This document shows positions 1 through 64,000 of a stretch of 64,000 bases of DNA, piece by piece. The notes beneath the pieces are model-generated. The model made no database searches. It saw only the letters and a program-made list of their open reading frames with translations, and was not told where the DNA came from. Source of the DNA: Daphnia carinata (Eukaryota); NCBI RefSeq assembly GCF_022539665.2, contig NC_081331.1, forward strand, positions 11,656,001-11,720,000. Reading direction: 5' to 3'. Position 1 is the stretch's first letter. Every line of letters begins with the position of its first letter. The position numbers and the translations under genes are program-made.

Positions 1-1311
1 TTTCGACTTCATTTTCAACTGGCGGGGACTCGGGATTAGAATTTAATTCGTCAAATTGTTGAACATCTTTATGGGCATCCTTTACGTTCTCCTGGCTATT
101 ATAAATAGATCTTTGACTAGAATGGATCGAGGTCGAACTGTTGAGCGATACTTCACTTTTTGACATTGGTTTGGCTTTTTTAAACGTGTGCTTGAGCGCC
201 TGCAACGCGCTCTTGAGACCCAAGTCTCTCGTAGGAGGATCGGGTAAAGGCTGATTAAGTTTTTTAAAGCGACGCGGCGGTAAAGGAGGTGTCGACATTG
301 TTTTCGATTCAACTCGTGGTGGTACGGCTGGTAATGGGGTCTCAAGTTTCAAAATAGGATCGTCTGAAGGATCATCATATACTAGGTCATTAAAAATAGC
401 TTCTGAGGGAGGATCAACTTGTTGGGGACGAAGTGGCCAGCCAAAAAAGGGATGTTTCATAGCCATCTGAAAGCTAGAGTAAGTTTGGCAATCGGGGTCA
501 ACACTCATCGATTCCAGCATCTCCAACTGCTGCTCAATGGTATTAATACTGTCCTCGGATTTCGATTCACGGATAACGGTTTGATCAGAGGCGATTGAAA
601 TATCAGACGCATCAGATATTTGTGATAGACGATCGTTTAGCGTATGACTAGAAGATATCAAAGAAAGTGAATCATTAAGATCTACTTCTGATTCTCCTGT
701 AATACTCCGAACGTCCGTCAAGTCTGAATAATCTGAAAATGCTGCTGAAAGGCGCGAATTAAGATCTTCTGACGACGCTACAGAAAGGCGTCCATCAGAT
801 TCGAATTCCGACGTGACAGTGGACACGGAAGAACGATCAAAGTTAACAACCTTCCCACAACCTTTTTGAGATTTTGGTTTCGAAAAATCATGGTTTTCAC
901 CCGATTTTATAAGATTGCTTTTCAACTTGGCAAACCCAGCTCCTTTTTCAGGCAAAGGGGGCGGGGCATTGTTCACGCCTGATAATGATTCTTGCTTTTG
1001 CTCCTGTGAGTCCAGCGAGGCTGAGTCCACAGAAGTTTCCAATTGTTTCTGGCCTATTTCCTCGACATTCGATTTTGACTGCGATTCCTTTTCTTTCTCC
1101 TCATTCTTTGGTTCTTGCTCTATAAGTAATTCGCATTGGACAGAGGCATTTGAATATTGGCGGGATTCGCCGGGCGCACGGAACATTTGACGAGCCAGTA
1201 CGGCTGCGTCCAGGGCCAAAATATGAGTATACAATGGGAAATCAGGCTTGAATCTCTTGCTTGCGAAGAGAGCGCTGTTATCGAAAGAGCTGTCAACGGC
1301 AACAACGCTAC
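1..1311 (-). CDS. dl: Dorsal-B-type C-terminal extension (read-through of the 5' splice site after ...EYLPLDS), open to the window edge
   Basis: No stop from 1408 to 1 in the IPT exon frame. Contains [31 protein letters not shown] and PPLPPRR, resembling insect Dorsal-B segments as I recall them. Confidence 0.85.
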
Positions 1312-3000
1312 CTGAATCCAAAGGCAAGTATTCGAAGCGTCGCGCCTCGCTGCACGCTCCATCGCTTGGTCTGCGTAATTGAACGTAAACGCTAACGGGC
1401 TCTTCCACCTACCATGAAGATACAGATAAGAGGTGTAATAGGCATAATATCCTTTCAACAACCTACATCAGTAACTCTGTAGCGTGGAGTTCGAAAAGTG
1501 ATGGCAACTTGTTTGTGGACATCAGATGCGGAAAAATCGCCTTGGCCTTCCCATAAAACACGTCCTTCCTCTTCGTGGTAAAACAGTATTTGAATATCAT
1601 CTATACACAATGGAGAAGCCTTTTTTAAACGCACGGCAGGCCAATGGACAGCTGTGTAGAGTTAAATACCCTTGGTCACCTTGTCGCACAATAGAATAAT
1701 TTCCTTGCCTCCGCTCACCGGACTAGAACAGTCACTCAGTTTGCATATTGTTAACTCGCACATAGCCTCTAAAATAACCAATATGGGAAGCATTAAAATT
1801 TATTAGAATTATTATAATTTTAAATAAGAATACTTTTGTCATATATTGCTTCCGAGACTACCGGTTTAAGGGCAAGAGTAAATTTTCCTTTTTGACCTTC
1901 AAGAAATACTTGGAAGCATAACCGAACTGCATTTAAATCAATGCTCTGTGGTTGATTTTTATGTGCAAATCCAGCTAAAATGGAAATTAAAGAAATATAA
2001 TAAAAGATTCGTATTTGATAAACAAGGTTCACTCAACTGTGAAAGGGGTCAACGCGGATTTCTTCTCGTAACTTTAAAGCTTCTTCAATTCCTTTCTTTT
2101 TTACACATTGAACTCCAAGGTTGGAGAAGGTGCAAATCATATTTTCGTTGTTGATTTCCAGAGTGCACACACCTTTCTTGCAGCCTTCTTTGCCAACCAA
2201 ACTATGGGGGTGAGGTTTGTAGGGAAAATCTTTTGTCACACATGAAACTACTACAACAGCTTTTCCTTTGTAACCCAAAACCTGTAAAATGTAGAGAAAA
2301 AGCAAAAGTAAAAATCTAGACAGACAACAGTAAATGAACACCATACCTGGATCGTTGGGTATGTTTTATTTTCTGTTGTGCTACTTGCGCCAGGTAAACT
2401 GCCAGCTGATCTTCCCTCGCACTCATACCTGAACCTTAAGGCCTTGGAAGCAGGTTGTTCAAGGATTTTAACATAAGCTTTCTGCTTTACATCTACATTA
2501 GCATCTGCCATATTCATTGTGTAACTGGGGATTTCTGTTTGGGTGTCAGCCTTGTCTACACTCTTAGTTGAATGTTGGTCTTTACTAGGTTGTGCTTGGC
2601 CTTGTGCTTGGCCTGTATAATCTGGGTCTCCTTCTATAACAGCAACTGTAAAATGACAAAAATCAGCAAAACCTTCTTCGTGTAATTCCATATTCATACT
2701 TACGAACATCACTGATGTTGAGCTCACTTCCTAGAATAGCAAACAAGGATAAAGTGAGTAAGAACCAATAAAAAAAATAAGCACAATAACTTCAGAAGTC
2801 AAGCATCACAGTACACAGGATCATCTTTGGTGCCATTTCTTGTCACTTAAATTCACGTGACAACCGCTTCCCACAGTAAATTGCCTTTTCAGACATGATG
2901 CACTCGCTTCAGCTAAACCCGAAAAATACGTTTTAGCTATCGAGCCCTCCATACAATTACCTGTGTTTGGCTTGACAGGGTTCATTCTCTGACCGACCAT
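1..3000 (-). CDS. dl: NF-kB/Rel family transcription factor Dorsal (multi-exon, 3' end outside window). Exons: 2961-3000 (tentative), 2704-2730, 2347-2645, 2038-2281, 1834-1974, 1670-1768, 1467-1600, 1312-1408 (continuing to <1 in the B-type form)
   Basis: Spliced translation gives a Rel homology domain ([26 protein letters not shown]...[17 protein letters not shown]...[13 protein letters not shown]) and an IPT domain ([18 protein letters not shown]...[13 protein letters not shown]...QLRRPSDG...FEYLPLDS). Introns are GT-AG, phase-compatible, mostly 58-69 nt. [13 protein letters not shown] is the Dorsal/Dif/RelA-type motif rather than Relish. Confidence 0.95.
1312..1408 (-). CDS. dl: dorsal exon, end of IPT domain ([32 protein letters not shown])
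   Basis: Acceptor GGTAG|GTG; candidate A-form donor TCAG|GTAGCG at 1311. Confidence 0.9.
1467..1600 (-). CDS. dl: dorsal exon, IPT domain ([45 protein letters not shown])
   Basis: Acceptor TATAG|AT, donor GAT|GTAGGT; conserved Rel IPT motif. Confidence 0.9.
1670..1768 (-). CDS. dl: dorsal exon, start of IPT domain ([33 protein letters not shown])
   Basis: Acceptor TTTTAG|AG, donor G|GTATTT. Confidence 0.9.
1834..1974 (-). CDS. dl: dorsal exon, end of RHD-N ([27 protein letters not shown]...IYDK)
   Basis: Acceptor TTTTAG|CT, donor A|GTATTC. Confidence 0.92.
2038..2281 (-). CDS. dl: dorsal exon, RHD-N ([18 protein letters not shown]...EEIRVDPFH)
   Basis: Acceptor TTACAG|GTT; the donor A|GTTGAGT is atypical but required by phase and homology. 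Confidence 0.9.
2347..2645 (-). CDS. dl: dorsal exon, N-terminus and start of RHD (..AVIEGDP...[13 protein letters not shown]...YPTIQ)
   Basis: Acceptor TTACAG|TT, donor CAG|GTATGG. Confidence 0.92.
2590..2613. repeat. perfect 12-bp tandem duplication in dorsal coding sequence (GQAQ x2)
   Basis: ttgtgcttggcc at 2590-2601 and 2602-2613. Confidence 0.9.
2704..2730 (-). CDS. dl: dorsal 27-nt microexon ([10 protein letters not shown])
   Basis: Acceptor TTCTAG|GA, donor C|GTAAGT, phase 1-1. The spliced LNISDVLAVIE resembles the N-terminal motif of arthropod Dorsal proteins. Confidence 0.75.
2961..3000 (-). CDS. dl: tentative first coding exon of dorsal ([13 protein letters not shown])
   Basis: Phase-1 donor CAG|GTAATT is in frame with the microexon. 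Start codon choice is uncertain. Confidence 0.5.
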
Positions 3001-3399
3001 CCAACCGAGTTGCAAATGAGAGAAATGTATCACGTTCTTTTCCAAGGAAAACAAACCTTAAGATAAAAACAACACCACCATATTGGGCATTACCATCGGA
3101 AATAACGATGCAGGGTTGCCTAAAACATCATTGCTTATTCATGCTGGATAAAAACTGGAAATAACCGCAATAAGCACAAGAAAAGTAGAAAACTTTAGGC
3201 CAAATTTTTTCTTTAAATTGTCGCGAATCAGCTTCTGCTTTTGGAAAACGTGTGTCCGGCCGATTGCGCAAACGGGAGTCACTGAACAGAGGGTCTACTC
3301 ACGGCTAACGTCTGGCTTAGTCTGGGTGATCATGCGGTTTGCAAGGAACGGCAGCAAACGTGACGGCCTTCTAGTCTCCAATACAAACGCTCGCCAGTT

Positions 3400-3491
3400 G
3401 GGAAAATCCCACTTCGCATAGAACCGTTTATAGTGATGTAGGAACTGAAATTTTGTTTTGGCTAGGGGAAATACCTGGTTGGAAAAACCCC
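3400..3491. promoter_or_regulatory. cluster of three kB (NF-kB/Dorsal) sites upstream of dorsal
   Basis: GGGAAAATCCC 3400-3410, GGGGAAATACC 3465-3475, GGAAAAACCCC 3481-3491 (reverse GGGGTTTTTCC). Inr-like TCAGTG on minus strand at 3285-3280. Confidence 0.65.
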
Positions 3492-4333
3492 GATACGTAG
3501 CCGTGGAAAAATGAATCGTGCGATTTTTGGCTGTAGGTTCGATTTCGGAAATCGTAGAAGTAAAAAGTCTACCAGAAATTTGGATCACAGCCAGGTTGGA
3601 TGTAGCAACATTGCTTTCACAGTTTTTGGTTGGCTATGGATACCAAATGGTGACGAAGCCAGTCAGTCTAAATGTGTAACCAACGAAGAATTCCACTGTG
3701 AGTTCAAGATTAGACTGATTGATATGATAATTATTACAAAAGGATTTTTTTTTTACACACTCTTCTTCTATAACGTTTTTCATCTACTGTACGTATTAGT
3801 GCCTTTCGGTGTCTAGGATTTCTTAGTTCATTCTTAATAAGAAACTGGTAATCGGATACAGTTTATATACTTCTTTTAGTGTAAGGTTTCGTTATCAGGG
3901 CGGCCGACTGGACACAAGGCCAATTTTTTCGACTTTCACAGTTTTTTTATCAGTCACCTTATAAACTACGACCGGTTCTGCATTTACACAAGTGCGGACC
4001 ACGGGTAACTAGTAAATTATCAGCTAAAACATTTTAGGCAGGATAGGGAGCGGAAATCCATTGCACGAGGACCAGATCAACGCTATAACAAACACAAAAG
4101 CAATTTATTACGAAATTTACACGTCTAATTCTCTTTTCTAGCTTACCGCGCAACTAATTCCTCTTGTACCTATACATGTTTTTGTGTCGTTTATACGTTT
4201 ATGCCATGCCTTATGTATTTGGTATTATCTGATTAAAATGTTTGTTACGTGTTAAGATATAACTTAAAGCTATGTCTTGTTATACGTGAAAGGCAGCAGA
4301 ACACACGAACAAAATGAAATTAGGTATACGCAG

Positions 4334-4339
4334 TTTATT
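4334..4339 (-). terminator. candidate polyadenylation signal of the nephrin/sns gene (second candidate 4104-4109)
   Basis: AATAAA on the minus strand followed by U/GU-rich sequence (TTTTGTTCGTGTGTTCTG). Implies a ~1.6-1.8 kb 3' UTR. Confidence 0.45.
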
Positions 4340-5919
4340 GATTGACCACTGCAAGCCCGACAAGATGCTCGTAATAGCAGGAAAAAACAAACTAAAAAAA
4401 GGCACAGAGAATAGACAATCATTCGGCTCAAGGTTTTCTTTTTTCTTTCTTGTTGTTGTTGTTATAGCCAACATCCACAAATAACACACGTACAAACACA
4501 CACACACGTGAACATGATTTTATCGTAAAATGGGGGGATGTCACTTGTATCTGGATGATATTTAATGGGGAAAGGAAACATAGACAGCATATTTCTTATG
4601 GGACCAAAACATGGCGTTTATCAGTGAAAGTAGAATCAGAATATGGATGATTATTTACAACACGAACAAAATAAGGATGATTGTATCAATGCAAATCGGT
4701 GGCGCAGATGGCGGTATAGTTATCTGAATTTCTCGTACGCATCAAAATGAACTCCGAAGACAAGGAAAAATTATGACAGAAAAGTGTATCAGAACTTGCT
4801 CTTTTTTTTTTTAAACTGAAGTGAAACTAAAGAAAGGCTACGGAGCTGTTCGGAAATTAAATAAAAACACACAAAAAAAAAAAAAAAAAAAAATAGAAAA
4901 ATGGAAAGGAAAAGAAATGGAAATAATTGTTTGCATGTTGGGAGTCGCGTAACTGTTTCCTCTTTGGTTAAACGTACGATGATAACCGCCACCTGACTAG
5001 ACCCTCTCCCCCCCTGCCTTGCGATCGTTTCAAACATAATGTAATTGAAAAAGAAAAAAAAAAAAAAAAGACAAATAAAAAACTGATAACTTCAACTCAA
5101 GGGAGAAGAAACAAGACAAGAGCAATCTTCAGAGGGTGAATAGAACATTATTTCTTGTTTGCTTGGTTAAAAGAAGAATCGCAAGGAGAATTACTTGGCA
5201 AACGGCGTCCCGGGGAAAAGAAGCAAGACAGATAACCGACGAAATTGGGACTGTTTCCAAAAGAGACAGCAAGTTTTCTTTCGGCGCCTGTGTACTGTAC
5301 AATTACTACAATTGTATACGCACCGCGAATTCGAATTTACAGAAAATCATCAAAATAAGAGAGGGCACGCGGAACACTATGGAACAATATTGGGGTGGAG
5401 GAAAGGTAGAGACACTACACGCGCGCTGGGCAACCCTCACTACCGATGTAAGGCACATGACATAACTCTTTATCTATATTCATATTTATGTAGGTATATT
5501 ATACATACTCGCCGCCGACTTGTTTTCCATCCGGGAAACGGGCCGACCTTGCGCGCTTACAGTCTCAACGGAAATCTTCAACAGAGATGGATTTTGCCTC
5601 AGGATGGGCCAACAACTTTTGAGATCGTTGAACAATCAAGTCACATAAGACGTGATCAACACTTTACATGGTAGATGCCTTTTGTTCGCCTACGACAAAC
5701 TGTCACAATCTAAAAAGAAAAATAAGGTGGTCTGTTTGAGCTTTGTCAAACTCAGGGCTCAGGGAAGAAAAACGAAACATACATTTCGCTGCGTTTTAGA
5801 TCTTGCTTCTTTTGGAAGTACGAGAAAAGACGGGGTAGGATTTCGGGAACGAACGGATTGGTAGGTGTTTGGTTTAAAGGGAAAAGATGGATCGTTATGT
5901 CTCTTCGAAAGATTCGGTC

Positions 5920-6368
5920 TTAGACAAGATGGCCCTCGGTTTCGAGTGACCGCACCGTGGCGAGAGACGGACCGGAGAATTGAGCCGTAGCCTCCATGAT
6001 TGGTGAGGGACCTTCCGATGGATTAAACGAGGAAAATTGGCTATGCCCTTGCATAGACATGGGCAGCGGTAGAGGCAGGTTAACGGGTAGAGCGGACGCT
6101 CGTCCCGAAGACGATGGAGACGGACCGTAGACACCGTTGGCAGCCGGAATATTTAGCGTGCCCATCGGCGTGTAGGGGCTGTGTGCGCCATGATTGCCAG
6201 TTGGTTCGCTCAAAGGATTGTAGCGATGATTCGTGCCAGTCGTGTGGAAGGAAGGATGCGGCGCCGGAGGGTAGTTGACTGGTGAATTGGCATTGACACC
6301 ATAGTACGCATCTGAATGAGGCGAAATGGGCGACACCATCCGAGATTTACCATACATAGCTTCATTGC
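5920..6368 (-). CDS. sns: nephrin/sns last coding exon (..NEAMYGKSR...SLETEGHLV*)
   Basis: Acceptor TTCCAACAG|GC, TAA at 5922-5920, PDZ-ligand GHLV end. Confidence 0.92.
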
Positions 6369-9300
6369 CTGTTGGAAGAAAAGAACCACGTCACGTTAAA
6401 TACATCGAAGAAGCTTCAATAGTTTGCCAACCACGCTTCCAACTTTGCTTTTCGCCTTCATACCTTGACTGTAGGCGTTGCGACGAAGAGTGTCGATGTA
6501 GTTGTCCTCGCCCATGTCGAAGTTGACCGACTTGGGAGGGCGTGATAAAGTTCCGTGTCCAGTGACGGCCTGAGCTGAATTATTGGCTGCCACTCTGTAC
6601 GATCCATAAGCCACTTGGCCATCGGCTTGATCAATCAGATAAGTGCTGACGGCCACTTTGGTAGCATCTTCAGGCTATATAAGAACATTTTAGAATCAAA
6701 ATTTTGGCGACGATGTAAAGTGCTGATTTGTTAAATGAAAAAAATAAACTCACGGCATAGTCGCTGTGACTTCCGTTTTGGCTGTACGACTCGCTCTTCT
6801 CCGAGATGGAGCTGAGGGTCTCGCCGTTGACCGTTTCGTTGTAGCTGCTCGGTGCGTACATTTCGATGGTGGCCGATTTGCTGCTGCCGCCTTCGCTGGA
6901 CATGGCTAATAGAAGCAAAACAAAAAAAAAAAAAAAAAAGCGAATATAATTAGTGAGTTTTCGCTGTGTTGAGGCAATAGCGCACATGCGTCATACTCCT
7001 ATTATTTATCATACTAAAGATGCGATGAACTCTTACCGTCAATTTTCCTTTCATTTGACTCGAGTCTGTTTTGTTTACCAGAACGAATTCACAGACAGAA
7101 TAATGAAAGCAAGCAACAATAATGAGACTACTAAGAATGTACAAGGAAAACAACAAAACACGACGGGTACGTTGGGTATTAAAAAATAAAAAAAAAGAAA
7201 AAAAAATACGCCTCATGCCGAACGAAACTAACCTTCTTCCATGCATTTCTTCTTCCGTCTTCGAATCAGGTAGCAGGAAACGATAGCCAAATTGAGGACA
7301 AGAAGGAGGGCGCCGGCTGTCGAAATGGCGATGATGATGATCTTGGGCGAATCGCCGCGGGTTAAGAGCAGATCGGCGTTCATATCGTCGTCCGGGCCTA
7401 CACGCAAACACGATGACACACAAACATGCAAATTGGGTAACGAAGTGTATAACAATATAGACGGACACGATAACAAACGACTGGGTAAAAGTGGGCGAGT
7501 GGAAACGGAATAGTTTGCGAGAACTGCTAACGAGAAGACTTGGCCAAATGCATGCAGGAAGTTCTACTGGAGCCGTAGATTAGACACGCTAGCAAACAAA
7601 GCAGGATGGCAAAGGTAGTCCATTCAAAGGGCCCCAAGTTAGTTTGAAACGGTACACAACTAGACACATTCGCCCAGTTATGCACTAATTAAACACCAAA
7701 GAAAGACCTTTGTTTTGTTTCGTTCAGAAAAAGATGCACACCACAAGCGGACTTACCTCGTTCCTTATGAAGAATCATGGCGGAATTGAACCGAATCCTC
7801 TTATCATAGTTTTAGTCATCGCCAATCGAGCGGAAACGGACGAAAAGGGATTGAAAAACAAACCTTTAGCGAGACGCTTTCGATGCCTCCGCCGAACAAA
7901 ACAGGCGATGAGGGCCACGTTGAGGACCAGCAGAGCCGTACCAACTATGGTGATGACTATGATCAAGACTTTGGGCATGTCGCCCGGACGGACCTCCAGG
8001 TCTCGCGGTTTCTGACCCGTAGGCGGAGCTTCGCCTGAAGGTACGATTATCATTTTGGGTTTGAAGGAATATATAATTTACTTGATGTTGTTGTACTCGT
8101 TTAAAATTACCAATCGGAAATGCAATAAAAGCGTGAAATTTGTCTCTAATGAAAAGCGTTCCCTAATTTTTTTTCTCCACCCCGAAAACCCTTAAACAAT
8201 TCACACAGCCCAGACAATGTTACTGTTCGCTTTCATTCTCTCGTTTTTTCTAATTCTCGGTCAGACGCCCACCTTTTGTTTTCCTTTGTTTTAAATAGGG
8301 CGACGGCAACGGTTAGAGACGGAATTCGGCATGAAAACGAGCAACTTAAAAGACGCCGTGGAACTTCTTATTCCAGCGCCATAGCCTTGGTTTATACGTA
8401 TATGCCATCTACCAATCACGAAAAACCTTAACCGGAAGCGGTAAATGCAATAGAGGGGTGCGTGTACAGTTTGTAGACCGTCGTCCAATTAAAGAAGGGG
8501 AGCATAACAAAAGAGGGGCGAGTTGTAAGTTATAAAAAAAAAAACGACCCGAACCGTGGTGGCAAAGAAGCACCACCACCATCAAACCACTACCTCCACC
8601 ACGACAGGATGAGCTTTGCGGTTAGCATCATTTAAGATGACTACCAGAAAATTTCCCCCGAATAATAATAGCAATAATACTTAAAGGCTAAAGAAACAAA
8701 GTAGATGATGGGGGAAGGGGGGAAAACGATGAAGAAGGCAAAGGTAAAAGGGGGATGAAGAATAAGATGAAACGAAAAGACTTACTCGATGTTCTGGCCT
8801 TGACGATATCCTGCGTGAAGTTGCTCTCGCCTAGGTTGTTGAATGCCATTATGCCGAAGAGATACTCGGTGCCCAGCGCCAGTCCGCCCAGCGTGAAGGC
8901 GGTCATATTGGTCGGATAGACATCGGCGTATTTATAAAATTCGTTTCCGATCTATCGTGTTCACAGATTTCCAAACATGAAAGAGAAAAAAAAAAAAAAA
9001 AAAAAAATCGATTAGAGTCCGATCGATCTTGGTTATGCAAAATAGAGGGATTTGTATTTTGTTTTTGGTTTTTTTTTTTTTTTACCTGGCGGTATCGTAA
9101 GCGGTACGATTGAAATAGCCCTCCGTCAAAGCCGGAACGCCACGCCAAATAGACAGAGTCGTGCGAGACGTTGACAACGTGAAGCGCCAAGGGTGGGTCG
9201 GGACGACTGGTTCCGGACAGGACCACCTTGGCAGTGTTGATGCCCATCTCGTTGCGGGCGACACAATCGTAGAGGCCGTAATCGCGTGAGCGGACACTGC

Positions 9301-12300
9301 CGACTTCCATCGTCGATTCCCAAGTCACGATGTCGACCTGACGGGTACTGAACGAGTACTTGTCGCTGGGAGTCAAAGGCGTCCCCTCTCGTGACCATCC
9401 GAAACTGATGTTGGGCGCTCCTTGAGCTCTGCACACCAACTTGGCCAGCTGGCCCTCATCTCCGGCAGCCTTCATCAACTGAGGCGAGTCGTCCATCACC
9501 GGCTTATCTGTAACAGTAGAATTTAAAAAGAAAAACCAACAGAAAAAAAAAACAGTTAAGGCAGCTGACCGATAGAAGCGTTCTGAGAAAACAATATTAC
9601 ATTTGACTACTAGCCACGTCTGTTCGATCGATTCTTGACCAATGCCGTTGTTGGCTACACATTCGAATGCTCCAGTGTCGTTGCGAGTAATCTCTCGGAC
9701 AAGCAGGTATGCCACACCGACGCCCGGTGTTTGTGAAGTACGTCCGTCCATATCGAAACCGGCTCGGCGCCAAAAAACTGTTGTGGTCGTCAGCGGATTG
9801 CCTGCCGCTCGGCATTCAAATTCAGCGTCGCTACCCTCGTTAATCATGACAGTAGGTCGAACTTGGACGATGGAAGCGGGATCTATCGTTCAACAAGCAA
9901 AACAAAACAAAGTGCGTCAAGATAACGAGAAAAATTTCAAAAAAAGAAACAAAACTCGGTTGATCATTACATTGGACGTTGAGTCGGACGGTGTGGCTGC
10001 GAGATCCTTCAGCGTTGGTGGCCTCGCATTTATAGTCGCCCTTGTCGTCTCTCCTGACGACCGTCAGGTTGAGGAAAGCTCCATCAAAAGTCATCCGGTC
10101 GTAGGCGCTGGCCTCTTTCAACTGTTTGATCGCGGTGCCATCGCGGAACCATTTGTAGGTTATTTCAGAAGGGTTGGCTTTGGCCGTCAGGTTCACTATG
10201 GCCGGCTCGCCTTCGATGACATCCACGCTGTAATCGGCCGGTTGCGGGAAATGCGGTTTGTCTACAATGATGTTAAAGAAGAAAAAGAAAATGTTTACGT
10301 TCATCCCGATTTACTATCGTGGATGTGTTGAAAGGGAAAACTCACATAAAACTTCCAATGTGATTGCGTCGTGGATTTGAGGGCCGATGCCGTTAGTGGC
10401 CTGACACGTGATGACTACACCGTGCAATTCAGGTGTGACTTCCATCTGCAGTGTCGATTTACTAACGATGCCGGAGTAGGCGCCAGGCACCGTGCTATTT
10501 CCAGCTGGTTGGATAACTTGGCCGTTGCCCCGAAGCCACGTCAATCGCGAAACTGGATTGCTGCTATCCGATTCGCATGTAATGGTCACCATTTGACCGG
10601 GTCGAAGTTTCTCCGGCCGAACTTTCACCGTCAATTGTTTCGGAGCAACTAAACAGAAACAAAAAAAAAACGGGAAAGAATAAAAATAAAATGAATAAAT
10701 AAAATTCACGTTTTGTTATTTCTTAATGACTGCATCCCTTCCGTTTGATGATATCGCGCCATTTTTACGGCACGATAAAAAGAGAATGCGCATCGTTCAA
10801 CAAACACATAGAAAAAGGGCGGAAAAAAGGAGATAAAAAAAAAAAGAAAAGAAAAGAAAAAGAAAGAAACAATGCAAAGGAAAAAGAAATGCAGTAGCCA
10901 AGACAACAAAGACAATGCACAATGCCAAATGAGGGTATCATATTCCTGTCATCAAACGAAAGGTGAGATCAGAAAGACACGCATAGCAAAAGTAGAGAAC
11001 TGGCGGACGAGTGAACGCAAAAATAAAAATAAATAAAAGCTTTTGTGCAAGACGAGACGGACGGTTGTTGGTGAATAAAAAAAAAAAAAGAAAGAAAGGT
11101 AAATAAAAAATAAATGAATAAAAACGAAAAATGCAGACGTTTCCGGCAGAACGGACAAAACAATCGCAGGCTTTTTTGTTTTGTTTTCTTTTCTTTTGTT
11201 TCAGAGATTTCTCAATGTCTTTCACAGCGAGAGACACCGACAAACAGGTGTAACTTACACTCGATCCTGATAGTTGTGGAATCAACCAAATTTCCCTCAA
11301 GGGCCGGATTGGTGGCCTCGCAACGCAGTTCCTTGCCGTTGTCTTCCCGTTTGGCCTGCATTTCCAGCAGCGATTGTGCCACACTGCCGTGACTTGTGTA
11401 GTTGGCTTTGATCTGATGTTTTCGTCAATTTTCAGTTGACCGGTTGAACGAAAGCCGCACAGAGAAATGAAAGGACCAATTCGAAGAGATCAGTATCCGA
11501 AATCGAACGGATTCATTGGCGGACGGACAAAAACAAAAGCGGACACGAATGTCAATTTTTTTTTTTTTTTACCTCTTTACGGCTACCCGACAAAAACCAT
11601 TTGAGCGTGGCGGGAGGATTGCCACCCATCGACATACAGTTCATTTGGTAGAACGAATTGTCACGAATGGTCCGATCGCGCATTCCCGAGATGCTAGGCG
11701 CTTCCGGTGGATCTGCACGCAATCATTTCCGATTGGACGGACAAGAGAGACACATCGAACGCAAATCTTTTAAAAATTCTGCTGGGTGGGAATTGTTTTT
11801 GTTTGTTTGTTTTCTAAAGACTTACAGACGACGCTGATGATTTTCGTTTCTGCGACACGCTGGGCAAGATCGGCCACAATGGCGTGGCACGACACAGTCA
11901 CGTTACGGCCCGTGGCGCGAATAGTGGTCGTCAAATTGGAGGAGGACACCCAGCCGCCGTCGGGCGACGTGGCAATCCGTGACCCGTTTTCGCGCACTTC
12001 CCGCCCGTCGACCACCCACGTGATCCGAGCCACCGGATTACTGTTGGTCGTCGTGCATTCAAGCGACACCGTATCGTTCACTTTCGCTTCGCTCGGACCT
12101 GTGACTGTTACCGTTTTCGGGCCGACTGTAGTTGAAAAATGGGAGGGGGAATGAAAAAAAAATGGATCAGTATCCATTTTTGTCAAGCAAACATTACAGT
12201 GGGTAACAACAATGATCATTTGATTGGACGTCATCCATCGCACATTGTCTTATCCCAATAGCTTCGGCAAAACGCTGTCTTTCCCCTATCGACGCAGTTG

Positions 12301-12765
12301 GGAGAAGGCCTTTCGTCGTGCGATGGATTCATAAGAAAACGTATAACTAGATCAGAGAGGAACTGCTTTTCAAACGTTTGGGTGTCGGAATTCAATCAGC
12401 CGTGCGTACGTACCCCTCCCCCTCCCCCCCCCTAGTTTTTATTGTTTTCATGTATAAATAAAGAGAGAAAGAAGAGAAGAAGAAAAAGGAGGCGACGGAA
12501 TTAGGAAAACAATTCAATTTCCGGACCATCTTGTTTTCTCTTACTCGTTTTCCCCACTCATTTCAAGGAAATTCCTGTAGGCAATGGCGACAGTGTCATC
12601 GTCTGACGACATTGTTTTTGTTTGTGTCTCTATTGTGCACGTACGAGTGACACAACAGAACACCGGGATAAAAATAAATAGATAAATAAAACAAATAAAA
12701 CGAAAATAAAACAACAACAAAAAACATCGCAACGGCCATGTCTTGTTGATGGTATCATTCGATCG

Positions 12766-12805
<40 letters not shown>

Positions 12806-14267
12806 GGGGAAAAAAATCAACAAAACAAAAAGGCAAAGAGAGAGAGAGAGAGAGATAGAGAGACAGCAAAAATTAGGTCTACGCAGGAAAGAAATAAGTT
12901 CTCAATGATTTTCTTTTGATTGGAATGGTTCAAACCCGGAAAGCGTTTGAAGGTGTTAAACGTGTGTCAGGCGAATGTACAAGTGTTCTCTATGTACACG
13001 GTATAATACAATAGCCTTCTATCAAATTGAAGAAAGAAGAAGAAGAAGACGATGAGCTTGTCAATTCTGTGTGCTAACTCTGGCGAAAGATGTTGGGAAT
13101 GGATAGAGCGGATAGACTTACAGTGAACGGTGAGCGTGATCTCGGCTTTCATGGGCGTGGCGGTGAGCGCGTTGCTGGCCTCGCAGCGGAACCGCGCGTT
13201 ATTATCGCTCGCCTCGGCACGAAAGATGTGAACGTTCCGCGATTCACGACCTGTCGTTTCGTACGCGTGATCAATCTTGACTTCATTCTTGTACCAGACA
13301 ATTTGCGCTAGTGGGTTGCCGCCGCGCGAAATGCACTCCAGTTTCACTTCTTGGCCCATGCGAACCGTTTCGCCTTCCGTGTAACCGATAATCTCCGGCG
13401 GCCCTGGCGGATCTATTTTTAGTGGCAAAAAAAAACAAAAAAAAAACAAGGCGAAATATTATGCCATTCTTGATTCAGTTAGACACTAGAGGAAGTTTAA
13501 AAAAAAAGAAAAGAAAGAAATGACTTACATAGAATGTTGAGAGCGACGGTGGCCCGTTTGGGAGCAATCAGAGCCGGATGGCGGGCCTCACATGTGTAGT
13601 CGGCTTCGTTGTCGTCCGGCTGGGCTCGGATAGTTAACTTGGATCGAGTATCGAACCGGCGCGGTACGTCAGCATCGGTGGTCGTGTTCTCTATCCGATC
13701 TGAACAACATCATCATCAAAAACAAGGGAGACAAGGTTTTGTCATTGATATTATTTCACGTAATCGATAGGGCATCTAAATAGAGCGAGGGTAGTTGTTT
13801 TACACTTACCGGATTTGATTTCCACGTTGCGTTTGAACCAGACGATCTCGGCGGCCGGTTTGGCGTTGCGGACCAAGCACTGCAGCAACAATTCCTCCCC
13901 TTCCCTAGACATGATCCGTGATCCGGCCACATAGTCGACGATTTCCACGCTGGAAGGCGGAACTGTAAAACCAAACAAAACATAAATTCGTAAACAATTG
14001 AAAAAGACATACAGTTTCCTCGTATTATGTTGATTATCCTAACATTGAATGCCTCGCTCGGCTTTGCGCATGTGGTCGACATCGAACGATGCCATCGGTT
14101 GGCATAAGTTATCGGAACTCGAATTGTACCCAACGATCAAGACGTTCGTTTGTCTGGGGATTTAATTACGTTATTGATTCTATTTTCTTTCTTCCAATGG
14201 TATTAGACATCCACGGCGGATGGGGAAATCAACCGACCTGAACGAGATGTTGCCCGGTTTGATGGAT

Positions 14268-14302
<35 letters not shown>

Positions 14303-14617
14303 TTTTTTATTTTCAATAATTGGATCCTGGTAGTTTCACAATAAAGAAAAAATCTAGCGGGAAGAAGAAAAATTTACAAAGGATCAAACAGTCGTCTACG
14401 TTTACCTTCCGGCGGAGTTAAAAATGATGATGATGATAAGACTAAAATAGATTTTTTTTTGTTGAAAAATATAGTTGGATTGACTTCCGGAATTCAAAAT
14501 ATTGCGAAATCCAAAGGCAAAAGGATCCAATGGCACAGATTGAACTCTTACTACGGTGAAACATATACATTTTTCTTTTTTTCCATTTGCCCTTCTAAAT
14601 CTCTTCAAACTCGTTAA

Positions 14618-14648
<31 letters not shown>

Positions 14649-17463
14649 GTGTTCGGTATGTCTAGCGCCTAACTTTATTCAGCATATGGGTGAAGAGGAA
14701 CGTCTTATGGAACTCCTGACATCTTCCTAGTCGTATAAAGTCAGATGGAAAAGAGCCCCGGAAGTCTCTTCAAAAAAAAAAAAAAAAACGCCTATTCAAA
14801 TGATAATCTAGTGCCCGGATGGAACCGTAAGCGAATGCAAGCACAGCCCAAGTCTCGTGCAAAAAAAAAAAAAAAATCTCTCCTTGCGAATGAATCGAGA
14901 CAATGACAAGACTTTTGATGCCTCGAGAGTAGAGGGATTTTCGGTTAGTTTTGCATTACGAGCGAGAAAGGAGTTCAGCAACGAAAATTTGAATGATCCA
15001 GCGGGACACTATTTCTTTCTTTTTTTTTTTACTCTTCCTTTCACCTCTTATTCTTTCTCTTTCCATATGAAAAGAGCAGCTCAGCCAATGGACGAGAACT
15101 TACACACGAAAAAAGAAATATAACGCTTTTAAAAGTCAGCTGCTTGAATGGATGCCTTAAAAAAAAAAAAAAAAAAAAAAAAAAGAAAGAAATCAGGGAT
15201 GGCAATAGTACTCGAAATCGCATTGACTTTGCGAACTCAAACGGAAAACCAACGAGTGTACTAGCGTGTGCAATCACACGAACGCAAACTTTGTGAGCCA
15301 TTAGAGTTTGCTTCAGCCGTTTTGTTTGCCAACGAGCGATCCCGGGACGCACCCTCCCCCCCCCCCCTCTCTCTTCCCCAAACGTCCCGACTTTCACGTT
15401 GGGCTATTAAAGCGCCATCAGTCGCGCAAACTTGTTCGGCTAGCTCGCTAACATAACTAAGAACAAAAATAAAATCAAAAAGAAAGTTGTTTGCTTTGTT
15501 TTTGTAAAGTAGAACCCTCTTGTTTGGCTCTTGTTGTTGTTGCTCACTAGTCTGTTAATCGAACCGTTGGTTTTTTTTACCCCGCCACTGAGCTCGTGAT
15601 CGCAAACTTGGGTTTACCAATCAATTTTTAGCTTTGCGCAGCGGACATTAACCGTACATCCTTGATTTATCACGTCACAGCACTCGGCCAGCAAGTGCCT
15701 GAGGGAGTCAGCAATCATCGACTTACTGAGAACGGTGAGCTGAGCGTCGGCCCGGATGGGCTTGGAGTTTCCCCGCGGGCCCACCTGGCATTGGTACTCG
15801 GCGTCGTCGTCCAGCGTAGCGTTCTCGATGCGGATGTGATGCTCGCCTTGCTCTTCGCTGCCCATGATGGTGTAGCGCGGAAAAGACGGAATGGTCCGTT
15901 CGAAACCTGCAATGCACAACACGAAACAAAAAAAAAAAAAAAAAAAAAAATAGAAAAATAAGCATCGAGTTCTCCTGAATGTTTTAGAACACAATCCGCT
16001 ACACAAAGGTGGGCAGTCAACCGTGTGTGCTGTACTCCATTTTGAAAATGGCCAAAACAAATAGACGCACAGGTTGCTCGGCCAACATCGATCTTGGAGA
16101 GATAGAGCATGGACTTGTTAATAGCTGGAAGCGTTCACAGAAATCCATTATTCACCGAGTCGAGTTGTTTGTCGTCGTCCCGAATGCCCGAGAACGAGAT
16201 CAGACTTTGAGAGGCAAGGGGTGGGGTGGGGAGGTAGGGTGGAAAAATCCTGGAAGCCATTAGATCAGTTGCCATGGGCGACTGACGGATGGCTGCTCCG
16301 ATATGCATGGGAATAAACATGTTTCAACACTGCTTTCAAAAATAAAAAAAAATCCCCCGGTGAGTAAAATGACCTTTTCATTTAACTGATTGGTTCTTGT
16401 TCCACTAATGGAAATCGTCGGCAAGTTTTAGTTTTTTTTTTTGCCTTTTCCCAACTCGAATCCATCCGTCCCAACGTCGACAAACAAAAACAAGACGGAC
16501 GTCTTTGAGAATTGAGAGAAGAACGGGTTAAGAACTCAGTCAACTGTGTAAATGAACGTCGTTTTACTTTCTAATCATTTCCCTTTCTCCCTCTGTTAAC
16601 CGTTTTTAACAAGCAGGCCTCAAACAGCAGCCACCTGGACCGTGTCTTTCGTGTCTTTTGCTCCCCACCCCTTCTTATTTTTTTTTAAACCAAAAAGAAA
16701 ATAAAGAAGGAAGAAAGCGACATAAAAGCTCTCAAAAAAAAAAAATATATATATATATATATATAGGAAAGCCATAGCAGCAGCCTTTGCATTTTTCGGC
16801 GTGTGTGTTAAATTAGCTTGTCTTGTGTCACGCTCGACCCCGGTTCACGCTAGAACGAACGCGCTCCAGCACGTTCCTCTTTTCCTTTTTCTTCACTGAC
16901 TTGCCTTCCATTGGAAAATGAAGAGAAAAAAAAAAGGGAGAAAGAAAAAAAAAAAAAAATGAGGAGGCTATCTACATTATGATAGGCTCGCCCAACAAAC
17001 AAATAATAGTGAATTTGAAATAAGGAGAACGAGAGAAAGTCACGAATGATCGACGACAACCGTGGGCAGCTGGAGAAGAGGGAAAAAAAAAAAATGCACG
17101 CGACACAGACGTAATGGAATGAAATCCAATTCAAACTTTGGGGTAGACATTCTTGAAAAATAAGAAAAGCGTCGTGTTCTTGCGGGGGGACCGCCGGAAT
17201 TTTATTTTATTTTTTTTTCCCCTCGAAAAATAAAAATTGAAAATCCTTCAATTCCCGCGTGTCTGCACGGCCATGCGGTAAGGGAATAAAAAAAAAAAAA
17301 AAAAAACGACGAGGCGAGAATAGTTGAAATATCCTTTTGCTTTTTCTTTTCTTTTTATTATTTGGAAGGTATTTTTCTATAGGTTTTTCTGGGGATGGTG
17401 GGCGTCGTTTCAAGACGACATTTTCAGGCTTCCCTTAACAACAAGCATTTTTTTTTTTCCTTC

Positions 17464-17504
<41 letters not shown>

Positions 17505-18952
17505 TGAATGCCATTGAAGAAAATATCGGCAATACCGGGCGCCGTGTACGTCGGCTTCCTGCAAATCGGCATTCATGCGTGACATCAACTATCGTCGTTA
17601 CGCTATTTTCACGTTCTTTTTTTTCATTTCTTTTGCTTGTCGCTTCCTTTGTCACACACAAATCGAAAAAGTTTTTCAATTCCTTAAACTACTTGACAAT
17701 GTCTATCGAACGACACTGTACATTTCATTTCCTATTTTTGTTTTTTGTTTTTTGTTTGTTTTTTTTCTCGTTGAATCATCACTCGCCATTTGCCCGTCTT
17801 TTTAAAGCAAAATGCCAAACCTATTCAAGCTTTTTAAAATGTAAACAGTCGACGCAGTTTGTTTGAAGGGCAAGGGAAAAAAGAGAGGACGGACTGGTTT
17901 GTGATCAGAGCGCAAGGACCTGATGAAATCTTTGGCAAAATAAAAACGTTGCCAAAATCCCCGGGAAAATTCAAATAGAAACGCGCATGAAAAGGCGACA
18001 ACTCTTTGACGCAAAGAGAGTGTTAATTCGGCAAAAAATAAATTCTCTTTCTTCTTTCTTTCTTTTTTTTTTTTTTTCACCCTTTCATCCGCAGTCCGTC
18101 CGCGTGAAATTGTTTCTGTGACCTTTTTTTTTTTTTTCTCGCTGGCTTTGACTGACGTCCTGGCAAATATTTGAAAAATTAGATGCTGCGCTGTGCAAGG
18201 CGTCCTGCTGGGCCGTGGTTCTCTTTTTTTTTTTTTTTTTTTTTTTACCGGACAAAAGGATCCTCGTAGGTTTTGAGCACATAATACCATCCCTTGCCGC
18301 ATACCCTTTCGCTCCCAGGGCAACAAACGTAGCTCTTTTGATCTCGAATTCGGCGAGGCCCATGACGTGTTTAGGGAACCAGACAACAGCAGCAACAATA
18401 ACAACAGAGCGCACACAGCTCAAATCTCTCTGCCATTCTCTGCTTTTTGGCCTTAAGTTTTGACTGGGAAATCTTTCTCGGCTTTATTCCACCTATTTTA
18501 TTATTATTATTTTTTATTTTTTATTTTTTATTTTTTTTTTGGAGTCCGTTGTTGTTGATGCGATATATTCGAACCGATGGAATATACATCCAGCCAAGTT
18601 AGCCGAGCTGGATAAACAGCCAGCCAACTAGGTAGTGGCATACTGTTTTGTACGGGGGTGTTTCGAAACTTTGGCCGGTTGTATGGTTTATAGGAGCGGC
18701 GGATATTACGTGCGCATTTGCAGACATAAATTACGGTGAAAAGTTCTATCCAACACAGCTGCAAGTACGGCCAGCCGAGGATTACAACATTGGCCTTAGG
18801 TGAGCGGTGCACATACACACAGACACACACAGACACAGACAGCAACAAGGAGAAATAGCTGAATCGATGAACGACCCTCTGGAGAAACCGTGAGGGATAA
18901 TGACGAGTAAGACTTGGCGATCCCCCCGGTTTGAAACTCAGGTGGGAGAGAA

Positions 18953-18987
<35 letters not shown>

Positions 18988-19547
18988 TAGGGAAAAAGGA
19001 AGAAAGAAACAAGGGGAGTCAAAGCTAACGATGGGTAGAATGAGAAACGAAAAATGGTAAACGTGACAAAGAGGATTGCAGCAGTTCCAAACCCACCTGG
19101 GGGGTTTGTAAATAACGCCCCACTTCGTGCAATACGATAATATAAGCGCGTCTATTGCGCCCAGTCTTTGTTTACTCGCGCAAGTCTATAAAAGTCTAAG
19201 CGCGTCGTTCCAGCCGCGATGTAGAGCTATATTTACAGGTTTCGCAGTTTCTGCCGTGGCTGATGAGAATGAACTCGGGACATATCACGAAGCGATTCGT
19301 CAGCAAAAAAAAAAAAAAAAAAAAAGAATAAACTACCACACAAACAAAAAGGAGGAGAAGAAGGAGCTACGAAACAAAAAAAAAAAAAAGTCTTTCATTT
19401 GTTGACATTGAGAACGTCTGGTTTTGCCTTTCTCTATCTACATACACAGCACGCATATGTACACTGACGTGTATGAGGAAAGAAGGAGAGTACGAATGAT
19501 GGAAGGCTTCTTTTGTTTTAACACCGTCTTCCTTTTCCCAGCCATCC

Positions 19548-19581
<34 letters not shown>

Positions 19582-21463
19582 TACTAAGTAAAGAGACACG
19601 GGCCCCATGGCTCATCTCATTTACAGACAAGTCAGCGCGGGTTACCGAACTCAATGGCAAACGGTCGGAAATTGCCGATGCTCTGCTAAACAAAAAATGT
19701 AACCAATACAACACGAGACCTTTCAAGATTCCGGTTCTTGTTCACGACTTCACGACATACGCAGTTCTTCTTTTTTCTTCAGTTGTACCGGTACGGCGTC
19801 GTTGTAAAGGCAAAGGAAATAAACTTAGAAAAAAAAAAAAAAAAAAAGAAAGAAAATAATACAGAACTAAAGTCGAACGCCGCTCATCATCGACAGGCCG
19901 ATCACGATCGACTCATTAAGAAAGGACCTCCTTCATTTCTTTCTTCTATGCTTTTTTTTGCCTGTCGAATGTGTTTTACGACTGACCGCGTGTACATCCC
20001 TCTTTCTAACCGACCCTAGTCGTGTTCTCCCGCTCCTCCCACGTCATCGCCGTAGTGAGAAAGAGGGAAAAAGAGCAAAAAGGTCAACAAGATCCCACCG
20101 GTTTTCTTTTCCCTTGCATTTCCCATTGTATTACGAAATAGATTTTTTTTTTTTTTTTTTTTTAAATAAGATTTAAAAAAAAAAAAATAAAAAAAAAAAA
20201 AAAAAAGGGGGGGGGGGGGGATTCTATTGAATATCAAAATCGATGATTATCAAGACACAATGAATTCTTTGGGCCCTTACTCTATAATGAAGCCTCTTGC
20301 AAAGACTTCAATGTGCGTCAAGTCAATCGTTAATGACAAGTCACACACCACACGGACCGAATGGCTTTGGTTTTTTCTGCTAATGGCTAAAAATGGGTGA
20401 GGTGGACGGTAAAGCACCAGCTGCATTCAAACAAAAGACCTCCCCCCTTCGAAGCTACTCTTCCAGCCTACATATACGGGCCCGTGGTTGAAAAGACGGC
20501 ACCAGAAGATCGGGAGGAAGCAAAAAATACAACTACCCCGCACACACAAGAGTCTCATATTACCCCCGAACACAACAACCCCCCCCCCCCCCCCACACAC
20601 ACACACACACACGCTGGAAGATGCTTGTTCTTATTTTCTATATGCTTTATTTTTAATGGCCCAATGTGTTATTACATTCCATGAGGTTTCTTCCTCATCT
20701 CTTTCTTTGTTTTGTTTTATTTTTGTTTTTGTTTTTCCAACAGTACATGTACGATTCCAGTAGTTCGTCGTGCCCTGTGGCTGAAAAAAAAAAAAAGAGA
20801 CAGACAGCTTTCATCTTTTCGTGCAACCGCGTTTTTTGACAGTCCCCAGACTGCATTATCGAGTCCAAGTTTGATAGCGTGTCTATGTTTTTTCTCTTTC
20901 TATTCTAACCCTTTTTTTTTTTCTACTTTCAACCATCAAAAGATTCCGCATCATCATCAACTATTATTTATACGACTCCAATTCTCTTTTCCTTTTCTCT
21001 CTTTTTTTGTTTCGTTTTCTGTTTTGAAATGAACCTCGTCGGCCAGTCCAACGTTGGCCAAATGACGGGAGTAAAAATAAAAAAAAAAAAAAAAAAATGA
21101 AAGAAAACGAGACGGGTAAAAAAGAAAAAAGGAAGGCAGCGAGATCAATTCGGGAGCAATCTAATCCACGCACGGCAGAGGTTCTTGAAAAGGCGCATCT
21201 AATTGAATTAGAGTCTCGAAGCGTCGAGTGAAAAGGGGGGGGGGGGAGAAAACAAGAAGGAACGAGAGAAAAAGGAAGCAATAGCCCCCAACAACTCGTG
21301 ATGTTACGTATCGGTAAGAGAAAAAAAGAAGCCGCCGTTCACTTCTAGCCGAGAAGAACGAAACAAAAACAAAAAAAAAGAAAGAAATAAAGGAGGTAAT
21401 AGGAAATCAGCGACTAATTTGATTACGCCAGTGCCAGTTTTGATGTGATGATGGGGGGTAGGC

Positions 21464-21500
<37 letters not shown>

Positions 21501-22130
21501 GTTCGTTTCGGAACAAAAAGTCCAGCAAAGAAACAAAACAAAACGTTCGCTGTTAGCGTCAAGTTATGTATATGACGTTGCCCTTGTTCAGCCGCTTTTG
21601 CCCGGAGAACAAATGAAGACTGTACCATCATAAATATCAGGACCCAAATAAAACAAAAAAAAAAAAAACAAAAACAGGGGGGAGAAAGAAAAGAATCCGA
21701 ATACACGGACAAAAATAAGGAGAATAAGTTTTTGTTTTCCAGATACGAAGTCCCAGGTTTGGAGTGCGCGATAAGCGGGTCGAGAAATGAGACTCTCTTG
21801 ATCGCGCCATTCACAGGGAATTTTTTCTTTTCTTTTTTCCTTCACAGGAACAATAATAATACCAAAAACGTAGATAGAAAACAAAAGAGAAGAAATACAA
21901 GACAATAGGAAAAGTTTTTTTGTTTTTTTTTTTTTTTTTTTTTCCCCGAAAATAGATGAAGACAAGTTTCTTATTATTATTTTCGGTTGAGCCCGGAGAC
22001 CGTACGCACACGACGGATTTTCAGTTAAGGAAAAAGATCGGACAATGTGTGATTGCACCATGTTGTTTATGCTATTGGACCTATCCACTTTGTAGTTTAC
22101 TTTCAAATGCTTTCTTTTCTTTTTATTATC

Positions 22131-22165
<35 letters not shown>

Positions 22166-25100
22166 GCTTGGTGGGGAAGCAAAGCCTCCCACGCTGTCGA
22201 TTACCTAAAGGAGGCGGAATTACATTTAAAAAAAAAAAAAAAAAGATTTTGAAAAGAAAAAAAAAAAAAAAAAAAGTTCATAGAGGGACAAAGGCGTAAG
22301 AGAAAAATCTTTTCCCTGCACAGTTTTTGTCTTGGGGGTTAACGCCCAATTCGTATTCTAATAAAAAGAGAGAAGAAAAAAAAAAAAAAAAAGAAACAAC
22401 ATTTCGTAAGCGATTGTAACGTACAAGATGACCACGTTTAGACAGACATCTTGGCCCGATCGCTTCACAGTCAAATAAAAAAATATATATAAATCTCTTC
22501 TTTTTTTTTTTTAGAAAACAAATAGACGAAGGGGAGACAAAGTAATTTTTTTTTTTTTTTGAAAAAAACAGTGGATGGAAATTTGAAGAGACGAAAAGAA
22601 AAGACAAAAAAAAAAAAAAAAGAGTTCGCAATGTCTTTGTTCGTAGAGCCAATGTGCGGGGGGTGATGTGTGGTCGTCTATCCGTTGGCTGTGAAACGGA
22701 CGAGCCCGTCTAAGGAGTAGACACGATCCTGTAGCGTCAAATATATAACCTAGCAGTCCGTCGTAAAAATCAGTCAACAACACACTCTTCCACGTCCCCC
22801 CAACCCCCCTTCTATTGTAGTTTATACATTTCTTATTTTATTTTATTTTTTTTTCCTTTTCCTGATGGCTATTGCGCGCGAGCTCCGTTCTATCGTCCCT
22901 GCATTTATTTTTATTTCCCTTCTTCTTTCTGTGTGTGTGTGTGTGTTCCAATGTTTACGACAGAGCCGCGACACGAGATAAGCTCGCACCGGTGAGTAGA
23001 CATGAACACAAGAGCCATGACAGACAAGACTTTCTTTGCTATCGGCCGTACCCCTTCAAAAAAAACATGGACGGGGATAGTCACAAAGCCTTGCCCCACC
23101 ACCACCACCTTTTTCACTCAGCTTCTTCTTCTTCTTTTTTTTTTTTTTTTATCTCAAAGATAGAGAACTCTCTTTTTTTTTTTTTTTTTTTTTTTCGTAA
23201 GAGCTGATGAAGATCGTGTCTGTGCGCGACGTCCTTCATTTGCCCATGTGTCCAGCTCCACCTTTTTTCTTTTAGCTGGAAAAAGAAAGGGCCATTCGAC
23301 CACCAGCAAAAACGGCGGACGTTTGAAATGATAACAATTCCGCTAATGGCAAAAGAGAAAAGCTGGGCGCCACCCAGGTAAAAAAAAAAAAAAAAAAAAA
23401 ATTCAATGAACCAGGATGAGGAATGATTGACATTTAGATAGCCGAACCCAACACCATTGCATACGCGTTAGGGCGTTCGTTTTTTTTTCTTTCCTTCTTC
23501 AAACTGTTAAGAGTTACGTTTTTTTTTTCTTTGTCTTCTTTTCTTTCTCTTCGTGATCTTATTCTCGTAGAAGTGAAAAAAAAAGGTAATTGCATCATCC
23601 CGAGAGCGACACCTGACTTAACACGGGGCGGTGGTAAAAAGCAGTTCTTTGGCTGTTGTTGTTCAAACCAAAGAGGAAACGAAAGGCTTTTTTTTTTTCT
23701 TTTTTAAGTACAGGCAGTTGTAGACGATGTTATCGATCACCTTTTTGGAGGTATAATACATTTCGAAAACGGAGTGTGTCTGTGTGTGTGTGTGTGTGTG
23801 TGTGGGGAAATGAATAAAAAAAAAAAAAAAAAAAAAAAAAAGTAAGGGAGAGAAGTGAACAACTTTGAATGATGATGGCCAATGGTCGAATGGATATTTT
23901 GACACATCATCATCGACGTATCACGGAGTTTCTCGTTGGCTTGGCAACTGCTACTCACAAACTCTGGCCGAAACACTTGCCCTGCCCAACTTTCCACGGA
24001 GTTCGCAATGGAAACCCATTTGTCATCAGCCCAACCTCAATTCTGTTTCCTCCCGTACTCGTCGTCTGCCAAAAAAAGAAGAAGAAGAAGAAAATGCTCT
24101 ACAATTTCATCGTCCCCCCCCCCTCATCGCGCTTTCCCCCCGTCCAATCTCAAACTCCCACTCGGAGCTTGTTAAGGCTCGGCATTCAACGAAAATTCAA
24201 TCCTTTTACAGCCAGTCCATTTAGCAGATCAAACAGATATTGCACATGACGACAGATCACACACACACACACACACAATTTCGCTATCAAAACTCTCTAC
24301 TCTAACGTCACCACTTTCGATCCTATTTCGAATTTGTAATTTGCCCGTCTCTTTAAAATTTATTTTCCAACTGCTAGTAGTTTTATTCTGTGAGTGCTCG
24401 TACTAGGAAAATCTATTCCAATTTCCAGTTTGGCCCAATCTTATGTTGTTTAATGATCAGGGCCCATCAGACTACGCAAGTCCGGATTGATGGCGAGTGC
24501 GATTATTACAAAAGTTCTATTTTTAACGGACGTACAGACAAAGCAAAAAAAAAAAAAAAAAAAAAGGAACGGGGGAGGGAAAGACGGACAGCAAAGAAAA
24601 GCCTTGCACACTAGAAAACGGGAAAGATTAAAAGAGTATCGGAACGATGCAGAGGCGTAGGGATGGGTACGTCTGTAGCAACGTCACGAAGATGGATTAG
24701 TCGAGATAGGACTCGATCCAACACCGATCCATACGAAAGGAGTGAAATCCCCGTCTTTCTTTAGTATTTTTATATATTTTTTTTCAAGTAAAGTATATGT
24801 GTGTGTGTGTGTGTGTGTGTGAAAGAAAAGTCCTTGCTGGACCATCGTGATTACTTAGACCAAAAAGAAGGAAAAAAGAAAGAAAGAAAGAAAGAAAGAA
24901 AAAAAAAAAAAAAAAAGACTTACCGAGAGCGAATCCGTCTTTGGTCCATTGAGCTCGGCCTTGTTGGTTACCAACCCGGCAACGGAGTACGGCCATCTGG
25001 CCCTCGCGGACGCTGGTGTTTTGCGGCCGTTCGGCAAAGTACTGCTGCTGTTGCTGTCCGTCGCCTGTGAAGGAAACAAAAGAGGGATTATTCAACGAGG

Positions 25101-25686
25101 ATGAAACAACAACAACAACAACAACAGCAACAAGAAATAGGCGCAAAAACGACCATAAACTAAAAAGAAAAAAAACTAAGGTCTACGAGACTGGCGTACA
25201 ATCTCGCTCTCTCCTTCGTTTGCTTTGTAAGAAGTATATATGTATATAAGCTTTCTCTCTAGTATTCCCGCGTTCGCCGTGATGAATGGCGGGCGGGATA
25301 ACTCTCCCGTCTCCTATTTTTTTTTCCCCCCCCACAAGTCTGGCTGTATGTTTTCCTGCGTTTCCCCGTCGTGACTGCATGATCGGAGAATAGAGCATCA
25401 ACATGAATCTTGATAAGGAGAATGACGAGTATAGAAGGCGGAAGGAGAAAAAACCCCAGCCACCCAGCGAAAAACAAAAAAAAAAACAATAAGCCACTCC
25501 ATCATATTCTTTTTTTTTTCTTTTTTTTTCTTCATATATTTATATATTTGTTCTTGAATAGAGCTCCACCTACTTATTTATGCATCTACTTTAGGGAAAC
25601 GGTTGGCCAACCGTGAATCGCTGTCGTCATTTCCCACAAAGATATATTTTATAAGACGAGAGGAAATTTTGCTCTACCCCTTTTTT

Positions 25687-25723
<37 letters not shown>

Positions 25724-27407
25724 CTTTTCCGGCCACGTTTTTATTTTTATTTTTTTTTTTTTTATATGTGCCACTGAACGTTGAGTGACATTGCAGTCGA
25801 ACGACGACGACGACCCTAAATTCCCCATTTTTCCTTTCTTTTTTTTTTTTTTTTTTTTCACCACAATAAAAAAGAAAATGTGAAAAGGGAACCAATTTCA
25901 TCAAAATGGTCGGCAGCAAGTAGTGTACAACTAGCATAAAAAGATATTATAGAGTACGAAAGAAGGGGAGGAGGGGAGGGGATGGTCAATCAAAACAGAT
26001 CCGACTTCATGTCTCTAACCGCTAACCCTTTGGACAAATTGGATGCCATTTCTCATGTTAAGTTGTTGTTTTTATTTGTTGCTGATTCCAGTGGACTGTT
26101 TGCTGCCGGGGACTCCCCTCACGTTATCAAAAAACAAAACAAAAAAACAAATGACTACCTTTACTTATATGTCCACTATCGATATTCACACATCATTTCA
26201 ATGAATGAAATGTTAGTCGATGAGGGTGGGTATCGCTAATGAATTAACTTTGGGAGCCGAAATAAAAAGAAAAAGAGAATTAAAAGAAAAGACTGCAGTT
26301 AAGTAAATGGCTGGAAAAGGGTTCGGCCATCCGTGAGTGATGCCTTTCTCCTCACGCATTCACTTAATGCATGCATAACGAGCCGTAGGACAACGATGGG
26401 GGAAAGGCAAAAAAAAAAAAAAGAAAAGAAAAAAAAGAAAAGAAAATACATAGAGCGGGACTAGAGGAGGGTGAGGCAAATGGTATCACTGACTCTTGTT
26501 AGTTCAGCCACGTTGGCGTTCACGTACACGACGTCTAGCGTCTTCTCTTTTTCTCTCTGACGTCCTCTCTCAACTGTTCCATTTCCTTCTTTTCTTTGGC
26601 GCGAATCAATATCCTCTTGCGTCGGCTGTCACTGACTTTGGTCATTGGCTCTTTTTTCTTTTTCGCTCTTCTGTGTTAGGTAGACGACGACATTCGTCGT
26701 CGCTACGGGGAATTGAAATCGATACACACAGCAGCCCAAAAAGTAGTATGATAGGATACTAGATTCAATTTTTGTTTCTTGTTTTCTATTTTTTTTTTTT
26801 TTTTTTGTCCCAACCATCCACCACTAGGGCGATGTTTGTATTGCATCAAACGAGAGGTAAAAACATAAGGGAGGTCATCAATGCGCAGTGTGCGCGCGCG
26901 CTGCGCAATACGAAGCCAGTCGATTAAGAAATCAAAAGCAATTGAGGGACCAAAGATGATGGGTAGGCAAGCGAAGTGTGACGTCATGACGTCTGTCGAA
27001 GGCCAAAAAAAAAAAAAATAATAATAATAATAATAATAACAAGACGAGCAATCCATACGCAATGGACCATTCAAAAAAAAAAAAACGATCCATTGAGCTG
27101 ATACGTTTTTTTTTTTTTTTCTCATCTCTTTTTTCTTTTTCAATTCGAGGAAGATGTAGCTTGGATATTGATTTCATCTGCTAACCTTTTTCTTTTCTTT
27201 TTTTTTTTTTTTTTTTTTTCTCTTATCCAAGGAACACGTATTACTCGCTTTTTGATGAAAAAGAAGAGAAAAGACGGGCTGGACACGAGGCACAAACAAA
27301 CTGTGCGAGAGCTGCTGCGGCCAGTGATTTTCAATCCGGCAGCGATAAGAGGTCGGTTGAATTCTTCAATAAATGGAGCGGATGGGGGCAAACTCCAAAG
27401 TTTATTG

Positions 27408-27440
<33 letters not shown>

Positions 27441-27633
27441 TGTGAGGTAGTGCAAAGACGAGTTGTTTTTTTGTTTGTTTTTTTTCCTCCCTCACGCGGT
27501 ACACGCAGAGTGTATAGATATCCCTTGTGTTATACAAACACGAACTGCTGGTGCAGCTTGAACAAGAAAACAGAGAGAGAAAGAGAGAAAAGTTGTTACA
27601 TCAGACGAGGAAGAACTTTTTTTTTCGCCCTTT

Positions 27634-27722
<89 letters not shown>

Positions 27723-29372
27723 ATTTTCTTGCCGCGTCATAGAAAACTTTGATTTAATGGCCGCGTAATGTGGTGTACAACTTGTTTCGCAGCAACGCAC
27801 TCTGTGACGTACTGTTAAGGCACACTATTTCATAATCACAATGTTAGATACAATAATAGGAACCCACTTGCGCGCTCCTCCGCCAATTGAGTTGCTGATG
27901 TCGTTCGTGTCTTTTCTTAAAAGACACGAATCTCGACACAGGGAAAAACAAAAAAACAAAACAGGCATCTCATTAGTAATGCGATACGACCGTCATGGAG
28001 ACTGCGATAGTTATGAACCAATGTTGGGGGAAGCCCACCAATTAGTACAACGTCGAAAACCAAGCGCGCTATCAAACGCAAATGTCACATATCAAAATGA
28101 TAATTCAACAACACGGAAAGGAAAAAAAAAAAAAAAAAAAAAAAAAACGAAAATAAAAAGTTCCTGTTTTTATGCGGAAAGAACAAAAAATAGAACACGT
28201 CGACAAAAAAAAAAAAAAATTGTTTTACATTTAAAAAAAAAAAAAAAGGGGGGGAACGAAATCCGTGTGCGTCCGGTGCAATATCAATAAATGTGTAATT
28301 CACATCTTCCTTTCAAAAAAAAAAAAAATAAATAAATAAATTCTTTTTTTTTTTTCGTTGAGGAGATCGTGCGTGTTGTATGGAAAAAAATAATATCGAC
28401 ACATAAAAGGCGGGAAAGCTTTTAGCAGTGCGCCTCATCATTCATCTCTCGGGCTCGTCATCGTAGACATTTTTTTTTTTTTTTTCTTTTTTGGCATGCG
28501 TTCCATGTCTTATTTCTCGGCGACGCTCGTTAAAAAAAAAAAAAAAAAAACGAAGAAGCGTGAAAAAGAAAGCACAGGCTTTTTTGGAATTACTCAATCT
28601 TGGCTAAAGGCTGACCGCATTGAAAACGGCAGAGGAAGCTGATTGTCGGATGATCCGTGTGAGCGTGTGTGTGTGTGTGTGTGTGTGTCCGCACTCGCAT
28701 TGAATCAAGCCACTCGCATCCAATCACCTACGGCCGTATGGCCAGTTTGGCGGAAAAAGAATGGAAGCCCTTCATCATCGTCTTGCGAGTCACGCAAACT
28801 ATGCAAAAATTGATACGAGTGAAAGAAAAACCGCTAGATGCGTTAATGACTAGTCCCCTTTCTATCAAAAGAAAACAAGTTCAATGACTATCCTTGTACG
28901 TTTTCCTGTAATCACAGTCGGCGGTACGCATCTAGAGTTCTGCTAGAGAGTGAACTGACATTCCTTTGTAGAAAAAAATAAGTGGCCAGTCGGCCAGATC
29001 GAGAAAGAGAATTCCGTCAGGTTTGACGTGGCCAAGTTTGCCAAAGGCGAAGCACCGTTCGGTCACACGCCATTCAACACGTCATGCACAGGTGAATGGT
29101 TAAACGCCATCATGTCTCTGTATGTGTCATAGACATCCACACAAAAATTCCAAGCTGTTCTTCCGCATGTTGAAACGTGTTTCCTTATGGCTCACGATAT
29201 TCGTCCCCTTTAGTTGATTGACCTCTGCTGACAAAACACTCAAAAACATCTCGCCATTTAAATCGAAATCATCTGCGGACGATCCTCTGAAACGATCTCG
29301 TCCTTTAAACGTAGACGCGTACGACACATTCGGACGATAAGAAAATGGGGATAGATAGATAAACCAAAAAAA

Positions 29373-29403
<31 letters not shown>

Positions 29404-32400
29404 AAATAAATGAGTATCCTTGATGATGATGCGTTCGACAGCTGAACTCATCCATCATCGGAACAGAAAAAAAAAATAAAATAAATGCGCCTAACTTTCT
29501 GGTTCAAGGTTCTTACTTTCGATGCTTGTCAAATTAACGGACCAACCACGTTATACGGGCTACCACACACTACTTTTGCGCCCTGTTGTATAATCTTCCT
29601 TCGCACACAACAGCGAGACGCTATCCATCAACGGGACTGACGTTGTCTCGCCAGTTTTTCCTTTTAATACGAACACCACAGGAGGGGAGGAAAAGCAAGG
29701 GAGAAAAAAAAACAAAAAACAAATTACGAATTGAAACAAGAAAGAAGTAAAAAACAAAAAAACAAAAAAAAACGTGTACACAAGTTACAATGAAGAGTTG
29801 CCACTGTGCTAGTGGCGATGAAGTAATAAACTCAGCAGGATGTATGTATATACATGTATGTCTATTAGAATATAGGAAAAGGGGGGAGAGGGATTTCCAT
29901 GCAGCAGCGGCGGCCGCGATCATCATCAGCAGTTGTTTTAGCCGCGGTTAATGGTCGCGCCAAAGATAATGAGGCAAAAGAGAGGAAAAGAATAATAAGA
30001 AGAAAAAAAAAAAAAAGAAAAAGAAAAACAATCAGAGAGGAAGAAAGACTTCTAAAAAGAAGGGCACGTAACGAGGAGGATGAAGATTTGTTTTTTGTTT
30101 TGTTTTTTTTTCTTCCATTTTTCAAAATTAACCAGCCCCGTTTTTTTTTCCCGCGGTTGATTAAAGCTCGAGCCAGAGCAGTCACGACTCAGGTTGAACG
30201 TGCGTGAACACCAACGATCTCATTCTTTGTTCTTCTGTTTTTAATCTCTTTTTTTTTTTTTTTTTTTTTTTTTATTCTTCATTTGACGTCGTTTAAATGC
30301 CTTCAATCGACAGCAATTTGATGACACATGAACTCCCGCCGCCCATCCGCAAACATAAAAATCGGTCCATTTTTCCGACAGTACCGCTAGCAGATCCCGG
30401 AAAAATTGAGGAGGGCCAAGACGATATACACGTAATAGAGGAGGTTATGATTGGCAATCAACGGCTACCGTGATTGTTACACACCAGGAAAAAAAAAAAA
30501 GGAGGATAACAGTCACGATCTTATTTTTATAGCTCCCCTCCCGAAATTTCTTTCTGTTGTTGCAGGAAATCAAAAGAGAAAAAGAATTGTGAAGCTATGA
30601 AACAAACAAACATATTTTTCCTTTTTGTTTTGTTTGTTGCGACTGTTAACCGGTAGTCGACGAGAGTCCGCACGTCTACATACGTAATTAACCCCCACTA
30701 CATGCCCAGAAGCCACAGCAACATCAGAAAAAAAAAAAAAAAAAATAAAATAAAATAAAATAAAATCTCTGTAAGATGAAGATTCAAGAAAAAAAAGAAA
30801 ACGAAATAATTTTGTTTTCTTTCTTTCAACTCAGGGAAAAGGTTCTTTCTTTTTTTTTTTTTTCTTCATATGCCCTAAAGAAAATATAAAATATAAAACC
30901 GTTTTTTTTTTGTTTTTTTTTCTTCGGAGAAGAAAGAAGGTCGTGACTTTGAAAAAGGAAGAGGAGCATTGCTCAGATAATTTGGCCAGGTATACGCTCA
31001 TTTAACTTTGGTCGCCCCCTAGAAGAAGTCCGTGGCGTGTGCGTGTTAGCCACCAAAACGCACGGCATGTGTGTTTGCGCCAGTTATTCTTTTTTTTTTT
31101 TTTTTCAAACTCGTTCTTTTCATTCGGGATGCCATCTACCTTTACATACGAAATAAGGTAACAACACCCAGAAGCCATTTTTTTTTTTTTTTCTTTCTGA
31201 CCTCTCGTACGAGGAGATGATTTTTAAAGAAAAAAAAAAAAAAAAAGTAGACGCAATTACGGAAAAGCCTCTGAGTGTTGTGTCTCGCGAGCTGTGGCTG
31301 AAGGGCAACTCCTCCTCTTCCATGAGAGTCGAAAACGATTCATTATTACCGTAATCATTGCTGCTCTCTATCCCCCCCCCTCTCTCTCAGTTCCAGTCGA
31401 GAAAAAAAAAAAAAAAAAAAAAAAAAAAATAAATATTTATCGAAGAGAAAGAAGCCAAACCAATCCAATTCACGTGAATCGAGTCTTTGGCTTTTTGATG
31501 GGATCGCGGCAAACAAAATTCCTCACCAACGGAATTCATTTCTATCGCGATCTCGTTATCATCTTTGAGTCGTCCTTCGTTTTTGAAAACCGTTCAAGTT
31601 ATTTCACAGTTAAAAAGGGGGGGAGGGGAATGAAAAAAAAAAAAAAAAAAAAAAAAAGAGTCGGTACAAATCCGTAACAATCCGCGGGATTTCGGGCCAC
31701 CTGTTACGCACACACTGCGCAAACGGGCCGGCTTTGTTCTTTTCTTTATTTTTTTTTTTTAAAGCGAGTGTGTAAATGGATCGCTCGCTTCTCGCCATCA
31801 CGTAAAAGTTCTGGCACATCCTCTCGAAAAAGAAAAAAAAAAAAAAAAAAAAAAAATAGGCAACTGACTCGTCTCATTTCAACCGACATCTTTTCTTCTA
31901 AAAAAAAAAAACACGGGCGGTCTGGTGTGTGTCGGGACTGTTGAACGCACGTGCGTAACTGCCAGCACACACACATGCGAGACGTGAAACAGAGGTCAAA
32001 GAAAGAGAGGCAGCCCTCAATTCATTTGGCAGCTGTCGGTGACCCGATGAAACATACTGGCTGTCTTTATTTTTTTAACAGACAACGGAAACGCAGTGTC
32101 TATTCGGTTTCGATTAACATTTCAAAGAAGAAGGGGAAAAAAAATTTTAAAAAAAGAATTCAATGGCTAATGAGTGCACCATGGTGGCGCGAGATGGTGG
32201 ATTTTGAGATGATGGGAAATCATCTCGTATGTGTTGTAGAGGATATACTTTTGATTTTTCTCCTTAACATCTTTGCCTTCTCTCCTGTCTTCATCCGTCT
32301 TCTTTCCCACGGTTCGAGTCGAGGGTGAGCTTGAAATTTGATGAGTTCCCTTCTTTCTTTTTTTTTTTTGAATGCTACGATACTCCTACTGCATGTACGT

Positions 32401-34523
32401 GGTGTGTGTGTGTGTGTGTGTGTATGTAGAAAGACAACACGGTACAACTATCTCGCACACATCCACGCATCCCGCATGCAGCTGTGCGCGTCCCCCGCTT
32501 GGCTACCAACCATCAGCACAAGAAGGGAAGAAGTCCCGGTCCTTTCTACAAGCCCTCCGAACAACATCTCCTCTTTCATTTTTTTTTTTTTTTTTGAGAG
32601 TTTTGGGCTTCGTATTAGAGACTTGACATATGCTGGCCATTTGCAAAGCCTAAAAAGAATAAACTTTGTTTTTTTTTCTTCTCATCAATTTTGGTGTTCC
32701 AGTCGCGCCTATTCTCATCTTTGTTTACGACTGGGGTAATCATCCACCAAGGACGGACCGTACTTCTTTTTGTTGTTGTTGTTGATTTTTTTTTTTTTTT
32801 TTTTTTTAAAGAATACGGATGGAATAGAAATAAAAATTTCAGAAATATGGATCCTAGGTGGTTGGCTTTTTGCTGGTGTAACTCGTCATTTAAACAAGTC
32901 TTAGCCCTAAGGAGGAATTGCTTTCTGGACAGTTTCTTTTTTCTTTCTTTTTTTTTTTTTTCTATCCCTTCGTCCGTTTTCAAGTTGAAAAAAGGAAAAA
33001 AAAAAAAAAAAAAAAAAAAAAAAGTGTGAGAAGTGTAGTGTGATATTCTGAGAGTTGTTGCTCACGTCATTTAACCGAGCGGCGTGAGTTTTTGAAAGTC
33101 ACGGCTCGACGGTTTTATTGGAACCTTTTCACGAGGAGCGTCAAGGGTTATTTTTATATTTTTCTTTCACCGTCCACACATTTTTTTTTCTTTTTTTTCT
33201 GGAAATGTTAACGTGGCCGAAAAAAAAAAAAAAAATCTTTCGGGGGGTTAATTTTCGGGAAAACGTTTACGACTTTGAGTAAGCAAAACTCATGATCGCT
33301 AGCAGACATTTCTACCTTTTTTAGCTAAACTGGTGTCGTCGAGGCCAGTCATAAAAAAAAAAAAAAAAAAGGAAAAAGACATTGAACTAAAAGATCACTA
33401 AAGTTGACAAAAGATCTCTTTTCTTTTTGAGATTTAACGATCGCTGGAAATAGCAAAAAAAAAAAAAAAAAAAAAAAAAGCCACACACAAAAAAATAAAT
33501 GGTATTTTGTAAAAATGCGCGCGCCATTAATACGATAGACGAAAAAATTGGAAGACGAGCGAAAAAAAAAAAAAGAGAGAGAGAGAGAGCATATCCGGTG
33601 GTTTGCAAGACACAGCTGGTTTGGATCATTGAGGATGACGGACGACCGCAAAAGGCCAACGGGTCCACTAAGAAGAAGAAGAAGAAGAAGGGGGGGGGGG
33701 GGGGGGCCAACAGGTTGCGACCAGACATTGGAAAGAGGAAAAGTTCAAGTGTCAACCACTTTCTGCCTTCCGCAATCAAGAGAGAATGAGGATGAGGGAG
33801 TTTTTAAAAAAAAAAAAAAAAAAAAATTACAAGTTGATCTTTGGTAGGACATTTTTGTCCTGAAAAAGACACTGTACAATCGAGGAGGAATGACCCGTCT
33901 CAACTTTCTTTTCAAACCGTTTGTCTTTAATGGTAGCAAATAAAAAAAAAAAAAAAAAAGGAACGAACATGTGCACCCAATATGACGCACCCCGTGTCGT
34001 TTCTATGGCAACAAGTGGGCCGTCAACGAGGGGGAGAAGCTGCCGGACAAGCTGGGGAAAAAAGAAATAATATTCAATAACACAAACGCTAGCCATTTCT
34101 TTTTCATATGGCCGAACAGAACAGGACCGGAACTCGTTACCCTGCGAGCAATTTGACAGGAGGTAAAAGAAAAAAAAAAAACATTCGAAAATGATGGCAA
34201 TGAATTCCACGCTAGCAAAAGTGTCAAAAAATTACACGAAACCCTGCCCCTTGAAAACACAAAAACAAAAAAAAAAAAAAAAAAAAAAAATGAACTAAAA
34301 GACGAAGAAGAAGAACGACGACAAGAGTCATCCTGCTGTTAATACTACGCGCGGGTCATGGCAACCTTCGGAACAGGTGAACGACTCATTTCCGCTCACT
34401 CTTTCTTTCTCATTCTCTTGGAAGAAAATAAAAACAAGAGAGAGAGAGCGGGATCACACGCTGTCGCGCGCAGTTCAACCGCAGCTACCGGATAAAGAAA
34501 TAAGACAAGGAGAGAGTTTTCTT

Positions 34524-34557
<34 letters not shown>

Positions 34558-37500
34558 GTTGTGCGTATAAATTTGGAAGAGTAAAAAAGAAACAAAGAAG
34601 TTGCCCTTCATGTTACGCCCCGTTCCACAGACTATATCTCAACCCACCCCAAGTCCAAGGCAACATCACGCGACGACCCCGTTGCTAGGGGGTCACGCGG
34701 GACTTGCTTTTTGGTGGAAGAAGGGCCAAGGTTACATTAGACATCTATAGGTAACACTACGCTACAACTGCACACCTATCAAATAGAGGGAAAAAAAAAT
34801 GAGAAAAGAAAGACAGGAAAGACGACATTACACACGACAAAGATGACCCCTCCCCTCCCTCTCCTCCTACCCTATAATACCAAGTCTTCCCATCTTTTGA
34901 TTTGATTTCTCATTTTAGGGTCCCCAAATCGAGTGTTTTATGGAACACAAGGAATCTGGGAATAGGAACGATATCGTCAAACGAAGACGTACGTGCGTTA
35001 TAGGACGAACCCCCAAAAAGATAAATTAAGAGATACGTTCCCCCCCCCCCACCTTCGCTTTTCAACACCCAACAACCCCAGGTGATTTCAATCTCTTTTC
35101 GTGTGTTGAAAGAAAGGAGACAAGTTGAAAGGTGAGCCCTAGAAAGAGAGGGGGGGTGACGAGAGATGTGAATCTACACGATTTTTTCCCACACGAAAGT
35201 AACTTCCGTCATTCAATTTTTTTTTTTTTCCAAAACAAGAGAAAATGAAAACTCCATCAAATTGGTTACTAAAAAAAAAAAAAAAAAAAAAATCAATATC
35301 GATCGTATAGGGCGAATCGGATACGCCCTACAGCTGCAGGAAGTCTATACACGTTCACGCTCTTTCTTTTTTTTTTTTTTTTCCTACCCGTATGATTACC
35401 CAACGGACATCGAAGAAAAAAAAAAAATAAAATAGAGAAAACCAAACAAACAGATCTGCTGGTGCCAACATATTACATGGATTCTCTCCAGTGTGACATT
35501 GATATTGTTTATAGACCAAAACATTTCGGAAAGAAAAAAGGGGGCCAGGTTGTGCAATCCTCTGTGGAGGAGAGACTGAAGAAAATGACGATCGCATGAC
35601 CCATCCACCACACCTTTGGGAAGAAGAGGGGCCAGCTCACTCTCTAGCATCTCTATTACGTACCCAAAAGAGAGAAGGAAAGAAAAAAAAAAAAAAAAAA
35701 AAAAAAAAATTCTGGAAATACGAGAAGCGTCTTTAGCATTACACATATGATATAACTAAGACTTTTTATTTTCTTTTGTTATAGTGGCTGAAGTGTCTTG
35801 GATCAAGAAAGCGGAGAAGGTCCCCCCCCCCCCCCCCTCAAGTTCTATGCTTCTCTTTTCGCCGCATCGAGGGCCATACGTACGGACGCTAAAGGGAAAG
35901 TCATTGGCTAATACTTTGTATTTTATTATTAGATAAGGTGAAAGGAATGAGATGAAGTAAAGATGCGGGCTTCGACCTTTTTTCTTTTATTCTGGCAATT
36001 CCTTTGACTTTAAGGAGAGAAGAAAAAAAAAAGGAAAACGAAAAAATCCGACACCAAGAGGACGCTCGTGTGAATGCCCCATCCGGCAAAAGGGGATGGT
36101 CATTTGACACGGCAATACGGGTCCTATCTGTCCGTCTTTTTCTTTCTTTTTTTTTTTATTGCTTCATCATTTAAAAAGAAAGACACGTACAAAAAGGGAA
36201 TGAATGCTCATACAAGTAAAAGGCAATAATGGTTTAACTTAAGAGCTGATAACCAGTTCATGCTGGCCGTTTTGTCAAGTCGCAAAAAGAACCAGATTCA
36301 AACAGCCATTATTTATGTTCAACCATTTTTTTGTTTTAGAATTACCAAATTGTTTTTCTCTAAAGCAGGAAAAAAAAAATCAAAATCGAAGAAAAAAAAA
36401 AAACAACACGAAAACCTCCCAAAAAAAGGAGGAAACGGCAATCAAATGTGAACAACAAAAAAAAAAAAAAATAAGGAAAATAATAAAATGAAATTGCTTA
36501 AAGCCCTCCGGTCAATTCATTATAAACTTTTTTTTTTTTTTTTTTTTATAGCCGACCAGAGGAAGCCCAAGCAGATAAGAGACAGAGGTAGCCGGAGTTG
36601 AGCGGAAGTCTTGCTCCGCTCATTAGAAGCTATTTAACTGCCCGTTTATAAATATATTTATTTTCATTTTATTTGAAAGGAAAAAAAAAAAAAAAAGAAT
36701 TCCAACAAACACACACGAAAAAAAAAAATATATATATAAGGAAAAAAGAAAAATGATTTCACTATTTTAATTTATAATCTTACGAGACGGTCGTCATGCC
36801 TTGTGACATGAAAAAAAAAAAAAAGAGAAATAAAATATACATGTACGATATTCATCTCTTTCTTCTTTCTTCTTCCCCTCACCGTTTTTCCCTGAGATTC
36901 CGAGTCGACTTGCTTTATTGTCCAAAAGATCCCAACAGAGGAGCTTCTAACCCTTTTATTTTATTTTTTACTTATCAAATCTCCCGATAAAAATGTTCCT
37001 TTTTTTTTTTCCGGTAGTGGAACACACGTTGCCGCCACATTCCAGTCGAAAATCCATCAACGGCTGGGAGAAAAAAAAAAAAAAAAAAAAGGACCGCAAA
37101 GTGCACACGCAGACAAAACAAAAATGGCTGTCGAAATGTTGAAAATGCGCCTCGGAATAGTGTGGTATTTTAGCAACGTCTAAAATTATTATCGAAAGAG
37201 AAAAAGAAATGTGTTGATCCCCCTATTTTTTTTTGTGTGTGTGTCTGTGTTCCAGTAGTTGTCAATCGACAACTATTTTTTTTTTTTCTTCTTTCCCTTG
37301 AGCTGCACAACATCGACCCCCCCTTTTTTTTTTTTTCCTTTCTCAAACAGATAAAACATTCCATCGGTGGAACGCCTCCGGTTCGGACGAGAATCTTCAT
37401 CCGGACCCAACCCAAACCCAACTGGATTTCCAAATTTTTATTTCATTTTTTTTTTTTTCTTTTCTCTTTAGTTAAACAAACCAGAACGATAATGGGAGAA

Positions 37501-40500
37501 GCCATTTCTTTGTTAATGTGTACGTATTTGTCCTGCCGTTTCTCAAACGATCCGCGCAATCCATCGAGAAAAATAGGGACAATGTAAAAAAAAACAAAAA
37601 TAAATAAATAAAACGAGCTAAAAGATGCGGCAATAAAAAAAAATATAAGAAATCAACACGTAGAGAATCCAATAGGATCGACACGACAGGCATTTTCCCT
37701 TGGCCACTCACGCTAAATCCCCCCCCCCCCCCGTCTGCTAAACTTGCAGGCCCTTTTATAAGTGCTACGATCGCCCTTGTGAGCAGGGACGTTAGCGTGG
37801 GAAAACTCAAAGCTTTTTCGAGTAAAAAACTAAAGGGGGGGGGGGGGGGGGGGGAATAAAAGAAACCAGTCGGTGCCGAATTCAGCCGGACCGATGGTGG
37901 TGTCATGTGTACAGGCGGACACGGGAAAGTTCAAGTTAAAAAGACACGGGAAAAAAAAAAAAAACATTACAACTATCCAGGTGTGTAACGTAAGAAAATA
38001 CGAAAGAGTTTCGTTTGTTAATTGGATTTTGAAAAAAAAAAATAAAATAAAATACAAAGTTCCATTCTGCTTGCCTATTTTTTTTTTTTTTTTAATTCGT
38101 GTGTGTGTGTGTGTGTGTGTGTGCGTGTGTTGCCAGGCGATAGGACTTTTTGTTTAGATATTGATTTAGCGATTCATGGCGAGTCGCGCAATTGTCATCT
38201 GCTTTCGTTCCAGTTCCGGCCCGCAAAAACTGTTTGTGTATCCCTCAGGTGTACGTCGGTTGTCAGGGCGTGTAAAGACGCCGAAAAGTTTGTTGCTGTT
38301 GGCGTGTCAACGCTATTTTCTTTTTTAAAGGCATTTCTACTTTTTCCCACAGAACAAAACATAAATCGCCATGTTTTTGTGATTGTTTTTTTTTTCTTTT
38401 ACATGGCTTCACTAGAATTTTTGAAAAGAAAAAACCTTGTCGAAATAAACGTAAACTGTCTGTCTTTAATTGACATCAACAAATCATCAAGGCTGTCCAT
38501 CAAATTTTACACGGAGGGAGAAAAAAAAAAAGAAGAAATGATTAAATTTATCCTTAAATTGGAAATGGAGGACTGGTGATGGACGTCAACAAATTCTGAA
38601 TTTCATTTCGTTTACAACAACAACAAAAAAAAATCAAATAAAAAAGGGACAATGTTATCTCAAAAATGTTGGCATTTATCTCTTAATTGGTAAACAAATG
38701 AAATTTAAAAGTTTGTTTTTTCCTTTTTTTTTTTTTTTTTTTTTTTCTCGAATGGACAGGGGATTCGGTAAATCCCGTTTGTTGAGGACGTCATTTTGCC
38801 GGTGCTACACACGCGAAATCTCGTACGCGGCTAAACCTTTTCCCTCCGACAGAAAAGACAAAGTGTTTCTAGCGTGTACGCGCACTTGTCGTGTTTCACG
38901 AATCGTACGTTAACGGACTCGCAGCTAAGTCCCGTCCAAATTGAAACGAAATCATTTCTCGCTTTCCAATTGAGCGCGTGTGACAAGCAAATAACTTTTG
39001 TTCAAAGAGTCACGTTGACGCATTGATTTTTATTTTTCTTTTTTTACAGTTCGAAAAGAAAAAAAAAAAGGTTTTTCTTTTGAATATATTTAACTACGTC
39101 GTTGTTTATTATTATTTATTCAATTTTTCTTTTTTTGGCCGGCCAAATGTCGAAGGAAACGACAACATCAAAAAGACGATCGGAAAAGGCTGTCCGCGTA
39201 TATATTTAAAAAAAAAAAAAAAGGAAGAAATTCACGACCGACTAATAAAAAAATAACACGGCACCATCGAACGATACAAACACGCAACGAAAAAAAAAAA
39301 AATAATAATAAAAATAGAAGAAGAAGACGAAAATGGACGAAAGGCGAATGGATAGGTCTCTCGCTCTCTCGCTCTCTTCGACCGTAAAGGACACGGGCTA
39401 TACAAACAGAAACCATCCGCACTGCGGAGACGTATTACGCGCGTTTGAATAAAAAAAGAAGTCACACAACCCGATCCTTTTTCTTTTCTCCTTTTCGTAT
39501 ATACGTGATATTTATTTAAAAGTCGAACTATAGAGAGGGGGAGAGAGAGAGAGAGCAAAAGCCACACACACACACACACACACGCAGACATTTTTTTGTA
39601 CGGGTTTTGTTTCTTCTTGGTGGGATTTTCAGAGAGAGAGAGAGAGAGAAAGAGATCGGTAGGAAATGATTATGTCACAAATGGTGGTTACAGTCGCTTG
39701 GGGTAGTGGTATCTCAAAGTTATTTCTCTCCCCACCCCCTCCATGTCTGGGTATTTTTTTTTTTTTTGTTTGTTTGTTTCCCTTTTAAAAAAATAAAATC
39801 TGGCTGATACATTTAACAGATAAAATTGTTTTCTGTGTAAATGTTCCGAGTTTCTTTCCTTTTTTTTTATTTTTTATCTTCGTTTCGTGAGTTTTGTTCC
39901 ATCGATCTCTTTGGGAGTTCTTGGGTCCGCTACTGGATAATATTAAGGGAAAAAAAAAATGGTCAAGAGCGGCGGGATGCTATTAAAAGAAATAAACCCC
40001 CTCGGAAAAAAAGGGGGAAACAGAAAAAAAAAAAAAAAGACGAGAGAAAAATGACAACCCCCCACACACACACAACGGTTGCGACTCTCTCTTGTGGGGT
40101 AAACGGCCATTTTGAAATCGAAAAATAGCAACAAAAGAATCACGGCGGGGGATATTACAGTTGTTTAATGTTTTCAAGTGAAAAAGAAAAAGAAAAAAAA
40201 GCACGCGACTCGAAGAGATGCGGGAGGTATAGAGCGCATTTCTAAAAAAAGAAAAGACGTGGGCCCAGGCCTTTTTTTTTTTTTTTATTATTATTATTAT
40301 TCCACCCTTAAATGACACACAAGCAGACAAGGGTATTAACATCTTTCGTGATTCCCTTTTTGAACTTGTACGATCCCGCATGGAGAAGAAATCAAGAATC
40401 GATTGTTTGTACGCACTAAAAGGAAAAAAAAAGTGCTTTGAAGTCCCCTCCTCGCCTTATCCGATAACCTCCCAAGAAAAGAATACGATTTTAAATCGCA

Positions 40501-43500
40501 TAAAGAGTTACCATCAAATTGAACCTTGCGTAACATTCTTTGATAAGAGCTTAAGGGTAATGATCGATAAATGACACTAATCTAGTCATTTTCAAAAGCT
40601 TCTTTTTTTTTTTTTTCATTGTAAATCATAAAAGAAAAAAAAGGAGGGGGGGGGTTTGCTTTTTTTTTTTTTTTTTTTTTGTGCTACATCAAAAGACCTG
40701 TCGCTACGAAGTCGTTTGGCGTAATGAAGAAAGCGCCTAACAGGAAAAAGAGAATTTAAAAAAAAAAAAAAAGGGAGCGGCAAGCCAAACAGAGAAAGAA
40801 TCCAAGACTCAGGGAATCCCACGTTGTTCAGTAATGCCGACATCCTTGCGATAATTACACAACAATTTGACGAGAGGAAAAAAAAAGAAGGGCGAACACG
40901 GTGCAATAGAATAAATAGAAGAGAAAGAAAATGGTGTTAAAAAGAAATCGGTAGTTGTAGTGGAAACAGAGCACACACACACACACACAAACTTCCGGCT
41001 GTTGTGTGGTCTCCCTTCTATAATATTTATATATATTTTTTTTTTTTCGAAGAAATAAAAATGCCTTGTTTTTTTTTCTTCGAGGAAACCATCAAGAAAG
41101 AAGACAACAAAACAAGGGGGTAAAGTGGATTTCCTGATTCTTTTCTCTTTTATCGAATGTTTCAGGAAAAAAAAAAAAGAGAGCCATTCCTTGGAAAAAA
41201 AAAATCGAAAACAATGGTGAGAAATGATCTCTCGTTTTATATCGGTGGCATCCATATTTCGCACCGAGTGCTGCGACGTAAACGTGTCCCGTATAAAATC
41301 GAACGACGTTACAAGTTGAAAAAAAAAAATAAAAAATTGAACGAAATGTTTTTAGACCGTTCCGAGAAGTAAAACTTGACAAGCGGCCATTATTGTATCG
41401 ACATTTTCGTTTTTAAAAGAGATAGCGGTCGCAAATACATAAGAAAACGTTCTACCCAAAAAAAAAAAAGAAAAACATCATTTGTTCATGGAAGATTACA
41501 AAAAAAAAAAAAAAAAAAATAAATAATGTTTGATTTCCATTTATGAATGGTGTTGTTCGGTGGTTGATACAAGCGGGCCAGGCGTCAACAACCTCATCTG
41601 TACGCAGATTGGAAGGAGAAAGAAAGAAAAAAAAAAAAAAAGGGCCAGCGATACAAATCAAGTTTTTTCCCATCTTCTAGACGCCCCATTTCCAATGCAA
41701 TCCGATTGATAGCGATGGTGGTCGAATACGATTTTCTGCGGGTCTCTCTATGCAAGACCACATTTACGACTGACGCAACATCACATTCCCCCCCCCTCCC
41801 TTACAAAGGCAAGCCATTGAACAATAAGATGAAAGAAAGAACGAACGAACGAACGAACGAAAAAAAAAATGACTAGCCATAATAGTTGATATGCATCGCG
41901 TTTGACCAGTTTTGTTATTCCATTTTATGTTTTTGATTTAAAACGCACAACACGTCATCGCAAACATCACTTTTAAATTTTGTAATTTTTTTGTTTCTTT
42001 TTAACGAATAAAGAAATCGAATAAAAGCGGATTTTTCCAGGGGGTGCCGGACTCCCCTTTTCCTCTCTAGGTGATGATAGAAGCCCCATTTCCTGCTTCC
42101 GCCGGTTCAAAACCGTGGCCCGATTGCGCGCATTCATAATTTAAAAAAAAAAAGGGGGGGGGGGATGTTGTTTTAAAGCTTTTAAAAAACAGTTCGTTAT
42201 CACACGCTGGTACAAAACAGTTAACAACACCATTACAAACGTACCGACCCCAACTTGATGATTTTTTTGTCGTCCTCATTTCTTATTTCCTTCCCGTAGG
42301 TTAGGCCCATTTTGTGTGTGTGTGTGTGGAATCCCTTCCTTTAATCCCAAATTAATATTTAATCCAATCCATTATGAACGGCTCAAAAATTTAATCTTTC
42401 TTTTTAACCCATTAGTCGACAAGCAAAGTACACAAGAAAAAAAAAAAAATTTGGGGAAACCCAAAACATGTTGGTATTACTAAAGAACCAATTAGGACGA
42501 GCTACTTCCGCACTCATTCTGCACATTCCGGTTCGTTTCCTTTCCAAAATAAAGAAGAAAAAAAAAAAGAGTTGCAACAAAAGCAGGTGAAGCCAGTCGT
42601 TCTCCTCCTCCACCGCTAAGTATTTCAGCTTCAACAAGCAAAACAACATTTACAAGAAAAAACAAAAAAAAAACAAGAAAGTCCGTCAGCTCCAGACTTT
42701 CCACCTGACTTGATTTGATGGCCGTTAAAAGAAGAAGAAAATTGTGTGTGGGGGAGGACGAAGAGAAAGGCACGCGCGCGCGTTGCACGAACGTGCCGAC
42801 TCCCGCAACGACTTCTTGTTTCCACCCCGTTCGACCTTCTCATTTTGTCTCATCTTTGCGGTTTTCTTGTTGTTTCGATTCGACTCGATGATCTCGGACG
42901 TCGTTTTCTTCTCTCTTTCGTCCTAGGTCCTCGGCCCAAGTTGAGCGTGAAACCGCACACGCACAACCGCTAGTAGCAGAGAATGTACATAAGTGCGGAA
43001 AGGGGGAATCGAAAACGATCCAGATATATAGACACACAGTGTTGCTATAGACTCTCGCGTCTATATAACACACAGTAGCTACTTCATTGCAAGTGAGGCG
43101 GTGCTGGCGCGTGCATCTTTTATTTGGCCTTTATGTCTTCGAACCCACCACCACCACTAGGCAAACTATCGCGGCAGATAGATAAAAAATAAAATAAAAT
43201 AAAATAAAAACGAAAATAGGAAGAACGGCGGGGGGAGTAGCAAAAAAAAAAAAAAAAATGAGGACGAACGCATTGCACGAACGAGAGGATCAGGACCCCC
43301 TATCGGTGGATGAGAAAACGGGTATTTGAGCGTCGTGTAATTTGCTGTGTCTTCTACATCTCGATTGAGGGTTGGCCTCGAGACGCAGCAGATAACTAAA
43401 AAAAAAGAGAGAGAGAGAGAGAGGAAAGGGGGGCATGAAACGCGAAAACTGCCTGTAATTCACACAGGCTATCCCGTTTGAAATTGTCGTACTACGGGAA

Positions 43501-46500
43501 TATGTGTGACGTTCGTTTCCTGGCCAAAGCATTTAGTTCTTGAATAGCGGCAAAGGGAGAAATTCTTTTTACAAACTGATCTTTGTGACGAAGAAAGCAC
43601 AGAAAAAATAAAAAAAGAAAAAGAAGAGGGGATAGAATTGATATACAGGCTTTTCTTTGCCTACCCTCCCCAACCCAATTTGAATTCTACAACCTCATTC
43701 CGTTGGTTGTTGGCAGCCAATAAAAAACGTCTCCGCGATTGTTTGTCACGATGCCAGCAAGATTGGAAGGCAGTAAGCAAAAGAAGGATGAAAAAAAAAA
43801 AGGAATTGCGAAGAAAAGATTGAGTCAAGTTGTGTGGACTCTTCTACCCCCCCCCCCCCCACTCTTTGACTATATACTTGTCGGGATTCGAATGGACCGC
43901 CCTTTTTGGATCGATGATGTCGCCATTTCCCCCCCCCCTTTTTTTTACCAAGGGAGGAGAAATTGTGAACGCGGAGAAGACGATCTTTTGATCGATCGTT
44001 TCTTGTTTATGATTTCCCTTTTGGTCGGCTTCATCTTTCTACATCCCAAAAAACAACGTTTTGATTTTATTTCACGTAATTTTTCTCTTATAATATTTCA
44101 AAAAGAAACAACAAAAAAACAATTTGATCACACCCCACGCAAAAAGAAAATGGATAGACGAGGTGAAGAAAGGTTTCACTCGTCGGCCGTCATCATTAAC
44201 ATCAAATTTGAAAAAAACGGGATCATTTCTCTTCATCGCTTAAAAGCGATCAATCATTTCTACGTGGTAATTTACGAAAATTGTTTTTCAAAAATGCCTG
44301 CTTTCCATAAGTGTTTTTTCAATGAAGAAAAACAAAAAAAAAGAAAGACGAAAATCAAGTTAGTTCGTTGTGTACCCTCGTATATAACCAAGCGTCGTAT
44401 TTTTTTTTGTACGTCTTCGGAACCCAAAGTCGGTCCGACTCCCGCAACGATTTCCCCCCCTTTTTAGAAGCCCCTGCGTACAAGGAAGAACAGAATCCAC
44501 CCCAATTGGCTAATACCAAGACGAAGGGTCTTTAAACGAACGACCGCAGTCAATACAACCCCCCCCCCGGTGCAGGTGGCAAAACCCTTTATCAAGCCCA
44601 CCCCCGGCCTTTATGAAAGTGCTTCTATTCAAAATAAACAAAGCAATTCCACAATGTTTTTTGAGGGTGGGCGAAAAATTATTCGGGAAAGAAAAATGCA
44701 ATGCTCGTCGTTCATTGACAGAAGGGGCGTGAATCGGCAGATGGTAATAAGAAACCCTCACCGTTTTTTGAAACGCCCGACCGGATAGGAATCAAAAGGT
44801 TCAAAATTACACACACAAAATGCGTCACGTATACAAGGAAAAAAAATTTTTTTTGCAAGTGAAACGGTGTTTAGTTGAATCGGCAACAGTCTAGGAATCT
44901 CAAAGGACAAAAAAAAAAAAAAAAAAGGCTATTGAATGTTGAAAAAGAAAAAAATCGGAGCGGGGAATACAATTTGTCCGCGTGATTGCGTCTCTTCTTT
45001 CGCTTTCACGCTTCACGAGAAGATATTCACACGTTGCCGCTTCTTTTTCTTCTAGTATTTGGGTTCCAATAAGAAAAGACGACCATTACAAGTACCGTTT
45101 CATTTCTAAAAATATAAAATTCCGAACAAAAAGGAATGGAGTAACGGAGACGCGTTCGATCCTTCTCTATCAGACTTGGGAAAATAGGACGGCTCTTCGA
45201 CATTTAAAAAAAAAAAAAAAGGGTAACGAAAAATGATTCAACTGATTCAATCATCTTCTTCAATGATTTAAAAGAATGTTTTTTTTTTTTTCAAGGGATG
45301 ATTTTTAAAATTTTATGGCCATTTGCTCGGCAGGTGGCGGAAGCCCGTTCAATGCCCTTTTCTACTAATTCTGTTGACGTTAAAAAAAAAAAAATGGCGG
45401 GACCAACGTCCATAACTGGTGCTGTTTAACGGCTACCTCAAAAAAAAAACGGAGAGGAAGTTGTTCCCCTCAAGAAATAGATTTTTCTTTCGTGAGGGGG
45501 TTTGTTTCAATTCCCCCCAAAAAAACTTGTAGGAGCAACAAATTGAAATAAACCAACAACAAAAAAATGGGCGTTTAATTTACGTTTTCTAGGGCAGGGA
45601 TTTTGTTTCCTGGAATTTTTCAAACCAGCCTATTATTTCCAAACACTCTATTTTTTTTCCCTGATTGATAGGAAAAAAAAAATAAAATAAACGATAAGTA
45701 AAGAAAAAATAATAAATAAACGATAAGTAAGAAAAAAAAGGGGGCCATACACACACACGGCACTGATTGAATTACAACCAGAAAAGTCATCGACTTTTTT
45801 TTGTGTGTGTGTGTGTGTTATATACGCCTTCAATTCACGACTAGAGTTCTACATGGAGACCTCACACTCCCACGAAGATGGACGTCATCGACGCCGCCAT
45901 AGCAATCTCGAGAGAAAAAAAAAATGAATCGTGAGGTAAAAGATGATAATAACCAACGAGAAAAAAAGCAATTCCCGTTTTTCTTTCGATTTCGTGTTTT
46001 CTTGGAGGCTGACCCATTTCGAAGTCAGGCAAAACAATAGAACGCGGACGTGATTTGTTGTTGCATGCAAAGCACTTCAAATTATTTTTCATAGAAAAAG
46101 AGGAAAATAAAAAATAAACAATCACGAAAGAGATGACAATCTTGAACGATATCGTCACTGTGCCATACAGAAATTTCCTTTCAACTCACAGATGGTTATC
46201 TACAGAAAACGTGTTCAATATGACGGCGAAACCCCCCCCTCCCCCTTTTTGGTTTCGTGATGTCATACAAACTTTCGATCAAAGTCAAATTATAAGCCGC
46301 CCACACACCTTCGAGCGAAAATATAGAAAAAAAAACATACGCCCGAAGACGCCAACAGATGGCGTTTAGTTCGACACAATTTTTACGACCCACACCCCCC
46401 GCACTAATGTCTTACCCCCTTTGGCCTTTTTTTTTTTTCTTTCTTTTCTTTTTTACTTTTCTTTTTGTCTTTAACAACTTCAACTACTTGTCCACATCCG

Positions 46501-46785
46501 GTGCGTGAATCAAAAGGATGGAGAGGGGGAAAGACATTAGGTGTGTAAGCAAGAACGGCACAGTAGCGCATAAATATTAGATATCCAACAGGATGGCATT
46601 GATACGTAATCCTCGTCGAGTTTTGAAATTCAACCACGTGGCAAATCTCGATGTGAAACACAAAAAAAACGCAGCAATAAAAAATGGAAGACAGAGGAAA
46701 GCGTAGACTTACATGATGTGGATAACAAGGTGATCAACAGCAGGCAGAACGACAGGTGGAGCATTTTCGTCGACTTCCAATCCAT
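5920..46785 (-). CDS. sns: Nephrin / Sticks-and-stones-like Ig-superfamily adhesion receptor: signal peptide, 9 Ig, 1 FN3, TM, cytoplasmic tail. 18 coding exons per isoform, 1349 aa (TM-A) or 1347 aa (TM-B)
   Basis: Exons join with GT-AG and consistent phase (4050 nt with TM-A). Family features: WTKDGFALG and DDAEYQCQVGP in Ig1, GGNP-type Ig domains, FDGG FN3, tail SKSATIEMYAPSSYN-TV-GETLSS, C-terminal GHLV as in nephrin/Sns/Hibris. Sns versus Hibris orthology needs a tree. Confidence 0.93.
6464..6674 (-). CDS. sns: nephrin/sns cytoplasmic exon (PEDATKVAVSTYLID...DTLRRNAYSQ)
   Basis: Acceptor TATAG|CCT, donor G|GTATGA. Confidence 0.88.
6754..6905 (-). CDS. sns: nephrin/sns cytoplasmic exon (AMSSEGGSSKSATIEMYAPSSY...SDYA)
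   Basis: Acceptor TATTAG|CC, donor GCC|GTGAGT. Confidence 0.92.
7037..7065 (-). CDS. candidate 29-nt microexon (RLESNERKID when entered in phase 2)
   Basis: AACAG|ACTCGAGTCAAATGAAAGGAAAATTGACG|GTAAGA. Frame-restoring only together with the 7-nt candidate at 7757-7763. Confidence 0.45.
7233..7397 (-). CDS. sns: nephrin/sns transmembrane exon B (SPDDDMNADLLLTRGDSPKIIIIAISTAGALLLVLNLAIVSCYLIRRRKKKCMEE)
   Basis: Acceptor GTGTAG|GC, donor G|GTTAGT, 165 nt, phase 1-1, hydrophobic helix plus basic stop-transfer. Confidence 0.85.
7757..7763 (-). CDS. candidate 7-nt microexon / alternative strong donor after TM exon A
   Basis: TTCTTCATAAG|GAACGAG|GTAAGT: consensus donor, weak AAG acceptor. Confidence 0.35.
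7864..8034 (-). CDS. sns: nephrin/sns transmembrane exon A (SEAPPTGQKPRDLEVRPGDMPKVLIIVITIVGTALLVLNVALIACFVRRRHRKRLAK)
   Basis: Acceptor CTTCAG|GC, donor G|GTTTGT, 171 nt, phase 1-1. Confidence 0.87.
8786..8951 (-). CDS. sns: nephrin/sns exon, second half of FN3 (IGNEFYKYADVYPTNMTAF...VKARTS)
   Basis: Acceptor GATAG|ATC, donor A|GTAAGT. Confidence 0.9.
9086..9507 (-). CDS. sns: nephrin/sns exon, Ig9 plus first half of FN3
   Basis: Acceptor TTACAG|AT, donor CAG|GTAAAA; DYGLYDCVARN and WRSGFDGG. Confidence 0.92.
9601..9882 (-). CDS. sns: nephrin/sns exon, Ig8
   Basis: Acceptor GATAG|AT, donor T|GTAATA; DTGAFECVANNGIG. Confidence 0.92.
9971..10261 (-). CDS. sns: nephrin/sns exon, Ig7
   Basis: Acceptor TTGTAG|AC, donor T|GTAATG; DKGDYKCEATNAEG. 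Confidence 0.92.
10346..10648 (-). CDS. sns: nephrin/sns exon, Ig6
   Basis: Acceptor GTTTAG|TT, donor T|GTGAGT; CESDSSNP...ITCQATN. Confidence 0.92.
11259..11412 (-). CDS. sns: nephrin/sns exon, second half of Ig5 (IKANYTSHG...DNGKELRCEATNPAL...IRIE)
   Basis: Acceptor ATCAG|ATC, donor T|GTAAGT. Not in the ORF track in this frame. Confidence 0.9.
11573..11712 (-). CDS. sns: nephrin/sns exon, first half of Ig5 (YPPEAPSISG...CMSMGGNPPATLKWF...KE)
   Basis: Acceptor GTGCAG|AT, donor GAG|GTAAAA. Not in the ORF track. Confidence 0.9.
11826..12125 (-). CDS. sns: nephrin/sns exon, Ig4
   Basis: Acceptor CTACAG|TC, donor T|GTAAGT; SNPVARITWVVDG...GGWVSSSN. Confidence 0.92.
12769..12860. repeat. (GA)n microsatellites (16 units at 12769-12800 plus a second shorter tract)
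   Basis: Direct reading. Confidence 0.95.
13122..13412 (-). CDS. sns: nephrin/sns exon, Ig3
   Basis: Acceptor AAATAG|AT, donor T|GTAAGT; YPPGPPEIIGYTEGE...SRGGNPLAQIVWYKN. Confidence 0.93.
13529..13699 (-). CDS. sns: nephrin/sns exon, second half of Ig2 (DRIENTT...DDNEADYTCEARHPAL...LNIL)
   Basis: Acceptor GTTCAG|AT, donor T|GTAAGT. Not in the ORF track. Confidence 0.9.
13810..13962 (-). CDS. sns: nephrin/sns exon, first half of Ig2
   Basis: Acceptor TTACAG|TT, donor G|GTAAGT; CLVRNAKPAAEIVWFK. Confidence 0.92.
15727..15906 (-). CDS. sns: nephrin/sns exon 3, second half of Ig1
   Basis: Acceptor TTGCAG|GT, donor A|GTAAGT; DDDAEYQCQVGP. Confidence 0.93.
24924..25064 (-). CDS. sns: nephrin/sns exon 2, first half of Ig1 (CDGQQQQQYFAERPQN...QWTKDGFAL)
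   Basis: Acceptor TTCACAG|GC, donor G|GTAAGT. Confidence 0.92.
27637..27720. repeat. (CA)42 microsatellite
   Basis: Direct reading; source of the poly-HT ORFs. Confidence 0.97.
29372..29404. repeat. (TAAA)n tetranucleotide microsatellite
   Basis: Direct reading. Confidence 0.9.
46713..46785 (-). CDS. sns: nephrin/sns first coding exon, signal peptide (MDWKSTKMLHLSFCLLLITLLSTS)
   Basis: ATG in ATCATCATGG context, basic n-region plus hydrophobic core, phase-1 donor T|GTAAGT. Joins exon 2 to give ...STSCDG|QQQQQYF, a plausible cleavage site. Confidence 0.75.
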
Positions 46786-49700
46786 GATGATTGAACTGAT
46801 CACGTGCAGATGAGGGGAGAAAGAGAAAAGTTTGAGTTCCACTCGATTGCAGCACACACAAACTGAGTGTACGGCAGTATGAGGAAGAAAAAAAAAGGAT
46901 AATCCGGCTCACAGTTTTAATCCAGTTTCACGGGATGATGGTAGCCAATCACAGACTCTGTTGGTCAGAGTCATTCACGAGACACACGGGCAGGGCACAA
47001 CACACATCGATGGCTCGTCAAAGTCAGAAAGAAACAAACATCAATCCGTTTTTTTTTCTCGTATAGTTATTTCTCTCCTGGGAGGTCTGAAAACGTTTTT
47101 AACAGTCAAATCGTATGCTAATCAGTATAGAGTATATCTGCTTTTTCTCTCTCTCTTTCTCTCTTTTTTGGGCTGCGATTGATGATCGACGCAGGCCCTG
47201 GGCTGACACCCAGGAACACCACCAAACTCTCTATTACACAGACACTCACACATAGGCATAAACCATAGAATGTATTCGTTTTTGGGAAAAGAAGCACAGG
47301 TGTAACTGAAATCCACGCGGGTCGAGGAGGAGAGAAAAAAAAATGGTGTCCGATGCAGGTGGCGGGAAGAGAGAAACCAAAGTCACACTTTCGTTGGAAG
47401 ACAATTGCTAATTGGGCTAGCAAAACAAAAGCGAACTCGATTGTTTGACGTTTGAAATTAGTTTCGGGCAAGACGAAAATGTTTGGGAAAACACAAAAAA
47501 ACGATGTTTTCGATGTGAAAAAGCGAAAATTTCACAGTTACGTCGGACACGACCTCCTTCTCTCGCAGACTGGCTCACACTGAAGCAGCACACACCGCCG
47601 GCCTCTCAATGTTCTCCCCCTATGCTCAACTTGGCCACCAGAGGCTCTGCTGTTCGCCTTCCTGCCGTGGCCCTTATTCTTTGCCCGCCAAATTCATCTT
47701 TTCCCTTTCAAACAGGAAGAAAAAATACAAAAAAAAAATAAAATTAAAAATATATATATAAAAAAAGCCCGCGAGGAATGACTCCGCCTTCTAGCGCACG
47801 CTCAGCCGTCCTCATTTAAAAAATAAGAATAAAAAAAAAACTTTTCTTTATTGAATGAATGAAAAGACCATCATCATCGTCAACTCGCCTAGGGCACAAC
47901 GTGTAAACGTCTTTTGCGTGAAAAAGTTGTAGCCGTACGCTGTACAAGAGAGGAAGGTGAAGGGGGAAGCTTTTTGATGGCACCGATTAATCCGAATCAA
48001 TACACCAATCAACACCTTTCCGTACCCTGTAACCACATACAAGAATTACAGCCATTTTTTTCCTGCTCGCTTTTAATTTTCTTCAATTCTAAACGAATTT
48101 TAGAAAAAAATACGAGACTTTCTTGGGACAAAGAAAACGTTGCAATGCAAATGATTCCGGACGCATATTTTAAGTGTATTTAACTAGATTATACAGAGAC
48201 GAATTCATCAAGTTTTCCCGTTCAAATTTTGTAAAACGCATTTGCATAAGTTTGCGCATTTTGCCCCCGTGCAACGCACGTCAATAACTTCGTCGTTATA
48301 GACGCAGACTGCTGGATAAGGCCCTTGAGGAGGGTAGGGGAAGGGGTGTAACCGGAGGGGTTGTACAGTATATGTGTATTTACATGTTAAGAAAATTGAA
48401 CTCGTGTAACGCAATTCTCCTGGAGGAAAATCCAATCACGGAGAAAACGACGGCCAGAAACAGACGACAACGTTTCATTAGGCTATGCCCCCCCCCCCCC
48501 CTTAGGGTTCAAGACAAAATCTTTTGGTGTGTGTTGTTGCTGGAAAGAAAAGTTTGAAATGATCTATTTGATCATTTCGGCTAGAGGCGAAATTTGCAGT
48601 TCTTACGGACACAAAAGTGATGATGGAATCTTTGCGTGTTGTTTTTGTTTTTATTCCCGAGAAAAAAAAAAATGTACCGGTAGACGCGAATGGTTTGGTG
48701 GAACGAGTCCGCCTCCACCACAGGCGCAAGAAGTTCCCCCGAAAAAAAAAAACAACAAGGCAGCTGTGCTGCACAGATCAAGTTTATTTTTAAAAGAAAA
48801 ATCCTCGATTGCTCTTTTCTAATATTCTTTTTTTTTTTGTTCTTTCATCCCGCCATCAAATTGGAATATTATACATTCACAATCGGGATTATATAGAAAG
48901 ATGGGAGAAAAAAAAAAAAAGGCCAGATAAGATGGGATATTCAAAAATCTCTTGTTGTTGGAGGCTCACACGAGCGTTCGGGACTTGTGTGTGGGTTTCG
49001 TAAATCATTCAAGTCGCTGGGGGTTGCATCCCGACTTGTTTTGCATATCAACAACAACGTGAAACAACACAACTGTTGACAGTCGAGACCGAAGAAAACA
49101 AAAGCATCTTTTTATCAATATATACATATACACACACAGTTGGTTGACTCGCCCTAAACGCTTACACACACACACACACACACAGTGGAATGTTGGTGAA
49201 AAGAAGTAGGACATTTATTATTTTTTTCTTAGGGATTTCCGCATCCAGGCAAAATGTCGTGATTTTGGAGCGTTCACACAAACGTTGGGTGGAGAAACTC
49301 TACCAATTATGGTCGCTCTAGCTGACATCACGAACGCTATGCATACCGTATCCATACGTAATCGTTCTGGGTTAACCTTATGTAAAGTGTTTGTTTCGTC
49401 GACTCGAATGTATGAGGTGGGGTGGGGGGGGGGGAGGTAGAATTCCAGGTCGTCAGAGGGGATGGTGAGTAGGTCACGGTCCGTTAAGTTTGTTTGGGTA
49501 CATATCCTCTTCTTCTCAAAGAGTGCGGGACTCTGCGGGACCTACATTTTTGCCTTCACGAAAATTTCGTTTTTTGAAAACGAAGGCGGAGCTGTCCCGA
49601 TGCGGAAGAAGGATGCGTGGGTGGCGCTGCATGGATTTATTAATAATTACGACAACATAACAAAACAAAACAAAAAAAATGGGCCAATTTCGCCTCCCTC

Positions 49701-52700
49701 CCCGTTTCTCAGCATTTGAAAAGAAAGCAGGCAATATTTAAAAAGAAAAAAAAAAGGTATTTATTTCTAATTCTTTTTTAAAATGGTATAAATGACTTCA
49801 TACCTTTAAAAAAAAAAAGGTGGAGGCTTGGCATCAGCGGTGTCGTAAAAAGACAACAACAACAACAACAAAGTTACGGGAAAGAATCCTATCCGAGTGA
49901 TCATTCATTCTCTTTTTCTTTTTACGATTACGAGTCAATAGGGATGACGAACGTTGGCTACGACGATATTCTTTTTCACGTGTGCGAAAAGAGGGAAGAA
50001 AAAAAAACGTAAGCGCGCAAAGGTGCGGCCATAACGGAGTTGCCTTTAAGAAAAATGATTTTTTTTTTCCTTCGTGCTATGCGAAAATAGCGGGATTTTT
50101 TTTTTATCGTGTTAGTTCTTTTTATTCTGGGGCTCGTCAAAATCATTTGCATATCAAAGGATTTTTTTTTTTTTTTTTTTTTTTTACCTTTTCCCGGCCA
50201 TTTTTATTTCTTCTCATTTTCAGAGCATAGTTCACTCTATTAAGAAAAGATGTTAAGGGTTTCTGTTTTAAACGTAATGTACTTAAACGAAAGTTAGAAG
50301 GTCAAATAGATCCGATTTCAATTTTGAGGAAATGTTTTTTTTTTTTTCGGTTGCTATTATTCACCGTATGAGATGTTATAAATAATATGGGAAAAGCTCA
50401 AAATAGAAACATGAAAGGGCATTGTATGTGACACCCGCGATAAGCAATATAGATTTCTCTCTTGAAATACTTGTTTTGGGCTATAGAGACGCAATCCATC
50501 CGTACTTGTTTATGCCACACACGTCGTGCAGGTGACAAGCCTTTGCCCGTAAAAAAAACATATGGAAATGGGAAAAAACGAGAAACGAAATAAAATCACG
50601 AAAAATATATAACATTCCAATTTGGTTAATAATTTCTTCTTTTTCAGTTGTATCAAATACAATGTGCCACTCCTCCGACAAACCATCAATCAATTTTTTC
50701 TTTACGATTATGCACCGGGATAAGCCAAACTTGCAAAAAAAGCAAAACACATCTGATTTTGCATAGATATGGATGATGGCGGTTGAACCTCTAAATGTCG
50801 TCGTATACCCATGAAGAGATGAATGTTTCGTTGAACAAAACAAAAAATATACAGTATATAAAGAACGTGAGCCATACTGACATCACGACCGATTTTCATC
50901 TGTCTCTCAACATCCCCAAACTCGTATGCAAATTGGTTTTTTGTCCTGAAGGCACCCTCACGAAAAGGATAACATTTAAATTCTTTATTAAGAAAGAAAA
51001 AAAAACCTTATCATTATTACTTTTTTTTACCTTTCAAAAATTTCAACTCGCCACTTAAGGTAAAATTCACGTTTTGCGATGGATAAGCAACTAAGTGTTA
51101 TGTCACTGGACGCAGTCTAGACATTTCTCTAACAGCTGAGCATACGTATAATCTTGCCTGCATAATTTCATAAACGCCTTTATGTAGTGTCGTTGGCGTT
51201 CGTCAAAGTTTCCCTTCCCGCTGGAGCTTAATGTCAACTTTTGCTGTTGAACTCAAATTATTCTTTGGAATGTCGTACAATAATAAAAATGTTTTCGAAA
51301 CATTTGTCTTGGATCTTTAATAAGAAAAACAGAAGCCAGCCGAACTGCAATTTTTCATCAGTGTATTAGAAGCCCAGTTAATAATGTTCGAAACCATATC
51401 TTACACATCTACAAAAAGGAAAATATATTGGTCCACATTCTTGCCTCTGCTTTTGATCGTGCAAAAACTGTCGTGTGGATATACCGGGGCTCGCTGCCCG
51501 CTGGATCCAATATGCAAGTTTTCCATCAAGGCAAATATGCCCCATGTAAATCGATTTGACTATTGTGTTCTACAATTCTGATGAAAAGCGAAAGGTGCGA
51601 AAAAAAAAGAATTTAAAAGATTTCTTTTGTTGAAGAGTTGAAAAAAAGTAATAGTTTTCAACTGTTTTTTTTTTTTTAGAAAGGATTGACGTTATTATAC
51701 GCCCCTAAGGCCAAATGACTCTTTTATTTTCACGCGTTTTGTATAAAAGGGAGTTGAGCGATCGTTGTACATACAACTCACACGAGTAAACACCAACCCA
51801 ACATCCTCAAAATGTGGAAGAAAGATAAACTTATAGGCGTGTCTCTTATTGAAAAAAAAAAAAAAATCCTTGCTCACGCTGTAAATGTATGCAACTGGCG
51901 TGATTACAACCTTTATATGTACAATCTCCTCGCGATGCATAACAGCCGTTTTCTAAACTTAGACGTACTTGACTCACTTTTTCTCCTCTCCTTGTAGATA
52001 TATAGGCGTTGTGCGCCTCTTTGGCGAGGGAATGACGAGTGCAAACTAGTGAGAAATGACGTGTCAACGCCGTCCGTCAGTTTCATGCGACCGCATCATC
52101 CATCGGCCTTACACTATCGAAATCAAAGCTCTTGTATATATTTCTTTAGATGTTTTTATAAACTAAAAAAAAAAAGGAAAAATATATATTTTGATATAGG
52201 GCATTATAAGGGTGCTGTGAAAACATCAATCAAGTGGGCAAACACTCACGGCCTCAGGGTTGAAAGATTGAGCTTTGAACGAAAATGGCAGGAGGAAGAT
52301 GGGCCCGTTGAAAGGAATCGAAAAAATTGTTAGAGCCATTGAGGAGGCCCATTAGGTGTTGGGCTGTGCACGCCGATTCCGAGTGGCACGCGGCTCGTTC
52401 AACACGTCATTAAAGTGCGAGCATATCGCAGTGAGAGCTCTCCCAGCGACGCCCATCATTCTTCGACGTGAAAGATGAATCCTCCTATTTATTTTTGTGT
52501 TTTTTTTTTTAGGGGGGGGGAGGGAAGAACCATCGCCCAAAAACAGAAAAGAAAAACAGGATTGATCATTATTTTTGCGTATAGGCAGAGAGAAACTTGA
52601 TCAATGGCGTCAGCGTGAAAAGGTGCCTTTAAAAAAATCTATTGAAATGTAGTACAGCGGGGATGTGCGTCGTGACACGCCGTAAATGTATAAAAATGAC

Positions 52701-55700
52701 GTCATCCACCATCCCGCGTGCAGCCACTTTTCGCTCTATTTATTTGTAAAGAACCATTTTTTTTTTTTTACCCGTTATAATTCCGTTGGAAGGAAAAAGA
52801 GAAAGTGTCAGCGTGAATTCGTGCGAGCCGCCGAAATTCTCACGTCTTGTAATCGGCACATCGCACGGAATTATATACATTGATGTCAAATAACCGAAAA
52901 AGAAAACGGCTGTTGGGTTTCTCGGCTGCGTGAACAATGTTGTCATATATTTTTTTTTTCCTTCTAAGTCGAACGATATCGGCATTACATGATTTTCTGG
53001 AACTGAGATTGCAATCCGATGCGCACCGACGCTTGTCTAGGCCGTCCTAGTTTCTTTCTTTTCTTCAAACAAACGGGAAATTATCCGGAAAATAAATTTA
53101 GTTAAGGTTTTAAAAAATGGCAGTATTGATGTAGCAAATTGATAGTATAAGAATGAAAAGATGAATGCAGATAAAATGTAGGTTGTATTCATAGTGGGCG
53201 GGGTGGTCCGGTGCACACGGGCTTACTGCATCCCAATGCGAAAGATGATGACGTCAGCTATAAGACTTGTTGTTCATCATTTCCTGTACATGTTCGTCTC
53301 CATTGGCGATTATCAATTTCAAAAAAGTGAACGAAGATGTGTAACGTCCGTGACATGTTTTCTCATTTCTTTTATTCCGTCTTCATCATCGATGATAAAT
53401 GTACCGACTTTTGCGTTTTCCTTTTTTTCCCCCCTTTTTCCGGTGCTCAACATAATAAAATAGCCAAGAAAAAAAGAAAAAGATTTCCATATTTTTTGTT
53501 GTGTGTGTGTGTGTGGCTGTGTTGCCCGGACGAAGATACTCACAGCTGGTAAATGGGTTCGGCTTCAGGTCGATTCCGTCATAACTTCAACAAATACCAA
53601 TCCTTTTTTTTTCTTTTATATGCTGATTTTTAAACAATGCCAAAGGCAATGACTCAAAAAAAAAAAAAAAAAAAGAAAAAAAAACTCTTCGTTTTTTCTC
53701 TCAGAAAGAGATCAAAACATCAATACGAGACAAATTGAAATAGTGAATGGCGATGGCGACATAGTTTGTTATACAACATTTGTCACAGGCTCTGAAAAGG
53801 TCAACACATATCGATAAGGTCATCGACAGTTTTAATCTCGTTTCTTCTTTCAAACACCGGATGGAGCGTGTTGTTGCTAATTATAGAAACATCTCTTTGT
53901 CTTGCCATTCTTTCTGGCCAATGTTAAAAAAAATAGTTTGTCTCAAAATCTTTTGGATAGGAAAAACGGATATCGGCACCTTTTGTTTCTTCCCAGATCC
54001 GGAATGCGGATTGCTCTATAAGAATAAAAACAGGAGACCAGCTGCTTACGTAGCTCATTAGTAAATGTGTTTTGTTGGCTTTACATCTTTCGGATAGCTA
54101 CCGACTAAATTATATCTATTTTGTGTTAATAGCAACAATGTTACTAGTCTATTAGCTTCCCCCCTTTATTTTTTCAATTGTCGGCTTTTGTTTTTAGATG
54201 GAAGCGGGGGACTCATGTAAAAATAAAAGTACACCAACCATTTTTCTTTTGGGGGTTGTTGATGTTGAGCGGCTCATTTTCGGTTTCTTGGTGCAGCCGT
54301 TTTTTGCCGGCATTTGACCCTATCTCTACGTCCCGCTGTTAGCTCAACCTACATAGACGTACACACGTCAAGTTGAAAAGGGAAAAGTTTGTACCTATTT
54401 TTTTTTTATAAAAAAAAGAAAGGTCTGTTCGGCTAAATGAACAAAATTGTGTGAGGGGGGAGTATCAATTAGTCACACTTTTTGTCTGCCCCCCTACTTT
54501 GAAAGAAAAGATGTGGCCCAGTTATAAAGCATGATTTTAATTTGGAACCCCAAAAACGAACCTTTTCTGTTCATTAAAACCTTTAGACAACGAAACGTTA
54601 ATTACGCCGCTAAAGAGACATGATTCGTTTTCAGACTCAATGGGGCAATGGATTCAAAAGAAAAACAATGGCCGATGAACAATGTTTTGGCAGTGAAAAC
54701 AGAATTCAAGTTCACCTGGAGACGTACGGTGAACGGCTTTATTTGATCGATGATGTCAACCCCGTTGTAATATCGCCTGTGTTCGAACTACATATAGCAC
54801 CGTTAGTCGATCATTGTTGGCCTCCATCGGTTATACACACACACATATGCCAGATGATGTGTGTACGTTCAATGTTGCACAAGTAATACACGTATATGTA
54901 TATGGTGCGTGAACTAATGTTTACTTGTACACACACGAGAAAAATTACACAGTCAAATGGCCAAAGAAGTATTTGGCGTGTTATTTCACTCGAGATCGAT
55001 CCCTTGGCCGGTTATAAATGTTCTGCTTTTCACTATGTAATCTTTTGTAGTGGAATAGAGAAATTTTTGTGTGTGTATCGTATCCCCAGATACGTTGAAT
55101 GTAATGAGAGGATTGCCAAATAGTTATACAAGAAGAACAGATCTGCATAAAATGCGGATGAAATCGTGAAAGACGTAAATCAGGTGCAGCCTTGGTTCTT
55201 TCTAAAACATTGTTGTGTTTAACAACGTATTCACGCGTATCGTGTCAAACACATTTCTAGCCCGAAAATAGTGTAGACATAGGAATAAGAAAGGGGGGGG
55301 GGGGGATCGAACAACTGTTCACAAGCGTTGCCCAGCAATTTAAAGACCGAAAAAATATTTGCATATTAAATATTGTTGTTGTTCAACACGAGCTACCTCG
55401 TACAACAAGCAAATGTCTCCAACTCACGATTTTTGTTTTTTTCCCTTCAGCTTTTGATATAAAGGTCTTATTGATTTGTTGGGCTCTTTTATTTGATCGT
55501 GGTTCCCCGTTTTGATGATTTCATCGCCAATTTGTTAAACTATTTTTTTCCTTTTCCACGGGAGGAGAGCGTGAGTCACGTCATAAAGCTTCGATGTAGA
55601 CTAGTGGCTCCAACGGTTTAATGGAAAACAAAAAACTGTGTCTTTTACGCAGAACAAATCGAAAGTAATCCGATGACGTACGGTCACGCCACATCGGCTA

Positions 55701-58700
55701 TTAAACCAAACTCAATCTATTAGGCTACTTTAAATGTTATAACATGTTTACAATCTGATTAAATGCTGTAATTTTTTAATGAATTCGACCTAATCCTATA
55801 CGAAGCAAAAACTCAATTCTTTTTTATTGGAACTTTTTATGTTAAAAACCCTGCAAAATCTTTCGCCTGTTATTCTTCACCTCCCAAAAGGCCTCGGGTC
55901 TTTTCAAAATAATAGTTTGAACTCGACTTACTTGGCCCCACTTTCTCTAAGTTCCATTTCTCCAATCACCTTTTTCATTCAAACCGCATCTATACCCTCC
56001 TGCGTCTATACTTTCCCTTTGGCGTGATTGTTTTTATATACTATATGGCACGAGACACCTAGAGTTCAAATGTCGCGTGAAAGAAAAAACAAAAAAAAAA
56101 GAGCCAGCCGCTGGCTTGGCTAATGAAAGGTTCTTTCACGCACATGCATAGAAAACTGGTTCGCGAAATGCGTAGCAGCAAGAGACGACATTCACCAACG
56201 AGTTTCTCTTTTTTTCTTAAGCAATGTTTTTCTATGATATTCGTGATGGGCTAAAGACTATTGAGAAAAACAAAAAATCACGCAATTTTATACCGCACAG
56301 AGGCGTGAGCGTAGACACAATAAGGTGGGCGTATTTTATAACGCCAATAATTTCCAAACTAAAAATGTTTTCGTTCAAAGTGACGAATGTCAATCGTGTG
56401 AATGGGACGACGTAAATGGCCTGCTTTCTTTCGCTTGTCAGGTCAGTTAACAAAAGAAAAACGTGTTGATGTGTGGGGGTGAAAATATGGCAATAAATCT
56501 TGTTCAATACCAATCTCACTGACGAGTCCTTATTGTTCAAAGTTTGAGGGAGTATTCACTAAAAATTCTTTCTGTTTCATCTACAAAAGAAGATGATTGT
56601 TATATTGGGTAAAGGTCAGAAAGTCAAAATAGAGCGATCGATAAATCACGAAATAAAATTGAATGCCGTCCTTGTTCTTGTGCCTCGTTATCCATCGAAA
56701 ACGGTGAACCACGCTGGTTAGAGCTTTATACAAAGGGACGAACTGACGAGTACACGGAACTTTTCCCGAACGGTAAGGGAAAAGCGGAAAATGGAATCAT
56801 GATCAATGAAAAGTGAAGTCAACATTATGGAGCTGGCTCAATCCGACATCAAAGCGTGAATAAAAGAAGAAGCTATCGACTGAGTTTTGCAAAGATATAC
56901 AAGCAAGAAAAAAAGGCTTTTTTTTTGTTTGCGATCACGTCTACCCGATGGTATTGTATACATAGATTTCATATAAGAAAAGACGTTATATGTTACATTC
57001 AGACATTGCATAGTGAGGACATGCTTCTCGTATGTTGCATTGGTGGGTGCCGATATATAGGAAACAAGAGATGAATGAAATGTGATAAAATGTTAAGCCT
57101 CGTTCTCCGTTTAAATGATTGAAACACAAAGTTCTTGCTTTTCTTGTACAAAATCTAATTAATAGTGAATGATATTCATATAGATAAGCTATACTTGACC
57201 TCTTTACATATTCAAATGATGAATTGACATTCAAAAAACAAAAGATTAGACCAAGAAATAAATTTTAAAGTAATCCCAGCTGACGTCGTTTTTATTTTCC
57301 TCTTAGTTTTTTCGATCGTCTTTTGTATTTCGAGTGGCAGCTGCCAAGACGTATGGAAACGAACGGGTTTTTTTTTCTACGTCCTCAAGAGGCAGTTGTT
57401 GAAAGGAAAAATACTTGAAAAATTTTCTCGTTTGCTTCTGCCGGGACTCACTCACGCAAGAGTTCGTTGATGATTTTGTCAGTTCTCGAATGGTAGAGTT
57501 TTGTCCCCCCCCCCCCTTTTTCCAGACGCCCGCGCGTGACACACTTCATGATGGCATATATACCAGGGAATCGATCTCAGACTGAACGACAGCCAATCCG
57601 CTCTTTTATTTCCTAAATTTCTTCAAGGTGAAATAAAAGAAAACAAGCGTCCTTTGATGGAAGAGGCGAAATTGGAGTAGAGCCCTCAGAGACAAAAAGA
57701 GATCTTCTTATTTTGTTTTTATAGAAATACATCAAGGTATTTTTATATATATAAAATGTATTCAGTGCATCGGTAGGAGATGGCCAGAAAAGAAGATCAG
57801 GGAATAGATTCGATTGAAATTTCGCGTTCTTATTTTCGAAGGGAAATCTACCAGTCGGGTAACTAAATTCATTGATGAATTGAAAATCCATTTTTCTCGT
57901 GTCTAATTTATTTAATGGATCAAAAATAGAAGAACAAAAAAACTGATCCTATTAATAAAATGATTGGGGAGAGGTTTCTAAAAAAACATAAAAGCCTTGA
58001 TTTGTTCCTTGATGTAATTTTTTAGTTGTTAAGGTCGTATTACATGGGAATAGGTTAGACGTTTCTTCGGCACGGTTTGATAAGAGTAAATGACCTCATT
58101 CGACACGATTGCAACCCTTTTTTTGTTTTGAGGTTGTAGAGCGTCACTTTACCTATCAACGGTAGCTGCCCCCCACCTGCAAAAGGCTTATCGTTTTTAT
58201 GTTTTGTCACATTTAGCGCTTCTATTCAAGTTTTTTTTCCTATCGACCTTAATTTGTTTCCTTAAAAGAAAAACTGAGTTTTATAGTCCCTTACTTTGTG
58301 TGTTAGCTAGGAGTACGCTATGAAAAGGGTAGATAGTGGTGACTTTGTAATCAAATGTACCGTGTCCATTATTGTTACTGGCCAACACTTACCCTTGATA
58401 ACTCGCCAAATGGAGAAAGAAAGAAGCGAAACGCTTTAACCTTGAAGTAACACCATTTAACTGTATAGCAAGGTCTTTTCGGTTATAACACTTGACCGCA
58501 AGAAAAATACAAAATATGTATGCGGTTTGTGATAACCGCGTTCTTTTTTATGTTTGCCTTAAATTTATGATTATGCATATTTTGTGTTACTTTGTGGCTT
58601 TTGATCGGTTTCGTGAATTTAAAAAGAAAATTGGACTGGGAGGCCACAATGATTGGCTCCCGTTCAAACTGAATCATCGGCACTAAGGGAAGACCTTCGT

Positions 58701-61700
58701 TGGCTCGATCGAGAAATAATTTGATTCTTGTTACGCAATTGATAGTGCGTTTTTAGAAGAGATTATACTATACATATTATAATACACGTATATACGTAAT
58801 AAAAACTACGACATGATTACGACACAGTGGATAGAAAAGTTTTTTGACTTATTTCTGCTGTACGTTGAGACAACGCCGTTTTACTGAACTAATCGAGGTT
58901 TCTATACTTTTATATTGGACAAAGCCGATACGACTTCGCTCTCGTAAAACACAAAAGAAGATGTGTGTGTGTGTGTGTGTGGCTCGTGCATCCTTTGGAT
59001 TGTACTTTATATGATATATCTCACTTGATTGGGGACTCGTGAATAGACGTCATATTTTTTTTTTCTTTCTCCAGAAAACAGATGAATAGAGGGGTAGCGT
59101 GTTCTCTATACTCTGACGTATTTCTTTATAAGAGGGCGAAGACGAAAAGTCCCGACTTCCGTAACGATATTGCCATCAGGTCTAAGCGCCAAGGGCAACT
59201 GGAACTTCGGGCCAGGAGGGTGACTTTTCTCTCACAAAAGGGGAGGAAAACTTTTTTCTTTCTTACCACTTCCCGGCCCAGTTTTTATTATATTTTTTGA
59301 ACCCACTATTTGTCTTGCTGTGGCTCTCCCTTTACCTTTTTTTCTCTCTTATGCTTTATACGCCTACCAAGAGAGGTATATGGTAATGTAACACGAAATG
59401 TTTGAAACCTTTCCTTTTCTTTCGTCCTTGTTCTCTCTCCCCTCCAATTCTGTTTTCTCACCCATTTGAACACTCATTTCCTCTCTCTACTGACGTCTAT
59501 CGTGTGTGTTTGTAATCTGTCTAATATATCTAAGAAAAAAAAATATAGATATATACATATATAAGAAAACAAAGAACTATAGCACGTAGGATCTCCACAA
59601 GTTTCTTTTTTTTAGTTTTGTTGTTGTTATATAGGCCCCCGGAGGCTTTTTCTACACCTTGTTGTATCCAATAAAAAAAACGTGGTAAGATTTTTTTTAT
59701 TTTATTTTATTCTTTTCATTTTTCGAAATACAAAAAAAAAAAAAAGAGTTCCGTGTGCGCGTGTAGTATGTATCCATGTTTGATGTCTAGGCTATTTTGG
59801 TCCATTTTATTTTATAATATTCTTTTTTTCTTTCTTTCGACATGGGTTCAGCAAAGGCCTTCTTTAACGATCGTTCAAACAAAACAAAAATAAATGTTGA
59901 AAATGATTATTACACGTGCAAGACATAGCGCATTGGTGGACCATACGTGAATGTATATACAGTCGTATATGTGATGCTATTCAACCTCTTTTTTTTTTAT
60001 AACGATGTATGAATAAATTTAAGGTGCGACACACAAGGCGGACAGAGGCCCCCAAAAGAGGAGGTGAATCAAAACGAAAAATGTCTCTCCGGGTCACGCT
60101 TCTTCGTTCGTTCTACTTTACCTGTCGTTCTACATGATATCAGAAAAGGACGTGTTAACGATTTTTTTTTTAAAGCAAAAGAATAAAAATAAAACGTCAT
60201 TCGAAAATGGGCAAATTGTGTGAACGAAGAGCGCGCGATTCAAGCTTGTCAAGATCAAACCATAGCTATAGAACGATCCTTTCTATTCGAGCTATTTCTT
60301 TATTAGAGAATTGAACTTTAGAGGAAGATGGAAATGAATGAAATGAATAGACAGAATAAGATCCACCGGAGGGAAAGGATGAGCATTTTAAATGTCCTGC
60401 GGCTCAGAGAGTGGGTGTAACAAACGAATCAGTACAACGCACAAACGTATCAATTTTAAATGCAACTCAGGCTACTAGACTAGTAAAATGTTGGGCTCAG
60501 TGGTAAGTATAACTATACGCTTATTTGTATAGTGGCCCGCCTTCATCTTCTTTTTACGTATCATAAAGGATTTGCTAGATATATAAGAGAAATCCATTTC
60601 ATGTTCACTCTGTCAGTTTCCTCAACTTACCCTTTCTATCTTTTTGTGTCTAGCTCGATGATTTGAACAGAAAGATGTACCTTGCACAATACCTTGTTGA
60701 AAAAAAAAAAAGGGGGAAACTTCAGAGATTTTGCTGGAAGAGGTGTTCACCTCCTGCTACGTTTACTTCTCATAATTCTTTTTTCTTTTCTTCTAAAGAA
60801 GGACCGCACATCCACTGGGCTCGCCACCGTATAACACCTGGCGGACGTCCATGAAAATGTTTTTCTTTCCGTTTTTTTTTTTTACCCTTTTTCTTTTCTT
60901 GTTGAAGAAAAACAAACTAGCACGAGAAAAAGAAGAAGGGCGTTTACTTCACAAGCCTTTATACATTTTCCAAATTTCTACTCGTTTTTTTGACGTTTTT
61001 TTTCTAGGGACAACAACAAGAGTGGAGTGATTATTAATGAACCAGTACGAAGAGGCCTATAGGCAAACGTGAAAGGTATGTTGGCATCAAACATGCGGCA
61101 TAGGCTTCTTTTCTTGGACATCGTGCTGTGAGTGATTGCAGTTGAGGAAGCAAAGGCGACCAGCAGTTTAACGACGTAGCTGAACTTCTCCCATTGATGG
61201 CGAAGGAGAAGAGCCATGAAAGGGGTAAAACGAGACATAATTCACAGGTGAGACCGTGAAATTACGTATTTCTTCTACGAAACATTTTGTAGAGATGTAC
61301 TTTATGAGTTCAGAGTAAAACGAAATAAAATCATATAAATAAATTTGGGATATTAAATTACAGAGCGTGAAAAACCTTTACCTGAGACATTAAATCTGAA
61401 GCGTGATCAAGAATTATTCAAGAAAGTTAAAGAGAAGACTCTACGAATGCACTTTGGTTCGTTTCGTTATTTACAGGTGCGAAACGCGGGTAGATACCCC
61501 GAGGGGGGACGGGAAAGGTTGGATGATGCGCATCTATCGGCTGGCTGGTCATGGAAATCGCACAGCCAGGAGAACAGCAGTGCAGCCAAACAAGTGGCAA
61601 AAAAAAGACCTGCTGTGTTATGTTTACCGTTATCACTATTGGTGAAAAATTCAGCATTTTTTTTTTTTGTCTTCCTTGCAAACAGAAGAAAATGACGCAA

Positions 61701-64000
61701 ATCGGTAGGTGCGCCGACGACTTTCTCGAAAAGAAAAACAGGCAAGAAAGGAAATGGTTGGGGTTGTTTGCATGACGACTGATGAACTTTTGTGTGACCC
61801 GCATCTGCTGGGTTTCGTGTCCTGTATATACGTAATATAGAAAAGAATATGTTTAGTTTTCAAATAGCAGAGCAATAAGCGGTAGCACGGTTAGAAACTT
61901 AAAAAAAAAAATAATAATAATTGCCGCCAATTTGGTCTATTTAGCTCAGGGGGTGCATAGCAGATGTACTGCATAAACCTATGGTAGGCTACTTCTTGCA
62001 ACTCTTTCCAGCCGGAGCAAACACTATGTGTGCGCATTATTATTACTCACCTTTTTTTTTTAATGTACTTTTTTTTTTTTGGGGGGGGGGGGGGGGTTTA
62101 GTGTAGTCTCTTATACAACGGAATGGTTTGCAAAGACGGTGGATAAATAAATGAAGGACTATCTGTATGTACGTAGAGAAATATAAACGAGGTAGAATTT
62201 CTGTTGGTGTGTTTGCCATTATCGGACGGTTTTGATAGCTTTTGGTCGTATCATAAAAGAAACATCATATGATGGTTTCTTCTTCTTTTATTTATATCCT
62301 CATATGCCGGAATAAAAAAGTACATACATTATATAGAGCTGATGTAGAGTAGAGCAAGAAAAAAGCAATTGAGATCACTCCCCAGCGGGGCAACGCCCAA
62401 CGACTCGTAATGATATCGAGGAGGGGATTCACTGCAAAAATAACGGGGGGGGGGGGGGGGTTCCAGCAGCGGCTGTCGCTGACGTAAATGGCTTTTTATG
62501 ATTGACTAATTGCTTTCGCGCTAGCGGATAAACACAGACACTTGTGTGTATATAAAAATACGAGGCGTTGTGGTGGAGAACCTTCCCATCGATAATGAGA
62601 TCTCATTAAAATAGTGAATGGAGGCGGCTTGACTGGCCTTCCGTTTTTTGAAGCAAAGTAGTCGACAGCTGTCCGCCTTTGCGTGTAACTTTGTTTTTTT
62701 TATTCACGCGGCTGAAACGGTAGCTATTACTGGGACGTTTCCCGACGTGAAACTATCAGTTTGTCGTTGATGTTGGGCAAAACCGCTCCTTGATTTATTT
62801 TCTACGCAGCCAAAAAAATGATTTTTGGATTTTGTTGTTCGATATTTCTTGGCCATATTTTTCCAAGATTCAAGTTTGTCTGTTTGTACAAAATGTTTGT
62901 GTATATACCCCCATCGTTTTCTTTTTCTTGGACAAACAATCAAAAACTCGGGGAAGTATGGAGGGTAAGCAAACACGAAAAGAATTTATCGATAAGAAAA
63001 GACAAATGTTTTCGTTACCCATCAAAATGTTTGTTATGACGTTGTCTCGACGGATGAATATTTATGTGATCGCCTTTCCATCAATGGCAATTATTTTTCG
63101 CCAAAACGTACACAGACGAAAAAAAAATGTTTTGTTTGTTGATAGGCTTTTTTAATATTTGGTCTATGAAATTGATTTTGTCTGCGAGGGTGGCCGAATC
63201 CCCATCAGTTGCTCCTTAGTATTTGTGTATAGTCACAAGCATCCCTAAAAAAACTGCGTGTAGTTTGTAAATGTTTTAGACTCCCGAGTTGTCTGCAAAG
63301 AGGTCAAGAGGTGAGTTCTCATCAAAAGGCAGACAACAACAAAAAGGAAGGAAGATGTATAGACTTAGTGCTTTAAAGTTTTATATCACGTAGACTTTGT
63401 GCGCTGTATAACCTCTGGCAGCACCACCTTCACCTGCCATTTGAAGTTTATAAAGCCGAGGGAAAAAAAAGACGATGGGAAAGCCAACTGGTCGCCTGGG
63501 TCAATCGCTGGTATATTATTGTATATACGTACTACTTCATACGTATACCACATCATAAGGCCTATCTCTTACTTGACGGTTGTATCATTGAAAACTCGTG
63601 AGTTGCACTCGCCATATACTACAAACTTCTCTTGTCCTATATTATACGTCCCTGTGAGGGGACTTATACAAGAGGCTCTCTAAAGTATCCTCCCCTTTAA
63701 AAAAAAATAAAAATAAACTCTGGTACAATCCGGCGGAATGTATACATAGCATGTCCTCCAATGATGTCAAGAAGGAATGTAATATATCTTTTGGTGGTTT
63801 GCCTCTATACAATTTATATATACGTACGCCGTTTGTCTTTCCAATAGCTCTTCACTGGATGGTTTCTGTTGTCTCCTGTGCATTTTTAAACCATTTAAAA
63901 CTTTTTCTCTCTTTCTCGCTTGTGTATATACGCTATGCTTAGTATATACACTATACGTTTGGTTTTGTGTCAATGCCGCACGTCATGGAGGGTCCTTTAC

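What the first reader, a model, noticed from the sequence alone, without database searches (positions are those of the whole stretch)
7233..8034. Tandemly duplicated, probably mutually exclusive transmembrane exons in a nephrin/Sns receptor
Seen: two exons between the FN3 exon and the first cytoplasmic exon, each with GT-AG sites, phase 1-1 and length divisible by 3 (171, 165 nt). Each encodes stalk + TM helix + basic cluster. From the shared GD-x-PK they align without gaps at 18/40 identical residues (including LLVLN and a Cys), and both are intact despite that divergence. They differ in stalk (Pro-rich APPTGQKP vs acidic PDDDMNAD), and B has an extra juxtamembrane Cys. Established: nephrin-family proteins are single-pass, and Drosophila Dscam1 uses two mutually exclusive TM exons (17.1/17.2) to sort isoforms between dendrites and axons. 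Inference: an analogous TM switch could tune localisation, palmitoylation or shedding of this receptor in nephrocytes, fusing myoblasts or neurons. I do not know of this being described for sns/nephrin; a literature check is needed.
Basis: partly seen in the sequence, partly recalled or inferred. Interest (0 to 1): 0.88.

Follow-up and report, generated by a model that had tools for sequence, protein, structure and literature searches.

The report
Ancient alternative membrane anchors of Sns
A water-flea gene for the nephrin-type adhesion receptor Sns carries two side-by-side exons for its membrane anchor, RNA of a related water flea uses one or the other, and the same pair runs through crustaceans and insects; it is already catalogued for the fruit-fly gene, but what the swap likely does (changing the receptor's stalk in particular tissues) is untested.

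Summary
Observation confirmed. Both exons (8034-7864, 7397-7233, minus strand) are intact, AG/GT-flanked, phase 1-1, and 18/40 identical. The gene is Daphnia sns/nephrin. RNA contigs of a related daphniid show FN3>upstream>tail and FN3>downstream>tail, and no upstream>downstream joint (2 of 4 runs informative, one study). The pair, in the same order wherever order is visible, recurs in branchiopods, malacostracans, springtails and insects; 39 chelicerate and myriapod models show one exon, resembling the downstream one. Upstream stalks are Pro/Ser/Thr/Gly-rich, downstream stalks acidic and aliphatic. Exclusion is not absolute: 35 of 322 models carry both. It is not undescribed: RefSeq models both isoforms, and fly sns is on a published list of tandem-duplicated-exon genes. 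Ten paper searches found no functional study. Conserved Rbfox-type and How-type intron motifs suggest tissue control. The scan found this before on other DNA. Caution: the window's exons look chimeric with another daphniid.

The parts
5920..46785 (-). Whole sns/nephrin gene (signal peptide, Ig domains, one FN3, TM, cytoplasmic tail); coding exons from 46785 to about 5920
   Evidence: tblastn of P0003 (XP_059352881.1, 'nephrin-like', Daphnia carinata) on the window; exon 9505-9086 is 100% identical to P0003; Pfam Ig and fn3 matches
8786..8951 (-). Constitutive exon with the second half of FN3; common donor for both TM exons
   Evidence: RNA joints 8785>8033 and 8785>7396 in runs X1 and X2
7864..8034 (-). 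Upstream TM exon (U): Pro-rich stalk, TM helix with invariant Asn, one Cys, basic cluster; likely the derived copy
   Evidence: RNA contigs; tree
7752..7757 (-). Conserved unused donor-like motif GGTAAG in the U-D intron; extending U to it would cross an in-frame stop
   Evidence: present in window, L001, L002; all three in 0 of 1000 shuffles; position; no RNA contig covers the extension
7681..7695 (-). Conserved intron block TGTTT[A/G]ATTAGTGCA, function unexplained
   Evidence: alignment; shared 8-mers; position
7637..7644 (-). Conserved AACTAACT: candidate How/QKI site or distant branch point (motif identity recalled)
7551..7556 (-). TGCATG, candidate Rbfox site (motif identity recalled)
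   Evidence: two copies in this intron in each of 3 species; total reached in 0 of 1000 shuffles
7420..7438 (-). 19-nt block identical in three daphniids just before the D acceptor; contains the second TGCATG (7430-7425)
7233..7397 (-). Downstream TM exon (D): acidic stalk ending in GD-x-PK, TM helix with invariant Asn, two Cys, basic cluster; ancestral-type copy
   Evidence: RNA contigs; groups with chelicerate and myriapod single exons
7214..7218 (-). GCATG 12-19 nt after the D donor in all three daphniids
7032..7037 (-). Second conserved unused donor-like GGTAAG, in the D-tail intron
   Evidence: all three species; 0 of 1000 shuffles
6948..6955 (-). Likely branch point (CACTAATT) of the common cytoplasmic exon, 38-49 nt before the acceptor in three species
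6754..6905 (-). First cytoplasmic exon, common acceptor for both TM exons
   Evidence: loose ends at 7233 (X1, X2) and 7864 (X2) equal its first 25-27 nt

Best explanation
The Daphnia sns/nephrin gene has two homologous exons for the stalk, membrane helix and basic stop-transfer cluster, transcripts of a related daphniid include one or the other, and the choice is likely set tissue by tissue by splicing regulators so that the same ectodomain and signalling tail would sit on either a flexible or a compact stalk. Shown: exon anatomy; single inclusion in RNA contigs; the pair across Pancrustacea; a consistent stalk contrast (U rich in Pro/Ser/Thr/Gly and coil-like, D acidic, aliphatic and more helix-prone, like the single chelicerate and myriapod exon); conserved intron motifs. 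Inferred: one duplication in the pancrustacean stem, with D keeping the ancestral form (about 0.8). Inferred: Rbfox (UGCAUG) and How/QKI (ACUAAC) proteins bound between the exons promote U and repress D, which yields near-exclusion without steric or frameshift enforcement (about 0.45). Inferred: the main functional change is in the extracellular stalk and juxtamembrane Cys pattern, altering O-glycosylation and shedding, reach across the junction and lateral clustering or lipidation, rather than axon-versus-dendrite sorting as such (about 0.5). The splicing part alone is about 0.93.
For:: in X1 and X2 two short contigs each join the FN3 exon to U or D and then to the cytoplasmic exon; in X1 their depths (51.8 + 88.4) add to about that of the FN3 contig (145.3). 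D. pulex and D. pulicaria X1/X3 carry U only and X2/X4 D only; 5 of 5 UniRef-only D. magna proteins and 10 of 10 long pancrustacean-type Logan proteins carry one TM; both single forms within one species for Artemia, Macrobrachium, Procambarus, two Penaeus, Oratosquilla, Folsomia, Ischnura, Cloeon, Frankliniella, Halyomorpha, Tribolium, Tenebrio, Bombyx, Anopheles and many flies; all 35 dual models are U then D; all 25 U rows form one side of a branch (100/99); D groups with 9 chelicerate/myriapod rows; the same on the 32-column TM core without the stalk (90/93; 94% of bootstraps). 24 pairs: stalk P/S/T/G higher in U in 23, aliphatic residues higher in D in 24, acidic residues higher in D in 22; the TM Asn is present in all 58 rows (rows were anchored on it; the Cloeon U exon lacks it and was left out); models give coil for the U stalk and short helices for the D stalk; shared 8-mers in the U-D intron of three daphniids, 18 against a shuffled mean of 0.13 (maximum 2).
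Against: Contigs drop rare forms and the flanks are only 25-29 nt, so no U>D joint in 2 informative runs of one study does not prove exclusion; the RNA comes from the L001-type daphniid, not the window's species. 35 of 322 models are dual and 6 skip both, and both are in frame. With only position-known rows on the TM core, U needed 2 changes, and AU tests did not reject independent duplications (Daphnia p=0.315, branchiopods 0.315, Diptera 0.058). Several U/D labels were assigned by type, not by genomic order, which is partly circular. The Daphnia U stalk is atypical: Ser/Thr 5%, and it keeps GD-x-PK. Stalk pLDDT is under 50 in both models. N-cadherin TM isoforms showed no localisation difference. 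No tissue data were obtained, and the regulator assignments rest on recalled motifs in three species.
Confidence: 0.6

Rival explanations
1. Dscam1-like sorting switch: the two anchors mainly send Sns to different membrane domains (dendrite versus axon, or diaphragm versus basolateral membrane) through juxtamembrane targeting motifs.
For: Dscam1 17.1/17.2 precedent with a cytoplasmic juxtamembrane axonal motif (PMC2566808 passages); Sns acts in neurons as well as myoblasts and nephrocytes (PMC9000958 passages); Cys and aromatic residues at the cytoplasmic TM end differ between U and D.
Against: The most consistent U/D contrast lies in the extracellular stalk, while basic residues after the TM barely differ (means 5.58 vs 5.29). 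N-cadherin 18a/18b are not sorted differently.
Confidence: 0.25
2. Two independent cassette exons rather than a mutually exclusive pair: cells also make a two-pass form with the tail outside and a secreted form, which would act as decoys.
For: All four joins are in frame; dual RefSeq isoforms in Artemia (X1, X2), several Drosophila species, Lucilia, Bactrocera, Anastrepha; skip-both models in 5 species; humans and rodents have a TM-less nephrin variant (PMC3144718 passage).
Against: No U>D joint in the RNA contigs; 10 of 10 Logan pancrustacean-type proteins and 5 of 5 UniRef-only D. magna proteins are single; 226 single U or D models against 35 dual, even though dual-model queries favour dual hits; many dual models are unnamed or hypothetical gene predictions.
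Confidence: 0.1
3. The proteins are functionally interchangeable and the pair is kept for regulation at the RNA level (expression timing, or unproductive splicing through the conserved GGTAAG donors).
For: N-cadherin isoforms were largely redundant in vivo while their expression patterns were conserved; a donor-like motif follows each TM exon in three daphniids, with a stop in the extension.
Against: Exon-specific stalk composition has stayed distinct across crustaceans and insects, and the U TM is invariant among Daphnia and 78% identical to Artemia U over 32 columns, which points to protein-level selection on each copy; no RNA contig uses the extra donors.
Confidence: 0.12
4. Exclusion is enforced by RNA secondary structure: the conserved AACTAACT pairs with the D donor, or the ATTAGTG block pairs with the branch point of the common exon, looping D out.
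For: The AACTAACT element pairs with the D donor at rank 2, 1 and 2 in window, L001 and L002, the only element-target pair that recurs at one landmark among the top four in all three.
Against: Ensemble pairing probability 0.31, 0.0 and 0.004; the second pairing 0.03, 0.0, 0.0; no compensatory change, and both partners can be conserved for their own reasons. Simple steric exclusion is unlikely: the intron is 466 nt and the conserved branch-like motif lies 221 nt from the U donor.
Confidence: 0.15

Closest known systems
D. melanogaster sns (FBgn0024189) in Supplementary Table S4 of PMC9741552, and RefSeq isoform models of pancrustacean nephrin/Sns
   Same: Orthologous gene listed as having a tandem-duplicated-exon substitution; RefSeq models U-only and D-only isoforms in D. 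pulex, D. pulicaria, Artemia, decapods and insects.
   Different: The table gives the gene name only; 'sns' does not occur in the main text. That the listed event is this TM pair is my inference. No age, regulation or function is given.
Dscam1 exons 17.1/17.2 (TM1/TM2)
   Same: Two alternative TM/juxtamembrane exons in an Ig-FN3 receptor of arthropods.
   Different: Different gene family; Dscam1 sorting to dendrites or axons is demonstrated, nothing comparable is shown for Sns; no Ig-exon arrays were seen here.
Arthropod N-cadherin exons 18a/18b
   Same: Mutually exclusive pair encoding part of the TM, duplicated before insects and Daphnia diverged, paralogous exons 36% identical (PMC2655722 passages).
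   Different: Cadherin, not IgSF; exon 18 covers only part of the TM; isoforms gave graded adhesion in S2 cells but no localisation difference.
Vertebrate nephrin TM-less splice variant
   Same: Alternative splicing at the TM exon of the orthologous receptor (PMC3144718 passage).
   Different: Exon skipping of a single TM exon, not substitution by a duplicate; NPHS1 and KIRREL are not mentioned in the main text of the human tandem-exon paper.

Membership tests
Nephrin/Sns/SYG-2 receptors | Ig array, one FN3, single TM, cytoplasmic tail; sequence orthology | tested here: met
   relatives named nephrin, syg-2-like and 'nephrin adhesion molecule sticks and stones'
Nephrin/Sns/SYG-2 receptors | Binds Kirre/Rst/Neph partners | not tested
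   no binding test was run
Tandem-duplicated mutually exclusive exons | Adjacent, homologous exons of similar length and the same phase | tested here: met
   171 and 165 nt, phase 1-1, 18/40 identity, 0 of 5000 shuffles
Tandem-duplicated mutually exclusive exons | Each exon is used singly between the same flanking exons | tested here: met
   RNA contigs of a related daphniid; single-exon isoform models
Tandem-duplicated mutually exclusive exons | Co-inclusion and double skipping absent or rare | tested here: inconclusive
   no U>D joint in 2 informative of 4 runs, but contigs drop rare forms; 35 dual and 6 skip-both models among 322
Tandem-duplicated mutually exclusive exons | Enforcing mechanism (steric, frameshift/NMD, RNA pairing or proteins) | tested here: inconclusive
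   frameshift excluded; steric unlikely; pairing unsupported; conserved protein-type motifs present
Dscam1 exon-17-type sorting switch | Isoforms localise to different subcellular compartments | not testable with these tools
   needs tagged isoforms in vivo
Dscam1 exon-17-type sorting switch | Homology to Dscam1 exon 17 | not tested
   the exons group with single chelicerate and myriapod sns TM exons, so the resemblance is read as analogy; Dscam1 exons were not compared

The most novel reading that the evidence does not exclude
A single duplication in the pancrustacean ancestor gave Sns/nephrin a second, flexible-stalk membrane anchor that has been kept in crustaceans and insects ever since, switched by Rbfox and How, so that myoblasts, nephrocytes and neurons run physically different receptors; together with a two-Ig cassette it tunes junction width and shedding, and single-cDNA Sns experiments have sampled only one state.
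Probability: 0.3. Interest if true: 0.7.

Novelty: already known. Interest (0 to 1): 0.38.

Why it matters
Sns is the core receptor of fly myoblast fusion, the nephrocyte diaphragm (a kidney-filter model) and some synaptic wiring. A TM-exon pair kept from shrimps to flies is almost certainly functional, yet the searches made here found only annotation and a gene-list entry. It gives a cheap, direct test in Drosophila (lock the gene to one exon) and warns that transgenes, antibodies and rescue constructs represent one of at least two anchors. The kind of switch is known from Dscam1 and N-cadherin, so it adds a case, not a principle.

Tried and rejected
No whole genome is held for this window, so paralogues in the same genome were not searched. 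RNA-structure enforcement: tested and not supported. Frameshift/NMD enforcement: excluded, all joins are in frame. 'Extra Cys in the downstream exon' as the general difference: rejected outside cladocerans. Proof of a single origin by AU test: not obtained. Runs X3 and X4 gave no usable joints at the TM exons (X3 nothing laid, X4 one partial contig of another species). Use of the GGTAAG donors: no RNA cover, which is no proof of absence. PDB sequence search gave only generic Ig/FN3 proteins. Lepeophtheirus exons (divergent, order unknown) were left out of all trees and feature counts, the Cloeon U exon out, and both Cloeon exons out of the paired counts. Ten paper searches found no study of Sns TM isoforms; supplements of PMC7954323 (6 files) had no sns entry. 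Three papers that may bear on novelty were not held and not seen: Hatje and Kollmar 2013, Bour 2000, Kocherlakota 2008. No complex prediction was run. No hymenopteran, spider, scorpion, ostracod or barnacle record was named among the hits, so these are unsampled.

Full report
OBSERVATION. On the minus strand two exons lie between the FN3 exon (8951-8786) and the first cytoplasmic exon (6905-6754): U at 8034-7864 (171 nt) and D at 7397-7233 (165 nt). Both have AG acceptors and GT donors, both are phase 1-1, and all four possible joins are open. Each encodes a stalk, a hydrophobic helix with an Asn and a Cys, and a basic cluster. From GD-x-PK the identity is 18 of 40 residues and 66 of 120 nt; the alignment score 113 was reached in 0 of 5000 full and 0 of 5000 segment-wise shuffles. 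The introns are 751, 466 and 327 nt.

GENE. Exon 9505-9086 is 100% identical to XP_059352881.1, 'nephrin-like' of Daphnia carinata (P0003), which maps along the window from 46785 to 5923 and uses U. Pfam gives Ig and FN3. Fly relatives are named 'nephrin adhesion molecule sticks and stones'.

RNA. Four poly(A) runs of one freshwater study held part of the stretch; all are assembled contigs. In X1 and X2 two short contigs each join the FN3 exon to U (8785>8033) or to D (8785>7396). Their far ends equal the first 25-27 nt of the cytoplasmic exon: behind D in X1 and X2, behind U in X2; in X1 the loose end behind U is a two-contig consensus (agreement 0.92) that reads as the same exon start of a related species. 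No U>D joint was listed. X3 and X4 were uninformative here. In X1 the branch depths, 51.8 and 88.4, add to about the 145.3 of the FN3 contig. Limits: flanks under 30 nt, one study, and contigs drop rare forms. The 22 differences of the RNA in D are exactly those of metagenome contig L001, so the RNA comes from the L001-type daphniid and not from the window's species. Of the 19 differences listed, 10 changed codons are silent and 5 swap residues inside the TM.

CONSERVATION. Three protein searches and three cluster look-ups gave 322 named or labelled proteins of 450 residues or more, classed by best match: 107 U only, 119 D only, 35 both (all U then D; one Anopheles case is doubtful), 40 outgroup-like, 17 without a recognised TM, 4 without the FN3 anchor. 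One vertebrate protein was left out. Of the 17, six are skip-both models and eleven are pattern misses or truncated. Both single forms occur within one species in D. pulex, D. pulicaria, D. magna, Artemia, Macrobrachium, Procambarus, two Penaeus, Oratosquilla, Folsomia, Ischnura, Cloeon, Frankliniella, Halyomorpha, Tribolium, Tenebrio, Bombyx, Anopheles and many flies; dual models add Trinorchestia, Timema, Polyplax, Nilaparvata, Aromia and others. Lepeophtheirus has two different TM segments in two models. Thirty-nine chelicerate and myriapod models (Limulus, Tachypleus, ticks, mites, Strigamia, Chamberlinius; unnamed ones labelled by similarity) show one TM, shared by all isoforms of a gene; their genomic DNA was not examined, so absence is not proven. 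L001 and L002 show the same exon order and the same donors in two more daphniids.

ORIGIN. In a 59-row tree of exon products (58 columns) all 25 U rows form one side of a branch (100/99) and D groups with the 9 outgroup rows. On the 32-column TM core alone U is still one side (90/93; 94% of bootstraps). Against this: some labels were given by type, and with only the 11 pairs whose order is known from DNA or dual models plus 5 outgroups, U needed 2 changes and AU tests did not reject separate duplications in Daphnia (p=0.315), branchiopods (0.315) or Diptera (0.058). One duplication in the pancrustacean stem, with D ancestral, is the simplest reading, not a proven one.

WHAT DIFFERS. Over 24 species pairs the U stalk has more Pro/Ser/Thr/Gly in 23, fewer aliphatic residues in 24, fewer acidic residues in 22 and a worse helix propensity in 23; outgroup stalks match D. 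Basic residues after the TM hardly differ. AlphaFold models of D. pulex isoforms give coil for the U stalk with a helix at 850-876, and short stalk helices with a helix at 845-881 for D, but stalk pLDDT is under 50. The Daphnia U stalk is low in Ser/Thr, which weakens a pure O-glycosylation reading for this species.

HOW THE CHOICE MAY BE MADE. Frameshift cannot police double inclusion. The U-D introns of window, L001 and L002 share 18 8-mers against a shuffled mean of 0.13: two TGCATG per species (0 of 1000 shuffles), AACTAACT, a TTAGTGCA block, a 19-nt block before the D acceptor, and GGTAAG after each TM exon (0 of 1000 for each intron). UGCAUG as the Rbfox site and ACUAAY as the How/QKI site, with activation downstream and repression upstream of an exon, are recalled knowledge; in that position they would favour U and repress D. 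Window-L001 agreement next to exons may be inflated by the chimerism noted below, but L002 shares these blocks independently. RNA pairing was tested and not supported.

KNOWN OR NEW. D. melanogaster sns is one of 154 genes in Supplementary Table S4 of PMC9741552 (supplement row, section 14 and passages seen); hbs is not listed. The table names no exon. RefSeq already models the isoforms. Precedents: Dscam1 17.1/17.2 (PMC2566808 abstract and passages; PMC8042237 passages) and N-cadherin 18a/18b, old as the insect-Daphnia split and not differently localised (PMC2655722 passages). Humans and rodents have a TM-less nephrin variant (PMC3144718 passages). PMC9000958 (passages), PMC7954323 (passages and 6 supplement files) and PMC3923563 (passages) say nothing on Sns isoforms. 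Ten searches found no functional study; Hatje and Kollmar 2013 and its supplements, Bour 2000 and Kocherlakota 2008 were not held and may mention the exons. The scan noted the same pair three times on at least two other genomes; those notes came after my reading and are not counted as support.

VERDICT. Real, ancient and very probably functional; a known kind of switch, already annotated and catalogued for this gene, with its function open. Interest 0.38.

Noticed in passing
window exons 8034-7864, 7397-7233, 6905-6754, 6674-6616 against L001 and runs X1/X2: The window's exons look chimeric. They are nucleotide-identical in patches to another daphniid (L001): U 0 differences in 146 nt, second cytoplasmic exon 0 in 59, first 3 in 152, but D 22 in 165 with identical ends, while the introns align better with L002 than with L001. 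RNA contigs show the same patchiness elsewhere (1 difference in 8785-8953, 56 in 13122-13412). P0003 has 22 private residues against 3 for D. sinensis and 5 for D. magna. Most likely an assembly polished with reads of a second species; real exon-limited introgression is much less likely.
   Followed up: partly
window 12125-11259 (minus strand): A three-exon cassette of 198 residues, about two Ig domains, is alternatively skipped: D. pulex and D. pulicaria X1/X2 against X3/X4, D. magna 1347 against 1149 aa; RNA joint 10645>13122 in X1 and X2 and inclusion joints in X2. It would shorten the ectodomain and combines freely with the TM choice in the D. pulex models.
   Followed up: partly
window 7757-7752 and 7037-7032; L001 and L002 at matching places: A donor-like GGTAAG follows each TM exon in three daphniids; extension to it crosses a stop. 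Alternative extensions right after the TM exon are also modelled in Limulus, Tachypleus, Ixodes pacificus, Chamberlinius and Oratosquilla. Could be poison donors, tail-less isoforms or U1 decoys; unexplained.
   Followed up: partly
proteins P0174, P0175, P0193 (Anopheles): Anopheles appears to have two sns-like paralogues, each with both TM exons; whether one is the hibris orthologue was not tested.
   Followed up: no
window 46785-46711, 25083-24922: The first two coding exons are separated by introns of about 21.6 kb and 9 kb, large for Daphnia; no other long coding frame was recognised in the window.
   Followed up: no
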